From: Bacteroidota bacterium
GTDB lineage: Bacteria; Bacteroidota; Ignavibacteria; UBA10030
Reading direction: 5' to 3'
NCBI GenBank assembly: GCA_035499415.1
Contig: DATJYV010000029.1
Coordinates: forward strand, 589 to 64,588
Length of the DNA: 64,000 nucleotides
Part shown: positions 1 to 64,000 of the stretch, piece after piece
Position numbering within the stretch: the first letter of the stretch is position 1
How the letters are laid out: the number at the start of each line of letters is the position of its first letter
Made by a program: the position numbers and the translations under genes
Notes under the pieces: generated by a model
Databases searched by the model: none
Told to the model about the DNA's origin: nothing
The model's input: the letters and a program-made list of their open reading frames with translations, nothing else

Positions 1-1
1 G

Positions 2-310
2 GATTTGCCGGGCCGGTCATCCGTGCGCGTTATCGAACTTAATCGCATCGCCCTGGAACTGGTTTCTACTCCCGGTTCCCTTTCGCGAACAAGCATTCTG
101 CCGGACTCAAACGACGCGGCACGGCTTCAGGGGTTCTTCAAGTTCGCCATCCTCGTCGACAATATCGATTCCGTCGCATCGTATCTGCACCGGCGAAATG
201 TCCGATTCCGCGGTTCACCCGTTGCCGATACAAGCTCGGGGTTCAGATTCTTTACCGTCGAGGATCCTGAGCACAACCTCATCCAGATCTTCCAACGCAC
301 AAGGCCGTAG
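2..310 (+). CDS. VOC (glyoxalase/bleomycin-resistance/dioxygenase) family protein, 5'-truncated by the window edge
   Basis: The ORF runs into the window start. The C-terminal pattern FRFFTVEDPEHNLIQIFQ resembles the terminal beta-strands of the VOC fold (F.DPDGN.IEL). Confidence 0.5.
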   Translation, partial: DLPGRSSVRVIELNRIALELVSTPGSLSRTSILPDSNDAARLQGFFKFAILVDNIDSVASYLHRRNVRFRGSPVADTSSGFRFFTVEDPEHNLIQIFQRTRP

Positions 311-396
311 GGGTCACGGCTTCGGGTCTTCCTGCAATCGTTGCACACGAACCGTCCGGCCATTGAACGGCCAATCCGATTTTCGTACCTTCAGTC

Positions 397-1329
397 GTGA
401 AGAGACCGGCGACGATGGTGCTGTCGGCACTGCTGGGCATTCAGCTCTCGGCATGCAATTCGTACATCACCCGCACGTTAACACAGTCGTTCTCCCGTAT
501 CGGCGAGGACATTCCTGATTCGCCCGGGAAAATCGTCACACCCATCCTTCCGAACGTTCATCTTGCAATATCCTGGATCGGGCACGCCACCGTCCTCATC
601 CAGATCCACGATAAGATCATCGTCACCGACCCTCTGTTTACAAAATCGATCGGGCTCTTAGTTAAGAGGTTTGTCATGCCGGGAATCGATCCGGCGGTCC
701 TCGCGCGGGTCGACTGCACGATCGTCTCCCACATGCACTTCGACCATCTCAGCTTCGGCAGTCTCGACGAACTCCCCAAGGAGGGCATCCTTGTCATCGC
801 GGACGGAATGCAGGAGTACACGCCCGAGTTTGGGTTCGCCGAAACCGTCGCGCTCAAACCCTGGGAGTCCATCGAGCATGACGGAATCAAAATCACCGCG
901 GTGCCGGCCCAGCATTTTAACGGTCGATACGGCATCGACATCTTATGGACGGGAGAACGGGGTTACACGGGATACGTTCTGGAATATGAGGGAATCACCG
1001 TCTACTTTGCAGGAGACACGGGATACAATACCGAGATTTTCAAGGAAATCGGCCGGCGTTTCAAAATCGACCTTGCGCTCATACCCATCGCTCCCGGGTC
1101 GGGATTCGGTGTTGGTTCACGGGTGCACGTGAACCCCCGCGGAGCCGTGAAGATTCTCGAGGATCTCGGCGCAAAGATGATGGTTCCGATACATTTCGGG
1201 ACGATGTATTACGGTACGAGCCCGAATCCGGCGGCTCAGATTGCGGAACTCCGCGAAGCGGCCAGGTCGGAAGGCGTTGCGGACCGGGTCCTGGTTCTCG
1301 ACGTCGGCGAACAACGCGTGATTTTCTGA
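397..1329 (+). CDS. MBL-fold metal-dependent hydrolase (NAPE-PLD-like), probable lipoprotein
   Basis: Signal peptide with lipobox-like LSAC. HMHFDH metal-binding motif (HxHxDH) and later His/Asp residues typical of the metallo-beta-lactamase fold. 310 aa. Confidence 0.7.
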   Translation: MKRPATMVLSALLGIQLSACNSYITRTLTQSFSRIGEDIPDSPGKIVTPILPNVHLAISWIGHATVLIQIHDKIIVTDPLFTKSIGLLVKRFVMPGIDPAVLARVDCTIVSHMHFDHLSFGSLDELPKEGILVIADGMQEYTPEFGFAETVALKPWESIEHDGIKITAVPAQHFNGRYGIDILWTGERGYTGYVLEYEGITVYFAGDTGYNTEIFKEIGRRFKIDLALIPIAPGSGFGVGSRVHVNPRGAVKILEDLGAKMMVPIHFGTMYYGTSPNPAAQIAELREAARSEGVADRVLVLDVGEQRVIF

Positions 1330-1359
1330 CCACTCCCTCCCACGACGGGGAAATTTATT

Positions 1360-2163
1360 ATGGGCGAAATAATCAAGGCGCTGATCCTCGGAGTTGTCGA
1401 GGGAATAACGGAATTCCTGCCTATCAGCAGCACGGGGCACCTCATCCTCGTCAACCGATTTGTGAGCTTCACCGGCGAATTCACGAAGATGTTCGACATC
1501 GTCATTCAGCTGGGCGCGATCCTCTCCATCATCGTCTACTTCTGGAAGCGCTTATATCCGTTCGGAAAATCGGTGACGCCGGATTCAAGGCGGGACATCT
1601 GGGATATCTGGAAGAAGGCGATCGTCGGTGTGCTCCCCGCGATCGTTATCGGCGCATCGCTGGGGCGGAAAATCGAAGAGTCGTTGTTCAACCCTCTGAC
1701 CGTCATGCTGGCGCTCTTTGCGGGAGGCATTCTCATTATCGTGGCGGAAAAACGCCGCACAACGGCTCGGATACAGAGCGTCGGCTCGCTGAAGTATTCC
1801 ACCGTTGTCTCGATAGGATTTATTCAATGCCTCGCGATGATTCCGGGGACTTCACGGTCGGCGGCAACGATTGTCGGGGCAATGCTGCTGGGCGCTTCAC
1901 GCACCGTTGCAGCGGAGTTCTCGTTCTTCCTGGCGATCCCGACGATGGTCGCGGCTTCCGGCTACTCGCTCCTGAAACATGGCTCTGCCGTCACGGGTCC
2001 GGAATGGGTCGTGCTCGCGACGGGATTTGCCGCCGCGTTCTTCGTTGCATGGGGCGTCGTCGCATTCCTCATGAACTATATTCGCAAACACGACTTCATC
2101 CCGTTCGGATACTACCGAATCGCACTCGCGATTCTCGTCGCGGTGTTCATGTATCGCACGTGA
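1360..2163 (+). CDS. uppP: Undecaprenyl-diphosphate phosphatase
   Basis: 267 aa polytopic membrane protein. The N-terminal GVVEGITEFLPISSTGHLIL motif and the PGTSRSAATI motif are the BacA/UppP family signatures. Confidence 0.9.
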   Translation: MGEIIKALILGVVEGITEFLPISSTGHLILVNRFVSFTGEFTKMFDIVIQLGAILSIIVYFWKRLYPFGKSVTPDSRRDIWDIWKKAIVGVLPAIVIGASLGRKIEESLFNPLTVMLALFAGGILIIVAEKRRTTARIQSVGSLKYSTVVSIGFIQCLAMIPGTSRSAATIVGAMLLGASRTVAAEFSFFLAIPTMVAASGYSLLKHGSAVTGPEWVVLATGFAAAFFVAWGVVAFLMNYIRKHDFIPFGYYRIALAILVAVFMYRT

Positions 2164-2213
2164 CGACCGGAAGCTGAAGATGAATTGCCCATCTCGATTT
2201 TGAGAGGGATCGT

Positions 2214-4202
2214 ATGAGCGCTTCAACTCGTTCGCATCCGACCAGTACCGACCTCTTCCCTCAACTTCTTCGTCGCACTCTTGGCGCAGGATTTGTGACG
2301 CCGTTGATCATCATGTCTTTGGCGGCCCAAACCATTTCTCCGGTAGAAAGCCCCCTGCTCCCCTATCGGAATCCGTCTCTCGCTGTCGAGCGGAGGGTCG
2401 ACGACCTTCTCAGCCGCATGACACTCGCCGAAAAGGTCGGACAAATGACGCAGGTCGAGTTTCATTCCATCGACGTGGACGACATTTCAGCCATGACGAT
2501 CGGGTCACTGCTCAGCGGAGGAGACGGCTATCCGGGAGACAACTCCCCGGAAGCGTGGAAGTCGGCCGTGGACCGACTGCAATCGTATGCGTTAAAGTCG
2601 CGACTGGGGATTCCCCTCTTGTTCGGCATCGACGCAGTTCACGGCCACGGTCACGTCCACGGAGCGACGATCTTTCCGCACAACATCGGACTGGGAGCGA
2701 CGCATGATTCCGCGCTAGTCCGGAGAATAGCGCGCGCCACGGCCGAGGAATTAGTTGCAACCGGCATTCGATGGGATTTTGGGCCTGTGGTTGCGGTTCC
2801 GCAGGATATCCGCTGGGGCCGGACGTACGAGGCATTTTCTGAGAACAGCGGGCTCGTGGAACGTCTCGCGGCGGCATATGTCCGCGGCATGCAAGGAGCC
2901 GGGCTCCGGGATTCTTTGTCCGTTCTTGCGACGCCGAAGCATTTCATCGGCGACGGCGGAACCGTGTGGGAGTCATCGAAGCAGAACGTCATGCACCATG
3001 CATTCCTGCTCGACCAGGGCGACATGCGCTCGGACGAGTCTTTCATTCGCCGTGTTTTTCTCCCTCCCTATCAATCCGCCATTTCGGCGGGAGCACAATG
3101 CATCATGGTTTCCTACAACAGCTGGAACGGGACAAAAATGCACGCCCAGAAATACTGGCTCACGGACGTGCTCAAAGGGGAGATGGGGTTTGACGGCTTC
3201 CTGATATCGGACTGGGCCGGCATGAACCAGGTGGCTGCCTCGTACGACTCCGCGGTCACTCTCTCGGTCAACGCCGGACTCGATATGTCGATGGTGCCGG
3301 ATGATTACAAGCACTTCATTGCGACCGCATCCCGGGCTGTCTCCGACGGGAGAATACCGAAGGCCCGGATTGACGACGCGGCCCGCCGGATCCTGCGCGT
3401 GAAGTTTGAAATGGGATTATTCGATCATCCAAAAACGGACGCCGATGCTTTCAGATTCTTCGGCTCTTCAGAACACCGATCGCTTGCGCGCGAAGCCGTT
3501 CGACAGTCTCTCGTCCTTTTGCTGAACAAGGGAAAGACGCTGCCGCTTAAAAAAGATGTCGCGTCGATCGACGTATCGGGAAAAGGGGGGGATGATATTG
3601 GAATGATGTGCGGCGGATGGACTGTTTCGTGGCAGGGGAGAACGGGAAACATCATGCCGGGAACAAGCATCTTAGAGGCGGTGCGGCGGGCCGTTTCTCC
3701 GAAGACCGTCGTGCGGTTCGACCGAACCGGCGAGTTCGCGGAGGCCCGAGGGAAGGACGGAAGCGCGAAGCGCCCCGGCATTTCCCTTGTCGTCGTCGGG
3801 GAAGAGCCGTATGCCGAAGGCCTCGGAGACCGCGCCGACCTCTCGCTGTCGCTTGAGGATCGTGCGCTGATCGAGAAGGCAAATCAGGCGGGGGGAAAAG
3901 TCGTCGTCTTGATTTTATCCGGACGGCCCCTCGTCGTGACAAGGGAGTTGGGAAAAATCGACGCGCTGGTGGCGGCTTGGCTTCCGGGCACCGAAGGGGA
4001 GGGAATCACCGATGCCCTCTTCGGCGACGTCCAGTTCTCCGGCAAGCTTCCTTACGCCTGGCCGCGCTCGAACAATCAACTTCCGACCGGATTCGAATCG
4101 CCACCCCGCACCGGGTGTGAATCACCCCTCTTCCCGTTTGGATTTGGCTTGACGACGGATGCCGAATCTCCATCCATTCCCTCGTGTCCGGGACAGGAGT
4201 GA
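2214..4202 (+). CDS. Glycoside hydrolase family 3 (BglX-type beta-glucosidase/exo-glycosidase), secreted
   Basis: 662 aa. GH3 N-domain motifs GIDAVHGHG, KHFIGDGG, ISDWAGM. C-terminal alpha/beta domain. N-terminal signal-like segment. Confidence 0.85.
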   Translation: MSASTRSHPTSTDLFPQLLRRTLGAGFVTPLIIMSLAAQTISPVESPLLPYRNPSLAVERRVDDLLSRMTLAEKVGQMTQVEFHSIDVDDISAMTIGSLLSGGDGYPGDNSPEAWKSAVDRLQSYALKSRLGIPLLFGIDAVHGHGHVHGATIFPHNIGLGATHDSALVRRIARATAEELVATGIRWDFGPVVAVPQDIRWGRTYEAFSENSGLVERLAAAYVRGMQGAGLRDSLSVLATPKHFIGDGGTVWESSKQNVMHHAFLLDQGDMRSDESFIRRVFLPPYQSAISAGAQCIMVSYNSWNGTKMHAQKYWLTDVLKGEMGFDGFLISDWAGMNQVAASYDSAVTLSVNAGLDMSMVPDDYKHFIATASRAVSDGRIPKARIDDAARRILRVKFEMGLFDHPKTDADAFRFFGSSEHRSLAREAVRQSLVLLLNKGKTLPLKKDVASIDVSGKGGDDIGMMCGGWTVSWQGRTGNIMPGTSILEAVRRAVSPKTVVRFDRTGEFAEARGKDGSAKRPGISLVVVGEEPYAEGLGDRADLSLSLEDRALIEKANQAGGKVVVLILSGRPLVVTRELGKIDALVAAWLPGTEGEGITDALFGDVQFSGKLPYAWPRSNNQLPTGFESPPRTGCESPLFPFGFGLTTDAESPSIPSCPGQE

Positions 4203-4476
4203 ATTTTCGTCATCCCGGTTGGGCATGAGGAAACTGGCTCGCTCTGCTGGACAGCAAACCGGGCTTCCAACAATCTTCAAGGGTACCAACAGGGAAATAA
4301 CGATACGCGACGTCCGAGGTTATCCAAATCGGTCAATCGGGGATCAGAACGGCGCCCCTCGGTGTCGGGGGCTGAAACGATGAGAGGTTCAGGCGGGAAA
4401 GGACAGTGGGCACCCTGTCGTCGCGTGGATTGATCCGGAGATGATGAAAGGGGGATGATGAAGCTCTCCGGGTTAT

Positions 4477-6996
4477 TCAACCCATCGTGACGCGCACCTC
4501 CACCTCGGCTCCGGGTTTGCGCGGAGGAATTCTCCCGGTCATTTGCTCGCCGTCGACCCACATCTCCTTGACGCCTTTTTCCACGCCGCGCGGGTTCGAG
4601 ACTCGAATCCGGTACGTTGCGCCGCGCCAGCGTCTCGTCACCTCAAACTCCTTCCACTCCGGTGGAATGCATGGGTCGATGATCAAACCGTCGTACGCGG
4701 CCCGAATACCCAGAATGTATTTTGTCGCCGCCGTATAATTCCATCCCGCACTGCCTGTCAACCAGGGATGCCGTGCCCGGCCGTAGGCGGTATGATCCTT
4801 CCCCATAATGAACTGGCAATAAGAATAGGGTTCCGCCTGGCGGACATGAATGTTGTCGTTCTGATGGTAGGGCAACAACGCGTCATACAGTTTCATCGCG
4901 AGAGCTCCCCTCCCCAGCCGGCATTCGCCGATGACGGCCCACGGGTTGGGGTGACTGAAAATCGAACCGTTTTCCTTGACGCCGCGGTACACGCGCGTGA
5001 CATATCCGATGTCGTCGTTGGGCCTGGTGTACGTCGGCCAGACGAGATGAATCCCGTAGGGCGAGGCGAGGTGCCGATGGACGGCATCCATCGCTTTCTT
5101 CCCCCGCTCTTCCGAAGCAGCTCCGGACATGACCGCCCAGCTGTTGCTTTCAAGGAATATCTTCCCTTCATCGTTCTTTTTCGAACCGATCCTCGTGCCG
5201 CGCTTCGTGACGCCCCGGATGTACCAATCCCCGTCCCATAATTCCCGCTCGCACGCGTCACGGACACGTTCCGCCATCCCGAGGTAGCGCGCCACATCCG
5301 CACTCCGTCCGAGAAACGAGGCGGCATCGGCGAATTCCTGAAGGGCCCAGTAGTGCATGAACGATACCATGGCGCTCTGACCTCCGCCCAGGTTCAGGCA
5401 GTCGTTCCAATCGGCCCGGAGTCCGAGACAGATTCCGTTCGCCCCCACCTGTTCCGCGGAGAATTCAAGAGATCGTTTGAGGTGCTCGTACACGGTTGCT
5501 TCACCGGCATCGGCGAATGGAACGGTCAGGTCGAAGAACCCTGCGTCTCCCGTCTCCTTGACGTATTCACACACTGATCCGACAATCCAGAGGGCATCGT
5601 CCGAGCAGACATCTTCCATCCCGTGAACAATGTCCGATGCCTGCGGCGTCGGTACAACAGTCGGCAGACGCACGCCGGGCAATTTTTCGTCGCGAGGTTT
5701 GAAGACATCCGGGTCAAAAAGGTGGAGCCCGTATCCCTTGCTCACCTGTCCGTGGAGAAGTTCGACCATCCGTTCCCTGCACTTCGCCGGGTTCGTGTGG
5801 GGAACCGCCATGACATCCTGCGAGGTGTCACGATAGCCGAGTCCCGTTCGTCCCCCCACTTCTATGAATGACGCAAACCGGGACCAGACGACGCACGTCT
5901 CCGCCTGGTACGGAGTCCACGTATTGATCATTGAGTTGAGTCCATTGCTCGGGGTGCGGACCTGCAGGACGGAGAGCTTCTTCTCCCAGTAATCGCGCAG
6001 CCCGGCAAACGCCCGGTCGACAGCCGCCACATCGCCATACTTCGACCGCATCTTTGCGCCGGCCTTCCTGTCCCCCACACCCATCATGAAGACCACACGT
6101 TGTTCTTCACCCGGCTGGAGAACCAATCGCTTGTGGAGAGAGCCGCAATGGTTCCCCCCCAACTCCGACGAACCAGAGCACAATCCCCGCTCAACGGCAA
6201 GGGGGTTCGTCTCCGTCCGGTATGGGCCTATGAAGGCATCGCGAACGCAATCGTAGGAATCGGGGTTGACGTTCGACGTGAAGTAATGATACGTCCACGG
6301 TTCGTAAAAAAAGTCGTACTCAATGATCCCGTCGGCAAAATTCGATCCGCTCGCGTACAGGGACATCTGGAGGTTTTGATTGTCGATCTCGATGTGGTGA
6401 AACGAGAACTCGCAATAGGTGAAAAGGGACAGACGGCGGGGCCTGCCGCTTTTGTTTGTCACGCGGACATCCCACAGTTCCACGTCGTCGGCAACGGGAA
6501 TGAAGACGAGCTGTTCACCGGCAATTCCCTGATACTCCGCCGAGAATTTCGAATACGACAACCCATGCCGGCATTCGTACCGCGCTTCGGATAGATCCTT
6601 TCCGACGGGCTGCCAGGAGAGGGACCAGAATTCTCCCGTCTCATCGTCCCGGACGTAGACATAGTGGCCCGGCCGATCCAGCGGAACTCCGTTCTGCCGG
6701 AATCGGGTCACCCGGTGATGCTCCGCCGACTGATAGAAGGCGTAACCTCCGGCGTTGTGGGAAAGCACGACGCATAGATCCTTCACGCCGATGTAATTCG
6801 TCCAGGAAACAGGAACGTTGCATCGGTCGACGACGTATTCCCGGTGCTCGTCGTCGAAGTAGCCGTACCGGGATGCATCATCCCCCGTGCGTTGATTCAC
6901 TCCGCCGGGTTCCTTCGTTCTTCTTCCTTTTCTTGTCTCTGTCAATTCCATGGTGTCACTACCGTTGGTTTCGAAATTCTGCCACGATCGCGTCAA
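4477..6996 (-). CDS. GH94 glycoside phosphorylase (cellobiose / N,N'-diacetylchitobiose phosphorylase family)
   Basis: 839 aa. The N-terminus aligns to the cellobiose-phosphorylase start (YGYFDDEHREYVVDRCNVP..WTNYIG). Full-length GH94 architecture. It sits downstream of GH18 chitinases and a permease, so chitobiose phosphorylase is the contextual guess. The start may be the internal M at about 6951. Confidence 0.8.
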   Translation of the reverse strand: MTRSWQNFETNGSDTMELTETRKGRRTKEPGGVNQRTGDDASRYGYFDDEHREYVVDRCNVPVSWTNYIGVKDLCVVLSHNAGGYAFYQSAEHHRVTRFRQNGVPLDRPGHYVYVRDDETGEFWSLSWQPVGKDLSEARYECRHGLSYSKFSAEYQGIAGEQLVFIPVADDVELWDVRVTNKSGRPRRLSLFTYCEFSFHHIEIDNQNLQMSLYASGSNFADGIIEYDFFYEPWTYHYFTSNVNPDSYDCVRDAFIGPYRTETNPLAVERGLCSGSSELGGNHCGSLHKRLVLQPGEEQRVVFMMGVGDRKAGAKMRSKYGDVAAVDRAFAGLRDYWEKKLSVLQVRTPSNGLNSMINTWTPYQAETCVVWSRFASFIEVGGRTGLGYRDTSQDVMAVPHTNPAKCRERMVELLHGQVSKGYGLHLFDPDVFKPRDEKLPGVRLPTVVPTPQASDIVHGMEDVCSDDALWIVGSVCEYVKETGDAGFFDLTVPFADAGEATVYEHLKRSLEFSAEQVGANGICLGLRADWNDCLNLGGGQSAMVSFMHYWALQEFADAASFLGRSADVARYLGMAERVRDACERELWDGDWYIRGVTKRGTRIGSKKNDEGKIFLESNSWAVMSGAASEERGKKAMDAVHRHLASPYGIHLVWPTYTRPNDDIGYVTRVYRGVKENGSIFSHPNPWAVIGECRLGRGALAMKLYDALLPYHQNDNIHVRQAEPYSYCQFIMGKDHTAYGRARHPWLTGSAGWNYTAATKYILGIRAAYDGLIIDPCIPPEWKEFEVTRRWRGATYRIRVSNPRGVEKGVKEMWVDGEQMTGRIPPRKPGAEVEVRVTMG

Positions 6997-8131
6997 GCAG
7001 CGGCGTTGCCCCGGACGGCAGGAAGTCGCCCGTGAGCTCCCAGATGACCAGACCGCACGCGCCGTGCTCCGCTGCGTACTTCGCTTTGAGCGAGACGGAC
7101 TGCGAATCGTCGTACGACACGAAGACGTTCCATGCAGGTTGAATCATATAAGGGACTTTCGCCGCCTCGTCCCATTTCTTTTCAAACTGGCCGCTCAAGC
7201 GGACAATGTCGGCATAGAACGCTCCCTGGGAAGAAAAGTGCAGATGCTCCTCGCCTCCATGCGGCTCGCCCGGGCCTTTGCATGCCGCGTAGGCATGACC
7301 GTAAAATGGAACGCCGAGGTTGAGCTTCGCCGGGTTGACGTGGAATTGTCCGGTGTACATGCGGAACGCTGCGTCCACGCTTCTCGTCGAATCGGCCCCC
7401 GGACCGGCGAACAGGGGTGCGTTGTGTCCGCTCAGGGGATCCCACGGGCCGTTGAAATCGTACGTCATGATATTCAGCATGTCGAGCAGGACGGAAATTT
7501 TTTCCATTTCAAAACTTGCGGTGAACACCGGGCCCGCAGGGAGCGCGGCGCTCAGTTGATAGGGGCGGCCGTCCATTCGGCCAAGCTGATCGAGCGTATC
7601 CCGCAGGGCCTGAAAAAGTGCCGTGCAGTTTTGTTTATCCGCGGGCGTCCCCCGGTGCTCCGCATAGCAGGGGAATTCCCAATCGATGTCGATGCCGTCG
7701 AAACCGTGTTGGCGAATCTCCTTCGCGCAGGCCGATGCAAACCGTGAGCGCGTGGCGGGGCTGGAGGCAACCTCCGGAAAATTCCCGGAATCGTCCCAGC
7801 CGCCGATGGAGAGAAACACTCTGACGTTTTGCCGATGAGCCGCTTCGACAAGGGACTCCGCGCCGCCGGGCCCGCCTCCGAGGTATACCGCATCACCGCT
7901 GGTGTCGCGGCCGCAGAGACTTCCGTCCGGTCTCGGGAAGAAAAACGCGTAATTGACATCCGTGACTTTACTGAAGGGAATTTGTTTCACCGTCGTCATG
8001 CCTGACGAGGCATTCCATTTCCATGACGGGAAATAGGCGATCACGTGTCTCTCCTGTGCAGGGGCAGCCACTGCCAGCAACGCCAGAGAGGGGAAAACCA
8101 GGAGTCGTACAGGTCGCAGGAGAGAATTCAC
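6959..8131 (-). CDS. GH18 chitinase, secreted
   Basis: Signal peptide. GH18 catalytic motif DGIDIDWEFP (DxxDxDxE). GTG start overlapping the stop of the upstream permease (GTGA). Confidence 0.8.
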   Translation of the reverse strand: MNSLLRPVRLLVFPSLALLAVAAPAQERHVIAYFPSWKWNASSGMTTVKQIPFSKVTDVNYAFFFPRPDGSLCGRDTSGDAVYLGGGPGGAESLVEAAHRQNVRVFLSIGGWDDSGNFPEVASSPATRSRFASACAKEIRQHGFDGIDIDWEFPCYAEHRGTPADKQNCTALFQALRDTLDQLGRMDGRPYQLSAALPAGPVFTASFEMEKISVLLDMLNIMTYDFNGPWDPLSGHNAPLFAGPGADSTRSVDAAFRMYTGQFHVNPAKLNLGVPFYGHAYAACKGPGEPHGGEEHLHFSSQGAFYADIVRLSGQFEKKWDEAAKVPYMIQPAWNVFVSYDDSQSVSLKAKYAAEHGACGLVIWELTGDFLPSGATPLLDAIVAEFRNQR

Positions 8132-9417
8132 GGAGTGCCTCCTTGCGCGCTCTGTTCGATGGGACGGAACGGCACGAGCCAGGTGATCAGAAACGACGGG
8201 ATGGTTGCCAACATGATCCAGATGAAAAACTCCTTGTAGCCCAGAAAATCACTCACATATCCGCTGATCATCGACGGGAGAAGAAATCCCAGCTGCATGA
8301 GAGATGTGGCGAACGCGTAATGCGCCATCTTGTACCGGCCGGGTGCGATTTGCTGCATCATGAAAAGCGTCAGGCCGACGAAGCCGAACCCGTATCCAAA
8401 GTACTCACACACGACGAGGATGGAGGTCAGCGGAAAACTCGTCGGCTGGGCGATGGCGAGATACGCGTAGACGGCGAACGGGATGTTAAAAAATGCGCAG
8501 AGGACGATGAGGGCTTTCCGCAGGCCGCGGTTCGCGGTGTAGTAGCCCGAGAGAATCGAGCCGAGAATGAATGCGAGGGGCGGGAAAAAGCCGTACAAGA
8601 GTCCGACATCCTCCGTCGAGAGCCCCAACCCGCCGATGTCGCGCGAGGCACGCATGAAGAGCGGCACAATCTTGATCGCCTGCCCCTCCGCAAACCGGTA
8701 GAACACGAGAAACATGATCGCCCACGCGATATATTTCTTTCCGAAAAAAGTCCGAACGACATCCCAGAAGATGGACATCGATTCCCGAAACGATTTGACT
8801 CCACCCGACCGTCCCCCCGATGGAAGGAACCGCCAGTGGTACGCGCTCAGGAGCACAAGGATGCAACCGAAGCTCGCCATGACGATCGTCCACGCGATGA
8901 CCACGCCGTAGCTCTTCTCCAGTCTGCCGGCAAGGTAGACGAACGCTCCCTGGGAGAGGACTTTACCGACGTTGTAGAATGCTCCCTGCCATCCGACGTA
9001 CCGGGCTTGCTGCTGGTCCGACAGAACGGTGATGTAGACGCCGTCCGCCGCAGTGTCATGCACTGCCGAATTGATTGCGACAAGGCCAAACAAGACGATG
9101 CTCCACGTAAAATAGTCGGGGAGATGGAGCGAAAGCGCGAGCAAACCAAACGAAATTCCCCCGAGGAATTGCGTCATGAGGACGAAATACTTTTTGGTCT
9201 TGAACATTTCCAACAGCGGCCCCCAGATGGGCTTCAAAGCCCAGGGGATGGTGACGATGCTGGTGAAAAAGGCGATCCGCGCATCGCTCAAACCGAGACT
9301 CTTATACATCAGCACCGACACGACATTGACGACAACGAAAGGCAGACCTTCGGCCGTATAGAGCGTGGGCACCCAGAGGGCAGGATTGCGAAGTACCGGT
9401 TTTTCGGGCGCTATCAT
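8128..9417 (-). CDS. MFS permease (AmpG/muropeptide-type; probable chitooligosaccharide or GlcNAc-disaccharide importer)
   Basis: 429 aa, 12-14 hydrophobic helices. The N-terminal LYTAEGLPFVVVN..IPWALKPIWGPLLE is characteristic of the AmpG-like MFS subfamily. The antisense 538-aa ORF (8023..9639) is R/D/E-rich and was rejected. Confidence 0.7.
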   Translation of the reverse strand: MIAPEKPVLRNPALWVPTLYTAEGLPFVVVNVVSVLMYKSLGLSDARIAFFTSIVTIPWALKPIWGPLLEMFKTKKYFVLMTQFLGGISFGLLALSLHLPDYFTWSIVLFGLVAINSAVHDTAADGVYITVLSDQQQARYVGWQGAFYNVGKVLSQGAFVYLAGRLEKSYGVVIAWTIVMASFGCILVLLSAYHWRFLPSGGRSGGVKSFRESMSIFWDVVRTFFGKKYIAWAIMFLVFYRFAEGQAIKIVPLFMRASRDIGGLGLSTEDVGLLYGFFPPLAFILGSILSGYYTANRGLRKALIVLCAFFNIPFAVYAYLAIAQPTSFPLTSILVVCEYFGYGFGFVGLTLFMMQQIAPGRYKMAHYAFATSLMQLGFLLPSMISGYVSDFLGYKEFFIWIMLATIPSFLITWLVPFRPIEQSAQGGTP

Positions 9418-9430
9418 CGTCCCATGTTAC

Positions 9431-10870
9431 TCATCGGGTCAGTATCATCTTTCCCGTCGCCACAAACCCGCCTGCGTCCATCCGGTAGTAGTACACGCCG
9501 CTGGCAATTCGCCGGGACGTTGCATCAAAAAGGACCGACCACGAGCCGGCCCCTTTCTCCGCATCCAGAAGGGTTGCGACCTCACGGCCCAGGATGTCGA
9601 AGACACGGATGGTCACGTGGGCGGAGATGGGAATCGTAAATCGGATGGTCGTCGACGGATTGAAGGGATTGGGGAAGTTTCGTTCGAGCGCATACGACAC
9701 CGGCGCCGCCGGCAACGGAGCAAGGTCTATGGACGATGTTCCGAACATCTGGGAACAGACGACATCCATGAGGGGTTGAGATGACCCGACCACATCCTGC
9801 GTTATTTCCCAGATCATGACTCCCGCCAGACCGTTGGTCTTCGCATACTGGCATTTGAGCGCAATCGACAGAGAGTCATCGAGCGTGATAATCCTCGCCG
9901 GCCGGTCGGAGACATACAGAGGCGCGCTGGATCCCGCATCCCAGGTATATACCCACACCCCAGAACCTACACTGCTTAGAATATCCCGGTAGGCAAGGTC
10001 TTGTTCGCCCGTGTAGCTCGAATAGAGGACCGACGTTCCGAAGGACTTGCCGTAGAACGGCATGCCGAGGAGTATTTTGCTCTTGGATATACCTCGTGTC
10101 CCGACAAGGTACTGATAGCTCAGATCGATGGAGTAATAATCGGGGTCAGTCAGCGGATCGGTGCCGGCGTACAGGGGGGCGTTGTGTCCCGCCAGGGAGC
10201 TCCAGCTGCCATGAAAATCGTATTCCATCGCGTTGAACCAATCGACATACTGCTCGAGAGTTGAATAATCCCGCCACTGGCCGGACCAGGGGGACGCCCC
10301 CACAGCCATCGTCAGAAGCAGGGATGAATCTGCGGCTTGGAGAGCGGCACGCAGTTGTTTCACGAGACTTACTTCGTTTGCTTTGTCCGCGGCATTTGCA
10401 GGGCCTTCCCAGTCGAGATCGACTCCGTCGTAGTGACGGAAAGTGATCCACGAAACGACGTTCGCGGCGAATGCCTTCCGAAGGTTCGAGTCCGCTGCGA
10501 CCGTGGCAAAGTTCGCCGCTTGTGTGGCTCCCGCCCCGCCGAGCGACAAAACGATCTTTCGGGAAGCCCGGTGTGTGGTGTTGATGAGAGCAGTATCGAC
10601 ACCCGACTCGCCGCTTGCGATCGACCCGTCGGCATTAGGCCAGTCGAACGCGTGAAAAATATGTGTGACCGCGGAGTAATTTATTCCGCCGGGGGGTAAA
10701 AAGGATTTGTTCCACATCGGATAGTATCCGGCGACGCGGTATTGCGCCGGAACGGGTACTCCGAGCAAGGCAAGAACCGAGAGCGCACAGAATCTCCCCT
10801 TCCATATCCTGCAGGGTTTCCACCACCTCAGAGCATGAACGCACATCGTCCGCAATTCCTGCGACATCAC
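9431..10870 (-). CDS. GH18 chitinase with C-terminal T9SS sorting domain
   Basis: Signal peptide. GH18 motif DGVDLDWEGP. C-terminal about 80 aa (FPNPFNPSTTIRFTI...GVYYYRMDAGGFVATGKMILTR) matches the Por secretion-system C-terminal domain consensus. The true start may be the M at about 10846. Confidence 0.8.
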   Translation of the reverse strand: MMSQELRTMCVHALRWWKPCRIWKGRFCALSVLALLGVPVPAQYRVAGYYPMWNKSFLPPGGINYSAVTHIFHAFDWPNADGSIASGESGVDTALINTTHRASRKIVLSLGGAGATQAANFATVAADSNLRKAFAANVVSWITFRHYDGVDLDWEGPANAADKANEVSLVKQLRAALQAADSSLLLTMAVGASPWSGQWRDYSTLEQYVDWFNAMEYDFHGSWSSLAGHNAPLYAGTDPLTDPDYYSIDLSYQYLVGTRGISKSKILLGMPFYGKSFGTSVLYSSYTGEQDLAYRDILSSVGSGVWVYTWDAGSSAPLYVSDRPARIITLDDSLSIALKCQYAKTNGLAGVMIWEITQDVVGSSQPLMDVVCSQMFGTSSIDLAPLPAAPVSYALERNFPNPFNPSTTIRFTIPISAHVTIRVFDILGREVATLLDAEKGAGSWSVLFDATSRRIASGVYYYRMDAGGFVATGKMILTR

Positions 10871-10958
10871 TGCCTCCCTTGTTTCGCAGTATCGCTCCTG
10901 CGTACAAGAACAGGAGGCACCGTCATGGTGCCTCCCATTCAGTGAAATCAGTGGAACA

Positions 10959-12713
10959 TCACTTCAGCAGCATCATTTTTTGCGTGAGGCGCTTTCCGCT
11001 TTGTTCCAGCGAATAGAGATAGACCCCGCTCGCGAGGTTGGACATGTCGACCTTCACGGTGTACGTGCCCGCCGCCTGGCTTTCGCCGTTGACGATCGTC
11101 TTCACGAGCTGACCCAGGACGTTATAGACCTTGAGTGTCGTGGCGCCCGAAGCGTTCAGCGTGTAGCGAATGTTCGTGCTCGGATTAAACGGATTCGGAT
11201 ATGCCGGGGAGAGAGAGAATTCCGCCGGAATGACCGTCTGATGCGGGGTTTCGACTCCGGTCAGACCGTTGAACCAGAAGGGGTCGCCAATCGGAAGTCC
11301 GTCCGTGGCGCCGTTCTTGACCGTCGTGTTCGAATACTTCATGTCGTTCGCTTCCGGCAGGGGCCAGGTCGGCGTCCAGTTCGCGGCGTTCGAGACCTGA
11401 GTGAGATCGTAGCCGTACACTTGCGTCGTACCCAGACCGCTTCTCACCTGCGTGAACCAGTTCAGCAGGCCGACGCCGTTCACATTCCCCGCTCCGGCAT
11501 TCAGGGCGCCGGTGATCGACGCTCCGTATCCGGGGTCAAGGTTCTGATTTCCGGATTGGGTGAACCCGGGCCAGGTTGTATGGTCGGTAAACATGTTCGT
11601 CGTCCGCGCGTTCATCCAGGTCACGGTGTAGATCGAGTCGACGTGCGCAGTGTCGTCCCAGGTCGTCCAGAAGTTCGTCAACGCCGTGGGCCAGAAGTAG
11701 AAGTTGTTCTTCACTTCCACGACGCGGAGTTTTTCCGCCGCTGTGTCAACAAGCCCGTTCGTCACTTTCGGTAATCCCGGCTTCCAGGCAACAACCTTTG
11801 CCGAATCGAGCCAGTCGAAATCGATGATCGAGCCGACCGCGGGCGACCAGAGCTGGTCCCACCACGGGTATTCGGTCTTGTTGATACCGCCTGCCCAGGC
11901 ACCGTAGAAGATATTGTTGTCGATCTTGGCCGTCGTGAGATTGAAGATAAAGAAAGGATTCTTAAAGGTGTAGACGATGCTATTGTGCGAGAAGTCGAAG
12001 TAGTTCACGAGCGCCGTTGTCACCGGGCATGCCGCATACCCGCTCACGCAGAGCATCGTGTTGTACTTCATGAGGAGGGTGTCCGTCGGGAACTTGCCGT
12101 TATAGTTCTCGTTCCGGATGACTTCTCCCACGTACCACTGGTTTGGCTGGGTCGTCATATTTCGGAACTTGCAGTTCGTGATGAAGAACTTGTCCCAGTT
12201 CCCGTCATAGCCAATCGCGAACTGTGACCACTGCTCGAACACGACATTATCGGCCGCGAAACGGATGCTGTCGCCCGATACCTGCACCGCCTGTCCCGAA
12301 CCGTAGTTCACGACGTTGTTGATCGCGATGCCGAGGAGATACAGATTCTTGAACAGGACGCTTGTGTGAGTCCCCGTAAAGGTCGTAAATACGCCGGGGA
12401 TGGAGGCATCTCCGAGAACGTCCGGTTGAATGCACGGGAGTTTTCCCGTTCCCGCGGCCGGAACGCCCCAGAGGGTGAAGTTTTCCTTCGACGTGATGGT
12501 CGCGTCAAAGATGTAGGTGGTGTCGGTGGACACCAGTTTGTAGAAATGGTGCGACCGCGTTCCGTTCGAAAGGGTGTCTCCACCGATTACCACGTCGATG
12601 GTCGGACCCTTCGCATAAACGAGCAGCGTATCGCCGGATGCGAGCATTCTTCCCGGCGCGAGGGCGATTGCCGCGATCGCGATGAGAATTGCTGCGGTGA
12701 ATACGTGTTTCAT
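10959..12713 (-). CDS. T9SS-secreted protein, probable right-handed beta-helix, Trp-rich; function unknown (candidate glycan-binding or -degrading surface protein)
   Basis: Signal peptide. Repetitive N/V/G-rich strands suggestive of parallel beta-helix coils. C-terminal T9SS domain (YPNPFNPSTNIRYTL...GVYLYSLEQSGKRLTQKMMLLK). Confidence 0.5.
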   Translation of the reverse strand: MKHVFTAAILIAIAAIALAPGRMLASGDTLLVYAKGPTIDVVIGGDTLSNGTRSHHFYKLVSTDTTYIFDATITSKENFTLWGVPAAGTGKLPCIQPDVLGDASIPGVFTTFTGTHTSVLFKNLYLLGIAINNVVNYGSGQAVQVSGDSIRFAADNVVFEQWSQFAIGYDGNWDKFFITNCKFRNMTTQPNQWYVGEVIRNENYNGKFPTDTLLMKYNTMLCVSGYAACPVTTALVNYFDFSHNSIVYTFKNPFFIFNLTTAKIDNNIFYGAWAGGINKTEYPWWDQLWSPAVGSIIDFDWLDSAKVVAWKPGLPKVTNGLVDTAAEKLRVVEVKNNFYFWPTALTNFWTTWDDTAHVDSIYTVTWMNARTTNMFTDHTTWPGFTQSGNQNLDPGYGASITGALNAGAGNVNGVGLLNWFTQVRSGLGTTQVYGYDLTQVSNAANWTPTWPLPEANDMKYSNTTVKNGATDGLPIGDPFWFNGLTGVETPHQTVIPAEFSLSPAYPNPFNPSTNIRYTLNASGATTLKVYNVLGQLVKTIVNGESQAAGTYTVKVDMSNLASGVYLYSLEQSGKRLTQKMMLLK

Positions 12714-12882
12714 GATATCTCTCCTGTGGATGATTGATGTTCGGATACATTACCACACTCTGTACTTCCACTCGAACTGCTCCGGATCACCTCCCTTCCG
12801 CGTTTCTCCGATGGATCGGTTCATGGATATCGTTGATTAGATTCGCTTCATCTTGGGAATTATTCCATGCGTCGACGATCGG

Positions 12883-15800
12883 TCAGAACTCCAGCCGCAG
12901 CCCCAGGTCGCCGGACAAACCGTACAGTTGCTCCGACTGCGGGTATCCGGCGGGGATCACGCTGGCGTCCCTGGCGCCGTTTATATTATTGATGTCGCCG
13001 TACACCTGGAGTCCGGTCCACGGAAGCTTCTGCTTGACCGAGATGTCCCAGCGCCGATAGCTTGAGGTGGTCGTCCGCAACTGCGGCCAGTAATTGGGGC
13101 CGGTGAAAATATCTGCCTGGTACAGCATCGACGCGCGTATAGAGAATCCTTCAAAATCGTATCCGACCGAAAAGTTCACGATGTCATTCGGCTGGTCAAG
13201 GAGGCGGTCGGTAAATGACGTATCGACGTAAATCAATTGGCGGCCGTTTCTTTCCGTATTCGTGTAAGGATATTGCGCCTTGGAGTACGTGTGCGTGTAG
13301 TTGATATTCAGGACGAGCCCGTCGAACGGATGCGGAAGGTACCAGAAGTGCGTCTGCCAATCTGCTTCAAGACCCCAATCGTTCACCTTGTAGGGATCGT
13401 TCACATACGTCGCAATGCTGTAAACGCCGTTCGGCGGTGAAGAAACCGGACCCGGGGGAAGATATGCGAGCGCCGCCGTGTCGCTCACGTTGAATGTCCA
13501 TTGGTAGATGAGGTTGTCGATCTGCTTGAAGAATCCCCCCACCGTGAACAGTCCGATGCTGTTCTCGTAGAAGGAGAGATAGACATCGTAGTTGCGGGAC
13601 CGGGAAGGAACGAGATTCGTATTGTTCCACGATATCGCGTTCCCGGTTGAGACATCGATGCGCGGCACGATGGCAATGTAGTCCGGGTATGCGAGGGTGT
13701 TCGAGTAGGAGAGTCGGACGTCGAACCAGGAAAGCGGTTTGTAGCGGAGGGAGACATCGGGAAGCCAATACGGGTGGTCGACCGTGATCGTGGTATCGTA
13801 ATGCGAGTAGGCGCCGCCGGTGGCCGATGCCGTCGTCTGGTATCCGCGTGGAGCCGTGTAGCTTGTCCGGAGGTCCTGGTAGCGAATCCCCGGGATGATC
13901 GTAATGTCCGATCCGAGAGCGAGGGTTGCCATGACGTAACCCGCCCCCTGATTCTCGTGCCCGCTGTAGTTGTTCGTGGTCGACGAATAATCGGAATGGA
14001 AATACGCGATCGCATCATTCTGGGCGATCAAATCCGCGCTGTTCCGAACGTAGTTCGCCATATCGGCGACCATGGGAAAGTCGAGCGGAAGGACCATGGG
14101 AAAATCGCCGTTCAGGAATTTTCCGTAGCTGAAATGCGGGTCCACAAACGGGGTGATCGGGATGCTTGTCGTCCCCGCGTACGGAGCCGTCGATGGAAAG
14201 TGTGTTGCGATGAGGTTGTCGACGTACCGCGCGCTTGCGAGACCAAGTCCCTGGCCGCTGAACTGGTCGTAAATGTATGAGCGCGTCTGATAGCGATACT
14301 TTCCGCCCGCCTTAAGCGTGGCATTGGCGACATCCCACAGGTTGACATTCGTCTCGAGGTCCAGAGACCCCGCGAAAGCCCGCTCCCGCGAGAAGCTGCT
14401 CGAGCTCACAAGGGAGCCAAGATACGTGGCATTGGTATCGTCGTTTGCCGCCTGGGCGACATACCTCGGATTGAGATTGATGACATTCGTGTACTGATTG
14501 AACCCCGCGGACGCCTGTTGAAACCCCACGGTCCAATCGCCCGGGTTCTTTGTCTCGGTATAGGCATGCGAAAACTTTGCATTGATATGAAGAGGGTCGA
14601 GCTGCTGGTCGACCGTCAATGCATTCGTCAGGATGTTCGTCGTGCTTCTCGAATAGGCCAGAGAGTACTGGTGGAGATTATCCGCAACGTCGAGAAATTC
14701 TCCGCGATTCTGGATATTTGTTGTCCCCCCGCTGCCAAAATTCATGAACGTGATTTTCCCGTCGGGAATTCGATAATCCAGCAGGAGCGTGCCGTTCGTG
14801 CGCTGGCGATCCCGCGAGATGTCGTTGAGGTTCAACCCTTTCGTGATGAAGTTGACGTAGTCCCCCGGGTGGTCAAATGAGCCGCCGTATTCGTTCGATG
14901 AGAGATTGCGCCTCTCAAGGTCCGCCTGTGCGAAGATGCCAAGAGACTGATCGTCAAAGAGTCGTCCTTCCACGCTTCCGACGTACTTGTAGTTGTTGTA
15001 CGGCAGGCTTGCGTCGGAAAGTCCGGTGTATCCCCCTTCCGCGAGAACACTGAACCCAAGCCCCGCGGCCCCCTCGCGTCCGGCGCCGGCTTCGCGTAAC
15101 TTGAAGTTCACCGTTCCGCCGAGCACGTCTCCATCCTGGTCGGCTGTCACGGTCTTTGAAACTTCGATCCCCTCGAGCATGTACGGGGAGATCATACTGA
15201 GGTCGGAGCTCCGGTCACTCTCCCCCGACGACGTCATCCGAACACCGTCGACCATGATCGCGTTGTATTTCGGCTGTAATCCCCGGACCACCACTTCTGT
15301 CCCTTCACCGCCGTTGCGGAGGACAAAAATTCCCGGGAGACGGCCGACCGCTTCCGCCGCGTTCGCATCGGGGAGTTCCTGGATGCGCGCAGCCGAAACG
15401 ACATTGACGATCCGGTCCGAAGCAAGCTGTTCGTTGATCGCCTCCTTTTGCCCCTTTGCCTGTGCGGTCACGATCACTTCCTGTCCTTCGATCGCGACGG
15501 GGTCGAGCTTGACGTCCAGGGATACATCGGCCCCCGCCTTGACTTCGGTCGGGAGCTCAAGGGTCTTGTAGCCCACATACGCGAACCGAATGGTGTAGGA
15601 ACCCGGCGGGACGTCGCGAATCGCATACTTTCCTTCTTCGTCCGTCGCCATGCCAAAACTCGTCCCCTCCAGCTGCACAGCGGCGGAAAAGAGCGGCTCT
15701 CCGGACACCGCATCCCGGACGCGTCCCGAGATCGTGGGGTTCGACCCCGCTTTTGCACCGGCGACGGCACAGAGCGTCGCACAAAGAATCAACATCAATA

Positions 15801-15903
15801 CTCCACCGCACATGCTCCGGCTGCGCGGGCCGATGCCTCCGCGGTTTTCCATGTTGGGTCGCTTGTCATTCATTCGTGACATAGGCGTTCTTTCAGACTG
15901 CAA
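12883..15903 (-). CDS. TonB-dependent outer-membrane receptor with N-terminal carboxypeptidase-regulatory-like domain (SusC-like architecture, no SusD partner)
   Basis: The CarbopepD_reg-like segment (ISGRVRDAVSGEPLFSAAVQLEGT...KYAIRDVPPGSYTIRFAYVGY), the plug region and a long barrel ending in the terminal F (GLRLEF) are typical of TBDRs. The real start is probably the M at about 15810 (MCGGVLMLILC...). Confidence 0.85.
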   Translation of the reverse strand: MQSERTPMSRMNDKRPNMENRGGIGPRSRSMCGGVLMLILCATLCAVAGAKAGSNPTISGRVRDAVSGEPLFSAAVQLEGTSFGMATDEEGKYAIRDVPPGSYTIRFAYVGYKTLELPTEVKAGADVSLDVKLDPVAIEGQEVIVTAQAKGQKEAINEQLASDRIVNVVSAARIQELPDANAAEAVGRLPGIFVLRNGGEGTEVVVRGLQPKYNAIMVDGVRMTSSGESDRSSDLSMISPYMLEGIEVSKTVTADQDGDVLGGTVNFKLREAGAGREGAAGLGFSVLAEGGYTGLSDASLPYNNYKYVGSVEGRLFDDQSLGIFAQADLERRNLSSNEYGGSFDHPGDYVNFITKGLNLNDISRDRQRTNGTLLLDYRIPDGKITFMNFGSGGTTNIQNRGEFLDVADNLHQYSLAYSRSTTNILTNALTVDQQLDPLHINAKFSHAYTETKNPGDWTVGFQQASAGFNQYTNVINLNPRYVAQAANDDTNATYLGSLVSSSSFSRERAFAGSLDLETNVNLWDVANATLKAGGKYRYQTRSYIYDQFSGQGLGLASARYVDNLIATHFPSTAPYAGTTSIPITPFVDPHFSYGKFLNGDFPMVLPLDFPMVADMANYVRNSADLIAQNDAIAYFHSDYSSTTNNYSGHENQGAGYVMATLALGSDITIIPGIRYQDLRTSYTAPRGYQTTASATGGAYSHYDTTITVDHPYWLPDVSLRYKPLSWFDVRLSYSNTLAYPDYIAIVPRIDVSTGNAISWNNTNLVPSRSRNYDVYLSFYENSIGLFTVGGFFKQIDNLIYQWTFNVSDTAALAYLPPGPVSSPPNGVYSIATYVNDPYKVNDWGLEADWQTHFWYLPHPFDGLVLNINYTHTYSKAQYPYTNTERNGRQLIYVDTSFTDRLLDQPNDIVNFSVGYDFEGFSIRASMLYQADIFTGPNYWPQLRTTTSSYRRWDISVKQKLPWTGLQVYGDINNINGARDASVIPAGYPQSEQLYGLSGDLGLRLEF

Positions 15904-17122
15904 TGCGATAGTCGGTGAACACGTACCCGATGATGAGGGATGCAGCCCCGAGGAGCGATGGAATCTCGGTCAGCGAGCTCGGGAGAACCTGGGCCGGTGT
16001 ATGGTGGCGCAATCTCGTATTTTTCTCCACACTCTGGGCGATGACGGGACGGAAGATATCCCATGCGAGCTTCGGCGTCCCCGCGACGATGACGGCTTCG
16101 GGGTCAAACGCTTTTACGAGGTTCGCGATGCCGATCCCTGCGTAGTGCGCAGCTTCGGACAACGTTTCCCGGGCTTCCGCCTCTCCGTTGTTCGATGCAC
16201 GAAGAACGTCCTCAATCGTCGTTGGCGCAGGACGGCCTGGTGCTTTCCCCTTTCGGGAAAGATAGCTGTCGATGATCGCGGCATCCGACGCGTACGCTTC
16301 CCAACAGCCACGACTTCCGCAGACGCACGGCCGCCCTCCCTCGACAAGTGTCATGTGACCCAACTCTCCCGCGGCGTGGGAGTATCCGTTGAGGATCCGG
16401 CCATGGATCGTTGCACCGACGCCGATACCGACGCCGAACGAAACGAAGACCAGGTCGTTCGAAGGAAGGTCGTGCGTCCCCAACAGGAGTTCTGCCAGAG
16501 CCGACGCTTTGGCGTCGTTCTCTGCGGACACGATCTCGACATCCGCGAGTTGCTCGCGGACCAGAGCTTCGAGGTCTACCCCCTCCCAATTCAGATTCAT
16601 CGAATAAACAACGCGCGCCTGTGAAGCATCGACGATCCCGGCCACCGTCACGCCGATTCCACGGAATTGGTGCGTTCCGACCGAGGCACGCATCATCATC
16701 AATTTCTTCATGCTTCGGCCGATAAGATCCCTCGGCGTGTCGGACTGCGTGGAGAGCTCGGAGCGGGCGCGAACCGTGCCGTCGATGTCGACGATGGCGA
16801 TGCTCGTCGTCGGCGAGTTTAGGGAGATGGCGCCCACGAAATGACGGCCTTGCCGTACAGTGAGGTTTCTGGGATTCCGGCCGATCGCTTTTCGGAGGTC
16901 GGGGGACTCTGCAAGCAATTGCTCTTCAATCAGGGTTGCAACGATATCAGAGACGGTGCTCTTGTTCAATCGGGTGATGTCGGAGATTTTTGTTCGGGAG
17001 ATTGGTTGATGCTGGCGAACGGAGTTGAGGATGATCGCGCGATTGATGTCTCGGGCGACCTTGGAATTGATCCGGGTTATGCGCTCGTGCCTTGGCTTTC
17101 TTTGGCGAACGAGGGACTTCAT
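15893..17122 (-). CDS. ROK-family transcriptional regulator (NagC/Mlc-like)
   Basis: N-terminal winged HTH (ILNSVRQHQPISRTKISDITRLNKSTVSDIV) followed by a ROK sugar-kinase-like domain with a Cys/His zinc motif (CVCGSRGCWE). Confidence 0.8.
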   Translation of the reverse strand: MKSLVRQRKPRHERITRINSKVARDINRAIILNSVRQHQPISRTKISDITRLNKSTVSDIVATLIEEQLLAESPDLRKAIGRNPRNLTVRQGRHFVGAISLNSPTTSIAIVDIDGTVRARSELSTQSDTPRDLIGRSMKKLMMMRASVGTHQFRGIGVTVAGIVDASQARVVYSMNLNWEGVDLEALVREQLADVEIVSAENDAKASALAELLLGTHDLPSNDLVFVSFGVGIGVGATIHGRILNGYSHAAGELGHMTLVEGGRPCVCGSRGCWEAYASDAAIIDSYLSRKGKAPGRPAPTTIEDVLRASNNGEAEARETLSEAAHYAGIGIANLVKAFDPEAVIVAGTPKLAWDIFRPVIAQSVEKNTRLRHHTPAQVLPSSLTEIPSLLGAASLIIGYVFTDYRIAV

Positions 17123-17216
17123 TTGACGACGATCAGTTCTAATTGGTTGGGAAGATTAACTTACTAACTCTACATGAAACAGATCGTCCCAAGAATGGGC
17201 TGGGTGAAGACAATTA

Positions 17217-17243
17217 ATTAGTTTGTTGACAGAACCAACTAAT
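17217..17243. promoter_or_regulatory. Perfect 7-bp inverted repeat ATTAGTT-N13-AACTAAT, overlapping a TTGACA hexamer; candidate ROK operator
   Basis: Read directly in the AT-richer intergenic region about 95 nt upstream of the ROK gene start (17122). ROK/NagC operators are AT-rich palindromes. Confidence 0.3.
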
Positions 17244-17502
17244 CGATGTTATGATTTTAACCCGTCCGTGTCAAGACAAAAATTGAGGCGTTTACCAAAT
17301 TTGCGAAAGCGCTTCCATGAACCGGCAACTTCAGCCTCTCCGCCAGAGCCAGTCCCTCTGAGGAAAAGGTCGATTCACACGGGTCCCAGTGCCGTCAGGA
17401 TTTTTGGGATGCGATTTTGGTGTTCAGCGGTGAGCGGTTACGCAAAGGAAGGGATGAAATATTTCGCCGCCCGACAGAGAATTCCTCTCGTTCATGCTAA
17501 AG

Positions 17503-18753
17503 CTAATTGTCGTCGATCAAGAGAGATGCTTGTATCGGCTGACGACGATTTTGCTGTGTTCGCGACGGTTTGAATAGATCGTAGAGGACAAGGCCGACTG
17601 CTCCGAGCAACACGCCATCACTCCCCAGCTTGGCGGGGACGATCTGCACTGCTTCCGCCGGCGCCGAGAGGACGTCGAACCGAACGCGATCCTGCACAAG
17701 TGCCGCCACCTTCGGGGAGCCCGCAAGTTTTCCCGCAAGCACGATCGTTTCCGGATTCAGAAGATTGATCAATTGAATACTGACCATGCTGATCAGCGAA
17801 GCCGCCTCGTCGACGATCTTCATGGCAATGGCTTCGCCCGCCGTGGCCGCGTCCACAATCTCGGCGGCGTCGCTTATCTTTCTTTGACCTCCGTGCCGCT
17901 GATACACCTCGATGAATCGATGGTCCGAAACGACACCGCCAAGATCCTCCTGGTCAGATATCAGGAGCGGGAAATCCCCGCTGCTTTTCAACGTGTGACC
18001 GAGTTCGTTGAAGCCGATCTCTCCGGCGCTCGATGTTACCCCTCGCATCAATCTCCCCTCTACCACAATCCCCGCGCCCACGCCGTCTCCCACAAACAGG
18101 CACACCTGATTCGGAATATATCTGCTTGCTCCGAACAGGAACTCTCCCACGGTCATGGCCTTCACATCGTTTTCCGCAAACGTCGGCAGGCCGAATTCGT
18201 CCTCAAAAAAGCGTTTAAGATTGACCTCCCGCCAGCTTTTCAGCGCGTCCGCGACACGCACCACCCCTTTCTCCTCGTCGATGACGCCCGGCATCCCAAT
18301 GCCGATGCCGACGGCCTTGGAAAAGTACTCCGGTTTCATCGTGCGCCACTGTCGCAATCCCCTTGTGATCCCGCCCAATACCACATCGGGGGAGCTGCCA
18401 ATCGGATATTCGATGCTCGTCCGCTGCTCCATCGCCGCATTCAGGTCGGTGATTGCCATTTGTGTCGACCGTAATTTTATGTCGACCCCGATCACGTACC
18501 GTGCGGAAGGATTGAAGCGAAGCAGTTGCCGTTTTCGCCCTCCCTTCACAGTCGAGCTGCCGGCCCCGACATTTTTCAAGTACCCATGCCGCAACAGGCG
18601 CCCCACGAGCCAACTCACGGTCGTTTTCGACAACCCCAGGATTTGCGCGAGCTCTACGCGCGAAATTGTACTGTAATCTCGAACGACGCGAAGAATTCTG
18701 AATTCGTTCGGTTCGTTCACATTCATGCGTTGTCGTTTGCCGGAGGTATTCAT
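17503..18753 (-). CDS. ROK-family transcriptional regulator (second copy)
   Basis: HTH (ILRVVRDYSTISRVELAQILGLSKTTVSWLV) plus ROK domain. The longest ORF starts at 18819; the start was trimmed to MNTSGK or MNVNEP. Confidence 0.75.
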   Translation of the reverse strand: MNTSGKRQRMNVNEPNEFRILRVVRDYSTISRVELAQILGLSKTTVSWLVGRLLRHGYLKNVGAGSSTVKGGRKRQLLRFNPSARYVIGVDIKLRSTQMAITDLNAAMEQRTSIEYPIGSSPDVVLGGITRGLRQWRTMKPEYFSKAVGIGIGMPGVIDEEKGVVRVADALKSWREVNLKRFFEDEFGLPTFAENDVKAMTVGEFLFGASRYIPNQVCLFVGDGVGAGIVVEGRLMRGVTSSAGEIGFNELGHTLKSSGDFPLLISDQEDLGGVVSDHRFIEVYQRHGGQRKISDAAEIVDAATAGEAIAMKIVDEAASLISMVSIQLINLLNPETIVLAGKLAGSPKVAALVQDRVRFDVLSAPAEAVQIVPAKLGSDGVLLGAVGLVLYDLFKPSRTQQNRRQPIQASLLIDDN

Positions 18754-19048
18754 GAATTGCTTACGCTGTTTACCATCCTCTTCATTATCAATGCAAGGCA
18801 GCCCGGAACATAACGGCAAAAAATAATTGGCGGTACCTTTGTGATCACGACGTGCATCCGCGGAATTGCTCCACCTCTAATTCATTTGTTATCAAGAATT
18901 TATGAGGAATCGGGCAGAAGTGCAATTAGCTGCCGGCGTCCCGGAAATAGGGGGGATTCCATCTGCGTCTGCCGCATGATGATCTTTTTGCGCTGGTGAC
19001 TTCACACAAACTCTCTTATTTTGGTGCATTCGCTCTGGAGGAACGAGA

Positions 19049-19690
19049 ATGGGACGTATTCAAATCCGCCTTGGCATGCTCGCCGCCATCGTGTCGCTCA
19101 CGCTTATCGTATCGTGCGAAAGTTCGAGACTCTCGAACATTTGGTGGGATCGCTCGTTCACGAGCGGCCCCCTGACAAAGATCATGGTGATTGCCGTAAA
19201 GCGCAACGCAATCCATCGAAGAATTTGGGAGGATGGGCTGGCAGATGAACTTTCCAAGCATTCGCTCGTCGTCACTCCTTCGTATCGCACGTTCCCGACG
19301 GATGTTCCCGACACCGGGCAGGTTTCCGCTGCCCTGCGGGAAGGGAAGTTCGACGCCGTCCTGGTCGTCACCAAACTCCCCACCCAGACGCTGACCTCCA
19401 CTGAACCCGGTTACACCACGAGAACCCCCGTTTATGCCTATAATGCCTGGCGCAACAGTTACTCCGTCTCGTACGACCGGGAGTATCACAGCCCGACAAC
19501 GGATACGTCGCGAGTCGTCCGCCATCAGATCGACCTCTGGTCGGCCATCGAAACCGGCCGGCTGATCTGGTCCGGCATCGGCGAAGTCCTCGACCCCAGC
19601 TCCGTCCAGGATGTGAAGAGCGAAATATCCCAACTGATTGCCCCCGAGCTGGAATTACACGGAATCATCCCCCCTGTCAAAAAGCATTAG
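19049..19690 (+). CDS. Lipoprotein of unknown function
   Basis: Signal peptide with lipobox LIVSC. GGAGG RBS upstream of the ATG. No recognisable catalytic motif. Confidence 0.5.
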   Translation: MGRIQIRLGMLAAIVSLTLIVSCESSRLSNIWWDRSFTSGPLTKIMVIAVKRNAIHRRIWEDGLADELSKHSLVVTPSYRTFPTDVPDTGQVSAALREGKFDAVLVVTKLPTQTLTSTEPGYTTRTPVYAYNAWRNSYSVSYDREYHSPTTDTSRVVRHQIDLWSAIETGRLIWSGIGEVLDPSSVQDVKSEISQLIAPELELHGIIPPVKKH

Positions 19691-19823
19691 CGTGCGCCGT
19701 GAGGGGTTCCCGGTGAGCCGGCGACCGATGAGAAATGTCGCGGCGTCCCTCATCTCGTCGCGCGGGAGCGGTGTCGGATCGAAGCACATCGCACCGGACC
19801 TTCGGCCTTTCTGAGGTTCGCTC

Positions 19824-21218
19824 ATGCGCCGAAGGGCTCTTCTCATCCTCGCCGCCGGACTGCTCATCCGCCTGGTCGTCATCCTGACATTTGTTCCGCC
19901 CGTCGTCTCCGACGCGCATGATTATGACCTCCTGGGCAGGTCGATTGCCGGAGGGCTCGGATATTCCGTGGACGGGAGTCCGACGGCTTATCGGCTTCCG
20001 CTCTACCCCTATCTTCTCTCCGTTTCTTACTCGGTGTCCGGCAGCTCCCATGCATTTGTGAAAATTGTCCAGGCCGCCGCCGACGCCTGTTCTGCGTGGC
20101 TCGTGTTTCTTATCGCGTCCCTCCTGTTTTCCGAACAGGTTGCCATCCTCGCTCTCCTCATCTTCGGGTTCTTCCCCATTCAGATTCTGTACACGACGTT
20201 CCTGCTGACTGAAACGATTTTTACGACGCTGTTCCTTTTCATGATCTGGCTTATCGTCCGCCCCCAGGGGGGACAAAACACTCTCACTTCGGACATCGTG
20301 TTCGGACTCACGCTGGGACTTTCCCTGCTCATCAAGCCGGCCGCGGTCGTCGCGCTCCCACTTTATTGTTCCCGGCACTGGTCGTCGGGAACGGACAGGA
20401 AGCCCCTCTGGCGATCTCTCGCGATCATCCTCCTCGTCGCTTCGGCCGTTCTCTGCCCATGGGCCATCCGGAACTACAGGACGTTTGGACGATTTTCCCT
20501 TACGAGCAATGCGGGAATTAATTTTTGGATCGGCGCTCACGACGGTGCGAACGGCGGATATGCAATGCCGCGGGACGATAACCCCCTCGATGCCTTCCAC
20601 GACGAGTGGCAGAGGTCGGATGAGGGATACAAGCGGGGAATCGAATTCATTCGCCGCCAACCTTCGGCCTACGCGTTTCTGATGCTCGAGAAATCCGCCC
20701 ACTTCATCGCGGTCGATTACATGGCACAACAGACGTTCGACGCCGTTGTATTCCACACGCCCGACCCGTCGAAAGCCGCGAGATACTCCGACGTGACCGC
20801 CTTGAGCATCGTGCTCTTCCAACTCCCCTTCGTCATCACCCTCCTTCTTGCAACACTCGGCCTGATTTGCTTCGACATGAAGGATCGCGCCGGGGCTCTG
20901 TTCACGGGTGGAGCGGTGCTCCTCTGGCTCGCGGTCCATCTCGCTGTCTATGCCGGCGGCCGCTACCGCTTTCCCATCGTCCCTCTTCTCATCATGGGCG
21001 CGGCGTACGCGTACGAATTGATCCGGGAACGCCGCCTCACCTTCACCCCTCGTCGTCTGGTGTGCGTGACACTTCTTGTATCCTTCTTCGTCATGAGCTG
21101 GTGCGCGGAGTATTTCCACGCGCAATTCCGCTCAAACACCCCGATTGTCAATCCCGATCATACGGGGAATTCATTCGCTTCCCTGGCGGCACGACCGAAC
21201 GAAGCATCGTGTAAGTAA
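19824..21218 (+). CDS. ArnT/PMT-like membrane glycosyltransferase (GT39/GT83 fold)
   Basis: 464 aa with about 11 TM helices. The N-terminal loop carries the aspartate pair DAHDY..RLPLYPYLL typical of dolichyl/undecaprenyl-phosphate sugar transferases. The antisense 482-aa ORF was rejected (E/D/R low-complexity). Confidence 0.6.
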   Translation: MRRRALLILAAGLLIRLVVILTFVPPVVSDAHDYDLLGRSIAGGLGYSVDGSPTAYRLPLYPYLLSVSYSVSGSSHAFVKIVQAAADACSAWLVFLIASLLFSEQVAILALLIFGFFPIQILYTTFLLTETIFTTLFLFMIWLIVRPQGGQNTLTSDIVFGLTLGLSLLIKPAAVVALPLYCSRHWSSGTDRKPLWRSLAIILLVASAVLCPWAIRNYRTFGRFSLTSNAGINFWIGAHDGANGGYAMPRDDNPLDAFHDEWQRSDEGYKRGIEFIRRQPSAYAFLMLEKSAHFIAVDYMAQQTFDAVVFHTPDPSKAARYSDVTALSIVLFQLPFVITLLLATLGLICFDMKDRAGALFTGGAVLLWLAVHLAVYAGGRYRFPIVPLLIMGAAYAYELIRERRLTFTPRRLVCVTLLVSFFVMSWCAEYFHAQFRSNTPIVNPDHTGNSFASLAARPNEASCK

Positions 21219-21290
21219 CATCCCTCCCGGGCAACGGGGGAACGAACGTGGAACGGCCGGGCGTACGCTGGGTGAGCGACGGGATTTCCG

Positions 21291-22817
21291 TCAGAGGCGA
21301 CGCTCCGAGTCCAAACGCGGATCGCGTCGCGTCAGAACGGCATAGACGAAGAACGCAACACCGAAGCCGACAAACCAGGCGTAACTGTAGAGTCCCATGA
21401 AGAACGGGCCGACCGTTTCGGCTGAGACGGCCTTCACGGTACCGAGGAAGCCGGGAATGTTCGGCACGATTCCGAGGCCGAGCGCAACCAGTGCAGACGG
21501 ATTGAACCCGCGCCGATACGAGTAGCGACCTTCTGCACGATAAAGGTCAATCGCTTCGAGGCGTGTTTTCCGGATGAAGAAGTAGTCGCAGATGAGGATA
21601 CCGCCGATCGGCCCCAGAAGCGCCGAATAGCCCACAAGCCAGGTGAAGATGTAGCCGCTCGGGTCGGCGACGAGCTTCCACGGCTGGATGAGAATGCCGA
21701 TGATTCCTGTGATCAGGCCGCCAATGCGAAACGTAATCTTCGACGGCCAGAGATTCGAGAAGTCGTTCGCCGGGCTGACGACGTTTGCCGCCAGGTTGGT
21801 GGCGAGGGTTGCGAGACAGAGAGCGAAGAGCGAGATGGCCAGGACGAGGGGGTTGGTAAATTGCGTAATAAGGACGACCGGATCCCAAATGGGGAAGCCG
21901 CCGTAAATCACGATCGTCGCGGATGTGACGGCGACCCCGATGAATGAGTAGAGGGCCATTGTCGTCGGGAGGCCGATCGCCTGGCCGAGCATTTGGTCCC
22001 GCTGGGTTTTCGAATACCGGGTGAAGTCGGGAATATTCAGCGAGAGCGTCGCCCAGAATCCGATCATCCCGGTGAGCGACGGAAAAAAGACGGACCAGAA
22101 CTGTCCTTCTCTGGGACCTCCGGCAACGAATTGTGAGGGCTGTGACAGCATTGGCCCGAACCCGCCCGCCTGTTTGTACGCCCAGGCGAGAAGGGCGAGT
22201 CCCAGGGCGATGAGCAGCGGCGCTTTGATATCGAGCAGGAAGCGGATGGAGTCGATCCCTTTGTAAATCACGAGCATGTTAATGCCCCAGAAGAACAAAA
22301 AACATAAAAGCTGTGCGACGTTGATGCCGGCGATCGACGGAGGGAGATTATTCCAGGCCGGGATGAAGATTGTGATAATCTTGTAGATTGCCCAGCCGCC
22401 GATCCACGCCTGAATGCCGAACCAACCGCAGGCCACGAACGCACGAAGAAGCGCGGGAACGTTGGCGCCGCGGATCCCAAACGCCGCTCGGCAATAAACG
22501 GGGAATGGGATTCCGTATTTCGTACCGGCGTGAGCGTTCAGAATCATCGGGATCAGAACGATCAGGTTGCCGAGGAATACCGTGATGACCGCCTGGTACC
22601 AGTTCATCCCTTCTGATATGAGGGAGGACGAAAGCATGTACGTCGGAATGCAGGCGGACATGGAGATCCACAAAGCGGCGATGTTGTAGATTCCCCAGCG
22701 GCGCTGCGCGAGCGTCGTGGGGGCGATGTCCTTGTTGATCAGCGGACTGTCGCGAACCGAGGAGATGTCCGGTTCAACCAATTCGGTGTAATTCGAGGCA
22801 ATCATGGACAACGACAT
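21291..22817 (-). CDS. NCS1-family nucleobase:cation symporter (probable uracil/thymine or hydantoin permease)
   Basis: 508 aa, 12 TM. The N-terminal ...DIAPTTLAQRRWGIYNIAALWISM... matches the NCS1 (Mhp1/PucI/FUR4) signature. It is the first or last gene of the pyrimidine degradation cluster. Confidence 0.85.
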   Translation of the reverse strand: MSLSMIASNYTELVEPDISSVRDSPLINKDIAPTTLAQRRWGIYNIAALWISMSACIPTYMLSSSLISEGMNWYQAVITVFLGNLIVLIPMILNAHAGTKYGIPFPVYCRAAFGIRGANVPALLRAFVACGWFGIQAWIGGWAIYKIITIFIPAWNNLPPSIAGINVAQLLCFLFFWGINMLVIYKGIDSIRFLLDIKAPLLIALGLALLAWAYKQAGGFGPMLSQPSQFVAGGPREGQFWSVFFPSLTGMIGFWATLSLNIPDFTRYSKTQRDQMLGQAIGLPTTMALYSFIGVAVTSATIVIYGGFPIWDPVVLITQFTNPLVLAISLFALCLATLATNLAANVVSPANDFSNLWPSKITFRIGGLITGIIGILIQPWKLVADPSGYIFTWLVGYSALLGPIGGILICDYFFIRKTRLEAIDLYRAEGRYSYRRGFNPSALVALGLGIVPNIPGFLGTVKAVSAETVGPFFMGLYSYAWFVGFGVAFFVYAVLTRRDPRLDSERRL

Positions 22818-22892
22818 GTGAGAGTGGATTGAGATTGGACACGCCAGACTGGTCGTCTCATTTCAAATGAATGTATTGTGTCTCCTCCTCGA

Positions 22893-23525
22893 TCATCTCT
22901 CCCGTGATTCCGCGACGGGTTTCGTCTCATCATCCTTCAGAAGAAATGGGGTTGGATGGAAGTACTCGTAGAACGCCCAGGCGATGCCTCCTGCGATTGC
23001 CAGGGAGCCGACCGCGAGTCCTCCGAAATATGCGACGTTCGAAAGGTCTTCGGCGGAGTCGAGCATCTGCCAGTGGATGAGAAGGTTGTACCAGTCGTGT
23101 CCTTCTTTGGGGCCGAGAAGGTGAAGCGAGCGGTAAGGCGCGTCGTAGATATACGAGGTTAATGCGATGGCATTTACTCCGGCGAGTGCAAGGTATACGG
23201 TCGAAAAGAATGACTTTTGCCGGGCCGCAACGACACATGCGACGACCGGAATCATGACTTGCCAGAATGAACCGCCGAGAATATGGAGGGTCCTGCCAAA
23301 CAACGCGAAGAGAAGATGCCCGCCTTCATGGAGCGGTGTGATGATCCAGACATAATACATGCTGTAAAAGAACGGAAACGTCAAGGGGGGAAAAGCAGAA
23401 TGCGCGACTGCAGACTGATCCAGAAGGACAACGCAGGGGACGAGCGCGAGCAACTTCAAGGCGAGCGGAACAGAGCGCTCGAGCGGGTCCGCCGGCGGGA
23501 TCGCGGTAGGATGACTAGCTTGCAC
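22893..23525 (-). CDS. Membrane protein with HExxH motif (putative membrane zincin), function unknown
   Basis: 210 aa, 4-5 TM. PLHEGGHLLFALFG lies within a membrane-proximal segment. Confidence 0.45.
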   Translation of the reverse strand: MQASHPTAIPPADPLERSVPLALKLLALVPCVVLLDQSAVAHSAFPPLTFPFFYSMYYVWIITPLHEGGHLLFALFGRTLHILGGSFWQVMIPVVACVVAARQKSFFSTVYLALAGVNAIALTSYIYDAPYRSLHLLGPKEGHDWYNLLIHWQMLDSAEDLSNVAYFGGLAVGSLAIAGGIAWAFYEYFHPTPFLLKDDETKPVAESRER

Positions 23526-23534
23526 GGGAGAGCG

Positions 23535-23837
23535 CTATTTCGGAAAACCTGACGCCACCCACAATTTGACCAGCTTTTGATCCTCTTCTTTTTTCAAACG
23601 AGTGTTGAGCTTTAATCCGAGCCGCTTCACCGTGGAATAATCGGTGAACGGAAGTTTCCCAAACACCTTTCCCCCTTCAAAGTGACACGGTTGACACTTT
23701 TGGACGAGCAGGGGCGCGAGATCTTTCGAGAACGATTTCGTGTCTTGAGATCCCGCACCCGCGAAGGCCGCTGAGAGCGAGATTATCACAACTCCCATTC
23801 CCAACGCAAGCGTCGTGACTCGGTCCCCCTTCTTCAT
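23535..23837 (-). CDS. Small membrane-anchored protein with a single CxxCH (c-type haem-binding) motif
   Basis: 100 aa. N-terminal TM/signal anchor. QKCQPCHFEGGKVFGKLPF resembles the planctomycete-type monohaem cytochrome c domain. Its ATG overlaps the TGA of the dihydropyrimidinase (ATGA). Confidence 0.5.
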   Translation of the reverse strand: MKKGDRVTTLALGMGVVIISLSAAFAGAGSQDTKSFSKDLAPLLVQKCQPCHFEGGKVFGKLPFTDYSTVKRLGLKLNTRLKKEEDQKLVKLWVASGFPK

Positions 23838-25246
23838 CTCCCGATGAGATTGTATTGTCCGCGTTTGATATATCTTCCATAACCCGCCTTGCCCTTGAAT
23901 GCATCCCCCTCGAACACCGCTTTGCCCCGGGAAAGGACATACGACGGAGAACCGCTGACCGTCATCTGCTCGTACGGATTATAGTCGACTCGCATGAAGT
24001 GGGTCCTGGCCGTGATCGTGTACTTCCGCTTCGGATCCCACACGACGATGTCCGCATCGCTGCCGATGGCGATGGTTCCTTTCTTCGGGAACAGTCCCAT
24101 CAGTTTCGCCGGCGCGGTCGAAACGAGCTGGACAAACCGATTCATGCTCCAGCCGCGCTTTACCACTCCCCCCTCATAAAGCAGGTGAAGCCGGTTTTCG
24201 ACGCCGGGGAGTCCGTTGGGGATTTTGCTGAAATCGTCCTTTCCCAGTTCCTTCTGGCGCGGGAGCCCTTTATAACCCTCTTTCATACAGAAGGGACAGT
24301 GGTCGGTCGAAACCGCCTGGAGATCGTCGACGGCAAGTGCTTTCCATAAGAATTCCTGATTCGACCGCTCCCTGATGGGGGGCGAGCAGACGTACTTTGC
24401 GCCGTTGAAGCTGCCGTCGGCGTAGTCCTCGTACGCAAGGAAGAGATACTGCGGGCAGGTTTCGCCGTAGACCGGCAGGCCCCGGTCCCGGGCTTCGCGA
24501 ATCTGCTCCATCGCCAGATGCGAGGAAACGTGGACGATATAAACGGGCACGCCGGCCATTTCGCTGAGCGCGATCACGCGGTGAGTCGCCTCCTGTTCGG
24601 CCGTCGCCGGGCGCGAGAGCGCATGCACATTCGGCGTCGTCTTCCCTTCCGCCAGCATGCGTTTCACGAGCAGGTCGATCACCCCTCCATTCTCGGCATG
24701 CATGCAGATCAAGGCACCGTTCTCGGCCGTTCGCCTCATCGCTTTGTAGATCGTGGCGTCATCGACCATGAAGACGCCCGGATACGCGGTGAACAGCTTG
24801 AAGCTCGTCACCCCCTCCCTCTTGACCATCGTATCCATGTCGGGAAGCCAGTCGTCGGGCAATTCCGTCAGAATCAAATGCAGGCCATAATCGACCACCG
24901 CCCGTCCCTCGGACTTCCGGAGCCAGGTCTCGAACGCCTGGCGCATATTCGTCCCGCGCGATTGGACGGCAAAGTCGACGATACAGGTCGTGCCCCCGTG
25001 CGCCGCAGCAATGGTCCCCGTCTCGAAGTCGTCGGATGCCGCCGTCCCGCCGAACGGAAGCTCCATGTGCGTGTGGACGTCGATCCCTCCCGGGATCACA
25101 TAGCAGCCGGCCGCATCGATCGTGCGGTCCGCACGAATCTTCAGTCCCTTTCCAATCGTCGTGATCGTCTCATCTTCCACGTAAATATCGGCAACGTAAT
25201 CCTGTTCCGCCGTGATGATGCGACCGTTGGTTATGAGGGTTGACAT
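23834..25246 (-). CDS. hydA: Dihydropyrimidinase / D-hydantoinase
   Basis: 470 aa cyclic amidohydrolase. N-terminal ITNGRIIT...DAAGCYVIPGGIDVHTHMELPFGGT and the carboxylated-lysine region. Context with PreAT and beta-ureidopropionase. Confidence 0.85.
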   Translation of the reverse strand: MSTLITNGRIITAEQDYVADIYVEDETITTIGKGLKIRADRTIDAAGCYVIPGGIDVHTHMELPFGGTAASDDFETGTIAAAHGGTTCIVDFAVQSRGTNMRQAFETWLRKSEGRAVVDYGLHLILTELPDDWLPDMDTMVKREGVTSFKLFTAYPGVFMVDDATIYKAMRRTAENGALICMHAENGGVIDLLVKRMLAEGKTTPNVHALSRPATAEQEATHRVIALSEMAGVPVYIVHVSSHLAMEQIREARDRGLPVYGETCPQYLFLAYEDYADGSFNGAKYVCSPPIRERSNQEFLWKALAVDDLQAVSTDHCPFCMKEGYKGLPRQKELGKDDFSKIPNGLPGVENRLHLLYEGGVVKRGWSMNRFVQLVSTAPAKLMGLFPKKGTIAIGSDADIVVWDPKRKYTITARTHFMRVDYNPYEQMTVSGSPSYVLSRGKAVFEGDAFKGKAGYGRYIKRGQYNLIGR

Positions 25247-25306
25247 GTCCGTTATTCCTGTTGTGATGCTTGAAGGTGCGCGTCCGTGGAGAGACTCCGG
25301 AACCTC

Positions 25307-25732
25307 TTACGGCACCCCGACGGAAGATTCCCTGCGATAGATCAGGCTGATGGCCGCAGCAACGATAACATACCAGATGATCATGTAGACCGTGCTGACC
25401 GCGGCCAGCGACAGCTCATACCCCCGGATCATCAGATAGTTGAAGAAGTAGAAGGGGATGCCGGATATCAACCCCGCGTAGAGGCCAAAGAGCATTCCTC
25501 CGCGGACCCCCGGCTTGAAGTTCTGGACGACGCGGTCGTAGACCCACCCCAGAATGAGTGCTGCGAGAAAATCTCCGAGCGCAAACCAGGTGGGGGACTG
25601 GGACATCCGAAAAACGTCGGGGGCTTTTTCATAGTAGACTCGCTCCAGAAGATACCCCTGGACGATTCCGTCGAGCAGATTCCCGACGACTCCTCCCGCC
25701 AGGACGGCGATCCAGAACCTCGACTTCTTCAC
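25307..25732 (-). CDS. Small integral membrane protein, unknown function
   Basis: 141 aa, 4 predicted TM helices. Embedded in the pyrimidine operon between the dihydropyrimidinase and preA. Confidence 0.45.
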   Translation of the reverse strand: MKKSRFWIAVLAGGVVGNLLDGIVQGYLLERVYYEKAPDVFRMSQSPTWFALGDFLAALILGWVYDRVVQNFKPGVRGGMLFGLYAGLISGIPFYFFNYLMIRGYELSLAAVSTVYMIIWYVIVAAAISLIYRRESSVGVP

Positions 25733-25808
25733 TCAGCAGCATCTCCTTCCAGTGATTTCCGGGATGACCGCGACAACCTCTCCGCGACCGTCCCCAATCC
25801 CCGATCGC

Positions 25809-27143
25809 TCAGTGAATCTCGATACCGTGTTTATGCTGGAACTGTCGCAACGCTTCCCATGTCAGCGGTTGCGGCAGCTGCCCCATCAACTGATTCCACG
25901 TCATCGACTCGTCTCCCCCGTCGAGCCGGACCATCGAAATACAACCGTCGACGGGGCAGACGATAAAACAGAGCCGACAGCCGACGCAGTCAGACTCGCG
26001 GACCTTCGGCTGTGAATAGCTCTCCGCCGTTCCGTCGACCCGTATTGTCCCTTTCTTGAGGTCGATGCACTGATGGGCGCTGTCTTCGCATGCGATATAG
26101 CACAGATTGCACTGAATGCATTTGGATTCATCGATGCGGGCCACCGCCTTGTAGAGCAGATTGAGATTTCCAAAGTCGGTAATGCAGGCCAGTGATTTTC
26201 CGCGGACCTCCTCCAGCGTGCGATAACCCTTCCCTTCCATCCAGTTCGTCAAACCCTCTACCATGTCGTTCACAATGCGAAAACCGTAGTGCATGACGGC
26301 GGTACATACCTGAACGCTCGTGGCGCCCAGAAGGATGAATTCGGCGGCATCACGCCACGTCGAGATCCCGCCCATTCCCGAAACGGGAAGTCCAATCTCA
26401 GGGTCGATTGCGATTTGCGAAAGCATGTTCAGGGCAATCGGCTTCACCGCCGGACCCGCGTACCCTCCGTGCCCGCCTTTGCCGTCAATCGACGGCTTCA
26501 GCTCCAGCGTGTCCAGGTCGACGCCCATAATCGTGTTGATGGTATTGATAAGAGAAATGCCGCTCGCCTTTCCTTTTTTCGCAGCTCTTCCGGGATAGCG
26601 AATGTCCGTCACGTTCGGCGTGAGCTTCACGAGGACAGGGATGGTGGATACTTCGGTGACCCACTCCGTGATCATCGCACAGTATTCGGGGACTTGTCCC
26701 ACGGCCGACCCCATCCCGCGTTCGCTCATTCCGTGGGGACATCCGTAGTTCAACTCGATCCCATCGCATCCGGTGTCGATTGTCCGCTTCACCATATCGT
26801 GCCAGGTCTCGCGTTTGGATTCCACCATGAGCGACGCCACAACCGCGCGATCGGGCCAGAGTTTCTTCGTCTCCGCGATCTCGCGGAGATTCGTCTCGAT
26901 GGGCCGGTCGCTGATCAACTCAATGTTGTTGAGGCCGAGAATCTTCTGTCCGTTGTAATCCACGGCACCGTACCGGTTGACAACGTTCATGACCGGCTCG
27001 CCGATGGTTTTCCACACCGCGCCGCCCCACCCCGCCTCGAACGCCTTGCACACCTGGTACGAGGAATTTGTCGGCGGAGCCGAAGCCAGCCAGAAGGGAT
27101 TCGGAGACTTGATGCCGCCGCAATTAATTGAAAGGTCGGCCAT
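25809..27143 (-). CDS. preA: NAD-dependent dihydropyrimidine dehydrogenase subunit PreA (DHOD-like FMN domain plus 2x[4Fe-4S])
   Basis: 444 aa. TIM-barrel dihydroorotate-dehydrogenase-like core. C-terminal ferredoxin motifs CIQCNLCYIACED and CVGCRLCFIVCPV. Confidence 0.85.
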   Translation of the reverse strand: MADLSINCGGIKSPNPFWLASAPPTNSSYQVCKAFEAGWGGAVWKTIGEPVMNVVNRYGAVDYNGQKILGLNNIELISDRPIETNLREIAETKKLWPDRAVVASLMVESKRETWHDMVKRTIDTGCDGIELNYGCPHGMSERGMGSAVGQVPEYCAMITEWVTEVSTIPVLVKLTPNVTDIRYPGRAAKKGKASGISLINTINTIMGVDLDTLELKPSIDGKGGHGGYAGPAVKPIALNMLSQIAIDPEIGLPVSGMGGISTWRDAAEFILLGATSVQVCTAVMHYGFRIVNDMVEGLTNWMEGKGYRTLEEVRGKSLACITDFGNLNLLYKAVARIDESKCIQCNLCYIACEDSAHQCIDLKKGTIRVDGTAESYSQPKVRESDCVGCRLCFIVCPVDGCISMVRLDGGDESMTWNQLMGQLPQPLTWEALRQFQHKHGIEIH

Positions 27144-27159
27144 GACGTGGAAAGAAAAG

Positions 27160-27204
27160 GATTGAGGTTAAGGTTGAGGTTGAGGTTGAGGTTGAGGTTG
27201 AGGG
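27160..27204. repeat. Hexanucleotide microsatellite (GGTTGA/GGTTAA)x7 in the preT-preA intergenic spacer
   Basis: Direct reading: attgag gttaag gttgag gttgag gttgag gttgag gttgag ggc. It lies 20-60 nt upstream of the preA ATG. Confidence 0.85.
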
Positions 27205-27205
27205 C

Positions 27206-28561
27206 TCACGCGATTGATTTTTTCGAGAGATATTTGTCAATCCCATGCGCCGCACGCTTGCCGTCGTAGGCCGCGTTCACAACTTCCTTCCCGCCGTTGA
27301 TACAATCTCCGCCCGCGAAAACTTTCGCGTTCGTCGTCTGGTATGTCTCCGGGTCGACCGCAACTTTTCCGTTCTTCATCTTCACGCCGGGGATCTTCAG
27401 CACCAACTCCTTCGCAATTTCCTGGCCGATCGAGACGATCACCATATCCACCGGAATGGTGAACGTGGACCCGGGGATTTTTCTCAGCGTTTGACGACCT
27501 CCGGTGCGCGAGGTTTGCGCGACGACCCGTTCACATTCAATCCCCTTCACGTGTTTCTTCCCGACGATCCTTTTGGGAATGACGTTGAAGAAAAAGCGGA
27601 CTCCGTCGGTCTTGGCGAGGGCGTATTCAAAATCGTACGCAGACATGTCCTTTTCGGAACGCCGGTAGATGATGGACACGTCGTTCGCCCCCAGGCGTTT
27701 CGCCTCCGTCGCCGCGTCAATCGCGGTGTTTCCCGCCCCGATCACCGCAACGCGCGTGCCGACATCGACGGACTTCCAGCTCCGGGTCGTGACGCGTTGG
27801 ATGAACTCGAGGGCCTCATAAACGCCTTCAGTCGCTTCGCCGCGGATCCCCAGCCGCACCGCCCTGGGGAGACCCGTCCCGATGAACATGGCATCGTGCC
27901 GCTGCAGGAGTTCGTCCACGGTCATGTCTTTGCCGATTGTTACGCCCGTGCGAATGGAAACGCCCAGCTTTTCGACGAGGCCGACTTCCTTCATGCTGTC
28001 CGCCTGGCGCATCTTGTATGGAGCTATTCCCCACGTATCGAGTCCGCCCGGCTTTTTCTTGCCTTCGTAGACGACCGCCTCGTATCCCATGAGCGAAAGC
28101 TCGGCTGCGCACGCAAGTCCCGCCGGCCCGGCGCCGATGATGCCCACAGACTTTCCGTTTCTGGGCAAAGGATGGAACAGCGGGGGCGCCCCCGCTTCGA
28201 AGTACCGGTCCATCGCAAAGCGCTGCAACCGGCCGATTTGAATCGGTTCTTCTCCCCGCTCGTTGTAGACGCACGCTCCTTCGCACAGAACATCCACGGG
28301 GCACGCCTTCGCACACGTGAGCGCGACCCAGTTCGAGCTTAAGATCGTCTTCGCCGACCCTTGCAGATTCCCCGACGCAATCTTTTTGATGAACGTCGGA
28401 ATATCGATGTGGGTGGGGCAGGCCTTCGTGCAGGGAGAGTCGAAACAATAGAGACAGCGATTCGCATCGGCAACGGCAGCGTTCGCGGTAAAGGGGGGAT
28501 GGAGCTCGGCGAAGTTCTGCTCGTACTGCGAAGGAGGGAGTTTTGGGGCAACGTTCTTCAG
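27206..28561 (-). CDS. preT: NAD-dependent dihydropyrimidine dehydrogenase subunit PreT (glutamate-synthase small-subunit-like; FAD/NAD plus 2x[4Fe-4S])
   Basis: The track ORF starts at a GTG (28297). The same frame upstream encodes the conserved PreT N-terminus (AELHPPFTANAAVADANRCLYCFDSPCTKACPTHIDIPTFIKKIA...) without any ATG/GTG/TTG. The only candidate is a CTG at about 28561. The frame is contiguous with the aminotransferase gene, separated by a single TAA. Confidence 0.7.
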   Translation of the reverse strand: MKNVAPKLPPSQYEQNFAELHPPFTANAAVADANRCLYCFDSPCTKACPTHIDIPTFIKKIASGNLQGSAKTILSSNWVALTCAKACPVDVLCEGACVYNERGEEPIQIGRLQRFAMDRYFEAGAPPLFHPLPRNGKSVGIIGAGPAGLACAAELSLMGYEAVVYEGKKKPGGLDTWGIAPYKMRQADSMKEVGLVEKLGVSIRTGVTIGKDMTVDELLQRHDAMFIGTGLPRAVRLGIRGEATEGVYEALEFIQRVTTRSWKSVDVGTRVAVIGAGNTAIDAATEAKRLGANDVSIIYRRSEKDMSAYDFEYALAKTDGVRFFFNVIPKRIVGKKHVKGIECERVVAQTSRTGGRQTLRKIPGSTFTIPVDMVIVSIGQEIAKELVLKIPGVKMKNGKVAVDPETYQTTNAKVFAGGDCINGGKEVVNAAYDGKRAAHGIDKYLSKKSIA

Positions 28562-28579
28562 AAAAGACTCCGCGGGTTG

Positions 28580-29929
28580 TTAGACTGCCTCGGCATCCGC
28601 CAACGCGAGCGCTTCATCCATCACCCGGACCCCTTCGTCGATCTCCTTTTCTGTAACGATCAACGGAGGTGCAACCACGAAGTGACTCACCCACGCCTGG
28701 ATGAAGACGCCGTTCTGCATCATACGTCCCGCAATTTTCTCGACCATCGCGGGGACTCCGCTCACTTTATCCCTGAACGAATTGAAATACGTTTTCTTTT
28801 TCCGGTCCTTCACCAATTCCACACCCCAGAACAGGCCGAGCCCGCGGACCTCGCCGATGCATTTGTGCCGATCCTGGAGAGCGCGAAGTTTCTTCCCGAG
28901 GTACGCTCCCATGGTCTCGGCGCGTTCGATAAGGTTCAGTCTTCGATATTCGTTGATCGCCGCGATCGCCGGCGCCAGGGTCAGCGGATGGGCCTCATAG
29001 GTGTGGCCGTGCGCAAAGAAGTGGTCGTCAAAGTGGGACGCGACTTTCATCGTCGTGGCACACAGGCCGAGGGGAACATACGCCGTCGTGATCCCCTTTG
29101 CCGTGACGAGGATGTCCGGCCGTACGCCCCAATGGTCGACCGCAAACCACTTCCCCGTCCTCCCCCAACCGCTCATCACCTCGTCCGCAATCAGCAGGAC
29201 GTTGTTCCGGTCGCAGATCTCACGGAGCCGCGGCATGTACTCTTTCGGCGGAATGAGCACGCCGTTCGTACCGACGACGGGTTCGACGATCACCGCCGCA
29301 ACGTCGCTCTCGTTTTCGATCATGTGCTCCAGGTAATCAGCACAGGCGATGTCGCAAGCGGGATACTCATGGTTGATTGGACAGTCGTAGCAGTTGACCT
29401 CCGGCCCGAAGATGACCCCCTGGACTTTGCTTGCGGGTTCCGCCGCCCACCGGCGGGGGTCTCCCGTCGCGGCGATCGACCCCATCGTTGAACCGTGATA
29501 CGACCGGTAGCGCGCGATGATCTTCGTCTTGCCCGTCACCATCCGGGCGATCTTGAATGCGGCCTCGTTCGCCTCGGTTCCCGAGGTCGTAAAGAAGAAC
29601 TTCTCCAACCCCTTGGGGAGCACCTCGAGCAACATCTTGCTCAATTCGGCCCGGACATCCGTCGCATAGCCGGGGGCGATGTACGGGAGTTTCCGCGCCT
29701 GCTCCTCGATCGCACGGATGACCGCCTGATTCTTGTGTCCCAGCTGGACGCACATGAGCTGAGACGAGAAATCAAGATACTTCTTCCCCGCCGCATCCGT
29801 GAAATAGCAACCTTCCGCGTCGACGACGTGAAGCGGTTTCCATCCCTTCTGGAACCGCCACGTGCCGTACGTATTCCGGGCGGTAATATCGGTGATTTCC
29901 TGTGAGGTGAGTGAAGACGCCATGGTCAA
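28580..29929 (-). CDS. Class-III (omega) aminotransferase, probable beta-alanine/3-aminoisobutyrate:pyruvate or 2-oxoglutarate transaminase
   Basis: 449 aa, PLP fold-type I. Conserved class-III aminotransferase segments with a PLP-lysine region. Operon context. Confidence 0.8.
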   Translation of the reverse strand: MTMASSLTSQEITDITARNTYGTWRFQKGWKPLHVVDAEGCYFTDAAGKKYLDFSSQLMCVQLGHKNQAVIRAIEEQARKLPYIAPGYATDVRAELSKMLLEVLPKGLEKFFFTTSGTEANEAAFKIARMVTGKTKIIARYRSYHGSTMGSIAATGDPRRWAAEPASKVQGVIFGPEVNCYDCPINHEYPACDIACADYLEHMIENESDVAAVIVEPVVGTNGVLIPPKEYMPRLREICDRNNVLLIADEVMSGWGRTGKWFAVDHWGVRPDILVTAKGITTAYVPLGLCATTMKVASHFDDHFFAHGHTYEAHPLTLAPAIAAINEYRRLNLIERAETMGAYLGKKLRALQDRHKCIGEVRGLGLFWGVELVKDRKKKTYFNSFRDKVSGVPAMVEKIAGRMMQNGVFIQAWVSHFVVAPPLIVTEKEIDEGVRVMDEALALADAEAV

Positions 29930-30058
29930 ATCCGTCCTGTCGTATTGTCGTGCTGACTGGAAACTATCTCAAAAACCCAGATCGCGTCACCCTGAAACCC
30001 CGTAACGAAGCACGGGGCGGGCAAGTTCAGCTTGACGGTAGCTATTTTGAGACAGCGT

Positions 30059-30934
30059 CTAACCATACGCTTCCACCAGTTCCTTGTACGATTCAGGCCT
30101 ACGGTCGCGGAAGAACTGCCACACCTGCCGCACTTCCTGAATCATATCCATCGAAAGGTCGGCAACGACAAGCTCATCTTTATCCCGGCTGGCCTGGGCG
30201 ATAATCTTTCCCCGCGGATTACAGAAATAGCTCTTCCCATAGAACTCGCCGATGTTCCAGGGAGGTTCCGTCCCGACGCGATTGATCGCCCCGACAAAGT
30301 AGCCGTTGGCAACCGCGTGGGCCGGTTGTTCCAGTTCCCACAGATACTCCGAAAGCCCTGCCACGGTGGCCGAAGGGTTAAACACGATCTCCGCACCGTG
30401 CAGGCCCAGCACGCGCGCCCCCTCGGGAAAGTGCCGGTCATAGCAAATGTAGACACCGATGTCGGCATACTTCGTCTTGAAAACGGGATAGCCGGTGTTC
30501 CCCGGCTTGAAGTAGAATTTCTCCCAGAACCCCGGGTCGACCTGCGGTATATGATGCTTCCGGTATTTTCCGAGATAGGATCCGTCTGCGTCGATCACGG
30601 CGGCAGAATTATAGTACACGCCCGTCATCTCTTCTTCATACACGGGAGCGATGATCACCATTCCATATTTTTTCGCGTACGACTGGATGAGTTTGATGGT
30701 CGGACCGTCCGGAACTCGCTCGACCATCGCGTACCACTTCGTTTTCTGTTCGGCACAGAAGTACGGGCCGTAGAACAACTCCTGCATGCATAATATTTGA
30801 ACGCCCTTCCCTCCGGCCTGCTCGATGAGATGGACATGCTTGTCCACCATGGCCTTTTTGATCTTCTCGATGGGTTGTTCCGTCGACTCGGCGAGCTTGC
30901 ACTGAATCAGTCCGCCCCTCACAATACGAGACAT
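30059..30934 (-). CDS. Beta-ureidopropionase / N-carbamoyl-beta-alanine amidohydrolase (nitrilase superfamily)
   Basis: 291 aa CN-hydrolase with the Glu-Lys-Cys triad context (GVYICYDRHFPE). GGAGG RBS 5 nt before the ATG. Confidence 0.8.
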   Translation of the reverse strand: MSRIVRGGLIQCKLAESTEQPIEKIKKAMVDKHVHLIEQAGGKGVQILCMQELFYGPYFCAEQKTKWYAMVERVPDGPTIKLIQSYAKKYGMVIIAPVYEEEMTGVYYNSAAVIDADGSYLGKYRKHHIPQVDPGFWEKFYFKPGNTGYPVFKTKYADIGVYICYDRHFPEGARVLGLHGAEIVFNPSATVAGLSEYLWELEQPAHAVANGYFVGAINRVGTEPPWNIGEFYGKSYFCNPRGKIIAQASRDKDELVVADLSMDMIQEVRQVWQFFRDRRPESYKELVEAYG

Positions 30935-30990
30935 GGGACCTCCTCGGTTGGGTCAAAGCGCACATCGAATGCGTGCGAATGGGACGAAAA

Positions 30991-31019
30991 ATGGTAGTGA
31001 CTATTTCACCTTTTGTCAA
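30991..31019 (-). promoter_or_regulatory. Candidate sigma70-type promoter (TTGACA-17nt-TACCAT) for the pyrimidine-catabolism operon
   Basis: On the minus strand: cTTGACAaaaggtgaaatagtcacTACCATttttcg, about 55 nt upstream of the beta-ureidopropionase ATG. Confidence 0.35.
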
Positions 31020-31195
31020 GCAGGGACGTTCGCCAGGGCTCGACAAAAAGCCCCTTCGTGCGGGGTTGCAGCGGCTGGCAATCAGCCTGTGGCGGTTGGC
31101 GCTCAGCTCATATTTTTGGAAGTGTGAACCTGAACTCGTAACGGAAGACTCGAACCTCACAACCTTCGGCTACCCATCAACATATTTTCCGCTCC

Positions 31196-31723
31196 TCATT
31201 TCCATCCCATCCGCTCTCGAAGCGAGGTGATATGCGCCGTGTGGTGGCGCCCATGCCAGGAGTAGACCTGAAGTACACGGTCGAGGTTCATCGTCCCCGA
31301 CTCGGGATGAACGATTGTCCGGGCGAAGTCCGTCGGCTTGAGGCTTCGGAGGAACACGACCCACCGTTCGTGGAGCGATTCGAGCATGCGAAGTGACATC
31401 TCAACGGGCGCACTTCTTGCTTCGGCCAATTCCGACCAGGATTTCTCGCTGTACGGCTTGATGGTCGGCTGGTTTTCTGTCATTCCGAGCTTAAAGCGGA
31501 TGTAGGCATTCATGTGACTGTCCGGTAAGTGATGAACGACCTGGCGCACGGTCCATCCCCCCGGGCGGTACGGCGTGTCGAGCTGTTCGTCCGTCAGGCC
31601 TCTGACCGCTTCCCGGAGGAGCGCCGGCGCTTCTGCGATCTGCCGGATGAGCGTTTCCCGTTCCTCCGGTGCGAGCGAAGGCTTGGGTGTCATTTTTCCG
31701 ATAGGGTAGCGAAGGTCTTCCAT
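31196..31723 (-). CDS. DinB/YfiT-like metal-dependent hydrolase or thiol transferase family protein
   Basis: 175 aa. The His triad context (VHHLPDSHMNAY...SWHGRHHTAH) is typical of DinB_2/YfiT four-helix-bundle proteins. Confidence 0.65.
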   Translation of the reverse strand: MEDLRYPIGKMTPKPSLAPEERETLIRQIAEAPALLREAVRGLTDEQLDTPYRPGGWTVRQVVHHLPDSHMNAYIRFKLGMTENQPTIKPYSEKSWSELAEARSAPVEMSLRMLESLHERWVVFLRSLKPTDFARTIVHPESGTMNLDRVLQVYSWHGRHHTAHITSLRERMGWK

Positions 31724-31794
31724 GCTGTTGCCCTCTCGAGGGTGAATCGTTCCGTTTGAATGCGATGGCGATGGAGTAAAAATTCTCAGCGCGC

Positions 31795-32886
31795 TTATGC
31801 CTGTGGCAGTGTGATTTTAACAACCGTTCCGTTCCCCGGCCGGCTCTGAACTTCCAGATTGCCGCCGTGAAGTTTGGCGAGGCGGGCGACAATCGTAAGC
31901 CCCAGCCCCGAACCCTGCTGTTCATAAATCTTTCGCTCAAATTGAACGAACGCCCCGATCCCGCCTATCTGCTCGGGAGACATGCCTCGTCCCTGGTCGG
32001 TCACCGAATAGACATAACCGTAATCACGGACTTCGGATTCGACCTTCACCGGCGATCCTGCCTTGGAGTACCGGAATGCGTTATCGAGGACTTCTTCCGC
32101 CATCTTCGAGAAATAGCCGGGTGCGATTGCGAGCGAAGAATCGACGAGCCGCACCAAAAGGTCGGACGACCTGTTGAACTCCTCCGATTTCACACGGCCC
32201 GTCCGTTCCAGCATCTCGGCAACGTTTATTGCGTGCGACTCTTCCCGCTGGTGCTCTGCATGGACTGCCGTCTGCTGGAGCTCGAGCTGCGCATACAGGA
32301 GATAATTTTCGACGAGACGCTGCAGCCGGCGGGCGTTCCGGTACATCCTCTCCGACATCCGCGCGATCTCGGCGGGCTGCAGGTCGTCGGATTGTTTGCG
32401 CATGAGGTCGGCATATCCGAGGATGCCGTTGAGCGGCGTGCGGAGTTCGTGCGGGAGCATGGCGCTCATGCTGATGCGAAGCTCATCCAGTTTTTTCCCC
32501 GCATCCTTCATCAGTCGACGATGCTTCTCCAGGCGCGCGTTCACGGCCGAAATGAGCTCCGCCCCGGTGAACGGTTTGGGAAGGTAATCGTCGGCGCCGA
32601 GCTCCATGCCGTGACGCATCCCTTCGCGGTCCGCCAGGGCCGTCATGAGAATGAACGGGATGCTGGCCGTCGAAGGGTTTTTTCGGATTGCCGAGAGCAT
32701 CTCGAATCCATCCACGACTCCCAGATGGATATCGCAGACGATAAGGTCCGGAAGTTGTTCCACCGCCAGTTCTATTCCTTCCGCGCCGTCGTCCGTCCCG
32801 AGCGTTTCAAACCCGTTCTGTCGCAGGACGCTGACGACAAACGCCTGCTGTGACCGCTCATCCTCTATGACCAGGACTTTTGTCAA
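31795..32886 (-). CDS. Hybrid response-regulator/histidine kinase (REC-HisKA-HATPase_c), cytoplasmic, no sensor domain
   Basis: The N-terminal receiver (KVLVIEDE...LIVCDIHLG) is followed by an H-box (LPHELRTPLNGILGYA) and an ATPase with N/G boxes. The probable start is TTG (MTKVLVIEDE), 4 nt after the GT2 stop. The longest ORF starts at 32946. Confidence 0.8.
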   Translation of the reverse strand: MTKVLVIEDERSQQAFVVSVLRQNGFETLGTDDGAEGIELAVEQLPDLIVCDIHLGVVDGFEMLSAIRKNPSTASIPFILMTALADREGMRHGMELGADDYLPKPFTGAELISAVNARLEKHRRLMKDAGKKLDELRISMSAMLPHELRTPLNGILGYADLMRKQSDDLQPAEIARMSERMYRNARRLQRLVENYLLYAQLELQQTAVHAEHQREESHAINVAEMLERTGRVKSEEFNRSSDLLVRLVDSSLAIAPGYFSKMAEEVLDNAFRYSKAGSPVKVESEVRDYGYVYSVTDQGRGMSPEQIGGIGAFVQFERKIYEQQGSGLGLTIVARLAKLHGGNLEVQSRPGNGTVVKITLPQA

Positions 32887-32890
32887 GTTG

Positions 32891-34197
32891 CTACCGGCGC
32901 TTCGGGCGGGAAAGGGGGATCGGCGAACGCGCGGCCTCCGGCACATCGAACCTTTTTGTCTTCTCCCAGAATTTCTTATCCTTCTTGAAATATTCCGTGT
33001 GGAGTGCCTTCAGGACGACGTAGATCCAGAGCTGGCAATAAGAAAAATACATGACGATCAGGAGGCCGACTTTTTTCAGGTCGTCCTCGCCGTCGAACGA
33101 GATCGCGAGCATGATTTCGAAAATGAAGAGGAAAAACGCGACGACCCACACAAATGTGTACGGTCCGGGAAGAGCGATGCTCACGAGGCTCGAGACGCTG
33201 AGGATGAACAGCAAATCGGAAATCAGAATCGCGCCGAAGAACACATAATACAGGGAGAGCGTGTACAGCAGGTCGAACGCGAGGCGGCGGTTTTTGAAGT
33301 TGGGGATGTGGCGGAAGAATTTTGAAACGACGTAATTGTTCCCTCGCACCCATCGCAGCCGCTGGCCGATCCACACGGACCATTCCTGCGGCTCCTGTTC
33401 GAACGTCACGGCGTAGGGAATGTATTTGATCCTGTATCCTTCCTCATAGATCCGGATGCTGAGCTCTGAATCCTCCGTGAGAGCGGCTTCGTCCCATCCC
33501 TGAAGGTCCCGGATGAGCTTCGTGCGGGCGACGAAATTCGTCCCCGGGAGGGTCGCGATGCCGTGCATCTCCCAACGGCCGGCCTGCAGCATGGACTGGA
33601 AGCTGAGCGTTTCGATGTTGATGAATTCTGTCAGGAGGTTGACATGTTTGTTGACGGTCCTGAACTTTCCGATGACGGCTCCGAGGTCGTCGTGCATCAC
33701 CAACTGTGCGACGAGATAGCGCAGGGCGCCCGGCTCCGGCGTGTTGTCGGCGTCGTAGATCGCCACGACATTCGAGCGTACGCGCTGAATCCCAAGGTTG
33801 AGCGCCCGGGCCTTTCCCCTGCCCCCTTCACCTTTGGGAACGTCGAACAGGATGATCCGCTTGTCCGCGCGGGCGTAGCGGCGCACGATATTCCGTGTTC
33901 CGTCCGTCGAGCCGTCGTTCACGACGACAATCGTCAACTTTCGGCGCGGGTAGTCCAGGGCCCTCATGGCATCCAGGGTTTGCGCGATCACCTTTTCTTC
34001 ATTATGCGCCGGGATGAGGATGGAACACGAGGGATAGTCTATTTCCATGGCGTCCACATCCGAGCGCTCGCGCATCGACCGGACATAATTCAGGAACCCG
34101 AAGACGGTCAGGACGAATTGGTACGCGATCATGAACCAGATGAGGATGACCGCGATGACGAACAGGAAGCTGAGGTCGACTTCGAACCAGGTCATCG
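32891..34197 (-). CDS. GT2 processive beta-glycosyltransferase (PgaC/IcaA/NodC/chitin-synthase-like polysaccharide synthase)
   Basis: N-terminal TMs, GT-A domain with DGSTD, YDADN (DxD) and GQRLRWVRGN (QxxRW), then 3-4 C-terminal TMs. The ATG (MTWFEVD...) overlaps the TGA of the upstream 1708-aa gene (ATGA). Confidence 0.8.
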
Positions 34198-37100
34198 CCG
34201 CGCGCTCCTGGCGGCGGGTTTTTTGCGCCCGACGACTTTCAGGCTGAGATACATGAGGAAGAGCGAAGTCACGGCTGCGGAGCCGAAAATGGCGATAGCC
34301 GTCGTCGACCACAGGCTTGTCACGTTGATCCCGTAGGAGAACTCGCCGCCGACTTCAATCTCCACCGAATGTTTTCCGGCCGGCAGGAGGAGACTGTAGC
34401 AATCATTCCCCTTGAGCACGGTCGGACGGACGGACTGGCCGTCGATCGTGAGGCCGGTCGGCTCGGCGTTGAGCGATACGATAGCACGGGGGCCGGAATC
34501 GTAGACCAGCGACGCGGAACGCATACCGTATGAGACGAACTCGAGATTCCCGGTGAACGACATGATCCTCGTTTGGAGTGCATGAGTGGAGAACGCACCC
34601 GCAGCGCCGGCTGCGAACCGGACTTCATGTTTCCCTGCGGGAATGAGGTACTCATTGTCCCGGAACGGCGAGAGGATGGCGCCGTCGACCGAGATCTCGG
34701 TGACCGTTCGGGGAAGCTTGAGATTGAAGGACGTGGGGCTCTCGAAATCATAGCCGGCGGCCGTCGGACTCGAGACGACGCGGCTCGCGGCGGCATACGG
34801 AAAGAACATCATGTCCTGCGGGTTGACTGTTTCTTCGCAGTAAATGGTAAATTTCCGGGCGCCCATCGAAGCCGCACGAACGAGCTGATAGCTTTCGACG
34901 CCCGTTTGAATGAGCGTCGGGAACGGCGTAACGACATCCTTCTTCCGGAAGCTCAGGATGTTGAGGTCGAGAGAAAGCCTGCTGCTGTCGCTCACAAATT
35001 TTTGATACATCGCCCCCATCGAAGCGTAGCGCGACGGATCCGTCGACCACAGCTTCTCCGGGTCTTCGACCTGCAGGATGAAGCCGTATTTATGCTGAAG
35101 CCGGATGATCTCCGACATGTCAGCGCCGTAATATTCCCGGAGTTCCGGCGAACCGAAGCTGTCCATGCCGGTCACGATCGTCTGGAACCCGGGCTTTGAC
35201 GCGGCCACATCCTGTGCCATCTTCAGCAGAATCTCGTATACTTCCGTGAGCTTCCCAACCCGATAATCGTCGACTTCCTGGCGCACTGCCGTGTTTTCGC
35301 GCCAGTAATAGAGTGAGCTCGGGTCGAAGATCTTCACAAGGTCAATCCCGTATTTCTTGCGAAACTCTCTCTGCGCGGAAGGATGCATCGGCGCGAACAC
35401 CCGCGGGTCCTCGTACCCGCGGCCTCCCTCGAAATAAAGCTCGGCGATGTTCACGCCGTCGAAATCGTACGCGAGGAGAAGTCTCCGGTACTCATCCGTC
35501 GCAGCTTCCACACACCGGGGGTCCGTCAGCGCCATGGCGTAACGCCACATCGGCGCGGCATCTTCCCCTTTGTAATTCTTTTCCCTCCATTCGGGATGCT
35601 GGTTCCAAAACTTCTGGCTCACCTGCGGCGGTTCGAGCCACGCATAGACAAGGATCCCGTTCGCGTGCGCGACGCGAATGAGCCGGCCGTAGTCGTACGT
35701 GTATTCCCGGTATTCGCGCAGCTTGGGATAATCGTGCCAGCCGGCAACATGCACGGCCCTGATTCCCTGGCCGACCCATCGCTTGACGAGGGCCTCAATA
35801 CTGTACGTCTGGCGAAGTCCGGGGTCGAAGAAGAAATCGAGCCCGTTGCGACGCACCACCGGACGAAGCCGAAAATACGACCGGACGTATTCCACGAAAT
35901 AAGGGTAGTGGGAATATCCTTCCTGTGACGTCGGGTCGAATCGGGCTCCAAGGAAGAGCACCTTTCCTTTCCCGTACCTCTTGCCGATGGCAAGAGGCGT
36001 TTCCGACTGTTCGTCCGAACAGAACGTCTCGTCCACCTCGTCCGCGTCGAATTTGTGGACGAGCTCCCAATTGCGCCAGGCGACGGGTTCCTCGGGGAAG
36101 AGATGATCCTCGACATGGAGGATCCTCTGCGTCGTTTGCACGTAGTGGATTCCGAATTCCTCCGCAAGGTCGTTCTTTCCGTCTGTCACGAGGTTTCCAC
36201 CGTCACGAACGAACTTCGTGATCGCGTCGTACTGCTCGTCCTTGAGCGAATCGACACTGCCGTAGGGGACGATGAGAAGATTGTAGCGGGCGAGGTTGAG
36301 GTTCTGGTCCGCGAAGATCGTATCGACGCGCAGGTTGACACTCCGGAGCGCGGAGACGAACGACGCCTGGTCGTTGTACGCCGCCCCTTTGACGTGATAG
36401 TCCCACAACACCGCCGGCCGCGCTTCCTGCCAGTCCTGGTCCGACTGAAACACGGTTTCGACCGCCCGCTCGGCCCGGTGGAAGACCTTTTCTGCGAGCG
36501 TCGCCTCGTGTTCATGGAACTCGGTCGGTTCGGCTTTGTAGAACTCCCCGGGGTTCAGGGTGATATGTTTCGTGATGGCCCCTTTGAGGCGGACGTCGGA
36601 TACGATACGCTTTGTCAATTCGCCGTTCGTATCAAAGTAGGCCTCGAGGAGATATTGGTCGTCGAGCGTGATCGTATAATCCTGGGTCCCCGCCAGAATC
36701 ACCCGGTCTTTGGTCTTCACCCATTGCTTCTGCTCCGTCAGGTCGGCAAATGTATATCCCAATTTTTCGATCCCTTCGACAAGCTCGTCGAGCAGGTCGA
36801 GGTCGAGAAACGAATGAAAGAAGCAGGCCGCGTATCCGTCCCGGACGTAGAGGTTCGCCTTCGCCCCCCGGATAATGTCCTGAACCGCCCGGCGGCTCAC
36901 ATTTTTATCTGCGTCGAGCGGCACGTAGCCGAGATTCTCCGGGTAGATTCGCTGGCCGTAGATGTCCTTCTTGATGACGTACGGGAACATCTGACTGTAC
37001 TCGTAGTTCTCGATCGCCAGGCGCTGTTCCATCGCAGAGCTGAAGTATTTTGCTATCGTGCGGTAGAGCAAAGTTGAAGCCGTGTAGTGCGGCGTCTCCC

Positions 37101-39318
37101 ACAGGAGCGGATAGATTCCGTTCCGCATGCATTCCTGAATGCCGAGTTCCACTTTCTTTGAAATCCACTCCGCGGATTCATCCCGCACCGGTCTGTTGGT
37201 GCTCTCGTCCCAGAACTCAAAATCAGTGGCGGTGATCCCTTTGTACTGATGCGTGATGCCGTGCAGGACGATCGTCGCGCCGTTCTTGACCATGTATTTG
37301 AGCGCATCGACAAGCTCCGGCTTGTCGGAGAGACTGACTCGAATGCCCTGGAAGGGGTCGACGTAAAACGGGATGACGCCGACAAGAAACGGAATCCCGC
37401 GGCTCGAAAGATGGTCAGCGACATCGCGAAGCTTGTTGGGGTCATCAAGGGGAGAAACGTCTTCAATGCGGATCAGTGCAGTGTGGGACTCCTCGTGCTG
37501 TTCGTGGAGGATGTCGTGGAGCATGTCCGCAAAAAGAAGGTAGCGATCGGTTTCCGTCGCCGAGGCAAAAGGCGAATCGGCCCAGTACATGAGATTCCCC
37601 GCCTGGATAATGTACGGAATCTCGACCCGCCGACGGTTCGAGTACGCCGTCCCGAGCACACGCGCACGCCGCCGGTTCAGGACGGTGACAAGGTTTGCGT
37701 TCGGTTCCCCTTTGGTGAACGTCTTCCCCTGGTAACGGACGACATCGTAAATGCTGACCGAATCGAGCTCCGTCACCTCGAAACCGTACTGTCTGCGGAC
37801 CCGCTGCGCGCGGCTGAATTCGGCGAAGCCGGTGTTCATCCAGATGACGGGCTTCGTCGTTTGCAGGATATCGTTCGTGAATTTTTCCGGCACCGGATTT
37901 ACGGCATTGAACCCGATGTAGAACGTGTAATCGAACCCGTTCATTTGCCCCGGTACATATTGATTGACGCCGATGACGACGTTGGACGTGTTGAAATGTC
38001 CCAGGAGCTGTTGCAGTTGCCGACCGTCCCCCATCGCGAGGTTGTTCAGGTCCGAGTTTCCTTCGACGACGACGAGCACGTGCTTGGGCGCATCCGGCGC
38101 CGCCCGCATCGGGCCAAAGAGGCCGCACAGAGACAAGCCGAGGGCGAGGACGATCTTGCGAATGCGCCGAGACGGACGGAATTCGCTCACTCTTCTGTTC
38201 GATAGCCCGAGATGCTTCTTGATGAACCCCGCGATCCGTTCGGCTGCGCGCCCATCACCATAGGGATTGACGGCCGACGCCATTTTCGCATACGCGGACC
38301 GGCTTTCAAGGAGTCGACGGGTTTCCCGGACGATTCGCTCCCGTGCGAGCCCCACCAGCCGTACGGTCCCGAAGTCGACAGCTTCGGGCCGCTCCGTGAC
38401 ATTTCGGAATACCAGAATGGGTTTTCCCAACGCCGGCCCCTCCTCCTGCACACCGCCGGAATCTGTCAGGATGAGGTACGAGCGCGCCATGAGGTTTACG
38501 AAGTCTTTGTAATCAAGAGGTTCGATGAGGATGATGTTCGGAATTCCGTCGAGGATCGGATAGACCGTTTCACGGACAAGAGGATTAAGATGAACCGGAA
38601 AGACAAAAAGATGGTCGCCGAACCTGGCCGCAATCTGCTTGACGGCCCGGCACGCCCCCTCCATGGGCGCTCCCCAGTTCTCACGCCGATGCATGGTCAA
38701 CAGGATGATTCTACGTCTGCTGGCAACCGCTTTCCGAACCGCCGCGCTGCCGAATTCGTGGTCGGCGCGCACCGCGAGGTTCAGCGCATCGATGACGGAG
38801 TTTCCGGTCACGTGAATCCGGTCCGGGTTGATGTGCTCACGCAAGAGCGCGCGCCGCGCGGTCTCGGTTGGAGCGAAGTGAAGGTCGGCCAACGCGCTCG
38901 TGAGCCGTCGATTAATCTCCTCCGGAAAAGGGTTCGCCTTGTCCCCTGTGCGCAAGCCGGCTTCCACGTGGCCGACCGGAATGCCACGATAAAAAGCGGC
39001 GAGACTTCCGGCAAACGTCGTTGTCGTATCGCCCTGGACAAGTACCATGTCGGGGTGCTCGCTCTGAAGCACCGGGTCGAGTGCGGCAATTGTCCTCTCC
39101 GTGAGGGCTGCGAGCGTTTGCCGGGGCCGCATGATATTCAGATCGTGGTCGGGGTGGATTCCAAAAACATCCAAAACCTGGTCGAGCATGTGACGATGTT
39201 GGGCCGTGGCGATCGAAACCACCGAAAACAGTTTGGGCTCTTCCCTGAGCCGGAGAATGACTGGTGCGAGCTTGATCGTATCCGGCCTGGTGCCGAATAT
39301 GACGGCGATTTTTCTCAC
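34192..39318 (-). CDS. 1708-aa multidomain membrane protein: UDP-GlcNAc 2-epimerase (WecB-like) - TM - polysaccharide-deacetylase-like (DUF2334/CE4-like) - GATase1/ThuA-like - TIM-barrel glycosidase-like - beta-sandwich domains - C-terminal TM
   Basis: GTG start. Residues 1-375 carry the non-hydrolysing epimerase motifs HVEAGLRTGD and DSGGVQEE. A TM helix (IVLALGLSLCGLFG) follows. Then come IRIEDVSPLDD and LHGITHQY (deacetylase-like), NLLIVPYGSV...DGGNLV (ThuA-like), and GIRAVHVAGWHDYP...ILVYAWLEPP...FDGVNIAELYFEGG (glycosyl-hydrolase-like TIM barrel). The C-terminus has Ig-like repeats and a TM (AIAIFGSAAVTSLFLMYLSL). The antisense ORFs were rejected. Confidence 0.7.
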   Translation of the reverse strand: MRKIAVIFGTRPDTIKLAPVILRLREEPKLFSVVSIATAQHRHMLDQVLDVFGIHPDHDLNIMRPRQTLAALTERTIAALDPVLQSEHPDMVLVQGDTTTTFAGSLAAFYRGIPVGHVEAGLRTGDKANPFPEEINRRLTSALADLHFAPTETARRALLREHINPDRIHVTGNSVIDALNLAVRADHEFGSAAVRKAVASRRRIILLTMHRRENWGAPMEGACRAVKQIAARFGDHLFVFPVHLNPLVRETVYPILDGIPNIILIEPLDYKDFVNLMARSYLILTDSGGVQEEGPALGKPILVFRNVTERPEAVDFGTVRLVGLARERIVRETRRLLESRSAYAKMASAVNPYGDGRAAERIAGFIKKHLGLSNRRVSEFRPSRRIRKIVLALGLSLCGLFGPMRAAPDAPKHVLVVVEGNSDLNNLAMGDGRQLQQLLGHFNTSNVVIGVNQYVPGQMNGFDYTFYIGFNAVNPVPEKFTNDILQTTKPVIWMNTGFAEFSRAQRVRRQYGFEVTELDSVSIYDVVRYQGKTFTKGEPNANLVTVLNRRRARVLGTAYSNRRRVEIPYIIQAGNLMYWADSPFASATETDRYLLFADMLHDILHEQHEESHTALIRIEDVSPLDDPNKLRDVADHLSSRGIPFLVGVIPFYVDPFQGIRVSLSDKPELVDALKYMVKNGATIVLHGITHQYKGITATDFEFWDESTNRPVRDESAEWISKKVELGIQECMRNGIYPLLWETPHYTASTLLYRTIAKYFSSAMEQRLAIENYEYSQMFPYVIKKDIYGQRIYPENLGYVPLDADKNVSRRAVQDIIRGAKANLYVRDGYAACFFHSFLDLDLLDELVEGIEKLGYTFADLTEQKQWVKTKDRVILAGTQDYTITLDDQYLLEAYFDTNGELTKRIVSDVRLKGAITKHITLNPGEFYKAEPTEFHEHEATLAEKVFHRAERAVETVFQSDQDWQEARPAVLWDYHVKGAAYNDQASFVSALRSVNLRVDTIFADQNLNLARYNLLIVPYGSVDSLKDEQYDAITKFVRDGGNLVTDGKNDLAEEFGIHYVQTTQRILHVEDHLFPEEPVAWRNWELVHKFDADEVDETFCSDEQSETPLAIGKRYGKGKVLFLGARFDPTSQEGYSHYPYFVEYVRSYFRLRPVVRRNGLDFFFDPGLRQTYSIEALVKRWVGQGIRAVHVAGWHDYPKLREYREYTYDYGRLIRVAHANGILVYAWLEPPQVSQKFWNQHPEWREKNYKGEDAAPMWRYAMALTDPRCVEAATDEYRRLLLAYDFDGVNIAELYFEGGRGYEDPRVFAPMHPSAQREFRKKYGIDLVKIFDPSSLYYWRENTAVRQEVDDYRVGKLTEVYEILLKMAQDVAASKPGFQTIVTGMDSFGSPELREYYGADMSEIIRLQHKYGFILQVEDPEKLWSTDPSRYASMGAMYQKFVSDSSRLSLDLNILSFRKKDVVTPFPTLIQTGVESYQLVRAASMGARKFTIYCEETVNPQDMMFFPYAAASRVVSSPTAAGYDFESPTSFNLKLPRTVTEISVDGAILSPFRDNEYLIPAGKHEVRFAAGAAGAFSTHALQTRIMSFTGNLEFVSYGMRSASLVYDSGPRAIVSLNAEPTGLTIDGQSVRPTVLKGNDCYSLLLPAGKHSVEIEVGGEFSYGINVTSLWSTTAIAIFGSAAVTSLFLMYLSLKVVGRKKPAARSARR

Positions 39319-39476
39319 AGTCTGCCGTCAGCGACGGTCAATACCCTGTCCACCATGAAATCAAAATAGAGGATTTTTGAAAGGTGTGCAAGTAGAAGAA
39401 CGACGGGAAGAAAAGCGGCCGACTCTCCCGGGTGTTTGAATCCGGGGAGCGGGATGAACCGGCGGGGAAAAATGAA

Positions 39477-39938
39477 TTACTCGGTGACCGTGTAGATTAT
39501 CTTGGGCGTTTCCTGTCCGAGGGTCGACCGGGGAAAATCATAGTCGACATCGATGGTACGGGCCGAAGAGGCATCGCCGCCCGGCGAGAGCGTAATCGAT
39601 TCCCCGCGGGCGACCAACTGTTGAACCGTGACGGTTTGCATTGATGTCCGGGTTTCAACCGTCATGCGCTGCGAGGTGCCGCGATCCAAATCAGCCGTGA
39701 CCTTTGTGGATTGGGAGGGTGACCCTTGAAGCTCGAGAGATGCCCGAACGCCTTCCACAGCGCCGGAGCCCGCAAGCGGAATTGCCCGGGCGTTGCTCAG
39801 AGGGTTGATGACGAGCCGATGAGAGATGCTGACGCCGAAGACCACCTGCTGAACTGCTGAAGAGCGGACCTGACCGTGCGAATCCTGGACGATTCCGGCG
39901 GTTAACATGATCAAGAGTATGGATTTTCGGCAGCTCAC
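39477..39938 (-). CDS. Small secreted Thr/Ser-rich protein, fimbrial-subunit-like (family member 1)
   Basis: 153 aa. N-terminal signal-like segment. C-terminal beta-strand IIYTVTE. 1-nt spacing to the neighbouring gene. Confidence 0.4.
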   Translation of the reverse strand: MSCRKSILLIMLTAGIVQDSHGQVRSSAVQQVVFGVSISHRLVINPLSNARAIPLAGSGAVEGVRASLELQGSPSQSTKVTADLDRGTSQRMTVETRTSMQTVTVQQLVARGESITLSPGGDASSARTIDVDYDFPRSTLGQETPKIIYTVTE

Positions 39939-39939
39939 G

Positions 39940-40497
39940 TTAGTCCGTCAAAGTCAAGGTTACGAGACGTTCGTCTCTGTCGATTCCACCGACGCCGGAA
40001 CCTGCGACAAAGGTGTATCGGATCGACTGGTCTCTGTCGCTCCCCCTGCCGATCCCGGTCACGACATCAACAGGTACGAGGGCCGCTGAAATGTCGACAT
40101 CGCCAACGCTGCTTGCGCGTCCCGACGCGAGGTTGATCTTGAGCCGGGTTCCACTCGGCATGCTTGAGTTGATCGAGGCAACGATTTTCACATTATCGAG
40201 ATTTGTCGCTATGCTGTATTGCGAATGCTGGTCGGAAACGCTTACGTCTTCGCCCGCGTAGACCTTTTGCACCATGAGAGGCGCAGGATTTCCCGTCACT
40301 CTCAGCACTGCTATCGGCCGGACCTCGACCGTTACGATCTGCTTCACGGAGCTGTGAATCGGCTGCGGGAATGCGACCGAAATGATTGACAGGAGGGAGA
40401 GCCCTATGAACGGAAGTCTCGTCAAGGGATGCGATCGATGAGGCAAGAACGCTAAAGATGAAGCGATTGTCAAGTTTGCAATTGGCGCCGGTGGCAT
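39940..40497 (-). CDS. Small secreted pilin-like subunit (family member 2)
   Basis: The C-terminal half (...SVGDVDISAALVPVDVVTGIGRGSDRDQSIRYTFVAGSGVGG..RLVTLTLTD) parallels the 46205/46758 paralogues. The signal peptide is LPFIGLSLLSIISVAFPQ. The start is an ATG (MPPAP) or a TTG further in. Confidence 0.45.
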   Translation of the reverse strand: MPPAPIANLTIASSLAFLPHRSHPLTRLPFIGLSLLSIISVAFPQPIHSSVKQIVTVEVRPIAVLRVTGNPAPLMVQKVYAGEDVSVSDQHSQYSIATNLDNVKIVASINSSMPSGTRLKINLASGRASSVGDVDISAALVPVDVVTGIGRGSDRDQSIRYTFVAGSGVGGIDRDERLVTLTLTD

Positions 40498-40681
40498 GTT
40501 CGATCTTGGGCGAATCATGACCACAGGAAGGACAACAACCATGCCCTCCCGCCAGCTCACGCCGCGAAGGAGCAACGTCGATAACTAATTGCCAATAAGG
40601 ATGTTGGAGAGAGGTGATTCGAAGGGCTGGAAGATGGAGGGATGATCGAATTGTAGTTTCTACAATTCCACAGCTATCAGC

Positions 40682-43600
40682 TCACTGCTCGTGCCCTACT
40701 GACTTGCAGATAGCTTCAGCGGCAGCGCGCGTATTGAATTTCCCGGTAATGACCCGGTAGCGAATCCCAAGGTTGGGGATGTTCACTCGGTCGACAAAGA
40801 CTTTGCGTCCCAGGATCTTTCCCATATGCGACCCTTGGGACTGTGCCTTGGCGCGCGTTTTCCAGGACGATATTTGGACCATAAACTTCTTTGAGGGCCT
40901 ATCGAAGAATATAAGGCAAGGACCGGGCTCGTCCATCTGCGCCTTCGGCTCCTTGACTTGTTCCTGGGGAGCAGGTTGCGGCGCGTTCTCGGGTTTTTCC
41001 GGTTCTATCACCCCTTGCTGGATGATTTTGATGATCCGTTTGCGTGGTAGAATTTTGAAATCGCCCTCCGCGTGAGTTCCGGCCTTCAGCTCCAGGGCAA
41101 GCGAATCCGGTTCCATGCGATGATAGTCGGGAATATCCCCCCCTTCAATTCTGAGTGTCCAACTTCCGGGTCGCAGGTCCCCGAAAACGTACCTCCCGCG
41201 ACTGTCCGTCACGCGTCTGTGAACCTCATCCCCCTGGTATAACGCCATGAAGACTCCGGCCCTTGCTTCCTTCTCGCGATACACCGTTGCACCCAAGGAA
41301 TCCGAAGGTGCCTCCTCGTTCACTTCATACAAAACGACGGTCCCCGATACCTGCGCACTTCGTGTGACGTTGATCTGAACAGGCGTTTCCTCTCCCCCAC
41401 GTACCTCGACTTCGAGCGGCATCGGCTGGAGCGTCACGCGGTCGAGCCCGATGCTCTCTTTGTCGACCTGAACATAGATCGGCCCCGGTTTCACGCCCGG
41501 CAGGTAGAATTCTCCGTTCCCGTCGGTCACTGAAGCCGATTCTCCCGCGTTCACGAGAATATTGGGCAAGCCCACTCCCGTCTCGCCGACGACCCGGCCC
41601 CGCAACGACCCGACCGATCCAATGCGGGCGATGGGGACGTTCAACGGAATGGCATATTCAAGAAGATATGCCGTTTCGCGCGGCGTCACCGCCGGCGTGA
41701 GAAGATTCTGCCGCGCCCGGAGCGTGATCTTGTGGTTGAAGGGGAAAATATGTTCAAGCGAGAATTCGGACAACGTGCTCGTTTGTGGCGTTGCACTGTT
41801 CACCCTGCTGCCAAAAATGTTGAATTGGACCTGCGTCGCCTCCCCAAAAAGCACCCATGCCGATAAGCTGGCCGAGAGCCGCTCTTCTACTTCTCCCGTG
41901 TAAATATCCTGGTCGTTTGAGTACTCGACGGAAGCGCTGTAGTTCTGCGCGGCCGTAGGACGCACCGACGAGAATAGGGATACGTGCTGGTATGGATAAT
42001 TCTTCAGCGCGAGCTTGTCCTCGATGACGCCGTATTCGGAATTCCCGTTGATACTCACGCCGGCGAAATTGAAACCGACCCGCATCTGAAACGTGTTTTC
42101 GCTTCGCCGGTACTTCGGATTTTCCAGCAGATCATCCTGTCCGTCGTAGTGGTAGTAGAAGGACACAAGGTCAAAGTACGAAAGGCCAAGCTGGTAGAAT
42201 TGGTCGCGGGGAGCGTATATTTGATTCGTGTCGCGCGCAAGATTCCGTTCTTCGTCCCGAAAATAGGTTTCGAGCCGGATCGTCTTCGAGATTTGATACG
42301 AAATGCTGCTTGATTTGAAGCTCAGGTCGCGGTAGTATCCTCCGAAGTTCGTCCCTGCATCGATATACCGGATATCGTAGGCGAGCGACGGCTCTGTGCC
42401 GTTGAATCGGAGGGCAACTGCGTCATCGCTCTTCCCTTCCATGGCACCGCGGCCGTATTCGACGTCGACGCTGGAGTTGGTGAATGGATGCGACAGTCCC
42501 CGTAACGTGTAGAGGTCGCTCGAGTATTGATCCCTTCGGTTGAGGTAGTTGGCGCCAAGCTCGTAATCGGGGGAAAATTGATAGCTCACGAACCCTCCGC
42601 CTTCATCCTGCCGCTGGTCGATCCATCGGGTTTTGTCGTACAATCCTCCCACAGAGAACCCGGCGACCGTCGTTCTTGCGCCCGCCCCTGTCGCAAACCG
42701 TCCGCTCTCGGTCAGGGGAGAAAGCGTATAGTTCATGTCCCCGAGCTGCAGTTCCGTCGCACTGTTCACGTACGACAGGTAATATTCATCACGCAAGCCC
42801 AGAGAGGAAATCGATTGCGTCTCCGGTCCCCGCGCGAGGAATGAAAATTTGTCGTCCCGTTTCTCTGACAGACTCCCATAGCCGGATACTTCGAACTGCG
42901 TGGACCGCGCATCCTGCTCGCCCACACCCCGAAGCTTGAGCTGAATGGGATACTCTACGAACTGTTCTTCTCCCTGCGATTCCTGGGAAACAACGTCGGT
43001 CACGACCGAGGCACTCACGGCAACCGTGGAGTCCTGCCTCGAAGTCGCGATGAGCTGAAGGGTTTGATGGACTTTTCCCGCCCCCTTGTCCGTTACGACG
43101 GAGACCGGAATTTCGCGCGTGTCGCGCGGATTGAGTGCGATAACGGGGTCCGGGACCTTCGTCGCGTATCCCTCCGAAGACCTGGCTTCAAGGGTTACCG
43201 TCACCGGAGTGTTTCCGGCGTTCGTCAGGTCGAACGTTGCCGTAAAGGACCGTCCCCCAATGACAAATCGGGGCGCGTCGATGGGTTCGATTTTCAGGAG
43301 GTAAATCGTCTCCACTTTCACGGTTATCTCGGCAGCGGCCTCGTGCGCGGGCGTTGCACGGTCTTTCGCCAGATACCGGAGACGATAGAGTCCCCCCGGT
43401 ACTTCTCCGGGAACTGCAAGGGTCAGAATCCGCGCGTCGTTGGCGCCGGCTTCGAGCGTGAACTGCGACTCGGGAGTCACCAGCCGCCACTTCGTCGGAA
43501 CCTGTACCTGGGGGTCGAAGGTCTGCGTGGAGCCGGTTCGATTCGTGACGACCACGCTGAAGGAAACGATTGAGCCCGGCTTGACCGACAAGATCTCACG

Positions 43601-43732
43601 CGTCCCCGGAACGACGTCAATCTCCCCCTGCGCGCGCGAGAGACGCAGCTGACCGGTCATTGCGACCGCGAGCCCCAGAAAAAAAAACATCCGGCCGTGT
43701 CTGACCGGATGATGTCGTGTCGGTCTCCTCAA
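40682..43732 (-). CDS. Large outer-membrane, usher-like assembly protein: N-terminal Ig-like (CARDB-like) domains, central beta-barrel-like region, two CarbopepD_reg-like domains, C-terminal SPOR peptidoglycan-binding domain
   Basis: 1016 aa. TTG start with a charged n-region, or ATG at M15. The central aromatic-alternating strands are GLSYFDLVSFYYHYDG and FQMRVGFNFAG. GRVVGETGVGLPNILVNAGESASVTDGNGEFYL and VSGTVVLYEV..VTDSRGRYVFGDLRPGSWTL are transthyretin-like folds. The C-terminal FMVQISSWKTRAKAQS...YRVITGKFNTRAAAEA is a SPOR motif. The printed sequence appears 1 nt short somewhere within this gene (the track length is a multiple of 3, hand-counting is not). Confidence 0.55.
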   Translation of the reverse strand: MRRPTRHHPVRHGRMFFFLGLAVAMTGQLRLSRAQGEIDVVPGTREILSVKPGSIVSFSVVVTNRTGSTQTFDPQVQVPTKWRLVTPESQFTLEAGANDARILTLAVPGEVPGGLYRLRYLAKDRATPAHEAAAEITVKVETIYLLKIEPIDAPRFVIGGRSFTATFDLTNAGNTPVTVTLEARSSEGYATKVPDPVIALNPRDTREIPVSVVTDKGAGKVHQTLQLIATSRQDSTVAVSASVVTDVVSQESQGEEQFVEYPIQLKLRGVGEQDARSTQFEVSGYGSLSEKRDDKFSFLARGPETQSISSLGLRDEYYLSYVNSATELQLGDMNYTLSPLTESGRFATGAGARTTVAGFSVGGLYDKTRWIDQRQDEGGGFVSYQFSPDYELGANYLNRRDQYSSDLYTLRGLSHPFTNSSVDVEYGRGAMEGKSDDAVALRFNGTEPSLAYDIRYIDAGTNFGGYYRDLSFKSSSISYQISKTIRLETYFRDEERNLARDTNQIYAPRDQFYQLGLSYFDLVSFYYHYDGQDDLLENPKYRRSENTFQMRVGFNFAGVSINGNSEYGVIEDKLALKNYPYQHVSLFSSVRPTAAQNYSASVEYSNDQDIYTGEVEERLSASLSAWVLFGEATQVQFNIFGSRVNSATPQTSTLSEFSLEHIFPFNHKITLRARQNLLTPAVTPRETAYLLEYAIPLNVPIARIGSVGSLRGRVVGETGVGLPNILVNAGESASVTDGNGEFYLPGVKPGPIYVQVDKESIGLDRVTLQPMPLEVEVRGGEETPVQINVTRSAQVSGTVVLYEVNEEAPSDSLGATVYREKEARAGVFMALYQGDEVHRRVTDSRGRYVFGDLRPGSWTLRIEGGDIPDYHRMEPDSLALELKAGTHAEGDFKILPRKRIIKIIQQGVIEPEKPENAPQPAPQEQVKEPKAQMDEPGPCLIFFDRPSKKFMVQISSWKTRAKAQSQGSHMGKILGRKVFVDRVNIPNLGIRYRVITGKFNTRAAAEAICKSVGHEQ
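43678..43687. repeat. Homopolymeric A9/T9 tract inside the 5' end of the usher-like gene (codons FFF)
   Basis: cagAAAAAAAAAcat on the plus strand, i.e. ATG TTT TTT TTT CTG on the coding strand. Unusual in a 60% GC genome. Coordinates approximate. Confidence 0.8.
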
Positions 43733-43741
43733 GGCAGTCTT

Positions 43742-44569
43742 TCAAAACTTCAGGACGTACTCTGCGCCGAAAATGTCGTCCCCTCCCGCATCGACCACGA
43801 CGCGCGCCTTGTAATTGCCGGGGGTGACGCTGCTGACGTCGATCGTCTGCCGCACGGATGTCCCTGGATAAATGCGGTATTTTACTCCCTCGAATTTACC
43901 GCGCGCAACCCCTTTCTCATCGAACAAATCGACGGTGACATCGGGACGCATGACGAGCTCCCCCGTATTTTCAATATCGATCTGGAGCGCCCTCTTCCCT
44001 TCTTCCTTCGCAACCAGCTTGGCGCCGATGAAATTAACTTTCTTCGTGCCGGTGTTCGCAATCGACGTGGCGATCTGGATCCCGTACCGGATCGTCTGCA
44101 TGATCCCCATCTGCGCCTTCGTGTCCTTTTGTCGAAGGGAAGACTCGGCGGAGCCCTTCTGAATTCCCTCGACCATCAGCATGCTCCAGTAGGTTCCAAT
44201 CAGGGGCTTCCCTGTCAGATCCTTGGGGACAGCCACCGAATAGTCGATCGCCATGGTGGACGCCGGCGGCAGGGTCAGGTAGGCGGGGCTGAAGGTCACC
44301 CACTTTGCGTTCGAGCGGGGCATCGACCCGGGATCACCGTAGTTATTCGTTCCGGAATAATGAAACGTGTAGTCCGTTTGATAAACCTTCGCTTCCTGCG
44401 GCTCGTTCGTGTCGTTCCGGATGATGATTGAACCCGTATACGTTTCGCCAGGCCTCGCCATCTTGTCCTGGCTGAGCTCGCCGATGACCGAAACTTGTCC
44501 CAAGAGAAAATTCGGGACAAGGAAAAGGAAAAAGAGGGCTGTTCGTTTGAGGAGGAGGGAGAGAGTCAT
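43742..44569 (-). CDS. Periplasmic Ig-fold protein, candidate chaperone-like partner of the small subunits
   Basis: Signal peptide MTLSLLLKRTALFFLFLVPNFLLGQ (the longest ORF starts at 44647). Two beta-sandwich-like halves. The N-terminal I.I.N....P pattern is reminiscent of PapD-like N-domains. Same reading frame as the usher-like gene, separated by TGA plus 3 codons. Confidence 0.35.
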   Translation of the reverse strand: MTLSLLLKRTALFFLFLVPNFLLGQVSVIGELSQDKMARPGETYTGSIIIRNDTNEPQEAKVYQTDYTFHYSGTNNYGDPGSMPRSNAKWVTFSPAYLTLPPASTMAIDYSVAVPKDLTGKPLIGTYWSMLMVEGIQKGSAESSLRQKDTKAQMGIMQTIRYGIQIATSIANTGTKKVNFIGAKLVAKEEGKRALQIDIENTGELVMRPDVTVDLFDEKGVARGKFEGVKYRIYPGTSVRQTIDVSSVTPGNYKARVVVDAGGDDIFGAEYVLKF

Positions 44570-44576
44570 AATGTTC

Positions 44577-45029
44577 CTATTGAGCGACGAGTGTGTAGGT
44601 GATTGTATGGACATCGTTGCCGAGTTCGGCGCTGTTGCCTTGTTCAAATGTTGCCGATGCGGAGTACTTCAGGGTCGCTGTGGCATTCGTTGTCCCCGTG
44701 GCGGGGATGTTCGTGATGAAATCGGCGGCAGCCATTCCGTTCGTCAATGTCACGGCAGGGGACGCAACTCCTTTCGTCGGACTCACGGCAACCACAGAAA
44801 GCGAAAAACTCTGGCCCGAGCAAACGGTTGCCACAGTGACCTTTGAGATGGCCGTTTGCTTCTTGTATGTCAAGGTGCAGGAAGAATTTGTCACAGCGGC
44901 GGGTTCAGAGCCCGCGACTCCGGTAGTTATAGAGAGCGTCTTATTACCTCCGGAAATGCTGATTTGTTGAGCTGAGGCGCTTGACAGAAGCAATGCGACT
45001 GCGGGTAAGAGGAGCAAGAGCTTGTGCAC
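44577..45029 (-). CDS. Small secreted pilin-like subunit (family member 3)
   Basis: GTG start gives the signal peptide MHKLLLLLPAVALLLSSASAQQ (the longest ORF starts at 45143). Two Cys. C-terminal strand HTITYTLVAQ. Confidence 0.45.
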   Translation of the reverse strand: MHKLLLLLPAVALLLSSASAQQISISGGNKTLSITTGVAGSEPAAVTNSSCTLTYKKQTAISKVTVATVCSGQSFSLSVVAVSPTKGVASPAVTLTNGMAAADFITNIPATGTTNATATLKYSASATFEQGNSAELGNDVHTITYTLVAQ

Positions 45030-45033
45030 GGCT

Positions 45034-45537
45034 TTATTGGGTCGCGATAGTGAACGTGATCGTGTGCGAATCCGTCCCCGTTCCCTGGGAGGCAAGGGCA
45101 ACGGCAGTATATTGGAGCGTGCAACTTCCTGTGCTTCGGCCAAGATTGGTCAGAAAATCCTGGGCGGTGTGTGTGATGGTGACCTGGGAAGCTGCGGTCC
45201 CGACCGTGGGGTTCAGGGCAACGAGTTTGAGTGCAAAGAGTTGTGTTGTCAGATTCGTTTGCACCGTAACCTTTTTGGTACTGCTGTTGATGCCCCATTG
45301 GAGGGATGTTGCCTGGTTAGTGGCGCTCATGGTGTTCTGGCCCGCCACGGCGTTGGCCCCCGTAATTGTGAAACTGACTGCGCCTCCGGTTACCGTCACG
45401 TTGGTAATCGTCGAAACCGTGACCGTGATCGTGTGGGACGCTGATCCATACGTCTGACCCTTGGCAAGAAACAGAGGAAGGATGAAAAATATCCCCAGCA
45501 ATATCGGGCGGTTGAATCGAGGTCGAAGGGATCCCAT
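45034..45537 (-). CDS. Small secreted pilin-like subunit (family member 4)
   Basis: Signal peptide MGSLRPRFNRPILLGIFFILPLFLAKGQ. Thr/Val-rich strands. C-terminus SHTITFTIATQ. The SCTLQYTAVALASQG motif is shared with member 5. Confidence 0.45.
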   Translation of the reverse strand: MGSLRPRFNRPILLGIFFILPLFLAKGQTYGSASHTITVTVSTITNVTVTGGAVSFTITGANAVAGQNTMSATNQATSLQWGINSSTKKVTVQTNLTTQLFALKLVALNPTVGTAASQVTITHTAQDFLTNLGRSTGSCTLQYTAVALASQGTGTDSHTITFTIATQ

Positions 45538-45610
45538 ATATTCGCGAAACACGTTCGGAGCCGGTGAAATATAGCCCTCTAATCGAGGATTATCAAGTTG
45601 AGACAGTGCC

Positions 45611-46120
45611 TCAACTCCCTGTAATAGTATACGTAATCGTATGCGTCTCGCTCCCGACCCCCTTTTCAAGGGTTGCGGCCCCCGTGAATTGAAGCGTGCA
45701 GCTTCCCGCCGAGCGACTCACCCCAACGATGAGGTCGTGAGTCGAGTTGTCAGAAAACACCACGTCGCTCGAACTGACCCCCGACCCTGAACTGACGTCC
45801 TGGGCCGACAAGCGAAGGTCGAATTTTGAACCCGACCGATCGCTTTCGGCCGTAATCTTTCGATTCTCCCCGTTACTCGTCCAGACCAACCTGGTAGCGC
45901 CGCTCATCGCGGGCGAAGGGTTGGAAGTTTCCGGGTCGAAATCGGTGATCTTGAGCGTAACCGGACCGCCTGAGATATCTATCGTGTTCAGTTCGAGGAC
46001 TTGAAGCCGAATCACCTGCGTGACCGAAGCACGCTGGGCGAAAAGTGTTGCGGACCCTGCTGCGAAAATCAGGAGGGTCTGCAGTGCTCTTCGTCTTATG
46101 TCGTGTCGTTTGGTGTTCAT
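45611..46120 (-). CDS. Small secreted pilin-like subunit (family member 5)
   Basis: Signal peptide MNTKRHDIRRRALQTLLIFAAGSATLFAQ. SCTLQFTGAATLEKG motif. C-terminus THTITYTITGS. Confidence 0.45.
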   Translation of the reverse strand: MNTKRHDIRRRALQTLLIFAAGSATLFAQRASVTQVIRLQVLELNTIDISGGPVTLKITDFDPETSNPSPAMSGATRLVWTSNGENRKITAESDRSGSKFDLRLSAQDVSSGSGVSSSDVVFSDNSTHDLIVGVSRSAGSCTLQFTGAATLEKGVGSETHTITYTITGS

Positions 46121-46204
46121 CGCTCGAGGCCTCGAAGATAGAAAAACCGTAGCGGCGACAGCTGGAAAACGCACGCTACGGCTTTCTCTCTCCTCCAGAG
46201 ATTC

Positions 46205-46705
46205 TTAGTTCGTCAACGTTAAGGTGACTACTTTTGCTGTGGATGAAAGCGTACCGGCAGAAGCGTTCGCACCGAATGAGTAGGTGATCATCTGGCCGGC
46301 ATCCGCGCCTCTGTTGATACCTGTAACGACGCTCAAAGCACTGCCGGATGTTGCGTTGGAGATATCGACCGCTCCGGCGCTGGTCCCTTTGGAGCTTGCA
46401 AGGTTAATCGAAAGCGAGTAACCGGACGAAAGGGCGGCATCGAGATTCGCCGTGATCTTCACCGTATTCGCGTAGTTCTGCGTGATGCTGTAGGTCGTTG
46501 AATTGTCCGTGACGCTCGTGAGGTTATCCGATCCAGGAGTTCCGGTCGTGATCGTGAGGGCTCCCGGGTTTCCCGACGTCGAGATCTTGTAGATTGCGTT
46601 GACGGCGAGGTTCAGATTCTGCGTTGCCGTGGCTTGTGCGACTGCCGACTCGACGAGCAGAGAGCTGGCGGCGACAAGCGCGAGGGTGATGATGGTCTTT
46701 TTCAT
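46205..46705 (-). CDS. Small secreted pilin-like subunit, candidate major subunit (paralogue A)
   Basis: 166 aa. Signal peptide MKKTIITLALVAASSLLVESAVAQA. The mature N-terminus ATATQNLNLAVNAIYKIS has an alternating donor-strand-like pattern. C-terminal VVTLTLTN. About 75% identical to the next gene. Confidence 0.5.
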   Translation of the reverse strand: MKKTIITLALVAASSLLVESAVAQATATQNLNLAVNAIYKISTSGNPGALTITTGTPGSDNLTSVTDNSTTYSITQNYANTVKITANLDAALSSGYSLSINLASSKGTSAGAVDISNATSGSALSVVTGINRGADAGQMITYSFGANASAGTLSSTAKVVTLTLTN

Positions 46706-46757
46706 GATGGTATCCGTTCGATGAAGGTTGAGGTTTGGTGGTTTTTCAATTCGGTTG

Positions 46758-47252
46758 TTAGTTCGTCAGCGTCAACGTTACGGTCTTGGCCAGCGATGAC
46801 AATGTTCCGGCAGAAGCCGTTGCGGCGAAGTTGTAGGTAATGACCTGGGCTGCATCCGCACCGCGCTGAATGTTCGTGACCATGTTGACGGCGCTGGACG
46901 ACGTCGCATTGGAGATGTCGACACTTCCCGCACTCGTGCCTTTGGTGCTCGCAAGGGTCAACTTGAGCGTATAACCAGCAGCAAGGGCTGCGTCAAGGTT
47001 CGCCGTGATCTTCACAGTATTACCATAGTTCTGTGTAATGCTGTAATTCGTTGATGCATCGGAAACGGACGTCAGGTTGTCGCTCCCGGCTGTGCCTGTC
47101 GTGATCGTGAGCGGGCTCGGGTTGCCGGACGTCGCTATTTTGTAAACAGTGTTGACTGCAAGCGTGACGCTCTGAGTCGCAGTGGCCTGAGCCAGCAGAG
47201 TCTGAACTCCTGCGAAACCGAGAAGAGAGAGGGTTGCGATTAACTTCTTCAT
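46758..47252 (-). CDS. Small secreted pilin-like subunit, candidate major subunit (paralogue B), first gene of the operon
   Basis: Start trimmed to MKKLIATLSLLGFAGVQTLLAQA, preceded by an AAGGAG RBS. The mature ATATQSVTLAVNTVYKIA...TVTLTLTN parallels paralogue A. Confidence 0.5.
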   Translation of the reverse strand: MKKLIATLSLLGFAGVQTLLAQATATQSVTLAVNTVYKIATSGNPSPLTITTGTAGSDNLTSVSDASTNYSITQNYGNTVKITANLDAALAAGYTLKLTLASTKGTSAGSVDISNATSSSAVNMVTNIQRGADAAQVITYNFAATASAGTLSSLAKTVTLTLTN

Positions 47253-47379
47253 GACGAACTCCTTTTGTCTGGATTGGTGGATCGTTTTGTTTCCCGTATA
47301 ACCATCAATCCCCATGCCAATCCAGTTTTTGAACGAAAAATGGCGTTTTCCCAGATACGATTTGTTTTTCGTGAATTGA

Positions 47380-47399
47380 AATGATACATTTGTATCATT
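47380..47399. promoter_or_regulatory. Perfect palindrome AATGATACA-tt-TGTATCATT in the divergent promoter region
   Basis: Read directly in the AT-rich spacer between the pilin-like operon (minus) and the HisKA/sigma54-activator genes (plus). Candidate enhancer or operator site for the adjacent sigma54 activator. Confidence 0.4.
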
Positions 47400-47551
47400 A
47401 TAGGATTATGCTGTATTATAAAGCAAAAATGCCTCAATACCAAAATATGATAGAACTATTTGACTCTTTTTGAGACATGTCACCAGCTATCAGAGTAGCA
47501 ACATACCACAAATTCTGGCCATTATGTAATGATTTCTGCGGTCTGATCTCC

Positions 47552-47567
47552 TGGCATATCGATTGCT
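47552..47567 (+). promoter_or_regulatory. Sigma54 (-24/-12) promoter TGGCAT-N5-TTGCT
   Basis: cTGGCATatcgaTTGCTg gives the exact GG-N10-GC spacing. It lies about 36 nt upstream of a GGAGG RBS and the ATG at 47603. Confidence 0.55.
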
Positions 47568-47602
47568 GTCTTCAATTGAAACAAACTGCCGGAAGGAGGA
47601 TT

Positions 47603-47893
47603 ATGGCGCAGAGTAAGCTCAGAATCATGTCTCCGGAAGAAGCGGTACGGGAGTACCATGTTCGGACAGAAATCGCGACCCGGTTGTCGCACGAGTTCCG
47701 GACTCCGCTCACTTCCATCATCGGCTACGCAGAGACCATCATGTGCAGTCCGGACTTAACAGCAGAACAGCGAGACGAGTTTGCAGCTCTTATAAAGAAG
47801 GAGGGGGAACGGCTCGTGAGACTTGTGACCTTGATTGTCGAACAATCGATTCAGGGTTCGGCGTCACAGTCCGATCCATCCATATTTAAATGA
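47603..47893 (+). CDS. Free-standing HisKA (DHp) domain protein, 96 aa, with no ATP-binding domain
   Basis: MAQSKL...RLSHEFRTPLTSIIGYAETI carries a canonical H-box with the phospho-acceptor His, and the protein ends after the four-helix region. The longest ORF (from 47477) has no RBS. The stop lies 20 nt before the activator gene, in a different frame. Confidence 0.55.
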   Translation: MAQSKLRIMSPEEAVREYHVRTEIATRLSHEFRTPLTSIIGYAETIMCSPDLTAEQRDEFAALIKKEGERLVRLVTLIVEQSIQGSASQSDPSIFK

Positions 47894-47912
47894 CACGAAA
47901 GAGAGTCTTCCC

Positions 47913-49298
47913 ATGCCATCAAACCATCTCATATATATTGTCGACGACGAGACATCCATCGCCAAGCTGCTGGAAGTCTGGGTCAGCCAGAAATGGGGGT
48001 ACCGAGCGCGGCTCTTTTCGGACGGCGAAACGTGTCTTCATGCCCTCGATGAGGGGGCGGACCTGGTTCTTCTCGACCTGATGCTGCCCGGTATCGATGG
48101 TGTCGCCGTGCTCCAGGAAATCAAGCGCCAGAAGCCGGAGCTTCCTGTCATCGTGCTGTCCGCCCAGGCAAAGATCGAGGTTGCCCTTCAGACATTGAAA
48201 TTAGGCGCAACGGACTATTTCAGCAAACCCGTTGACCTCCCGAAGCTCGAAATCGGCATCAAGAATGCCCTGCGACTTGCGGACTTGACGCGGGAAGTCG
48301 AGCGTCTTCGTCAAGACGCCGAAACGAAGGTCCACTTCGATCATATTGTGGCCCAGAGCGGCGAGATGGCTGACGTTTTCAAGCTCGTCTCAAAGGTCAA
48401 GGAGAGCGACATTCCGGTACTTATTCTCGGCGAGAGCGGAACCGGAAAGGAGCTCATCGCCCGGGCCGTCCATTTCAACAGCGGCCGCAAAGACAGACCG
48501 TTCGTTGTCGTCAACTGCGCTTCGATTCCCAAAGACCTTCTCGAAAGCGAGCTCTTCGGGCACGAGCGTGGAGCGTTCACCGGCGCCATCCAGCGCAGGG
48601 TCGGAAAATTCGAACAGGCAAACGGAGGGACGATCTTCCTCGACGAAATTGGGGAGCTCGACCTGAGCCTGCAGTCAAAACTCCTGCGGGCGATTCAGGA
48701 AAAGCAGTTCAACCGAGTCGGGGGGAATGATGTGATCACGACGACCGCGCGTCTTATTTCCGCGACAAACCGGGATTTGCGTGAGGAAGTAAAGCAGAAG
48801 CGATTCCGGGAGGATCTGTACTTCCGTCTCTCGACGTTTCCCGTCATGCTCCCGCCTCTCCGGGAAAGAAAGTCGGATATCGTCCTTCTTGCCGAACACT
48901 TTCTGCGGCAGTTTTCCGAGGAGCAGAAGAAACCCCACCTGCGGTTTTCACGAAAGGCGCTCGACGACCTTTACAACTACCCGTGGCCCGGAAATGTGCG
49001 CGAGCTGGAGAATGCAATCCAACGGGGCGTCGTCCTTGCCGACGCGGCGGAATTGACCGAGCGCGAACTGCCCCTCTCAGTCCAGACATATTCGGGGTTT
49101 GAATCGACGGAGCGTCCCGCATTTTCGTTCGCCAAGAGCAACGACGTCGTCGTCCCTTTCGAAAAGTTGAAGGAGGACGCGATAAGGAACGCGCTGCGCA
49201 TCACCCACGGGAACATCGTCCAGGCGGCCCAACGCCTCAAGATCGGCCGGGCGACGCTTTACCGCTTGATGCAAAAATACAAAATCGAGGCGGACTAG
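47913..49298 (+). CDS. Sigma54-dependent response regulator (NtrC family: REC - AAA+ sigma54-interaction - Fis-type HTH)
   Basis: REC with LLDLMLPGIDG. Walker A GESGTGKE. GAFTGA motif (ESELFGHERGAFTGA). C-terminal HTH (IVQAAQRLKIGRATLYRLMQKY). Start trimmed to MPSNHLIYIVDDE (the longest ORF starts at 47835). Confidence 0.85.
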   Translation: MPSNHLIYIVDDETSIAKLLEVWVSQKWGYRARLFSDGETCLHALDEGADLVLLDLMLPGIDGVAVLQEIKRQKPELPVIVLSAQAKIEVALQTLKLGATDYFSKPVDLPKLEIGIKNALRLADLTREVERLRQDAETKVHFDHIVAQSGEMADVFKLVSKVKESDIPVLILGESGTGKELIARAVHFNSGRKDRPFVVVNCASIPKDLLESELFGHERGAFTGAIQRRVGKFEQANGGTIFLDEIGELDLSLQSKLLRAIQEKQFNRVGGNDVITTTARLISATNRDLREEVKQKRFREDLYFRLSTFPVMLPPLRERKSDIVLLAEHFLRQFSEEQKKPHLRFSRKALDDLYNYPWPGNVRELENAIQRGVVLADAAELTERELPLSVQTYSGFESTERPAFSFAKSNDVVVPFEKLKEDAIRNALRITHGNIVQAAQRLKIGRATLYRLMQKYKIEAD

Positions 49299-49367
49299 CG
49301 GCGTACACAACAAGGGCTCCTGCGAATGAGGAGCCCTTGTCTCAGTCCAAGCGACGATTGCTCGCGG

Positions 49368-50096
49368 TCAGGACCAGGAACCCGTGCCCGTCTGGGTTCC
49401 CTCTGAATTGTAGACAGTCCATTGGCCGGAACCGTTTGCGACCCAGGTTGCCTTGAATACGAGAACCGCGTTATTGTACACGTCTACTTCGCCCGTCTTG
49501 TCCGACCGATTGATGACGATAAGCTTCGCGGTCACCGAACTCCCCGTCGCATCGTACGTCGAGAGGGTTCCTGTTTCGCTCGTCACAGATCCGTTCACCC
49601 CTGCTGCCCAGACATAGTCGGCGGCAAGAGTTGTCGCATTGTCATTGTAGACCTTCCATTCACCGCTCTTACCGTCCGCGCTGGACGTACCGTTGAGAAA
49701 TGTCCAATTGTTGTACGTCACGCCGCTGCCGGTCTCCGTCCCGTTCACCGACCACTTCCACGCATAGCTCCCGTCCGACTGCTTGGTCGCGGTGAATGTT
49801 ACGGTGACCCCGTTCGCCGTGACCGTCCACGTCCACACGCCGCCGTTATCCTTTGCCGAGCCGGCAGCAAATCCCGCAAAAAATGCGGACGAATATGCAT
49901 TCGCCGAGAGTGCGTACGAAGTCGTTAACTCCGCATACGTGTCTGTCGATGTGGTTGTCGGCCCGACAAATGTCACGCTCGGTATGCCGGGAGCCGTCCC
50001 CGTGCTCGATGTCGGCGATGAGCTGTTCTTCGAGCAACCCGAAGAACAAACTGCAATCGCAAGAACGGTAAAGCCGTAAAGAATTGATCGTTTCAT
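49368..50096 (-). CDS. Lipoprotein, Thr/Ser/Gly-rich beta-rich, unknown function
   Basis: Signal peptide plus lipobox (AIAVCSSGC). 242 aa. Repeated W/Y-containing strands. Confidence 0.45.
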   Translation of the reverse strand: MKRSILYGFTVLAIAVCSSGCSKNSSSPTSSTGTAPGIPSVTFVGPTTTSTDTYAELTTSYALSANAYSSAFFAGFAAGSAKDNGGVWTWTVTANGVTVTFTATKQSDGSYAWKWSVNGTETGSGVTYNNWTFLNGTSSADGKSGEWKVYNDNATTLAADYVWAAGVNGSVTSETGTLSTYDATGSSVTAKLIVINRSDKTGEVDVYNNAVLVFKATWVANGSGQWTVYNSEGTQTGTGSWS

Positions 50097-50339
50097 GCCA
50101 TCTCCCTCCTGAAGGTTATTTGATTGAAAAAGACGTTTGAGCCAAAAAATTCAATGCGTCGCATTTCGAAAAGATTTTTGCGGGGGAAGCGTCAATTTGC
50201 CGGGATGGGTGGTGCCTTCCTTTCCTATTGGTCCGAATCCGAGTTTTCCGGTCGCCGGTCCTCCCTCGCATCCACCGTTCGCAGTCAATCTCAGGAATGA
50301 AATCATGCAGGTAAAATAATCGCTACGGGGGCTTACCAC

Positions 50340-50359
50340 AACTACCAGAGTACGTAGTT
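50340..50359. promoter_or_regulatory. AACTAC-N8-GTAGTT inverted repeat (copy 1), candidate LuxR/NarL-family response-regulator box
   Basis: ccacAACTACcagagtacGTAGTTtctc, about 245 nt upstream of the lipoprotein gene start and downstream of the LuxR-RR gene. Confidence 0.35.
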
Positions 50360-50414
50360 TCTCACAGATATGACAAACATCAACCTCAAGGGAGAAGGGT
50401 GGGAAGAACGCGGT

Positions 50415-51074
50415 CTAGGAAACCAAACCGCTTTTGATCGCTTTGGCCACGGCTTCCGCCCGGGAGCGGACGTGGAGCTTTGCGTAGATATTACGGAGGT
50501 GGAAACTCACGGTATTCACGCTGACGAAAAGTTTGTCCGCAATCGCCTTGTACGTATAACCGTCGATGAGGGCCTGGAGAACCTCGAGCTCCCTTTTGGA
50601 GAGCGTTGAAGAGAGACTGTCGGCCTTCTGCGTCTGGAAATAGGCGAGCACCTTGCGTGCCACCTCGGTCGACATCGGGGCCCCGCCGGCGTATGCATCC
50701 CGTATGGCGGCCAACAGAGCTTCCGGAGAGGTCTTTTTCAGGAGATATCCCACCGCCCCCTGCCGGAGCGATTGAAATATCTTTTCGTCGTCGCTGTGCA
50801 CCGTCAACATCAGACACTGAATATTGGGATACCGCCGCTTCACAATTTCCACGCACTCAATGCCCGATTTCTCCGGAAGACCGATATCCATCAAAACGAC
50901 ATCCGGCGGATCGTCTTCGAGGATGGCTAACGCATCGCCACAGCTCCCATGGGCGCCGGTGCATGCAAATCCGGGGGAATGCTCAATGACCCAGCGAAGG
51001 CCATTGCGGATTTCAATATCGTCATCGATGATTGCGACCCGGATTGCGGGAATTTGGCCGTCGTGTTCCTGCAT
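50415..51074 (-). CDS. NarL/FixJ-family response regulator (REC plus LuxR-type HTH)
   Basis: REC (IRVAIIDDD...VVLMDIGLP) and a C-terminal LuxR HTH (LSKRELEVLQALIDGYTYKAIADKLFVSVNTVSFHLRNIYAKL). Confidence 0.85.
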   Translation of the reverse strand: MQEHDGQIPAIRVAIIDDDIEIRNGLRWVIEHSPGFACTGAHGSCGDALAILEDDPPDVVLMDIGLPEKSGIECVEIVKRRYPNIQCLMLTVHSDDEKIFQSLRQGAVGYLLKKTSPEALLAAIRDAYAGGAPMSTEVARKVLAYFQTQKADSLSSTLSKRELEVLQALIDGYTYKAIADKLFVSVNTVSFHLRNIYAKLHVRSRAEAVAKAIKSGLVS

Positions 51075-51098
51075 ACCAGCGCAAGCTACGATGCAAGG

Positions 51099-51134
51099 TC
51101 GGATGAATCAACTACGTACATGCGTAGTTTCATC
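51099..51134. promoter_or_regulatory. Extended palindrome GGATGAA-tc-AACTACG-tacatg-CGTAGTT-TCATCC containing AACTAC-N8-GTAGTT (copy 2)
   Basis: Located between the sensor-kinase stop (51130) and the LuxR-RR start (51074). Same 6-N8-6 motif as at 50340. Confidence 0.4.
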
Positions 51135-54093
51135 CCCGAACCGGAAATGTCGCCTCGACCCGGGTCCCTTCGTGGACGTGCGAACTCAATCGAAACGTCC
51201 CGCCCGCCTCTTCCGTCCGCTTCCGCATGTTTGCCAGTCCGTTCCCTTCGTTTTTTTTCTCCGCGCTCAAACCTACCCCGTTATCACTGACGACAACGGC
51301 GAGGCTTGAGCCGGTGCGATGGAAGGAAATGGAGGCGGCGCTGGCCCTTGAATGACGGGCGACGTTCGTAAGAGCTTCTTTCGACAGGAGCAGCAGACTC
51401 CGCATCCCTTCGGAGCTCATTCGTATTTCCCCAACCCCCTCCCCCACGTCAAAATACAACCGGATGTTCCTGCCTTCGCACATCTCATAGGCAAAGGACC
51501 GAAGACGCTGGACCAGCCGCTCGAGGGAGTCATGCGTGGGGTCGATGGACCAGACGACATCGCTCATGTTTTCGATAAGCTCACGGGCGGTTTCCGAGAC
51601 TTTTTCGAGGGATTCCTTGACCGTCGTGCCATCTCCCGGCAGCGATGAACCCTCTTCGCCCGCAGAAACCTGCCGTCGCACGACATCGGACAGAATGGCG
51701 ATGCGTGTCAATCCCGACCCGATATCGTCGTGCAAATCGGTCGCAATGCGCGAACGAATCCGCTCGATCTCTAGAAGACGCTGCAGACGAAGTCGCACGG
51801 CAATCACGATCGTCGTTAAGAGCAAGATCGAAAAGGCGGCGACGAACCACGGCCGGCGCCAGATCGGGGGGACGATGACGAACCGGATCGTTGCCGGATG
51901 CGCGCTGACCACCCCGCTGTTTTTCACCGCTCGAATTTCGAGCGCGTATGAACCCGGAGCAAGTGCGCCAAAAAAGAAATGGCGATCCTTCCCGGGCGGC
52001 TGCCAGTTGTCATTTGAGCCGAGCAGACGGTACTGGTACCGAAGCTCACCCTCTTCCCGCAGGCTGACTCCCGCAACTTCCACCGTGCAGTTATTTTCAT
52101 CGCTGCTGATTTCCAGTATTCCCGACGTTGGCTTGTCTCTCCCGTTAACCTGGAATTGGCTGACCACGATCGGCGGGGGAATGGTGTTCGGCGCGTCATG
52201 CTCAAAATCGTAGACCGACAGCCCCGCCTCGGAGACGTACCAGAATTTGTGCGAACCCGTCTCGCCGCATCCATACACCGGTGAGCCGGTCATTTCCTTC
52301 ACCGTCTGAAAAACCCGCGTCGCCCGGACCAACGACTGCACTCCCATTTGCGTCCCGACCCAGATCGATCCCTGTTCGCTTGCGGCAATGCACCAGACTG
52401 CTGTGCTGAGCAATCCTTCCTTGAGCGATACCGGGACGAACGACGAGTCGGATAAGTACGCAAGCCCGCCATATCTCATGCCAATCCACAGACGACGGTC
52501 GGGTGTCTCGATGATCGCACGGATGGAAGTATTGGGGAGCCCGTCTGCCAGCCCGAAGCGATGCACCGGCCCCATCCGTTTTTCTCCCGCGCGGATGAGG
52601 CCCAGGCCTTCCGAATAACCTCCCAACCATATATTCCCGGCCCGGTCTTCACAGAAGGCCCGAATGGAGCCGTCGAACAAACCGTTTTCAACGGTGAGTT
52701 TCCGCACCAGGGAAAAGTTATTGTCGGGATCCAGAACCCGGATACCAAGGTTACCGTCAAGACTGATCCAGAGCAAACCCTCCATGTCAACACGAATGAA
52801 AAGGGGATGCGCATTCGGATATTGAGCGCCCGGTCGGATATGAACCAGCGGAGTGAGGGAGGAGAATCCGCCAGCGCCCGGCTTGATTGCAAACTCGGAT
52901 ATGCTCCCGTCGCGGAGGGACACCCAAAGATGGTTTTGCCGGTCGAACGTAACCGTCCATGGGGCTGCTTCGCCTTTTCGTGTCTCATTCGGGTGGATGA
53001 GCTTCCTCCATCCGCCGGTTGAATCCTCACGGAATTCCCCGATTCCCCGTTCAGTACACAACCAGATGTGGCCGCCGGAATCCACCGCTGCGGTGGCGTT
53101 GTTCGGTGCAAACGGAATGACTCCCACCGGATAGGTTCTGATATTCCGATTCGTCAGCTTCGCCAATCCGGAGGAGGAACAGGCAATCCAAAGGTCCCCT
53201 TCGGAATCGACAGTCCCCGCGATCATGCCGGGCGGCAATCCGTTCTTCCCGGCATAGTGCACCATGTTCATTCTACCGTCCCGCACTCCCTCAACCAGGA
53301 AAAGGCCCTGCGCAGCCGCAATCCAGACGGCGCCCGATTTGTCGAGGGCGATGAATGAATGGCCGCCGCTTCCGGTGGAGAGCGTCCGTCGAACACCCTC
53401 GTTCTCAAAAAGCAGTACCCGGCCGGCGGAGGTTGCGAGCCATTCGATCCCCTTCCCGTCCGCGCAACCCGTTTCGATCAACTCATTCTTCCGCAGGCTC
53501 AGCGGGAGTACGCGCGGAGGGAGTTTGGGATTTGTGCAGACATGAATCGAGGTGGAGCCAACAATCCACACCGTCGAATCGCTCGCTCGAAGCATCGTCG
53601 GGATGTCGCCCCTTATTTCCTCCGCACGGAACGGAACGAAGGCGGTATCAACAAGAACAAAGACCCCCCTCGTTGTTCCCGCCCAGACCCGCCCGCTCCC
53701 GTCTTCGGCGATCGATTCGACGATATTCGTCCACGGGTTCCTTCCCAGGCGAAAGGTCTGAAAACGTCCGCCGGAGAATCTGCTCACTCCGCCGCCGTTT
53801 GTCCCGACCCACAATACGCCGGGCTGCGATCGGCTTTCGATGATACATGTGACGCGGCTGAGCGCAAGGCCGTCTGCAACGGTGTAATTCCTGAACGATG
53901 TGCCGTCATAGGACGTAAGGCCCTCGTTGCTTCCGATCCAGAGGAGCCCGCCGGAATCGACGGCAAGCGCGAGCAGAAAGTTGGACAAGAGTCCGTCGCG
54001 GGAAGTATATCGGCTGAACGGCAGAACCTGCGTCCGGGCGGTGAGGAGGCAGAGGGCAAGTGCTGCCGTGAGGACAGACGTTCGTTTCATCAC
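51130..54093 (-). CDS. Ligand-sensing hybrid-architecture histidine kinase (periplasmic two-component-regulator beta-propellers plus Y_Y_Y domain - TM - HisKA_3 - HATPase_c)
   Basis: 987 aa. Signal peptide. Many Reg_prop-type repeats (GLLWIGSNEGL, VLWVGTNGGG...). TM (WFVAAFSILLLTTIVIAV). HisKA_3 H-box ATDLHDDIGSGLT. ATPase. Cognate to the downstream NarL-type RR. Confidence 0.8.
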   Translation of the reverse strand: MMKRTSVLTAALALCLLTARTQVLPFSRYTSRDGLLSNFLLALAVDSGGLLWIGSNEGLTSYDGTSFRNYTVADGLALSRVTCIIESRSQPGVLWVGTNGGGVSRFSGGRFQTFRLGRNPWTNIVESIAEDGSGRVWAGTTRGVFVLVDTAFVPFRAEEIRGDIPTMLRASDSTVWIVGSTSIHVCTNPKLPPRVLPLSLRKNELIETGCADGKGIEWLATSAGRVLLFENEGVRRTLSTGSGGHSFIALDKSGAVWIAAAQGLFLVEGVRDGRMNMVHYAGKNGLPPGMIAGTVDSEGDLWIACSSSGLAKLTNRNIRTYPVGVIPFAPNNATAAVDSGGHIWLCTERGIGEFREDSTGGWRKLIHPNETRKGEAAPWTVTFDRQNHLWVSLRDGSISEFAIKPGAGGFSSLTPLVHIRPGAQYPNAHPLFIRVDMEGLLWISLDGNLGIRVLDPDNNFSLVRKLTVENGLFDGSIRAFCEDRAGNIWLGGYSEGLGLIRAGEKRMGPVHRFGLADGLPNTSIRAIIETPDRRLWIGMRYGGLAYLSDSSFVPVSLKEGLLSTAVWCIAASEQGSIWVGTQMGVQSLVRATRVFQTVKEMTGSPVYGCGETGSHKFWYVSEAGLSVYDFEHDAPNTIPPPIVVSQFQVNGRDKPTSGILEISSDENNCTVEVAGVSLREEGELRYQYRLLGSNDNWQPPGKDRHFFFGALAPGSYALEIRAVKNSGVVSAHPATIRFVIVPPIWRRPWFVAAFSILLLTTIVIAVRLRLQRLLEIERIRSRIATDLHDDIGSGLTRIAILSDVVRRQVSAGEEGSSLPGDGTTVKESLEKVSETARELIENMSDVVWSIDPTHDSLERLVQRLRSFAYEMCEGRNIRLYFDVGEGVGEIRMSSEGMRSLLLLSKEALTNVARHSRASAASISFHRTGSSLAVVVSDNGVGLSAEKKNEGNGLANMRKRTEEAGGTFRLSSHVHEGTRVEATFPVRG

Positions 54094-54259
54094 ACAATCG
54101 AAGGGGGCGGCGACCGCCCGGAGTGGACGGTCGGGAAAATGATAGAAGAAGATGCCGACAGAAGCAAATAAAGTCTTCGCGGCGTCAACCAGAGAAACGC
54201 TGCTGCGAATCTGCTGTGCGGAGACTGAATCCCGGGTCAGCGGGAAACAGCGGGAAGGT

Positions 54260-55324
54260 TCAAATACAGACTTGTTCGCGAATATGTGCGGGGATAAGAC
54301 GGGAACCGGGGATCACGCCCGACCAGAGAGCTTTTCCCACGTCGGACAGAAACGACCAGTAGGATTGGTATACGGAGGAGCCGGCTTCCTCGAAGTCGTG
54401 CTGCAGCAATGCGTGGATACGGGGGAGGTTGTACCACGGTACGCCTGGATAGAGATGGTGCTCGAGGTGATAATTAATATTGCAGATCATGAAGGACAGA
54501 AATCGATTCGACGTGACGGTGCGCGTGTCGTTCAGCTCGTTGCCGTGCGTCGTAAAACCATGCTCCGCGATGCCTCGAATGTTCGCAATTTGGCCTGCGA
54601 TGAGGAGCGGAATGATCCATCCGTTGAGAAGGATTGCGACAGGGATGTAAAGGATTGCGGTCACGACCGCAAGTGCGGTGAGGGTCAGCTCGAGGATGAT
54701 TCCTTTTCGCTGATCCTTGTTCCCTTTTCGCAATGCCGCGGCCGGAACGGAAACAAGATAGAGATAGACCCCCGCGAAGAAAATGGCGACGTAGACGATT
54801 CTCAGGAGTACAGAATTCTTCGAAACGTTCTCGATATTGTCCGGGTCTCCTTCACTCCCAAGAAATTTATGATGAAGAGGGTGCATGACCCGGTAGCCGG
54901 CAGATGAGAAGAGGACGGGCAACCCGCAGAGAAATCCGACCCAGCGGTCGACCCTCGGATTTCTGGTGATGAGATTGTGGGAAGACTCATGCGCAAGGAC
55001 GGAAAGCGTGCTCAGAGAGAGTCCCGCGAGCGCGAAGGCGAAGATGCGGAGAGTCATGATGTTCGAGGAGCACGCGATCCAGCCGCAGGTCAGCCAGATG
55101 AGATAATGAAATGGGATGACAAGATTCCACCACGGATTGAGCGAATGGAATTCTCTGATGGCATGTTTCTGTTCAGCAGTGAAGTCGTGCCGTGAGATTT
55201 TCCTTGCGCGGCTGCTGTCGTCACAAAAATAAATCGTCGAAGCCGCGCGCCCAAGAACGTGTTCGGTTTCCATGCTTCTGAACCCTGCACCCGATCCGTC
55301 GATATCACCTCTGCTTCGCACCAT
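54260..55324 (-). CDS. Membrane fatty-acid desaturase (FADS-like)
   Basis: Three His boxes HESSHN, HPLHHKF and HLEHHLYPGVPWYN with 4-6 TM helices. The start may be the internal METEHVL. Confidence 0.8.
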   Translation of the reverse strand: MVRSRGDIDGSGAGFRSMETEHVLGRAASTIYFCDDSSRARKISRHDFTAEQKHAIREFHSLNPWWNLVIPFHYLIWLTCGWIACSSNIMTLRIFAFALAGLSLSTLSVLAHESSHNLITRNPRVDRWVGFLCGLPVLFSSAGYRVMHPLHHKFLGSEGDPDNIENVSKNSVLLRIVYVAIFFAGVYLYLVSVPAAALRKGNKDQRKGIILELTLTALAVVTAILYIPVAILLNGWIIPLLIAGQIANIRGIAEHGFTTHGNELNDTRTVTSNRFLSFMICNINYHLEHHLYPGVPWYNLPRIHALLQHDFEEAGSSVYQSYWSFLSDVGKALWSGVIPGSRLIPAHIREQVCI

Positions 55325-55663
55325 ACCCGCGCCGGACGTTGTTCCCCTTCCTCACATATAAAATGGTCTCATGATCAACATGGAAACATGTGACGGCGAT
55401 ACTTCGTTCCAGCAACCGACAGCGTTTACGTCCGGTTGCCATCGCCGGCGCGGCAGTGCCGACTATCAATAGACGATTTTGCAGCGAGAAAGTTTTATCG
55501 GTTTGTTTTGCTTGGCGGGGATCTGCGACGGTTCGACCCCGGTTGCAGCCGGAATTGTGACACGTGTTGAAATTTGCTGCAGGAGGGATAAGATGTGTGG
55601 AAAACAGGGGAAAAACCGAGTCTCCCCGTGGAAGGGAATCCGTGAAAAAGGCGCCCGTCGGAC

Positions 55664-58327
55664 CTAGGTGTCGATGATCTTCCTGATTCTCCGGAGAACG
55701 TCTTCTATGGCATAGGGTTTTGGGATGACATCCTTCACCCCCTTCTTGAGCATTTCAGACTTTTGTTCCGGATCGATGAACCCGGTCGCGACGATGGTCC
55801 GGACTGACGGATTCACTTCGCGCATTCTCTGAAAGAGGGACAAGCCATCCATTTTCGGTAGACCAAAATCCGAGAATACAAGTGAGATCTCGCGGTGGTG
55901 CTTGGAGAAAATCTCGAGGGCCTCCTTGCCATCTCCCGCCGCGAGAACGGAGTATCCCTTGTCCCGAAGGTAGGTTAAGAGCAGCTCTTTCATCGCTTCC
56001 TCATCTTCCACAACCATCACTGTTTCCGTACCTCCGACGGTTGAATCGCTCCCGCCGGCCTTATCGACTTGGAGCTGAGCATTTTCCTGAGGGACAGGAA
56101 AGTAAACGGTAAAGGATGTCCCTTTGCCCGGTTCACTCTCAACGTCGATGACCCCTCCAAAACTCTTCACCGCACCGTAGACGACGGCCAAGCCGAGCCC
56201 CGTTCCTTTTCCCGCGGGTTTCGTGGTAAAAAAGGGCTCGAATATTCGTGCTCGCACATTTTCCGGCATCCCGACTCCTGAATCCGAAATCTGCACGGCG
56301 ACGTACGAGTCCGAATGCGCGTCCGAAATCCGCTTGCGGACGCCAAGTCCGGTTTCCAGAAATGTCCGGATCACCAGCGTACCTCCGGTCGGCATCGCGT
56401 CGCGAGCGTTCACGCAAAGGTTGAGTAATGCCTGATAGATCTGACTCTGGTCTGCCCTGATGGCGGGCATATCCCGGGCCGGCTCGACGGAGAACTCTAT
56501 GGTTTTTGGAAACGTTTCAATTAACATTCCCGACAACTCCCCCAAAAGTTGATTGAGATCCACGAGGTCGATGACAGACTCGCTCTTCCGGGCAAAAGTC
56601 AACAGTTGTCTCACGAGCCCGCTGCCCCTCTGGACGGCCTTCGTGATCGCGGCGACTGCCTCATCCATCTGGTCCGCTAAAATCGGCCTCCGCTGCAGGA
56701 GCGTGGAATACGCCAGAATGATACCGAGGATATTGTTGAAGTCGTGTGCGATTCCACCGGCAAGGGTTCCGATCCCTTCCAGCTTTTGAGACTGGCGCAG
56801 CTGCTCCTCCAACCGTCTGCTGGCCGTGACGTCCCGGGCGATGCCGAGCATGCCAACCGCTTTCCCTCTCAGGTACTGCGTCGTCGTGCTGAACTCACCG
56901 ACGAGATATTCGCCGTTCTTATGCCTGATGCGGTATTCGTTCGTGCCGGAAAAATTCCCCGCGATAACCGACCGGAACATTTCCGCTGCGCGTTGTCTGT
57001 CATCCGGATGGAGCAGATCGGTGAAGCTTTTACCCAACCATTCGGCAGGCAGCCAGCCGGTAATCGCTTCGAATGCCGGGTTGAGACTGGTGATGACGCC
57101 GCTGGTCGAAAGACTGAAGATCGCATCCCGGGCACCTTCCACCAGACTCCGGAATCGCTCTTCCGAATTACGGAGCGCCTCGAGGGCTTCGCGTCGTTCG
57201 GTGATGTCTCTTCCCACGGAGACGAAGTGGCTGATGCCACCCGCGTCGTCAAAGATCGGCGTAATGGTGTGTTCTTCAAAATACAGCTCTCCGTTCTTGC
57301 GCTTGTTGACAAATGATCCGCGGTACATCCGGCCGGAGAGAATGGTCGACCACAGTTCTTCATAAAATCTGAGCGGATGCTTTCCCGACTTCAGGATTCT
57401 CGGCGTTTTTCCTTCGACCTCGGCGCGCTGATAGCCCGTCGTCGATTCGAATGACGGGTTGACGTACTCGATCAGGCCGTTCTTGTCGGTGATGACGATG
57501 TTATCGCCCGTGCGCTCAAGTGCCCGGGATAGCTTGTTTAATTCGACTTGCGCATTCCGACGGATCGTCACATCCCTGTAATTCATGACAATCGCCGCAA
57601 GCGCCGGATCCTGAAGGAGATTTGTCACACTTCCTTCGATCCACCTCTCCGATCCATCTCCGGCCGCAAGACGCAGCGAGAGGGACAACGCCGCTCCCGG
57701 TCGGGACATCGAATCGGAGAGCATCGTGCGGAATTTCTCGCGGTCATCGTCGAGGATGAGGTCCGACAATGTTCGACCCCTGAAATCATCGGGTTCGTAT
57801 CCGATGACGCGCAGGGTCGAAGCACTGGCATAAAGAACTTTCCCCTCGGTGCTCAAGAGCGCGATGGCATCCTGGCTGTTTTCGACGAGAGACCGATGGC
57901 GTCGTTCGCTTTCTTCAAGCGCTCGCTCGGCCGCTCCACGGATCCGCCGGTTCTCCGCTTCCACCAGTGCCCGCCTCACCGCCGGCACAAGCTTGGAGAT
58001 CTTTGTCTTCAGGACGTAGTCGGTTGCTCCATTCAGCAATGCTTCGATTGCCGAATCTTCCCCGATCGTTCCGGAGAGAAAAATGAACGGCACCTCGGGC
58101 TGCTCGGCTGTCGCGATCTTGAGCGCCGTTTTGCCGTCAAAGCCCGGCAGCGAATGGTCCGAGATGATGAGGTCAAATCGAGCGCCGTTCAGAGCACGCA
58201 ACATTTCGTCGCGTGTCTGAACACGCGTGACATGACACTGAAAACCCTCCGATTCCAGAATCGACACGACGAGCTCGGCGTCGTGGTCGCTGTCCTCAAC
58301 GTGGAGGATGTCGATTGGGGAGCTCAT
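55664..58327 (-). CDS. Hybrid sensor histidine kinase: REC - 3xPAS - HisKA - HATPase_c - REC
   Basis: 887 aa. N-terminal receiver (ILHVEDSDHD...LIISDHSLPGFDG). PAS repeats. H-box GIAHDFNNILGII. G-box GTGLGLAVV. C-terminal receiver (VMVVEDEEAMKELL). Confidence 0.85.
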   Translation of the reverse strand: MSSPIDILHVEDSDHDAELVVSILESEGFQCHVTRVQTRDEMLRALNGARFDLIISDHSLPGFDGKTALKIATAEQPEVPFIFLSGTIGEDSAIEALLNGATDYVLKTKISKLVPAVRRALVEAENRRIRGAAERALEESERRHRSLVENSQDAIALLSTEGKVLYASASTLRVIGYEPDDFRGRTLSDLILDDDREKFRTMLSDSMSRPGAALSLSLRLAAGDGSERWIEGSVTNLLQDPALAAIVMNYRDVTIRRNAQVELNKLSRALERTGDNIVITDKNGLIEYVNPSFESTTGYQRAEVEGKTPRILKSGKHPLRFYEELWSTILSGRMYRGSFVNKRKNGELYFEEHTITPIFDDAGGISHFVSVGRDITERREALEALRNSEERFRSLVEGARDAIFSLSTSGVITSLNPAFEAITGWLPAEWLGKSFTDLLHPDDRQRAAEMFRSVIAGNFSGTNEYRIRHKNGEYLVGEFSTTTQYLRGKAVGMLGIARDVTASRRLEEQLRQSQKLEGIGTLAGGIAHDFNNILGIILAYSTLLQRRPILADQMDEAVAAITKAVQRGSGLVRQLLTFARKSESVIDLVDLNQLLGELSGMLIETFPKTIEFSVEPARDMPAIRADQSQIYQALLNLCVNARDAMPTGGTLVIRTFLETGLGVRKRISDAHSDSYVAVQISDSGVGMPENVRARIFEPFFTTKPAGKGTGLGLAVVYGAVKSFGGVIDVESEPGKGTSFTVYFPVPQENAQLQVDKAGGSDSTVGGTETVMVVEDEEAMKELLLTYLRDKGYSVLAAGDGKEALEIFSKHHREISLVFSDFGLPKMDGLSLFQRMREVNPSVRTIVATGFIDPEQKSEMLKKGVKDVIPKPYAIEDVLRRIRKIIDT

Positions 58328-58349
58328 AGGTTTTGCGTACCTTGCCCGA

Positions 58350-58808
58350 TTACTGTTGCGCGCTCTTAATACTTCCCGCCGGGGGCTCGTTTGTCAAGGC
58401 CCAGAAGACGCCCAGCCGCTTGACGGCGTTGACAAATTCGCCAAAGCTCACGGGCTTCACCACATAGGAATTGACCCCGAGGTTGTAACTTCGCGCGAGG
58501 TCTTGCTCCTCACGCGAAGAAGTGAGCATGACGACCGGCACCGATTTCAGGGACGGGTCCGATTTTACCTGCCGCAATACTTCCAAGCCGTCCACTTTCG
58601 GGAGCTTCAGGTCGAGAAGGACGACCGCCGGATTTCCGGGCTGGCGGGATTGGAAACTCCCCTTTGCAAAGAGGTAATCGAGCGCCTGCGCTCCGTCTTC
58701 CAGCACCACGACTTCGTTTGCGAGGTTGAATTCCCTCAAAGCTTCGAGGGTGAGTTCGACGTCGTTGGGATTATCTTCAACGAGCACGATCGATTTAAGG
58801 TCTTTCAT
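58350..58808 (-). CDS. Single-domain CheY-like response regulator
   Basis: 152 aa REC (IVLVEDNPNDVELT...VVLLDLKLPKVDG...VKP). Confidence 0.8.
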   Translation of the reverse strand: MKDLKSIVLVEDNPNDVELTLEALREFNLANEVVVLEDGAQALDYLFAKGSFQSRQPGNPAVVLLDLKLPKVDGLEVLRQVKSDPSLKSVPVVMLTSSREEQDLARSYNLGVNSYVVKPVSFGEFVNAVKRLGVFWALTNEPPAGSIKSAQQ

Positions 58809-60805
58809 GAGGCGTCCTCGGGTGATTGGATCGGTACAGTGAAGTACACGGAAGCCCCCTTGCCGACCTCTCCCGTCGCCCAGGTCCGGCCGCCGTGCCG
58901 GGTCACAATTCTGCGGACGTTGGCAAGCCCGACACCCGTGCCTTCAAAATCGCGTGTGTTATGGAGCCGCTGGAAGACGCCGAAAAGTTTCGGCGCATAC
59001 TGCATATCGAAGCCGACGCCGTTATCCTTTACGTAGAAAATAAACTCCTCGTGTTCGACGCGGCTTCCGACTTCGATGATCGATTCGTCCTTTTTACTGC
59101 TGTACTTCAATGCATTCGACAGCAGATTCGCCCACACCTGGCGAATCATCGATGCGTCTCCCGTGACCGACGAGAGGTCGCCGACGTTCCAATGAACGAC
59201 CCTTCCGTTGATTTGAGCCTTCAACTCCGCAATCGCATCCCGGACGAGCGCATTCATGTCGACCCGGGATTTCATCATCTCGACTCTTCCCATTCGCGAA
59301 AACGACAGGAGGTCGTCGATAAGATTCCCCATTTTCCGCGCCGCCTCGGAAATGATGTCGAGGTATCGCCTGCCCGCCGGACTCAAGCCCGACGATTCTT
59401 TTGAATGGAACAGCTCCACAAATCCGTCGATATGCCGGAGCGGAGCGCGCAAATCGTGAGAGACGGAGTAGGAGAACGCTTCTAATTCCTTGATGGCGGC
59501 TTCAAGCTGCGACGTGCGCTCAACAACGAGGTTCTCCAATTGTTCATGATGTTTCTTTAATTCCTCACTCAGCTGCTTTTCTTTTGTGATGTCCTCCGAG
59601 AGGATAAAGATACCCTCCGGCACCGGCTCGAGCTTCAGAGCGAACCATCCTTTTGAACCGTTGGGAAATGTGAATTCATTTTCCATCCGGTGGGGAAGAC
59701 GCTCCTCCATGCAACGCCGTATCACCGTCCATACTTCTGTCGCCTCAATGCCTGGCCACATGTCCATATATTTCTTGCCTAACAATTCCGCGTTGGGCCG
59801 GCGGTTATGTTTTTCTGCGGCGGCGTTGAGATAGAGATAGCGCCAGTCGTAGCCGATAATCTGACACCCTTCCAACATGTGGTCAAGCGTCGTTCTGAAT
59901 TTGTCTTCCGCAAGCTTCAGCTCGAAATTTGACTGCTCAAGAATTGCACGCGACTTGTTTGTAGACCGGGCACTGAAGTACAATGCTCCTGCAACAAGGA
60001 GAATGTTTGACAGCGTCATGATCGCAACGCCGAAGCTCGCATCGTAGTAACCCGATCGTTCACCGGTCAGACGCAACCAGCCGAGAAAAACAGGTCCGAT
60101 GACGACCACGGGCAGAACACGGCGCAAAGCAACACTCCCTGGTTCATCGCCGCTCAACGTTTTCATAATACCAAGGCCTGGGCGGACAAAAAGTATCCCT
60201 GCAGAGAGAAAAGCGAGCGAGAGGACCGTCAATACGCCAATCATTGAATAAAACCGGGTTTGCAGCAAATCTCCCGCTCCATACACGTACCCCAACCCGG
60301 GAAGCAGAACGACGACGAGGGCCATGAGCGCGATTAATTGACCCGCGTTAATCCACCTCTCGGTGCCGCACATCAGGAGCAGAGCTGTACCCAGAAGGGT
60401 CACCGTGATGGCGGACGCGGACGACATTGTTCCGGCGGAAGCAGGGGTCGGAACAGGAGACGAACTGATCCGGAGGAACTCTTCGAGTCCAGGCGTTTTG
60501 TTGAGAAGAGAGACAACGCCGATCAGAACCACAAGACAACTCAACGCCATCGTGATCGGTGGCATCCAGAAAGATTTCCGACTTTTCGTATTGAGAATTA
60601 CCAGGGCGAGTCCGCCGCTCGAGGTCGCGAGGGCGGTGAGGGGTCTCATCGGTGAAGAGCCGAAAATCCCGCCGATGAGAGCGGGGATTCCGAAGCACCA
60701 TCCCATGAGCACGATGGAGCCCGTACCGATGAGGACGAAGCTCACAAAGCTTGAGGATCGCTCAAACAGGCGGACAATCGGAGAGGTGGGGGATGTCTGA
60801 CTCAT
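58805..60805 (-). CDS. Membrane sensor histidine kinase (polytopic N-terminal sensor - PAS - HisKA - HATPase_c)
   Basis: 666 aa. About 6 N-terminal TM helices. PAS. H-box SHDLRAPLRHIDGFVE. ATPase G-boxes. Its stop overlaps the CheY gene start (4 nt). Confidence 0.8.
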   Translation of the reverse strand: MSQTSPTSPIVRLFERSSSFVSFVLIGTGSIVLMGWCFGIPALIGGIFGSSPMRPLTALATSSGGLALVILNTKSRKSFWMPPITMALSCLVVLIGVVSLLNKTPGLEEFLRISSSPVPTPASAGTMSSASAITVTLLGTALLLMCGTERWINAGQLIALMALVVVLLPGLGYVYGAGDLLQTRFYSMIGVLTVLSLAFLSAGILFVRPGLGIMKTLSGDEPGSVALRRVLPVVVIGPVFLGWLRLTGERSGYYDASFGVAIMTLSNILLVAGALYFSARSTNKSRAILEQSNFELKLAEDKFRTTLDHMLEGCQIIGYDWRYLYLNAAAEKHNRRPNAELLGKKYMDMWPGIEATEVWTVIRRCMEERLPHRMENEFTFPNGSKGWFALKLEPVPEGIFILSEDITKEKQLSEELKKHHEQLENLVVERTSQLEAAIKELEAFSYSVSHDLRAPLRHIDGFVELFHSKESSGLSPAGRRYLDIISEAARKMGNLIDDLLSFSRMGRVEMMKSRVDMNALVRDAIAELKAQINGRVVHWNVGDLSSVTGDASMIRQVWANLLSNALKYSSKKDESIIEVGSRVEHEEFIFYVKDNGVGFDMQYAPKLFGVFQRLHNTRDFEGTGVGLANVRRIVTRHGGRTWATGEVGKGASVYFTVPIQSPEDAS

Positions 60806-61440
60806 GGCGATGGCTAAGGTGACAGCGCCCGCCGGGACATGAGGGAAAATTCCTGACGCGCAGCCGTACTACGCGGAAGATGAGCGCACGTTCGCGCGAA
60901 CGAAGGATGAATGAGAGAGGTGACACCGTTGTGGCATCGCGCAGCGTTCACGTGAGTGCCACGAACCGAAAGAGAAAAAATCCCTCCTTCGTGAGATGGC
61001 TCTCCGAATGTGAAATGCACGGATTCCCCCCTACGCGTCAACAGCGAGTGATGGAAAAATCTACAGTAGGATGGTTCGCTTTGTCTCTGAGCGGTGGCCT
61101 AACCCGCCTGGATGAGAGAAGCGAGTTGATCGGAGTGAACATCTCTACCCCCTTCCATCTTTGCACAAATGCCTGAAATAGGTTCAGCCATTCCCTTCTC
61201 AGTTTTGAAAATAGCTGACTGTGGTAGTAAAGTCAAGCTAGTTCTCGAGACAATTCTGGGAATCTCAGAAAGCCTATGCCGTGCGGTCTAGGGACCGTTG
61301 GGTTAAGCAGGGTCGATTGAGAGCCGCTGAGTTATCAGAGCGAGGGAAACCGAAACGAGAACCTCCTGCATCCAGCCTATGGTGTCAGCGAAGAAAGAAG
61401 GAAACTTGTCTCGGAATGAAACACTCTTGGAATTCATAAT

Positions 61441-61824
61441 TCACTGCGCGACAAGACCCCCTCGAGACATGCTGAACGACCCTTCAGCCAGGTCGTCGAC
61501 GTAGTTTCCGGCGAGATGATTTTCACTCAGCTGGCCATCGAAGGCCCTGGAACCGTTCTTCTCAACAAGTTCGAAATGGATGGAGGTCGAATCGACCATG
61601 ATCCAGGCGAGTTGCGCGTCGAAGATACCTTCATGGGGAATGTCGATCGTACCCTTCACCCGGTCTCCGTCGTTCCAGAACCGGACTTCGAAGTCGACTG
61701 TCGAAGATGCAACCTCGTACTGACCAAACCAGCGCCCCTCGAGCGAAAGCGCCTGCTTTGCATGAAAGCCGAGCGCGATGAGCACCACCGCGCCGAGAAC
61801 AAATGCTCCTGCTGTCCGCCTCAT
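61441..61824 (-). CDS. Small secreted hypothetical protein
   Basis: 127 aa with an N-terminal signal peptide (MRRTAGAFVLGAVVLIALGFHA). No recognisable motifs. Confidence 0.35.
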   Translation of the reverse strand: MRRTAGAFVLGAVVLIALGFHAKQALSLEGRWFGQYEVASSTVDFEVRFWNDGDRVKGTIDIPHEGIFDAQLAWIMVDSTSIHFELVEKNGSRAFDGQLSENHLAGNYVDDLAEGSFSMSRGGLVAQ

Positions 61825-62051
61825 TTCACCACCCTCCTAGTTAAGAACTCAAACGATGATCTGTCATACGCGCCGAGAACGCATTTGTTGCGTGCGTTCG
61901 CACCGGCGCTGATGTGTTCTAAGACTCCGACTATTCCCGAAAGGTTGCAGAAGTTTGGGCCTGATAGAGCAAATGGAATCTGTCCGCCGGTCCCATGTTC
62001 CAAGCCCCGGCTTTCGCACCTGTCCTGCCCCGGCTGCCGACGGGCAGCCGC

Positions 62052-63269
62052 TTATTCGTACCGAAGTGCGTCTATAGGGTTGAGCTGGGAGGCCTTCCGT
62101 GCGGGGTAGAACCCGAAGAAAATTCCGATTGCGATCGAGAAACCGAACGAAAGGAGTATGGAGAAGAATGTGATAATGGTCGGCCAGTGGGCCAGACCCG
62201 AGATGGCCTGAGAACCGGAGACGCCGAAGATAATTCCGAGGATACCGCCGACGAGACTAAGCACAAGCGCCTCAATAAGGAACTGGGTGAGGATGTCCCG
62301 CTCACGCGCTCCCACCGACATTCGAATCCCGATTTCCCGCGTCCGCTCGGTCACCGAGACAAGCATGATATTCATGATTCCGATCCCCCCGACGAGCAAA
62401 GAGACCGAAGCGATGCTTGCCAACAGGATGGTCATCGTGGTGCTTGTCGCCGTTGCGGCGGAAGCCAGGTCTGTTTGGTTTCGAATTGTGAAGTCGTCCG
62501 GGTCGTAAGAATTGATCTTATGCCGCATGCGCAACAGCTCGGAGATCTGGTTCTGCGCGTTCATGATTTCTCCCGGACTGATTGCAGACACGAGGATGTA
62601 CCGAATATTGGGCGTGTACGACAGGCGCCGGAGGACGGTCGTGTAAGGCGCCAGGATGTTATCGTCCTGGTCCTGCCCCATGGCGTTCTGGCCCTTTCGC
62701 TCCAGCACGCCGATGACCTTGAAGGGGACATTACGGATCCGGACGTTTTGATCGACTGCGTCGCCGCCCGGAAAAAGATTATCGGCAACCGTCGCTCCGA
62801 GCACGCATACTTTGGCCGCGGCCTTGATGTCCTGGTCGGTATAAAAGTCGCCGTACTCCACCTTCCATTTTCGAATCTCGAGGTAATCTGCGCTCGTCCC
62901 TTCAATGCTCGTCGCCCAATTGAGATTCCCTGCGATGACCTGGCCGCCGGATCGGGCTCCGGGCGAGACGTAGGCAACGGACGGACATTCTCTCCCGACG
63001 GCGAGAGCATCATCCTCCGTCAGGTTTGTCATGGTGCCGGCCCCCATCTTGATGCCGCCTGCCTGCTGGGAACCGGGAAATACCATCAAAACATTTGTTC
63101 CCAGGGCGGAGATTTGCTGCTGGACGGAATACTGCGCTCCCTGGCCGATCGCCAGCATCGCAATGACCGCTCCCACGCCAATGATGATGCCCAGCATGGT
63201 TAGGAACGATCGCATCTTGTTCCGCTGAAGCGCCCGGAACGCGGACAGAAGGACGTTGATGATACTCAT
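62052..63269 (-). CDS. ABC transporter permease, FtsX/MacB-type (MacB/LolE-like)
   Basis: 405 aa. N-terminal TM, large periplasmic domain, and a C-terminal FtsX 3-TM bundle ([18 protein letters not shown]...). Confidence 0.85.
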
Positions 63270-64000
63270 GCGGCGGCCACCTCCTCGTCGATCGCTGGAA
63301 TTGTCTTCAGAACCTCCGTCGCATTTTTCTGATTTTCGTTCATGCGGTCGGAACGGATTTTTCCGTCCTTGAATATGACATGCCTCTTCGAGTATTGTGC
63401 AATGTCGGGCTCATGGGTGACCAGGACGATCGTGATGCCCTTCGCATTCAGCGACTGGAAAATCTCCATAACTTCGACGCTCGTCCTGCTGTCAAGGTTT
63501 CCCGTCGGTTCGTCCGCAAGGATGATGCTGGGGTCATTGACGAGGGACCGGGCGATCGCGACGCGTTGCTGCTGTCCCCCCGAAAGCTGGTTGGGGTGAT
63601 GGTGAATTCTCTCTCCGAGACCGACGAGATTAAGGGCGTTGACGGCACGCTCCTTGCGAAGCTTCGGACTGACTGTCGAGTAGAAGAGCGGCAGCTCGGC
63701 GTTCTCGAGCGCGGTCGTGCGCGAGAGAAGGTTAAACCCCTGGAAGACAAATCCAATCTTTCTGTTCCGGATCGCCGCGAGTTCGTCCCGCGTCAACTTG
63801 CTGACATCAATACCCTCAAGATAGTAGCTCCCCTTCGTCGGTTTGTCGAGACATCCAAGAATGTTCATGAACGTGGATTTGCCCGAACCCGAAGCTCCCA
63901 TGACCGCGACAAATTCGCCGGGGGCAACCGTTACCGATACCCCGCGGAGGGCGTGAACCTCCACCTCTCCAAGCATGTAGGTCTTGACAAGATTCTCGAT
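63266..64000 (-). CDS. ABC transporter ATP-binding protein (MacB/LolD-type), 5' end beyond the window
   Basis: Walker [11 protein letters not shown]-loop, signature [15 protein letters not shown], and Walker [12 protein letters not shown]. The ORF continues past position 64000 ([12 protein letters not shown]...). ATGA overlap with the permease gene. Confidence 0.85.

What the first reader, a model, noticed from the sequence alone, without database searches (positions are those of the whole stretch)
40682..43732. Usher-like outer-membrane protein ending in a SPOR peptidoglycan-binding domain
The 1016-aa protein has a signal peptide, two N-terminal Ig/CARDB-like domains, a central aromatic-rich beta-strand region (GLSYFDLVSFYYHYDG, FQMRVGFNFAG), two transthyretin-like CarbopepD_reg domains, a Pro/Glu-rich linker (PEKPENAPQPAPQEQVKEPKAQ) and a C-terminal SPOR motif (FMVQISSWKTRAKAQS...IRYRVITGKFNTRAAAEA). 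SPOR domains normally target septal denuded glycan. Attaching one to a putative secretion/assembly pore would anchor the fibre machinery to the cell wall, possibly at division sites, which is an unusual architecture. The gene shares a reading frame with the upstream Ig-fold gene (TGA plus three codons plus TTG start).
Basis: partly seen in the sequence, partly recalled or inferred. Interest (0 to 1): 0.6.

Follow-up and report, generated by a model that had tools for sequence, protein, structure and literature searches.

The report
Cell-wall-anchored usher-like pilus pore
This gene encodes a large outer-membrane barrel protein that looks like the "usher" pore of chaperone-usher pili but carries a cell-wall-binding SPOR domain, and it belongs to a widespread, unannotated fibre-assembly gene cluster in environmental bacteria that sequence searches do not recognise as a pilus system.

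Summary
ORF 40682-43732 (-) is intact: 3051 nt, 1016 aa, no missing base. It encodes a signal peptide, two Ig domains, a ~450-aa beta-barrel, two transthyretin-like domains, a disordered Pro/Glu linker and a SPOR domain (28.1 bits, cut-off 21).

No usher, PapD or pilin profile matches by sequence. Structure and context do point to a chaperone-usher-like system:
- The best PDB Foldseek hits of the model are full-length FimD ushers (E 3e-13).
- All 21 related loci plus the window keep the order subunit paralogs, chaperone-like, barrel, subunit.

The barrel family has 1324 clusters at 50% identity, from Ignavibacteria/Bacteroidota, Acidobacteria and Gemmatimonadota MAGs, all unannotated.

SPOR is an optional tail. 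Relatives carry LysM, OmpA-like, TPR or lytic-transglycosylase modules instead, or nothing. This favours periplasmic wall anchoring. Septal targeting is untested.

Also noticed: a conserved terminator-like hairpin with covariation lies inside the usher's signal-peptide codons.

Verdict: a new variant of a known kind. Fibre formation is inferred, not shown.

The parts
40682..43732 (-). Usher-like outer-membrane protein gene (1016 aa from TTG 43732; alternative ATG at 43690)
   Evidence: ORF; 99%-identical database copy; AF2 model with pLDDT 83.8; full-length FimD chains are the best Foldseek PDB hits.
43628..43732 (-). Signal peptide (aa 1-35; basic n-region, MFFFLGLAVAMTG core, SRA-QG site)
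   Evidence: Read directly from the sequence. The model shows helix 15-25 with low pLDDT over 1-35. The cleavage site is inferred by eye.
42983..43627 (-). Two N-terminal Ig-like domains (aa 36-250; NEW3/FixG_C/CARDB-like), inferred to be periplasmic
41618..42967 (-). Beta-barrel translocation domain (aa 256-705; 26 predicted antiparallel strands, no plug-sized insertion)
41042..41611 (-). Two C-terminal transthyretin-like (CarboxypepD_reg) beta-sandwich domains (aa 708-897)
   Evidence: Pfam 46.9 bits in two stretches; present in 50 of 50 relatives; model.
40919..41041 (-). Disordered Pro/Glu/Lys-rich linker (aa 898-938)
   Evidence: pLDDT below 50 for 901-935; variable length and sequence among homologs.
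40685..40918 (-). SPOR domain (aa 939-1016). It lacks the canonical last strand and has an extra N-terminal strand (PCLIFFD) and a conserved Cys940/Cys1009 pair.
   Evidence: Pfam SPOR covers profile positions 1-63 of 76; secondary structure; FtsN comparison; cysteine co-occurrence (22 both, 4 neither, 3 one).
43678..43711 (-). Conserved terminator-like hairpin (CATCCGGTC...GGCCGGATG) followed by a T9 run, inside codons 8-18 of the usher-like gene
   Evidence: Scan. One copy per locus, always at this junction. 97.2% of cells pair, two stem pairs show compensatory changes, and 0 of 500 shuffles reach the covariation score. No Rfam family.
43742..44569 (-). Periplasmic chaperone-like protein (275 aa from Met27 of the 301-aa ORF); two Ig-like domains
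46758..47252 (-). Candidate major fibre subunit 1 (164 aa, signal peptide, ATG 47252 preceded by AAAGGAG)
   Evidence: paralog alignment; subunit HMM E 1e-61.
46205..46705 (-). Candidate major fibre subunit 2 (166 aa; 72% identical to subunit 1)
   Evidence: 560 homologs, those named in the listing all 'hypothetical protein'.
44577..46174 (-). Three further subunit paralogs (ORFs 45611-46174, 45034-45669 and 44577-45143; their true starts lie inside these ORFs)
39477..40575 (-). Two subunit paralogs downstream of the usher-like gene (39940-40575 and 39477-39938)
   Evidence: a post-usher subunit is present in all but two of the related loci that extend past the barrel gene.
47304..47319 (-). 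Sigma-54-type -24/-12 promoter candidate, TGGCATGGGGATTGAT, 52 nt upstream of the first subunit's ATG
   Evidence: There are 2 mismatches, and the whole-window count is not above chance, so this rests on position and on the neighbouring activator gene only.
47835..49298 (+). Divergent sigma-54-dependent response regulator (receiver + AAA+ + HTH_8)
   Evidence: Pfam; the same gene flanks the cluster in L001 and L022.

Best explanation
The 1016-aa protein is the outer-membrane assembly and secretion platform of a very divergent chaperone-usher-type fibre system.

Proposed mechanism. Seven small Sec-exported beta-rich paralogs are the cargo. The 275-aa two-Ig-domain protein holds them in the periplasm in the way PapD-type chaperones do. 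The large barrel lets them cross the outer membrane and polymerise on the surface. The two N-terminal Ig domains and the two C-terminal transthyretin-like domains sit in the periplasm, in the positions of an usher's NTD, CTD1 and CTD2. A flexible ~40-residue linker lets the C-terminal SPOR domain reach the peptidoglycan glycan strands. This fixes the pore to the wall so that it resists pulling on the fibre, and may also place it at septal or polar denuded glycan.

Expression is probably driven by a sigma-54 promoter. A hairpin plus T-run inside the usher's first codons probably attenuates transcription, so that far less usher than subunit and chaperone is made.

Shown here: the domain architecture, the barrel, SPOR, the structural resemblance to FimD and to PapD-like chaperones, the conserved gene order, the alternative wall-binding tails, and the conserved hairpin.

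Inferred: export through the barrel, donor-strand polymerisation, peptidoglycan binding, and attenuation.
For: 1. Architecture: signal peptide, 2 Ig domains, 26 antiparallel strands, 2 beta-sandwiches, linker and SPOR; pLDDT 83.8.
4. In all 21 related loci and the window the order is 1-8 subunit paralogs, chaperone-like, barrel. A further subunit paralog follows wherever the locus extends past the barrel gene, except in L007 and L012. An Acidobacteria locus keeps the minimal set of subunit, chaperone-like, barrel, and a 422-aa protein with a subunit-like domain. This is the fim/pap gene order.
5. C-terminal tails of relatives: SPOR in 35 of 60, LysM in 4, TPR in 4, OmpA in 1, BamE-like in 1, and one SLT lytic transglycosylase. 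All are periplasmic wall or envelope modules. With an even strand count, both termini therefore lie in the periplasm.
6. Porin_4 hits in 9 of 50 relatives. Weak CooC_C (CS1-pilus usher C-terminus) hits in 3 of 50.
7. The two most conserved loops of the chaperone-like protein (68-85, 150-160) have low confidence in isolation, as expected for segments that order only on a partner.
8. Precedent for a pilus outer-membrane pore positioned and anchored by domains that bind denuded glycan: the AMIN domains of PilQ. That paper lists AMIN, SPOR and LysM together as binders of denuded peptidoglycan (PMC5285504).
Against: - No sequence similarity to Usher, PapC_N, PapC_C, PapD or fimbrial subunit families. 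hhalign against E. coli FimD, FimC and FimA gives probabilities below 1%.
- The model has 26 strands rather than 24, and no plug domain.
- The subunit fold was not predicted. The only hint of a pilin relationship is a non-significant CsuA/B match (E 0.36; hhalign probability 8.6%).
- No experimental data exist for any member; all come from MAGs.
Confidence: 0.6

Rival explanations
1. The cluster is a non-filamentous surface-display complex, a diderm counterpart of the Gram-positive WxL/WxLIP (Csc) clusters. The two-Ig protein stabilises small beta-rich proteins by inserting a hairpin. The barrel exports or holds them as a cell-surface complex or coat, not as a polymerised pilus.
For: - 21 of 24 family members give weak WxLIP_PGBD hits (best E 1.1e-4).
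- WxLIP is proposed to insert a beta-hairpin into WxL domains (PMC10599100).
- Having many paralogous small proteins plus one large protein with a C-terminal subunit-like domain resembles the small and large WxL proteins.
Against: - There is no C-terminal transmembrane helix in the two-Ig protein.
- The small proteins have no WxL motif and no WxL Pfam hit.
- WxL systems have no outer-membrane component.
- The WxLIP_PGBD scores are all below the Pfam cut-off.
- The FimD-like platform and the fim-like gene order fit a pilus better.
Confidence: 0.2
2. The protein is a structural outer-membrane-to-peptidoglycan tether or general porin, in the manner of OmpA, OmpM or SlpA. It has no dedicated secretion role, and the neighbouring small proteins are unrelated periplasmic or surface proteins.
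For: - A barrel plus a wall-binding domain is the OmpA/OmpM logic.
- Porin_4 hits occur in 9 of 50 relatives.
Against: - Most of the sampled relatives have no wall-binding tail, so tethering cannot be the core function.
- The barrel is invariably flanked by the chaperone-like gene and subunit paralogs.
- Four periplasmic beta-sandwich domains are conserved in all members and are unexplained by a tether.
- Expression seems regulated by a dedicated two-component/sigma-54 system, unlike housekeeping tethers.
Confidence: 0.08
3. The barrel is the outer-membrane exporter of the polysaccharide made by the adjacent genes (the UDP-GlcNAc 2-epimerase/DUF2334 fusion and the GT2 synthase), analogous to PgaA, AlgE, Wzi or PelB.
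For: - The polysaccharide genes lie immediately downstream on the same strand in this window.
Against: - The polysaccharide genes are absent next to the cluster in L001, L020/L021 and L022, whereas the subunit and chaperone-like genes are always present.
- The scores to these exporters are no better than to generic porins.
- Known exporters of this type use 16-18-strand barrels with TPR or other scaffolds, not this architecture (my own knowledge, not tested here).
Confidence: 0.05

Closest known systems
Fimbrial ushers FimD/PapC (chaperone-usher pathway; Pfam Usher PF00577, PapC_N, PapC_C)
   Same: - A large monomeric outer-membrane barrel flanked by a periplasmic N-terminal module and two C-terminal beta-sandwich domains.
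- Encoded directly after a two-Ig-domain periplasmic protein and after small secreted subunit genes, with further subunit genes downstream.
- FimD chains are the best Foldseek hits of the model.
   Different: - No sequence similarity.
- 26 predicted strands instead of 24.
- No plug domain inserted in the barrel.
- The N-terminal module is two NEW3/FixG_C-type Ig domains.
- The C-terminal domains are transthyretin-like CarboxypepD_reg folds.
- An extra linker plus a wall-binding domain, which to my knowledge no described usher has.
PapD-like periplasmic pilus chaperones (PapD, FimC, CfaA, EcpB, CsuC, SafB)
   Different: - No PapD_N or PapD_C hit, and hhalign to FimC gives 0.2%.
- Longer: about 250 aa mature against about 200.
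- Domain 1 is closer to WxLIP/DUF916.
- The donor strand and the cleft Arg/Lys residues were not identified.
WxL-interacting protein WxLIP (DUF916-DUF3324) of the Gram-positive WxL/Csc surface clusters
   Different: The organism is a diderm and the cluster has an outer-membrane barrel. The two-Ig protein has no C-terminal transmembrane helix. The partners have no WxL domain.
Peptidoglycan-anchored pilus pores: PilQ secretin AMIN domains, FimV/TsaP LysM (type IV pili)
   Same: An outer-membrane fibre conduit carrying, or partnered with, a domain that binds glycan strands. This positions the machine at division sites or poles and anchors it against force (PMC5285504).
   Different: The machinery is unrelated: a multimeric secretin against a monomeric barrel. 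The wall-binding module differs (AMIN against SPOR) and sits at the other end of the protein.
SPOR-domain division proteins (FtsN, DamX, DedD, RlpA)
   Same: The Pfam SPOR match is above the cut-off. The 'VQxxS' motif of strand 1 aligns with FtsN 'VQCGS' (residue roles are from my own knowledge of FtsN mutagenesis).
   Different: - Attached to an outer-membrane barrel rather than a bitopic inner-membrane protein or a lipoprotein.
- Lacks the last canonical beta-strand.
- Has an extra N-terminal strand and a different conserved cysteine pair.

Membership tests
Fimbrial usher (Pfam Usher PF00577 / PapC_N / PapC_C) | Significant match to the usher sequence profiles | tested here: not met
   No such hit at E <= 1 for the window protein. 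These profiles are not among the 25 most frequent families in 50 relatives. hhalign of the barrel profile against E. coli FimD gives probability 0.06%. No PDB sequence hit.
Fimbrial usher (Pfam Usher PF00577 / PapC_N / PapC_C) | 24-stranded beta-barrel translocation pore | tested here: inconclusive
   [not shown]
Fimbrial usher (Pfam Usher PF00577 / PapC_N / PapC_C) | Plug domain inserted between barrel strands 6 and 7 | tested here: not met
   No inter-strand segment longer than about 14 residues anywhere in 258-703 of the model.
Fimbrial usher (Pfam Usher PF00577 / PapC_N / PapC_C) | Periplasmic N-terminal domain plus two C-terminal beta-sandwich domains | tested here: inconclusive
   The same layout is present: two Ig domains at the N-terminus and two transthyretin-like domains at the C-terminus. 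The folds and families differ. Only 3 of 50 relatives give a weak CooC_C hit (E 0.0047).
Fimbrial usher (Pfam Usher PF00577 / PapC_N / PapC_C) | Operon with a periplasmic chaperone and several pilin subunit genes | tested here: met
   The order subunits, chaperone-like, barrel holds in all 21 related loci and the window, and a further subunit follows in most. It matches fimA-I-C-D-F-G-H.
PapD-like pilus chaperone (PF00345/PF02753) | Sequence match to PapD_N/PapD_C | tested here: not met
   No hit at E <= 1 in 24 members. hhalign against FimC gives 0.19%. No PDB sequence hit.
PapD-like pilus chaperone (PF00345/PF02753) | Two Ig-like domains with a PapD-type fold | tested here: met
   [not shown]
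PapD-like pilus chaperone (PF00345/PF02753) | Donor strand with alternating hydrophobic residues, and cleft Arg/Lys residues that bind the subunit C-terminus | not testable with these tools
   This needs a chaperone-subunit complex model. Only the invariant but low-confidence loops 68-85 and 150-160 were seen.
SPOR domain (PF05036) | Profile match above the gathering score | tested here: met
   28.1 bits in the full protein and 32.5 bits for the tail alone, against a cut-off of 21. 35 of 60 long tails of relatives match.
SPOR domain (PF05036) | Complete beta-alpha-beta-beta-alpha-beta fold with a four-stranded sheet | tested here: inconclusive
   The match stops at profile position 63 of 76, and the protein ends 11 residues before FtsN's last strand. 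The model adds a conserved strand 940-944 upstream that may replace it. The geometry was not inspected.
SPOR domain (PF05036) | Binding to denuded glycan strands and septal localisation | not testable with these tools
   Only the VQxxS motif shared with FtsN was seen.
WxLIP (DUF916-DUF3324-TM) of WxL clusters | WxLIP_PGBD / WxLIP_HBD profile matches above the cut-off | tested here: inconclusive
   [not shown]
WxLIP (DUF916-DUF3324-TM) of WxL clusters | C-terminal transmembrane helix and WxL-domain partner proteins | tested here: not met
   The protein ends with the second Ig domain. No WxL hit appears in 7 window paralogs or in 23 diverse subunits.
Chaperone-usher pilin subunits (Fimbrial PF00419, SCPU/Csu type) | Sequence match to a pilin family | tested here: not met
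   No Pfam hit. hhalign against FimA gives 0.17%. CsuA/B is matched only at E 0.36 and hhalign 8.6%.
Chaperone-usher pilin subunits (Fimbrial PF00419, SCPU/Csu type) | Incomplete Ig fold completed by a neighbour's N-terminal donor strand | not tested
Only the sequence pattern is available: a conserved N-terminal alternating segment (QSVTLAVNTVYKI) and a C-terminal strand (TVTLTLTN).

The most novel reading that the evidence does not exclude
This is an unrecognised, phylum-spanning lineage of chaperone-usher-type fibre machines, found in Ignavibacteria/Bacteroidota, Acidobacteriota and Gemmatimonadota. All three components have diverged beyond sequence recognition from the classical, alternative and archaic pathways. 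Its chaperone is the missing link to the Gram-positive WxLIP/WxL surface clusters. Its ushers, unlike any described usher, are wired to the cell wall through interchangeable SPOR, LysM, OmpA or SLT modules. The SPOR and LysM versions would pre-position the pilus platform on denuded septal glycan, so that fibres emerge at new poles.
Probability: 0.3. Interest if true: 0.8.

Novelty: new variant of a known kind. Interest (0 to 1): 0.65.

Why it matters
Chaperone-usher pili are the best-understood fibre assembly machines of Gram-negative bacteria. Their known diversity is defined by one usher sequence family, studied mostly in Proteobacteria.

A structurally usher-like, sequence-invisible system would extend the pathway's evolutionary range to abundant soil and sediment phyla. 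The barrel family has more than 1300 clusters at 50% identity, and none of the proteins whose source annotation was displayed carries a functional name.

The system would also give a natural experiment in how much of the usher (plug, 24 strands, specific NTD and CTDs) is really required. It would link the diderm machinery to the Gram-positive WxL/WxLIP surface complexes.

The wall-binding tails raise a testable idea that has precedent only in type IV pili: that a pilus platform can be anchored to peptidoglycan and perhaps positioned by it.

The conserved hairpin inside the usher's signal-peptide codons is a compact candidate device for setting subunit-to-usher stoichiometry.

Tried and rejected
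- Foldseek against AFDB50 was not available on the machine.
- Sequence routes to known families all failed. phmmer and profile searches against PDB sequences found nothing for the full protein, the barrel or the chaperone-like protein. NCBIfam gave only a sub-threshold 'choice-of-anchor T' hit for the Ig region. hhalign against E. coli FimD, FimC and FimA gave nothing.
- I tested whether the usher's two N-terminal Ig domains are a fused copy of the chaperone-like protein. hhalign gave a collinear alignment at only 1.5% probability, so I do not claim this.
- I suspected LysM in the tail of P0016 by eye. Pfam did not report it at E <= 0.1, although LysM is detected in four other relatives' tails.
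- I considered programmed read-through or a chaperone-usher fusion because of the shared frame. I rejected it: the frame is shared in only about 10 of 21 loci.
- I considered the polysaccharide-exporter reading. I rejected it on synteny.
- Rfam has no family at the hairpin or anywhere in 39-48 kb.
- The sigma-54 pattern search is not enriched over chance in the window as a whole (25 found, 20.5 expected). Only the position of the single site at 47304-47319 is suggestive.
- Five full-text literature searches found no description of this family or of a SPOR-bearing usher.
- Model coordinates are not exposed to the Python sandbox. I therefore could not check barrel closure, lumen diameter or the position of the domains relative to the membrane.


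Full report
**Observation**

The ORF is real and intact: 40682..43732 on the minus strand, TTG start, 1016 aa. Its 3051 nt equal 1017 codons, so no base is missing.

Pfam detects:
- SPOR at 946-1011, 28.1 bits against a gathering score of 21.
- CarboxypepD_reg in two stretches, 46.9 bits against 32.3.
- A FixG_C Ig fold at 166-238, 29.8 bits against 25.6.
- NEW3/NPCBM_assoc at 51-122, 22.9 bits, just below threshold.
- Nothing between residues 250 and 705.

A 99%-identical database copy is annotated from Met15 (ATG 43690).

**Structure of the protein**

I built an alignment of 18 homologs. It gave an AlphaFold2 model with mean pLDDT 83.8. The model contains:
- an N-terminal helix (the signal peptide);
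- two beta-sandwiches (38-249);
- 26 consecutive antiparallel strands (258-703), with no inter-strand insertion longer than about 14 residues;
- two more beta-sandwiches (708-896);
- a disordered linker (901-935);
- a beta-beta-alpha-beta-beta-alpha unit (940-1015).

Foldseek on the whole model does. Full-length FimD chains take ranks 1-6, 8 and 9 (E 3e-13 to 5e-11, 750-800 aligned columns). PapC scores 2e-7 and other barrels 5e-7 or worse. TM-scores are low (0.26 and 0.36), as expected for multi-domain proteins with different domain orientations.

Sequence methods see none of this. There are no Usher, PapC_N or PapC_C hits, no PDB sequence hits, and hhalign against E. coli FimD gives probability 0.06%.

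**Family size**

The first word-indexed search returned only 18 relatives, because its candidate list was saturated. An exhaustive HMMER search with a barrel-only profile found 1324 clusters at 50% identity with E <= 1e-3, of which 708 have E <= 1e-30.

The usual layout is about 250 aa, then a 455-aa barrel, then about 200-240 aa. In a sample of 50 diverse members:
- all have CarboxypepD_reg;
- 36 have NEW3 and 31 have FixG_C;
- 9 hit the Gram-negative Porin_4 profile (best 4e-8), which is independent sequence support for the barrel;
- 3 hit CooC_C, the C-terminus of the CS1-pilus usher, weakly (E 0.0047).

Named members are 'hypothetical' or 'NEW3 domain-containing' proteins. They come from Ignavibacteria, Bacteroidota, Acidobacteria and Longimicrobiales (Gemmatimonadota) MAGs. 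The window itself matches a 'MAG TPA: Bacteroidota bacterium' contig.

**Context**

Seven small proteins around the gene are paralogs. All are beta-rich with Sec-type signal peptides, and the first two are 72% identical.

By sequence it has no PapD hit, and hhalign to FimC gives 0.19%. However, 21 of 24 members give weak WxLIP_PGBD hits (best E 1.1e-4). Its two most invariant loops (68-85, 150-160) are the low-confidence parts of the model. That would fit segments that fold on a partner.

I searched six-frame ORFs of all 21 related loci and the window with HMMs for the three families. Every one shows the same order: 1-8 subunit paralogs, chaperone-like, barrel. A further subunit paralog follows wherever the locus extends past the barrel gene, except in L007 and L012. 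An Acidobacteria locus has the minimal set: a 188-aa subunit, a 266-aa chaperone-like protein, a 934-aa barrel protein, and a 422-aa protein with a Gly_rich_2 region plus a subunit-like domain. This is the order of fimA-I-C-D-F-G-H.

A divergent sigma-54 response regulator flanks the cluster here and in L001 and L022. A -24/-12-like site sits 52 nt upstream of the first subunit's ATG. That site has 2 mismatches, and the window-wide count is not above chance.

**The SPOR tail**

SPOR is conserved in the 15 closest homologs but absent from the more distant ones. Among 60 relatives with a C-terminal extension beyond the two sandwich domains, Pfam finds SPOR in 35 (up to three copies), LysM in 4, TPR in 4, OmpA in 1 and a BamE-like domain in 1. 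One further member carries an SLT lytic transglycosylase. In the sample of 50, 12 have SPOR.

The tail is therefore an interchangeable periplasmic wall or envelope module. This places the C-terminus in the periplasm and, with an even number of strands, the N-terminal Ig domains too. That is the usher topology.

The domain itself is a variant:
- The Pfam match ends at profile position 63 of 76, and the protein stops 11 residues before FtsN's last strand.
- A conserved upstream strand, PC[LI][IV]x[FY]D, is predicted at 940-944.
- Cys940 and Cys1009 co-occur: 22 tails have both, 4 have neither and 3 have one. This suggests a periplasmic disulfide.
- The VQxxS motif of strand 1 matches FtsN's VQCGS.

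Whether SPOR targets the septum here is untested. The PilQ AMIN precedent shows that a pilus outer-membrane pore can be positioned this way, and that paper lists AMIN, SPOR and LysM together as binders of denuded glycan (PMC5285504).

**Side finding at the chaperone-usher junction**

A terminator-like hairpin, CATCCGGTC-AGACAC-GGCCGGATG, followed by T9 lies at 43711-43678. This is inside codons 8-18 of the usher-like gene.

The same element occurs once per locus, always at this junction. In 18 loci, 97.2% of stem cells pair, and two stem pairs show compensatory changes (UA to CG). None of 500 shuffles reaches the covariation score.

Changes in the 5' arm are mostly synonymous (GTC/GTT), while the paired 3'-arm codon switches between Gly, Asp and Asn. 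This points to selection on the RNA. The apparently conserved peptide 'RHxPVRxxRIFF' is largely this hairpin plus the T-run.

I infer a translation-sensitive attenuator, or a 3'-end stabiliser, that keeps usher expression below subunit and chaperone expression. That inference is untested. Rfam has nothing here.

**Interpretation**

The best reading (about 0.6) is an outer-membrane assembly platform of a very divergent chaperone-usher-type fibre system, anchored to peptidoglycan by SPOR. It is not a member of the usher family: the sequence test and the plug test both fail, and the strand count differs. It works like one on the evidence of architecture, best structural matches, the partner's fold and the operon order.

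The rivals are:
- A WxL/WxLIP-like non-filamentous surface complex (about 0.2). The WxLIP similarity supports it. The missing transmembrane helix, the missing WxL domains and the presence of the barrel weaken it.
- A plain outer-membrane-to-wall tether (about 0.08). Most relatives lack any wall-binding tail.
- An exopolysaccharide exporter for the adjacent epimerase/DUF2334/GT2 genes (about 0.05). Those genes are not syntenic elsewhere.

The largest gap is the subunits. Their fold was not predicted, and their only link to pilins is a non-significant CsuA/B match.

**Novelty**

Five full-text searches found no description of this family or of an usher carrying a wall-binding domain. I rate it a new variant of a known kind, with interest 0.65.

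Noticed in passing
window 43678-43711 (-); also L001 6238-6264, L004 9265-9291, L013 9268-9294 and 12 other loci: A conserved intrinsic-terminator-like hairpin plus a T8-9 run is embedded in the signal-peptide codons of the usher-like gene. There is one copy per locus, always at the chaperone-usher junction, and two stem pairs show compensatory changes. It is probably an attenuator that sets usher stoichiometry. No Rfam family matches.
   Followed up: yes
window 40685-40918 (-) and the tails of relatives (alignment A4): The SPOR domains of this family lack the canonical last beta-strand. They have an extra conserved N-terminal strand, PC[LI][IV]x[FY]D, and a co-occurring cysteine pair (Cys940/Cys1009; 22 both, 4 neither, 3 one). 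This suggests a strand-swapped, disulfide-stapled SPOR variant.
   Followed up: partly
window 47304-47319 (-), 47477-47893 (+), 47835-49298 (+): A sigma-54-type -24/-12 candidate, TGGCATGGGGATTGAT, lies 52 nt upstream of the first subunit gene. A divergent sigma-54 response regulator follows. The small ORF before it has only a HisKA-like segment, whereas relatives (L001, L022) encode a full 235-251-aa histidine kinase there.
   Followed up: partly
window 31795-39318 (-): Directly downstream of the fibre cluster lies a 1708-aa fusion protein (UDP-GlcNAc 2-epimerase + DUF2334 deacetylase-like + GH42M-like domain, with a hydrophobic C-terminus). A GT2 synthase (32891-34312) and a hybrid histidine kinase (31795-32946) follow. 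This is a probable exopolysaccharide locus, adjacent to the cluster only in this genome.
   Followed up: partly
[not shown]
   Followed up: partly
L020 12792-14060 (Acidobacteria MAG): Downstream of the barrel gene is a 422-aa protein with a Gly_rich_2 region and a subunit-like domain (HMM E 5e-7). It is arranged like a two-domain tip adhesin.
   Followed up: no
window 46205-47252 (-): Two tandem candidate major-subunit genes are 72% identical to each other, and each is 70-80% identical to hundreds of metagenomic homologs. That is unusually high conservation for a surface fibre subunit.
   Followed up: no
relatives P0249 and P0156 (not in the window): One family member carries an SLT lytic-transglycosylase domain (E 1.6e-25). 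Another carries three tandem SPOR domains at the C-terminus.
   Followed up: no
window 12883-15903 (-): A SusC-like TonB-dependent receptor (CarboxypepD_reg + Plug + barrel, 1006 aa). It has the same length class as the finding but is unrelated to it, and is typical of Bacteroidota.
   Followed up: no

Follow-up and report, generated by a model that had tools for sequence, protein, structure and literature searches.

A conserved terminator-like element in the signal-peptide codons of an usher-like gene, with a slippage-prone T9 run at its end

Introduction

Intra-operon intrinsic terminators and attenuators set the ratio of subunits to assembly proteins in pilus operons; in the pap operon of E. 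coli, such a terminator is located after papA. Surface structures are also the home of homopolymer contingency loci, which occur in the 5' coding regions of surface-structure genes of Neisseria, Haemophilus, Helicobacter and Campylobacter.

The phase variation of the pil1 operon of Streptococcus gallolyticus is described as 'attenuation-like'; GCAGA repeats are located in a separate leader peptide, and their slippage shifts the position at which the ribosome stops (Danne et al. 2014, PMC3894217). This stop site controls the anti-termination of the whole operon (PMC3894217). In attenuation of the pyrBI type, as cited in PMC4824070 and PMC5021804, a leader open reading frame reads through the attenuator hairpin, and PMC5021804 describes tight coupling as a situation in which ribosomes suppress terminator hairpins. 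A terminator placed 30 bp past the start codon in E. coli kept most of its efficiency and was barely relieved by translation, the reason being that the first ribosome is unable to reach the polymerase so early (PMC4824070). Transcriptional slippage that is stimulated by a stem-loop is known from IS630 of Roseiflexus (Penno et al. 2015, reviewed in PMC5009743). Thermus dnaX and Shigella mxiE are examples of slippage at a T9 run.

Here we analyze a T9 run near the 5' end of an usher-like gene in a 64-kb stretch of DNA (referred to as the window). The best reading of the run, judging from its sequence context, is that it represents the U-tract of a terminator-like element and would at the same time be prone to slippage.

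Results

The usher-like gene and its neighbours

The genes surrounding the T9 run are all encoded on the minus strand:

44577..47252, minus strand: five short genes for secreted subunit-like proteins, located upstream; their N-termini resemble signal peptides and their C-terminal motifs are alike
46758..47252, 46205..46705, 45611..46174, 45034..45669 and 44577..45143, minus strand: approximate extents of these upstream subunit-like open reading frames
43742..44569, minus strand: chaperone-like gene, 275 amino acids from ATG 44569, with a signal peptide or anchor and two Ig-like domains
40682..43732, minus strand: usher-like outer-membrane protein gene, 1016 amino acids from TTG 43732
39940..40575 and 39477..39938, minus strand: two subunit-like open reading frames that follow the usher-like gene and would be distal to the terminator-like element

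Close relatives keep the gene order including the distal subunit-like open reading frames. The upstream subunit-like proteins gave no match in Pfam or NCBIfam. The chaperone-like protein, which is without a Pfam match, has about 800 homologues overall, with sequence identities of 62–74% among the best 120 listed. Its AlphaFold2 model (pLDDT 85.5) comprises two Ig-like domains. The best Foldseek match of this model is WxLIP; many pilus chaperones, among them CfaA, CsuC, Caf1M, FimC and PapD, were matched as well (TM ~0.5).

For the usher-like protein, Pfam assigns Ig-like domains (FixG_C, NEW3), two CarboxypepD_reg domains and a C-terminal SPOR domain. The AlphaFold2 model (pLDDT 78) consists of a signal peptide, two β-sandwiches and a large β-barrel (approximately residues 258–703), followed in the C-terminal part by two further β-sandwiches and then SPOR. 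The top bacterial Foldseek matches of the model are FimD/PapC with E-values of ~1e-11 and TM-scores of only 0.25–0.35. Neither Pfam nor NCBIfam yielded a match to the usher family (PF00577), and a sequence profile of the usher-like family found no match in the PDB. The designation 'usher-like', used in the preliminary description of this DNA, therefore appears reasonable at the level of the predicted fold, whereas membership in the classical family PF00577 is not supported.

Position of the T9 run and start of the gene

The preliminary description had reported a T9 homopolymer at the 5' end of the usher-like gene, located at codons 2–4 directly after a start ATG or, alternatively, at codons 16–18. 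The run exists: the minus (coding) strand reads CGG ATG TTT TTT TTT CTG, which corresponds to A9 on the plus strand at 43679..43687. Two figures had to be corrected. Base 43678, which had been included in a span of 43678–43687, is a G and lies outside the run, and the GC content of the window is 56.9% instead of 60%. The start codon, the hairpin described below and the run are arranged as follows:

43730..43732, minus strand: TTG start codon of the usher-like gene, located by the N-terminal alignment of orthologues and at a fixed position across lineages
43711..43688, minus strand: hairpin CATCCGGTC-AGACAC-GGCCGGATG, nt +22..+45 from the TTG, directly 5' of the T9 run
43687..43679, minus strand: T9 run, codons 16–18 (Phe-Phe-Phe) of the usher-like gene, nt +46..+54 from the TTG

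In a first set of homologues (n = 15; one 99% identical, the others 35–46%) most sequences reach ~14 residues upstream of the ATG at 43690 and share the sequence M-K-T-x-L-R-H-N-P-V-R-x-G-R-I-F-F. Since the orthologues align from this upstream position, the ATG at 43690 is codon 15 of the usher-like open reading frame, and the run occupies codons 16–18. The second of the two placements is thereby borne out, and the one directly after a start ATG is wrong, as the orthologues place the start at TTG 43732. Met15 of the window pairs with a conserved Ile in the orthologue alignment. The TTG is located 9 nt past the TGA stop of the chaperone-like gene (43744..43742) and 8 codons upstream of the Pro codon with which the core of the hairpin begins.

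The same arrangement recurs among the 25 orthologous lineages introduced below. In 24 of them a start codon is found exactly 8 codons before the Pro of the motif (TTG in 14, GTG in 9 and ATG in 1), so that 23 of these 24 lineages use a non-ATG start. The stop codon of the upstream gene is mostly located 9 nt ahead of the start codon. One added lineage (L053) has its start codon at the same place, and both the hairpin and the T run are also present there.

Gene callers disagree on the start of the usher-like gene, and several database entries begin later. In the public record HTP79081.1 (992 residues), which is the window's own protein, the start is set at Met25, past the element; this removes the hydrophobic core of the signal peptide. 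A number of length forms were considered as frameshift alleles and discarded. The 992-residue form is that of the window itself with Met25 taken as the start, the 972-residue forms from Ignavibacterium have an intact T8 (L051), and the length variants of the T7 lineage are located on identical DNA; in all three cases the lengths differ through the choice of start codon and not through a frameshift. P0067 (46 residues) is an unrelated peptide.

The T9 run is the longest homopolymer of the window, followed by one T8 (51251–51258) and four 7-mers. The expected number of A/T runs of at least 9 nt in the window is ~0.1 for independent bases and 0.4 for a first-order Markov model. A chance origin of the run is excluded by its conservation across orthologues and not by this count within the window. 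The codon TTT accounts for only 35% of the Phe codons in the window. Loss of a single T (T8) results in a product of 24 residues and gain of a single T (T10) in one of 38 residues, in agreement with the truncation that had been anticipated for changes of one T. A second tract, claimed near 51251–51258 in a sensor-kinase gene, was likewise found:

51258..51251, coding strand: A8 tract in the sensor-kinase gene, GAG AAA AAA AAC (E-K-K-N)

This A8 tract is located inside the HATPase_c domain of a Reg_prop/Y_Y_Y/HisKA_3 sensor kinase, ~43 codons ahead of the stop.

Anatomy of the hairpin element

The hairpin is built up from the codons of H-P-V-R-H-G-R-M. It comprises 9 base pairs (6 G-C, 1 G-U) and a 6-nt loop, with a folding energy of -15.4 kcal/mol, and the T9 tail begins at the first base past the stem. 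Together, hairpin and T9 run were the top terminator-like site in a scan of the operon. The other three scans in the window gave nothing comparable, and terminator-like sites were no commoner in them than in shuffled sequence. As canonical terminators are not enriched in the window, their use in this organism is assumed from the general behaviour of bacterial RNA polymerase.

An Rfam scan of positions 43400–44000 with a permissive threshold gave no match. No sigma-70 promoter able to bypass the terminator was seen within the junction. A covariance model of the element detected a single copy per orthologous locus, no second copy in the window and none in the loci of distant homologues. We also considered a generic repeat of the REP type, which is rejected by the presence of only one copy per locus.

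Conservation across orthologues

We gathered 37 loci from genome and metagenome collections and compared 25 distinct orthologous lineages. The related loci come from metagenome-assembled genomes (MAGs) labelled Ignavibacteriota, Ignavibacteriaceae or Bacteroidota. The comparison of orthologues, which the preliminary description had proposed, revealed a run of T7 to T10 at the same codons in all 25 lineages (T7 in 1, T8 in 19, T9 in 3 and T10 in 2). The hairpin is kept in 23/25 lineages with energies from -8 to -17 kcal/mol, at an identity of the usher-like proteins to that of the window of 35–46%. The DNA at the element is nearly invariant and reads ATCCGG-N10-CCGGAT, then CGG ATT TTT TTT. One locus (L012) has a T8 run without the hairpin and an ambiguous frame.

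A gap-free alignment of the element (A3, 54 columns) was used to analyze the base pairing. In this alignment 84% of the helix cells are paired, compared with 23–50% when the partner strand is slid. At pair 24–31, C-G is found in 12 sequences and U-A in 7; at pair 23–32, U-A is found in 12, U-G in 9 and C-G in 3. The four core pairs (CCGG/CCGG) show no variation and give no information on structure, so that the covariation rests on these two pairs, with statistics that take no account of phylogeny. In addition, the Val codon varies at its synonymous third base together with the residue encoded three codons further on: GTC is accompanied by Asp or Gly, and GTT by Asn (Fisher p = 0.007, phylogeny ignored).

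The choice of codons was evaluated in a codon alignment of the whole gene. Among 131 amino-acid columns with a conservation of at least 90%, the top codon has an average share of 0.50. A single codon is used by at least 90% of the sequences in only 4 of these 131 columns, all of them in the element: Pro CCG (25/25), Arg CGG (23/25) and two Phe TTT codons (25/25 each). This control rejects chance plus codon bias as the source of the conservation. Distant homologues (31–33% identical) have ordinary signal peptides with neither the T run nor the hairpin; their MAGs are labelled Verrucomicrobiota, Clostridia and others.

The element thus consists of a GC-rich stem-loop with a U-tract immediately 3' of it, and compensatory changes are found in its stem, which is the make-up of an intrinsic terminator. 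The conservation of hairpin and U-tract at the nucleotide level is predicted for an intrinsic terminator but not for a contingency repeat. From its sequence, we consider it probable that the T9 run forms the U-tract of a terminator-like element of the intrinsic (Rho-independent) type, which overlaps the coding sequence and serves as a conserved attenuator.

Phase variation and the sister lineage

The main rival explanation is the one put forward in the preliminary description, namely a switch based on slipped-strand mispairing. In this case phase variation would be the selected function in the window, and the gene would be turned ON and OFF reversibly by gain or loss of a T in the T9 run at replication. 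The rank of the run as the window's longest homopolymer and its frame-shifting placement are in favour of such a switch, and a related lineage provides evidence that the homologous run can vary in this way.

This sister lineage comprises the loci L032 and L037. In both, a T10 run breaks the frame: translation from upstream ends after 46 residues, and the remaining 841 residues are located in the +1 frame. Removal of one T restores an N-terminus typical of the family. Over 893 codons the two loci differ by dS 0.15 and dN 0.03, and the resulting dN/dS of 0.20 indicates that the gene is under purifying selection. The protein cluster of this lineage contains 841-residue forms (P0044, on at least 24 contigs) as well as the 909-residue forms P0046 and P0047 on 4 contigs. 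The run is correspondingly T10 in at least 24 contigs and T9 in 4. In the DNA, which consists of assembly consensus sequences, T10 is found in L037 and L045–L050, and T9, with the 909-residue in-frame product, in L043 and L044. Besides the one T, L044 (T9) has 0 mismatches with both L045 (5526 nt) and L037 (5731 nt). The T9 allele was found on two haplotype backgrounds.

The picture in the window lineage is different. We compared the window with six further contigs from several samples, which share its chaperone-like protein in identical form or its usher-like protein. All seven assembly consensus sequences have T9 in frame, despite 3–25 SNPs relative to the window. Uniform lengths were also observed for the T7 lineage (10/10 contigs from 10 samples) and for the Ignavibacterium T8 lineage (3/3 contigs examined), and an OFF allele was not seen in any of the other 23 lineages. 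T8, the length in most lineages, is short for an A/T contingency tract. Furthermore, phase variation offers no explanation for the conservation of the hairpin, for the freezing of the codons CGG and CCG or for the fixed distance to the start codon. The polymorphic lineage also differs from the window in its hairpin, which is lost: the 3' arm is degenerate (CGTCGT) and the energy is only -3.3 kcal/mol.

Slippage thus does take place at the homologous run and has consequences, but solely in combination with the longest run and a lost hairpin. For this homologous run, phase variation has been demonstrated in one lineage; for the T9 run of the window it is a possibility, and that it is the selected function there seems unlikely to us. 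The idea of a switch thus holds for the sister lineage, where T9 and T10 coexist at 0 mismatches, and is at odds with the window lineage, where T9 is found in 7/7 contigs.

Further alternatives

The conservation might have a cause other than termination, for which we considered a palindromic DNA operator (TCCGG-N10-CCGGA), a translational hairpin by which initiation at the weak start codon would be tuned, and the N-terminal protein motif NPVRxxRIFF. An operator would fit the constant spacing and the invariant core of the CCGG blocks, yet it predicts neither the pair-preserving changes in the inner stem nor a T run on one side only. A protein-bound DNA palindrome, suggested by the constant CCGG spacing, is accordingly disfavoured by the pair-preserving changes. 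For a translational hairpin one could cite the onset at +22, just past the footprint of an initiating ribosome; the presence of TTT TTT in 25/25 lineages would remain without explanation. The protein motif is located in the n-region of the signal peptide, but selection on a protein motif would not freeze synonymous sites. Taken together, we regard a cause of this kind as improbable.

Still less likely is programmed or tolerated transcriptional slippage, in which a nascent hairpin followed by a U run would cause the polymerase to add or drop a U and thereby set the fraction of in-frame mRNA; in the T10 lineages expression would even require slippage. The hairpin directly 5' of a slippery run corresponds to the layout of the Roseiflexus IS630 slippage site, A/T runs of 9 slip efficiently in vivo (PMC5009743), and the two T10 sub-lineages keep their open reading frame intact despite a divergence of dS 0.15. 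Polymerase slippage nevertheless fits poorly, since the gene is already in frame in 23/25 lineages, where slippage could only cut the yield. Only L032 and L037 have the interrupted zero frame that is characteristic of programmed slippage. Slippage would be needed in this T10 lineage, yet its hairpin is degenerate, and T9 alleles are present in it at the DNA level.

Ribosomal -1 frameshifting was discarded: its structure would have to be located downstream of the slippery run, whereas the hairpin described here is upstream, an arrangement that belongs to termination or polymerase slippage (PMC5009743).

Discussion

Proposed mechanism

Based on the arrangement of the element we propose the following course of events for the terminator reading. 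The GC-rich hairpin would be formed by the transcript of codons 8–15, which encode the predicted n-region of the signal peptide, and its U-tract by the Phe codons 16–18. Most transcripts from the subunit genes and the chaperone-like gene would end at 43687..43679. Expression of the usher-like gene and of both distal genes would then depend on read-through, at a small fraction of the upstream level. Termination, its efficiency and the part played by the ribosome are what we infer from the sequence in this scheme.

A terminator inside a gene that has to be expressed requires a mechanism of read-through. Conceivably, this involves a ribosome that re-initiates at the TTG or GTG codon and melts the hairpin. 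Such a ribosome would arrive from the upstream gene, whose stop codon is located 9 nt before the TTG, and the hairpin begins at +22, just past the footprint of the ribosome during initiation. The element is held at a distance of 21 nt from a start codon that is nearly always non-ATG. This fixed geometry of start codon and hairpin suggests, as a conjecture, a coupling to the ribosome, and the weak TTG or GTG start, which is nearly universal, is in keeping with a gene whose level is held low on purpose. As codons 8–18 of the usher-like gene itself encode the terminator-like element, an open reading frame overlaps the element, as is the case in attenuation.

Slippage on the run, at the DNA level or by RNA polymerase, would be a side property of the element. 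Real ON/OFF polymorphism would arise where the run has reached T9 or T10 and the hairpin has decayed.

A more far-reaching proposal is that of a 'coding terminator': a translation-coupled attenuator in the signal-peptide codons that would set the subunit-to-usher ratio in an undescribed, chaperone-usher-like pilus family of Ignavibacteriota-type bacteria, and whose U-tract would have been co-opted as an ON/OFF slippage switch in lineages with a run lengthened to T9/T10 and a decayed hairpin. We put this forward tentatively, as an idea that may well turn out to be incorrect.

Implications

The element is an example of overlapping codes. The RNA signal would dictate the amino acid sequence NPVRxxRIFF and freeze synonymous sites in proteins which are otherwise ~40% identical. 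Motifs dictated by RNA in this manner are open to misreading as protein features, and coding terminators would escape an annotation that is restricted to intergenic regions. The element may also provide a handle on the dosing of an uncharacterised, widespread chaperone-usher-like system of surface fibres. Finally, the metagenome data would illustrate how the U-tract of a terminator turns into a frameshift switch.

Comparison with known systems

Classical chaperone-usher pili are only remotely related to the system in the window. As with terminators of the pap type, a sense hairpin with a U-tract is located between highly needed genes and the gene of the assembly platform. In contrast to pap, the element in the window is found not in an intergenic region but inside codons 1–18 of the gene that it would regulate, where it constrains the signal peptide, and it follows a chaperone-like gene and not the gene of the major subunit.

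Judged by analogy, pil1 of S. gallolyticus is the nearest described pilus example, with similar components in a different wiring. A premature stem-loop terminator acting on pilus genes, a translated open reading frame and slippage of a repeat are the elements that both would have in common. In the window, however, the slippery run is itself the putative U-tract of the terminator, the open reading frame is the structural gene, and slippage breaks its own frame.

The overlap of an open reading frame with an intrinsic terminator, whose hairpin a close ribosome could block, resembles the pyrBI type of attenuation. The window differs from it in that a separate leader peptide is absent and that neither a pause nor a UTP logic is known. 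With slippage sites of the IS630 type the element shares a hairpin in the nascent RNA directly 5' of a U-rich run in a coding region; in IS630, dnaX and mxiE slippage is needed for the full product, whereas the gene in the window is already in frame. Contingency loci, in turn, likewise have a mononucleotide repeat close to the 5' end of a gene for a surface organelle, and the sister lineage also has in common with them the ON/OFF variation between T9 and T10. Unlike such loci, the run described here is conserved across a deep clade together with its hairpin, is mostly T8, and is monomorphic in the lineage of the window.

Translation start and the homopolymeric tract

Alignment with orthologues supports TTG 43730..43732 as the true start of the usher-like gene. 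The public annotation of the protein (HTP79081.1, 992 aa, "SPOR domain-containing protein") begins instead at Met25 (ATG 43658..43660), downstream of the T9 run, and the signal peptide is therefore lost from the annotated protein. Other gene callers choose the codon-15 ATG.

The homologous locus L012, from a metagenome-assembled genome labelled Chitinophaga, carries a T8 run (TCG TTT TTT TTC, about 1800..1830) at the equivalent place. The CCGG hairpin is absent at this T8 run, the upstream region is different, and the reading frame over the run is ambiguous.

Features of the cluster and its surroundings (coordinates in the window)
34192..39318, minus strand: ORF of 1708 aa, immediately following the pilus-like cluster on its downstream side
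about 40830..40900: 12-nt indel (PKVQ unit) in the usher-like gene, in the Pro/Lys/Gln-rich linker before the SPOR domain
44577..45143, minus strand: 188-aa subunit-like ORF with the C-terminal motif ...HTITYTLVAQ
47304..47319, minus strand: sigma-54-like -24/-12 motif TGGCATGGGGATTGAT, two mismatches to the consensus
47477..49298, plus strand: HisKA-domain ORF and NtrC-type sigma-54 activator, divergent and adjoining the sigma-54-like motif
50415..51074: LuxR-type response regulator gene, next after the sensor kinase
51251..51258: second homopolymeric tract (coding strand A8), encoding E-K-K-N

The SPOR domain

All six close relatives carry the four-residue PKVQ repeat unit, which is missing from the usher-like protein of the window. 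In the lineage of the homologous loci L032 and L037 the usher-like protein (909 aa) stops short of the SPOR domain, and several further homologues of 883-892 aa are comparably short. From these short forms we infer that some members of the family may have lost the SPOR anchor, or that it may be dispensable.

Neighboring genes

The C-terminal motif of the 188-aa ORF is common to the neighboring subunit-like proteins. In close relatives, gene callers predict an antisense ORF of 123 aa (equivalent to 44599..44970, plus strand, in the window); this call looks wrong. The 1708-aa ORF combines UDP-GlcNAc 2-epimerase, DUF2334 and GH42-type trimerisation domains, and the related locus L040 has a counterpart at the same position.

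About 50 nt separate the sigma-54-like motif from the first subunit ATG (47252) downstream of it; the count of such motifs within the window was not above chance. A Reg_prop/Y_Y_Y/HisKA_3 sensor kinase contains the A8 tract within its HATPase_c domain, and its stop codon follows about 43 codons past the tract.

Follow-up and report, generated by a model that had tools for sequence, protein, structure and literature searches.

A candidate bidirectional sigma-54 control region between an NtrC-type regulator operon and a secreted-subunit operon in a member of the Bacteroidota

The two divergent operons

The window, by which we mean the whole 64-kb stretch of DNA that was analysed, contains two operons that diverge from a non-coding spacer of 350 bp (47253-47602). 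An earlier note on this DNA had placed a divergent control region here but gave the spacer as 160 bp, a figure that arose because the maximal open reading frame limits, 47315 and 47477, were taken as its borders. The G+C content of the spacer is 34-40%, compared with about 55% in the flanks. The first subunit gene, on the minus strand, has its ATG at 47252 and is preceded by an AAGGAG ribosome-binding site, which had been noted before and which we read at 47259-47264. On the plus strand, a GGAGG site (47595-47599) lies ahead of the ATG at 47603.

The minus-strand operon (40682-47252) encodes five secreted subunit paralogues with Sec-type signal peptides (46758-47252, 46205-46705, 45611-46174, 45034-45669 and 44577-45143), a 301-aa protein whose predicted structure has two Ig domains in a chaperone-like fold (43742-44647), and a 1016-aa protein in which CarboxypepD_reg and SPOR domains were recognised (40682-43732). 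We found no Pfam or NCBIfam family for the subunits, and searches of PDB sequences gave no matches for the subunits, the 301-aa protein or the 1016-aa protein. The structure model of the first subunit was unreliable (pLDDT 42) and was left out of the fold search. With ordinary Sec-type signal peptides and a predicted all-beta structure, the subunits are distinct from type IV pilins, and the operon contains no type IV pilus genes. The sequence matches of the 1016-aa protein were to CarboxypepD_reg, FixG_C and SPOR, and none was to Usher.

The product of 43742-44647 likewise has no Pfam or NCBIfam match. When its 275-aa form was modelled (pLDDT 87), the best Foldseek match was the Enterococcus WxL-interacting protein (E = 1.6e-14, TM 0.5), followed by CfaA, CsuC, FimC, Caf1M and PapD (E = 1e-8 to 1e-10, TM 0.4-0.5). 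The family of this chaperone-like or WxLIP-like protein has more than 1,100 members and is almost without Pfam annotation. Since the operon combines family-less secreted subunits with a chaperone-like fold and lacks an usher signature, the description of the operon as pilin-like is plausible, if unproven. Control of pili and other surface structures by sigma-54 is a known theme (PMC3162934).

The plus-strand operon encodes the putative regulator. Its first gene (47603-47893) specifies a 96-aa protein that matches Pfam HisKA (E = 1.8e-12) and consists of the dimerisation and phospho-acceptor domain alone, with neither a sensor nor an ATPase domain. In relatives of this locus the corresponding partner has both HisKA and HATPase_c, except at loci L025 and L029. 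The second gene (47913-49298) encodes a 461-aa NtrC-type response regulator. An NtrC-family activator with a Fis-type helix-turn-helix had been proposed, and the domain content bears this out: a receiver domain (Response_reg, 1.6e-25), an AAA+ sigma-54 interaction domain (Sigma54_activat, 4.6e-70) and HTH_8 (1.4e-08) are all present. The GAFTGA motif, Walker A (GESGTGKE) and Walker B (LDEIGE) can be read directly in the protein, and the nearest solved structures are those of NtrC1, LuxO and ZraR. Against the NCBIfam equivalogs, including the PEP-CTERM regulator, all scores lay below the curated cut-offs (442 against 714 for AtoC, 414 against 559 for NtrC and 387 against 760 for ZraR), and therefore the protein is not an equivalog of any named regulator.

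When metagenomes were scanned with the first subunit, 36 loci emerged. In 14 of them, which stand for about 11 independent lineages, tblastn recovered the same divergent gene order: ntrC and hisKA share one strand, and the opposite strand carries the subunits together with the 301-aa and 1016-aa proteins. The regulators at these loci are 60-69% identical. A further locus, L052, on a 3.64-Mb contig, has the same layout, and the gene order of the operon is kept in L017, L018, L022, L036, L038 and L052. Scanning a genome collection with the regulator returned only Ignavibacteria homologues of about 54% identity, which were not accompanied by the subunit operon.

Promoter elements facing both operons

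Each end of the spacer carries a sigma-54-type element. On the regulator side, TGGCATATCGATTGCT (47552-47567, plus strand) has the canonical GG-N10-GC arrangement in the form TGGCAT-N5-TTGCT and is the sole exact match to TGGCAYNNNNNTTGCW within the 64-kb window. It ends 36 nt ahead of the ATG at 47603 and, from the position of its -12 element, predicts a start site at about 47578 on the plus strand, 25 nt before that ATG. Neither this consensus promoter nor the third dyad described below (47461-47477) appears in the earlier note.

On the subunit side, the element is TTGGCATGGGGATTGAT (47304-47320, minus strand, given as the reverse complement; promoter 47319-47305), which lies 52-68 nt upstream of the ATG at 47252. 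Its GG occupies 47318-47317 and its TTGA 47308-47305; A replaces the canonical C at -12. This minus-strand TGGCAT-N5-TTGA thus departs from the strict GG-N10-GC consensus while keeping the GG, the spacing and the TTG, and the departure does not overturn its reading as a promoter. The predicted start site for the subunit operon, again placed from the -12 position, is about 47293 on the minus strand.

The location of this element agrees with the previous reading, which had rated it as only a weak candidate for having GA instead of GC. That appraisal does not hold, as the element is conserved in 12 of 12 loci. Promoter counts were taken over 12 non-redundant loci that share this divergent organisation. 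On the subunit side, both TGGCA and TTG occur in all 12, with variable flanks, and TTG is followed by A in 11, by T in one and by C in none. GA for GC is therefore the conserved state of the subunit promoter and no sign of weakness. Across the loci the element begins 64-93 nt before the ATG. The regulator side likewise has, at the homologous position in every one of the 12 loci, a TGGCAY-N5-TTG element with TGGCA and TTG intact, and there the base after TTG is A in six, C in three and T in three. In Salmonella, sigma-54 sites with TTGT (pspA, pspG) or TTGA (STM0649.S) at the -12 position are recorded as functional (PMC3844500, Table 3). A literature search for a lineage-specific -12 base in Bacteroidota found nothing specific.

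The pairing of the two elements was also examined across the window. Exact matches to TGGCAY-N5-TTG number two in 64 kb, against 0.67 expected; both fall inside the 350-bp spacer and each faces its own gene. The idea of a divergent control region is upheld, with outward sigma-54-type promoters on both sides. In relatives the two promoters are 220-267 bp apart, and sigma-54 elements were also seen in held-out and more distant loci. Five distant loci (L042-L045 and L047) carry, 90-99 nt upstream of the ATG of the first subunit gene, TGGCACGATGTCTGCA, a promoter of the form TGGCAC-N5-CTGCA in which the canonical GC is intact. These loci have neither an adjacent ntrC nor dyads, and the persistence of the promoter there indicates that sigma-54 control of the operon is older than the dyad module. 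The genome presumably contains rpoN; an intact GAFTGA motif in the enhancer-binding protein points to sigma-54 only indirectly.

Regulator dyads and the palindrome

We counted 7-mers in the inter-promoter sequence of 11 relatives. The most widespread were TGTATCA/TGATACA and TCATAAT/ATTATGA, each present in 9 of the 11. A dyad matrix was then iterated on 30 sites, all of them from relatives and none from the window; its consensus is TGTATCATAATGATACA (14.8 bits), in which C6, T11 and C16 are invariant. The relatives thereby define a dyad type of 17 bp, TGTATCA-N3-TGATACA, or 7-N3-7. Scanning the 64-kb window with this matrix gave four sites of at least 8 bits, three of which lie in the spacer at homologous positions. 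Among shuffled spacers, 1.3% contained one match of such strength and none contained two.

The three spacer sites form two promoter-proximal dyads and one distal dyad, which is the usual layout across the loci. Dyad 2, TGAATTGAAATGATACA (47372-47388; minus strand TGTATCA-TTT-CAATTCA; axis 47380), and dyad 1, TGTATCATTATAGGATT (47391-47407; minus strand AATCCTA-TAA-TGATACA; axis 47399), score 10.9 bits each. Dyad 3, TGACTCTTTTTGAGACA (47461-47477; axis 47469), scores 14.1 bits and is the best match in the window. The axes of dyads 2, 1 and 3 lie at about -87, -106 and -176 relative to the predicted subunit start site, and at about -198, -179 and -109 relative to the predicted regulator start site. 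The axes at about -87, -106 and -109 fall within the 70-150 bp range for enhancers (PMC4987338, PMC3844500).

The position of the dyads is conserved along with their sequence. Measured from the subunit-side TGG, the window dyads occupy the homologous positions at 61, 80 and 150 bp. The proximal pair is spaced 19 bp centre to centre in all loci, with a 2-bp gap, and the distance from the inner dyad to the T of TGG is 60-62 bp in seven lineages (the window, at 61 bp, among them) and 70-73 bp in four, one helical turn apart. The distal dyad of relatives lies 60-91 bp from the regulator-side TGG. The same dyad-plus-promoter arrangement was found in the held-out loci L019, L021, L023, L028, L041 and L052. 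Furthermore, five lineages (L020, L021, L024, L025/L027 and L038) have an extra sigma-54 promoter farther downstream, inside the subunit cluster, and in L020, L021, L024 and L038 this promoter has its own dyads and precedes a second subunit paralogue. Over 300 kb, the density of dyads close to sigma-54 elements (within 300 bp) was 2.31 per kb, against 0.037 per kb elsewhere. This contrast of about 60-fold is in part circular, since some of these sites had served to train the matrix.

Dyads are present in all loci that have an adjacent ntrC/hisKA pair and missing from the distant loci that lack it. The recognition helix of the regulator, GRATLYRLM, is conserved among orthologues. The Ignavibacteria homologues have the same helix, and near them we found no dyads, no sigma-54 elements and no subunit operon; the helix alone thus does not tie the regulator to the motif. 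For the same lack of operon, dyads and sigma-54 elements, these homologues were dropped from footprinting.

Overlapping the proximal dyads is a perfect palindrome, AATGATACA-tt-TGTATCATT (47380-47399), whose 9-bp arms had been pointed out before and are confirmed in the sequence. Its axis lies at 47389/47390, about 96 bp upstream of the predicted subunit start site, in agreement with the suggestion of an activator site about 100 bp upstream. A search for the motif found no second copy in the 64-kb window with up to three mismatches allowed. By itself, however, the palindrome is unremarkable and the sigma-54 signal is stronger: perfect inverted repeats with 9-bp arms and a spacer of 0-6 bp occur six times in the window, and about 1.3% of shuffled intergenic regions contain a perfect inverted repeat with 9-bp arms.

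The minus-strand sequence of the proximal region runs [AATCCTA-TAA-TGATACA]-AA-[TGTATCA-TTT-CAATTCA]. Dyad 2 takes in the left arm of the palindrome and dyad 1 takes in the right arm. From this arrangement we read the palindrome as probably the junction of the two proximal dyads, where two perfect inner half-sites meet across the 2-bp gap and the outer half-sites are weak. The half-sites of the window match the consensus at 2, 7, 7 and 4 of 7 positions, whereas relatives have, for example, 7, 5, 5 and 7 or 6, 6, 6 and 6. Scored as a 17-mer with the matrix of the relatives, the palindrome itself gives less than 6 bits. The proposal that it is a regulator site is therefore right in one part, namely that it contains conserved activator half-sites, and probably wrong in another, as the 20-mer is probably not the unit of recognition; those units would be centred at 47380 and 47399.

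The register of these units deserves some care. The proximal dyads of the window are the weakest of the set, at 10.9 bits each compared with 13-20 bits in relatives, and each departs from an invariant position, dyad 1 at C6 and dyad 2 at T11. Where relatives have a proximal pair, complementarity inside a dyad is 4.0 and 3.2 of 7, barely above the 3.1 of 7 across the junction, so the 7-N3-7 register rests mainly on the isolated distal dyads, such as that of L019, a perfect TGTATCATAATGATACA, and on the invariant TCA-N3-TGA core. It is also supported by the positional match of the window.

As complementarity inside the proximal dyads does not clearly exceed that across the junction, there is a minor rival reading in which the 9-N2-9 palindrome is itself functional, bound by one dimer, whether it comes from the NtrC-type regulator or from some other helix-turn-helix protein, with the outer half-sites irrelevant. 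The arms are perfect, the outer half-sites match the consensus at just 2 and 4 of 7 positions, and an arm read from the axis (TGTATCA) has the TG...CA frame of the canonical TGATACA. In relatives, too, the proximal dyads are no more self-complementary than their junction. Yet no relative has a comparable palindrome at the junction, where complementarity is 1-5 of 7, and isolated dyads are plainly 7-N3-7, as in L019 and also in L022 and L040. The 17-mers of the window lie exactly on the conserved 61 and 80 bp positions. Moreover, the recognition helix is conserved, and a dimer of the same geometry should reject everted half-sites spaced 1 bp shorter. We consider it rather unlikely that the palindrome acts as a single-dimer site, and we continue with the reading as two abutting dyads.

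The spacer also contains matches to other promoter types, which raise the thought that the palindrome is a repressor operator on a sigma-70-type or Bacteroidota-type housekeeping promoter and is unrelated to sigma-54. A TTGGTA-17-TATAAT match runs on the minus strand from 47443 to 47415, just upstream of the palindrome, and the plus strand has TTTG (47361-47364) and TAcaTTTG (47385-47392), which we take to resemble the Bacteroidota -33 and -7 elements. AT-rich DNA yields matches of this kind, however, with three found here against 1.0 ± 1.0 in shuffles, and on inspection neither element is kept in the upstream sequences of relatives, whereas the sigma-54 elements and dyads are conserved in every locus. 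These overlapping promoters were dropped as unconserved chance-level matches, and we give the operator reading very little weight. Least credible of all is a chance repeat or a hairpin (a terminator or mobile-element end) with no regulatory role. One could cite for it the six perfect 9-bp-arm repeats of the window and an RNA fold of -7.0 to -9.7 kcal/mol. Against it, each arm reproduces exactly the half-site most enriched in relatives, and the palindrome is not repeated elsewhere in the window. The hairpin or terminator role was dropped because the fold is weak, no T-run follows it, and the palindrome, which lies between the two divergent gene starts, is upstream of the start sites predicted for both.

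Between dyad 2 and the subunit-side -24 element lies a stretch of A/T tracts (47324-47350), agttttt followed by gaaaaatggcgttttc. An AAAA-N-TTTTT element adjoins the -24 element in most relatives. Such a stretch may be intrinsically bent and so aid DNA looping.

Proposed mechanism and known systems

These elements are conserved in sequence and in position, they are restricted to loci of this kind, and the adjacent regulator has the domains of a sigma-54 activator. The spacer is, with good support from the comparison of loci, most likely a bidirectional, enhancer-dependent sigma-54 control region through which the NtrC-type regulator switches both its own operon and the subunit operon. From the layout we infer binding of the regulator to the dyads, the two start sites, the hexamer stoichiometry and the looping that the model employs.

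In this scheme, sigma-54 RNA polymerase would wait in closed complexes on the two outward-facing -24/-12 promoters. Phosphorylated dimers of the adjacent NtrC-type regulator would occupy the dyads, and three dimers could assemble into a hexamer, the AAA+ ring. The A/T-tract DNA between dyads and promoters would bend or loop and so ease contact over the short distance, and ATP hydrolysis by the ring would remodel the sigma-54 holoenzyme and open both promoters. The regulator would thereby activate its own operon (positive autoregulation) and induce the fibre-like operon. Counting against the phosphorylation step of this model is the lack of an ATPase domain in the partner kinase. An enhancer is usually found 80-150 bp upstream of its promoter, and in the textbook scheme the activator binds the enhancer, loops the DNA and hydrolyses ATP (PMC4987338).

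The mechanism is textbook enhancer-dependent sigma-54 control, with modest curiosities besides. More tentatively, and as a possibility that we rate well below the mechanism itself, a so far undescribed surface-fibre system belonging to Bacteroidota and Ignavibacteria-like bacteria from soil and sediment may have its conserved switch in this region. The target operon appears to build a surface structure, and if this is true the new elements would be the family-less secreted subunits, the chaperone-like or WxLIP-like protein and the SPOR-tailed 1016-aa protein. New as well would be the lineage-fixed A at -12, which may change the tightness of the closed complex, and a partner kinase that has repeatedly decayed to its phospho-acceptor domain, pointing to an unusual phosphoryl input. 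The fixed A and the ATPase-less kinase offer small but concrete entry points to promoter tolerance and to two-component signalling. For an uncultivated lineage, the analysis provides a testable model with two promoters, three dyads, one regulator and an operon without functional annotation. In addition, searching complete genomes from the group for TGTATCA-N3-TGATACA together with TGGCAC-N5-TTGA can serve to identify the remaining members of the regulon.

Several known systems resemble this one in part. PilS-PilR and sigma-54 drive the type IV pilin gene pilA in Pseudomonas, Myxococcus and Geobacter. The likeness is that a two-component enhancer-binding protein and sigma-54 serve the major subunit of a surface fibre; the subunits here, in contrast, have a Sec-type signal, are predicted to be all-beta and are not accompanied by type IV pilus genes.

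NorR at norVW has three dyad sites, and its three enhancers lead to a hexamer (PMC4987338). A hexamer built from three dimers would be the parallel here. NorR differs in being activated by a ligand through its GAF domain, whereas the regulator described here has a receiver domain.

The enhancers of NtrC at glnAp2 and other Ntr promoters are closer in form. The NtrC enhancer is a 17-bp dyad, TGCACC(A/T)4TGGTGCA (PMC4987338), and it shares with the present sites the 7-N3-7 organization with an A/T-rich centre, the presence of multiple copies some 80-150 bp ahead of a -24/-12 promoter, and the use of a protein composed of REC, AAA+ and a Fis-type helix-turn-helix. The half-site here is TGTATCA, however, compared with TGCACCA for NtrC, the proximal dyads abut with a 2-bp gap at 19 bp centre to centre, and the regulator falls below the NCBIfam cut-offs for NtrC, AtoC and ZraR.

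The closest architecture is zraP/zraSR of E. coli and Salmonella, although it differs in several respects. The enhancer sequence here is unrelated, the target is a multi-gene operon for secreted subunits and a protein of chaperone-like fold, the partner is a 96-aa sensor-less phospho-acceptor protein and no membrane sensor kinase, and the host is an uncultivated member of the Bacteroidota. What the two have in common is a two-component enhancer-binding protein with divergent sigma-54 promoters in one intergenic region: ZraR drives the divergent sigma-54 promoters of zraP and zraSR, of which one belongs to its own kinase-regulator operon and the other to an envelope-protein target (PMC4987338), a layout that recurs in the window.

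Sigma-54 promoters and 5' leaders in the related loci

Among the related loci from metagenomes, we found that a more distant clade (L042, L043, L044, L045 and L047) carries the same operon at a higher G+C content. These five loci have no dyads and no ntrC/hisKA pair adjoining the operon, and they retain an almost identical canonical sigma-54 promoter, TGGCACGATGTCTGCA, about 90-99 nt 5' of the first subunit ATG. The activator gene for this promoter must be located elsewhere. In other relatives, an extra TGGCAY-N5-TTGA promoter lies further downstream inside the subunit gene cluster (position 4772 in L020, 1168 in L021, 3604 in L024, 3855 in L038, 3112 in L025 and 2682 in L027). In the first four of these, the downstream promoter has its own dyads and is followed by a second subunit paralogue. 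L052 has a third sigma-54 promoter (14035), ahead of the gene that follows the one for its 1007-aa protein. Internal sigma-54 promoters like those in the relatives' subunit clusters are absent from the window.

Alignment of the homologous 5' leaders of the first subunit gene (alignment A3) revealed a common A/C-rich motif, GAAACAAAAAC-like, and most relatives' leaders have CAGA at the predicted start site. The window leader (47253-47300, minus strand) is shorter than those of the relatives and is without CAGA. The subunit-side promoter is also flanked by a perfect 9-bp inverted repeat, CTGGATTGG / CCAATCCAG (47269-47277 and 47317-47325), one arm lying over the -24 element and the other in the 5' leader; this repeat may be due to chance.

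The HisKA-only partner and outlying matches

The kinase partner of the NtrC-type regulator in the window is a 96-aa protein (47603-47893, plus strand) with HisKA as its sole domain and an intact H-box, SHEFRTPL; it has neither a sensor domain nor an ATPase domain. The relatives' partner is a kinase of 210-270 aa, also without a sensor, and its HATPase_c domain ranges from canonical (L038, 96 bits) to degenerate (L017, 23 bits). Besides the window, HATPase_c is gone from the partner proteins of the L025/L029 lineage (L025 1125-1490; L029 3278-3637). Since the domain was lost in the window and again in that lineage, there were probably at least two separate losses.

Apart from the three dyads in the 47253-47602 spacer, the dyad matrix matched the window only once, at TGTCTCGGAATGAAACA (61407-61423, 13.2 bits), which is intergenic and has no sigma-54-like element nearby. 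A second two-component pair adjoins the locus (50415-54093, minus strand), comprising a LuxR-type response regulator and a kinase of 987 aa that, judged from its sequence, has beta-propeller-like repeats and one transmembrane segment. A sigma-54-like match with one mismatch within the LuxR-type regulator gene (50647-50662) probably arose by chance.

The 1016-aa and 301-aa proteins

The gene for the 1016-aa protein (40682-43732, minus strand) occupies the position expected for an usher. Its product has Ig-like domains in its N-terminal part (matches to FixG_C and NPCBM_assoc, and a weak one to 'choice-of-anchor T'), Carboxypeptidase-regulatory-like domains and a C-terminal peptidoglycan-binding SPOR domain; neither an usher signature nor a PDB relative was found for it. 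A perfect hairpin, GAATTGTAG-aaa-CTACAATTC (40648-40668), lies 14 nt 3' of the stop codon, between this gene and the eighth subunit-like ORF (39940-40575). The hairpin is not followed by a T-run, and the ORF has no sigma-54 promoter ahead of it.

The 301-aa ORF (43742-44647, minus strand; annotated length 275 aa) had no matches in Pfam or NCBIfam, and its family has more than 1,100 metagenome members, almost all unannotated. Its product is confidently predicted (pLDDT 87) to form an N-terminal helix followed by two Ig-like domains. In the PDB, this predicted fold was closest to the WxL-interacting protein of Enterococcus faecium (E = 1.6e-14); the next matches were the chaperone-usher chaperones CfaA, CsuC, FimC, Caf1M and PapD.

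Follow-up and report, generated by a model that had tools for sequence, protein, structure and literature searches.

A DHp-only HisKA protein beside a sigma-54 activator in uncultured Bacteroidota: evidence for recurrent loss of the kinase catalytic domain and a possible role as phosphatase

Introduction

In textbook two-component pairs, the gene beside a response regulator gene is assumed to encode its kinase. The locus described here raises the question of what such a neighbor does when it cannot be a kinase. In the 64-kb stretch of Bacteroidota DNA analyzed in this study (the window), a gene for a 96-aa protein with a HisKA dimerization/phospho-acceptor (DHp) domain and no catalytic domain precedes the gene of an NtrC-type response regulator. 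Here we compare this gene with its counterparts in related genomes, describe the regulatory signals around it, and weigh the functions that the protein may perform.

Results

The DHp-only protein and the adjoining activator

The two genes and the ribosome-binding signal are as follows.

47594..47599, + strand: Shine-Dalgarno-like AGGAGG, 3 nt 5' of the ATG (AAGGAG is kept in locus L001)
47603..47893, + strand: gene of the 96-aa stand-alone HisKA/DHp protein (ORF call; HisKA the only Pfam domain)
47913..49298, + strand: gene of the 461-aa NtrC-type response regulator, a sigma-54 enhancer-binding protein (Pfam, motifs)

The first reading frame starts with the ATG at 47603 and stops with the TGA at 47891-47893. 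HisKA (PF00512) is the sole Pfam match of its product (residues 21-76, E 1.8e-12, 47.5 bits against a gathering cut-off of 26.9), and the H-box, S29-H30-E31-F32-R33-T34-P35, satisfies the H-E/D-x-x-T/N motif as defined for HisKA in PMC3510030. The AlphaFold2 model of the monomer is a hairpin (helix 11-48, loop, helix 54-84; pLDDT 81), whose top Foldseek matches are the DHp domains of HK853, SrrB, and WalK, the best of all being the HK853 DHp in complexes with RR468. The solved structures matched by sequence are also kinase DHp domains, including those of HK853, RetS, and DivL.

No HATPase_c match was found in the 96-aa protein with Pfam, and the N, G1, F, and G2 boxes are absent from it. The frame ends 66 residues past the histidine, the ATG of the activator follows 19 nt further on, and a search of all frames downstream of the DHp-only genes found no remnant of a catalytic domain. 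Since the protein has no catalytic domain, its ATP-dependent autophosphorylation in cis is excluded. A preliminary description of the locus had proposed a DHp-only frame without catalytic ATPase, ending 20 nt before a sigma-54 activator gene in another frame; the domain content and the difference in frame are borne out, and the spacer is corrected to 19 nt. The NCBI entry for the protein is HTP79088.1, from a Bacteroidota MAG, and such ORFs are already labeled there as 'histidine kinase dimerization/phospho-acceptor domain-containing protein'.

The assignment of the adjoining gene to the NtrC-type activators is confirmed by its Pfam domains, Response_reg, Sigma54_activat, AAA_lid, and a C-terminal HTH_8. 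In the receiver, the acidic DD pair, the acceptor Asp (within LLDLMLP), and the conserved Ser, Tyr, and Lys are all present, and the AAA+ domain carries GAFTGA. The best-scoring models are AtoC, NtrC, and ZraR, all below their equivalog cut-offs, so no named orthologue was assigned.

The divergent secreted-subunit operon

On the opposite strand, an operon of secreted subunits is read away from the DHp gene.

46758..47252, - strand: first divergent gene, 164-aa secreted major subunit (488 homologues)
39477..46705, - strand: rest of the divergent operon (gene order shared with relatives)
46205-46705, - strand: second major subunit
45611-46120, 45034-45537, and 44577 to about 45040, - strand: minor subunits
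43742-44569, - strand: 275-aa protein
40682-43690, - strand: protein of about 1002 aa with CarboxypepD_reg and SPOR domains
39940-40542 and 39477-39908, - strand: two further subunit-like genes

All 488 homologues of the 164-aa subunit are annotated as 'hypothetical' and come from Bacteroidota or Ignavibacteriales MAGs. The major subunit gave no family match; its AF2 model is poor (pLDDT 60), and a Foldseek search against the PDB returned nothing below E 0.04 and no credible fold match. The 'fimbria-like' character given to the operon in the preliminary description is accordingly tentative. The gene order of the operon is repeated in L008, L173, L175, and the P0006 contig.

Two conserved sigma-54 promoters with candidate activator sites between them

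The following regulatory signals were identified between the two operons.

47552..47567, + strand: sigma-54-type promoter TGGCAT-N5-TTGCT of the DHp-activator operon (conserved in relatives)
47461..47477, no strand assigned: palindrome TGACTCTTTTTGAGACA, a candidate binding site of the activator, 91 nt 5' of the + strand promoter
47380..47399, no strand assigned: candidate second activator site, a perfect 9+9 inverted repeat AATGATACA-TT-TGTATCATT (inverted-repeat search)
47304..47319, - strand: sigma-54-type promoter TGGCATGGGGATTGAT of the divergent subunit operon (conserved in relatives)

The + strand promoter (TGGCAT at 47552-47557, TTGCT at 47563-47567) has the exact GG-N10-GC spacing, with GG at 47553-4 and GC at 47565-6, and ends 35 nt 5' of the ATG. 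As a bare pattern, TGGC-N7-TTGC is not above chance (one match in 64 kb against 1.7 expected), and we regard the promoter as real because it is conserved among relatives and not because of the pattern match alone: TGGYAY-N5-TTG occurs exactly once upstream of the kinase-like gene in 32 of 32 distinct regions, with about 0.01 expected per region. The - strand promoter lies 52 nt before the ATG at 47252, and its -12 element is TTGA, as it mostly is among relatives in this lineage. Exactly one such site was found in 29 of the 32 relatives, two of the other three regions (L001 and L011) being too short to reach the promoter.

The inverted repeat at 47380-47399 has the same half-sites as the palindrome, in swapped order, and precedes the - strand promoter by about 60-80 nt. 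Of 26 inter-promoter regions, 12 contain the half-site 8-mer ATGATACA and 12 contain CATTATGA. Allowing at most two mismatches, TGTNTCA-N3-TGANACA has 39 matches in 22 inter-promoter regions against 0.33 in shuffles. The palindromes favor two positions. One is at a distance of about 50-85 nt from the promoter of the subunit operon; the other, occupied in most cassettes, is about 77-100 nt 5' of the promoter of the kinase-like gene. Across the whole window the pattern shows no enrichment (16 matches against 15.8 expected, with at most three mismatches), so the significance of the candidate sites derives from the comparative test only. A sigma-70 and terminator scan gave nothing informative, and no Rfam families were found in 46500-49500.

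Thus the sigma-54 promoter originally suspected upstream of the DHp gene stands, in both its spacing and its conservation. The further suggestion that the activator governs the divergent operon is supported by the conserved promoter on the opposite strand together with the palindromes between the promoters, and autoregulation by the palindromes and the pairing of conserved promoters. The layout is that of a standard enhancer-dependent divergent pair and supports, by inference only, control of both operons by the activator.

A conserved cassette and the search for its relatives

The same arrangement is found in a number of uncultured Bacteroidota: a divergent subunit operon, back-to-back sigma-54 promoters with palindromes between them, a kinase-like gene, and the activator gene. 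On the divergent side there are several secreted subunits of 155-175 aa, the 275-aa protein, and the CarboxypepD_reg/SPOR protein of about 1000 aa. The genes flanking the cassette vary between genomes, so the cassette itself is the conserved unit.

A word-indexed protein search found two proteins only, and the set of relatives was widened by exhaustive profile-free and profile searches. The profile-free search returned relatives of 93-110 aa together with proteins of about 245 aa, in which the same N-terminal signature is followed by HATPase_c; the short and the HATPase_c-bearing relatives occupy the same position in the cassette. With the major subunit as bait, a metagenome scan added 79 further loci, and the states of the kinase-like gene were compared across about 30 distinct cassettes. 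A contig scan with the generic pattern [LIV]SHE[FLI]RTPLT gave only unrelated kinases among the matches listed. Other HisKA-only families exist, such as a 171-aa membrane-anchored orphan in Pyrinomonadaceae with no adjoining activator.

Four states of the kinase-like gene

Four states of the gene were distinguished in the cassettes.

Class A: canonical 242-aa sensor-less kinase with H-E-x-x-T and N, G1, and G2 boxes (L012/P0006, L011/P0016)
Class A variants: H-N-x-x-T in L098/L103; H-G-x-x-T in L155
Class B: catalytic fold present, G1 box DxGxG gone (L109/P0010, L164, L121, L149, L167, L168)
Class C: catalytic domain lacking about 10 residues over G1/F; H-box SHALRTPLT or SDALRTPLT (L115, L153, L123, L104, L095, L100/L101)
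Class D: DHp only, 93-110 aa (the window, L001, L008, L010, L133, L122/L127/L129, L013, L173, L175)
Class D, added by a later profile search: P0284, P0285, P0291, P0293, P0296, P0303, P0306, P0308, P0301, P0340 (cassette context confirmed for P0296 and P0306)

The features needed for kinase activity vary among these proteins. Several lineages have Ala, Asn, or Gly in place of the H+1 Glu, and in the class C lineage L100/L101, seen in two samples, the phospho-acceptor His itself has become Asp (SDALRTPLT). The segment RTPLTSIIG[FY]AE is near-invariant in all four classes, including the members without the His, and a Thr or Ser is present at H+4 in every member of the family. All activators of the cassettes keep the acidic pair of the receiver, the acceptor Asp, and the Ser, Tyr, and Lys. 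Both the His and the H+1 Glu are kept in 16 of 16 complete DHp-only sequences, whose overall identity is 36-67%. None of the classes shows an apparent sensor input.

The history of the gene was traced through neighbor-joining trees of the activators, which are simple distance trees with one relevant node at only 71%. In the tree of full-length activators, the window groups with the class A cassette L012 (the 71% bootstrap node), and L008 groups with the H-N-x-x-T kinases L098/L103 (94%); L129 is placed, together with classes B and C, in the second major clade (100%). A shorter activator alignment joins L010 with L129 (100%), and a 235-residue tree with more taxa agrees with the full-length tree. 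Since DHp-only cassettes stand at three positions in the tree and a lost domain is not regainable, at least two independent deletions are required; complete loss of the catalytic domain has probably occurred three times. As judged from this comparison, we show here that the 96-aa protein is orthologous to the complete 242-aa kinase at the same position of the cassette, and that the window gene stands at the far end of a series in which a single orthologous family has lost the catalytic domain by degrees and more than once.

Constraint on the DHp-only gene

The identical 96-aa protein is encoded on at least nine contigs from six samples (ENA, JGI, and Logan assemblies), and on those contigs it is always adjoined by the 461-aa activator. 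The preliminary description had asked whether a frameshifted full-length kinase might lie behind the short frame, and whether relatives have the truncated form. A frameshift is ruled out by the same ORF in independent assemblies and by the lack of any catalytic remnant, and several divergent genomes carry DHp-only orthologues of 93-110 aa within this cassette.

P0002 from locus L001 is 67% identical to the window protein and agrees with it in length, start, stop, and spacer, the promoter and the ribosome-binding site being kept as well. Between the two DHp ORFs pS is 0.79 (saturated) and pN 0.21, the latter being 0.146 in the core (residues 21-82) and 0.43 in the C-terminal tail (residues 83-96). 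In the DNA 5' of the two genes, identity is 65% from the promoter to the gene but falls to 36% further upstream. The ratio of DHp-core to activator divergence is 0.65 in DHp-only pairs and 0.62-0.67 in other between-class pairs, and this equality argues against relaxed constraint. The 96-aa ORF is thus shown to be a real gene kept by purifying selection.

Discussion

What the protein does is best explained, in our opinion, by an ATP-independent phosphatase activity toward the adjoining activator; we give an even chance to the reading that it is a functional, selected remnant of the sensor-less kinase of this activator, serving as phosphatase and as negative feedback. The retained DHp hairpin would be the part that docks on the receiver domain. 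The 96-aa protein is predicted to dimerize as a four-helix bundle and to bind the phosphorylated receiver, where Thr34, at H+4, would drive dephosphorylation without ATP. The phosphate itself would come from elsewhere, a non-cognate kinase and acetyl phosphate being the candidates. If the DHp gene and the activator gene are co-transcribed from the activator-dependent promoter, positive autoregulation would have a negative feedback built in, which may limit or shape the expression of the divergent operon.

Several published observations bear on this proposal. Willett and Kirby reported that in HisKA proteins the E/D at H+1 is required for kinase activity only, and the T/N at H+4 for phosphatase activity only (PMC3510030). 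According to earlier work summarized in the same paper, EnvZ and NtrB need no more than their DHp domains for phosphatase activity, both in vitro and in vivo (PMC3510030), and an HK853 that lacks the catalytic domain is likewise active as a phosphatase, as discussed in PMC7005713. At the same time, HisKA phosphatase activity is reported to be greatly raised by the presence of the catalytic domain or of bound nucleotide (PMC3510030, PMC7005713), so a bare DHp may be a weak enzyme. In the family described here, the kinase features decay (the catalytic domain, the G1 box, the Glu, and once the His), whereas the phosphatase residue, the docking segment, and the receiver chemistry are invariant, which makes dephosphorylation the simplest account. 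Most simply, the function common to the family would be dephosphorylation of the activator, or at least an engagement with it that depends on its phosphorylation state. The main counter-evidence is the His-Glu pair itself: a pure phosphatase needs neither residue, so their retention throughout the complete DHp-only sequences hints at phosphorylation of the His.

This retention, strict despite overall identities of 36-67%, speaks for another reading, namely that the protein is a His-phosphotransfer intermediate or one half of a split kinase. In that case H30 would receive its phosphate in trans, from another kinase's catalytic domain or through back-transfer from a receiver, and would pass it to the activator as a positive relay, as a Spo0B or ChpT lacking the pseudo-catalytic domain would do, or like HK2 of M. 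tuberculosis. Class B, which keeps the His and has no G1 box, resembles the phosphotransferases Spo0B, ChpT, and PhyT (PMC5898713, PMC3433190), and the window does encode three complete HisKA kinases (31795-32946, 55664-58327, and 58805-60805). The second of these is a hybrid kinase that ends in a receiver domain; it is 8 kb from the DHp gene and is present in the window only. Against this reading, the DHp domains of the other kinases of the window are unlike the 96-aa protein. A catalytic-domain profile run over the 64-kb window found the three complete kinases only, with no catalytic-domain-only ORF that could be a split partner; no catalytic-domain-only gene was seen in the related cassettes examined either, and with flanks that differ between genomes the cassette has no conserved donor gene. 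Moreover, L100/L101 have Asp in place of the His and class C proteins do without the Glu, yet the gene and the receiver Asp are kept, so phosphotransfer is not the common function of the family. We consider this reading rather unlikely for the window protein.

Another possibility is a partner that acts independently of phosphorylation, the DHp dimer sequestering or scaffolding the receiver, or forming mixed DHp bundles that block other kinases. RetS blocks GacS through such mixed bundles, and both RetS and DivL are among the sequence-related solved structures. The near-invariance of the docking surface across the four classes, His-less members included, also speaks for such a role. On the other hand, binding requires neither the catalytic-type Thr/Ser at H+4 nor the His-Glu pair of the DHp-only class, the activator retains every residue of the phospho-chemistry, and there is no nearby kinase with a similar DHp as a target. 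Such a role thus seems improbable.

It is very improbable, and already largely refuted, that the gene is a non-functional leftover of a deleted kinase gene, translated yet drifting: the catalytic domain did go by deletion and the tail 83-96 evolves fast, but length, start, and stop are unchanged in L001 despite saturated synonymous sites, DHp-only forms persist in at least three lineages, the H-box being intact in 16 of 16, the core diverges at the rate of the DHp in intact kinases, and both the promoter and the ribosome-binding site are conserved. An assembly or sequencing artefact is refuted by the identical ORF in independent assemblies, by the 19-nt gap to the activator, which has no space for a catalytic domain of about 150 aa, and by the absence of catalytic-domain similarity in the downstream frames.

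The preferred phosphatase reading has a parallel in the engineered DHp fragments of EnvZ (domain A), NtrB, and HK853, which, like the window protein, are HisKA hairpins with H-E-x-x-T that lack a catalytic domain. The fragments act as phosphatases on their cognate regulators, of which NtrC is likewise a sigma-54 activator (PMC3510030, PMC7005713). They are laboratory truncations of bifunctional sensor kinases, whereas the family described here is natural, selected, and of repeated and sensor-less origin. Spo0B, ChpT, and PhyT derive from histidine kinases that lost the ATPase and kept the DHp His, and they act on response regulators (PMC5898713, PMC3433190). Their layout of a DHp and a pseudo-catalytic domain is matched by the class B relatives and not by the window protein. 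They work in defined relays with an upstream receiver; the window protein has neither the catalytic-like domain nor a conserved donor. Finally, they keep the His, which the L100/L101 lineage has lost.

In the HK1/HK2 system of M. tuberculosis, one gene encodes a phospho-acceptor half without an ATPase domain, and the ATP-binding half is said to have been assigned to an adjacent gene by Shrivastava et al. in 2007. There, two kinase genes lie beside one regulator gene (HK1/HK2-TcrA, Rv0600c-Rv0601c-Rv0602c; PMC3544749, PMC9321153). In contrast, neither the window nor the cassette has a catalytic-domain-only gene, and TcrA is an OmpR-type regulator, not a sigma-54 activator. The Hik36/Hik43 split kinase was considered as a parallel and set aside, being CheA-type and not comparable. 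The NtrB-NtrC, AtoS-AtoC, and ZraS-ZraR systems share with the cassette a kinase gene followed by an NtrC-type activator gene, a sigma-54 promoter, and upstream palindromes. They differ in that the partner in the window is without sensor and catalytic domains and the target is an uncharacterized secreted-subunit operon; in addition, the -12 element of the cassette is mostly TTGA, in contrast to the classical sigma-54 operons. RetS and DivL also have a HisKA-type DHp that is not used for autophosphorylation, but these are large multidomain proteins with the catalytic-like domain kept, and RetS acts on the DHp of another kinase, for which the window offers no such partner. A search for a characterized natural DHp-only partner of a response regulator found no direct precedent in the literature covered, the nearest cases being the degenerate kinases with a pseudo-catalytic domain and the HK1/HK2 pair of M. 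tuberculosis.

The chemistry of HisKA domains is well known. What appears to be new, on the comparative evidence, is an orthologous series of graded and recurrent catalytic-domain loss tied to a conserved sigma-54 circuit for an uncharacterized operon. A wider reading, which we put forward tentatively, is that this series marks a natural path from a bifunctional kinase to a minimal DHp protein of 93-110 aa, taken independently at least two to three times. Such a protein would act either as a dedicated two-component phosphatase or as a minimal dimeric His relay, in a form uncharacterized in any organism. The activator would then get its phosphate from a non-cognate source, and the role of its genomic partner would be confined to 'editing'.

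In most lineages of this family the neighbor of the activator is unable to be a kinase, yet it is selected together with the docking surface and the phosphatase residue. Such pairs should therefore not be annotated as ordinary kinase-regulator systems. The cassettes provide a natural test of the DHp hairpin alone as a phosphatase, for which the evidence so far has come from engineered fragments, and of the separation of kinase and phosphatase activities by single residues of the H-box. The two conserved sigma-54 promoters and the candidate binding palindrome offer regulatory handles on a secreted-subunit operon that is uncharacterized and abundant in soil and sediment Bacteroidota. If the proposed picture is true, the activator of a widespread secreted-fibre operon in uncultured Bacteroidota would receive its phosphate from a non-cognate source.

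Kinase-like genes at related loci

The kinase-like gene that precedes the NtrC-type activator varies among the relatives of the cassette. At two related loci (L100 and L101, on two contigs from different samples) the H-box reads SDALRTPLT, so that the phospho-acceptor histidine is replaced by aspartate; the change is accompanied by a degenerate catalytic domain, and the activator adjoining the altered gene keeps the aspartate of its receiver domain. Even the complete class A kinases of loci L012 (protein P0006) and L011 (P0016) are devoid of a sensor domain; their DHp domain is preceded by no more than about 20-25 residues.

Promoters and activator site

The -12 element was compared in 55 distinct sigma-54-type promoters of the cassette family, a set comprising the two window promoters (47304-47319 and 47552-47567) and those of loci L008-L013 and L094-L172. 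It is TTGA in 38 of them and the canonical TTGC in only five, the plus-strand promoter of the window (47552-47567) being among these few. The excess of TTGA may represent a lineage-specific preference at the -12 position. The subunit-proximal candidate activator site, at 47380-47399, reads AATGATACA-TT-TGTATCATT; here the half-sites of the family palindrome, TGTATCA-N3-TGATACA, are turned "inside-out."

Divergent operon and adjoining genes

The divergent operon and the genes beyond it are as follows.

39477-47252, minus strand: divergent subunit operon
34192-39318, minus strand: 1708-aa protein with a UDP-GlcNAc 2-epimerase domain, DUF2334, and a GH42M-like domain
32891-34312: family-2 glycosyltransferase, adjoining the gene for the 1708-aa protein

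Two major subunits, 71% identical to each other, are encoded in the operon, as are several minor ones, a protein of 275 aa, and another of about 1000 aa that bears CarboxypepD_reg and SPOR domains. Homologues of the major subunit number at least 488; every one is annotated "hypothetical," and their named sources are exclusively Bacteroidota or Ignavibacteriales MAGs. The major subunit matched no family in Pfam or NCBIfam; its AF2 model was poor, and the fold search gave no credible match. The minus-strand ORF at 44577-45143 is a clear homologue of the fifth subunit of locus L008 (156 aa). Opposite to it, the public gene calls place a 123-aa ORF on the plus strand (44599-44970), a call that is probably wrong. 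Immediately downstream of the operon lies the gene for the 1708-aa protein, which along with the glycosyltransferase may constitute linked polysaccharide or glycosylation machinery.

Other signalling genes and stand-alone HisKA proteins

Signalling genes are densely packed in the window:

31795-32946, minus strand: REC-HisKA-HATPase protein
50415-51074: LuxR-type regulator, found with the Y_Y_Y/HisKA_3 kinase
51130-54093, minus strand: Y_Y_Y/HisKA_3 kinase
55664-58327, minus strand: hybrid kinase, REC-PAS x3-HisKA-HATPase-REC
58805-60805, minus strand: PAS kinase

A separate family of HisKA-only proteins, of about 171 aa, occurs in Pyrinomonadaceae (Acidobacteriota), and is exemplified by P0362 (6001-6516 of locus L176). 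These proteins carry a hydrophobic segment at the N-terminus, and their genes are orphans with no adjoining response regulator. Stand-alone HisKA proteins may be commoner than is usually assumed.
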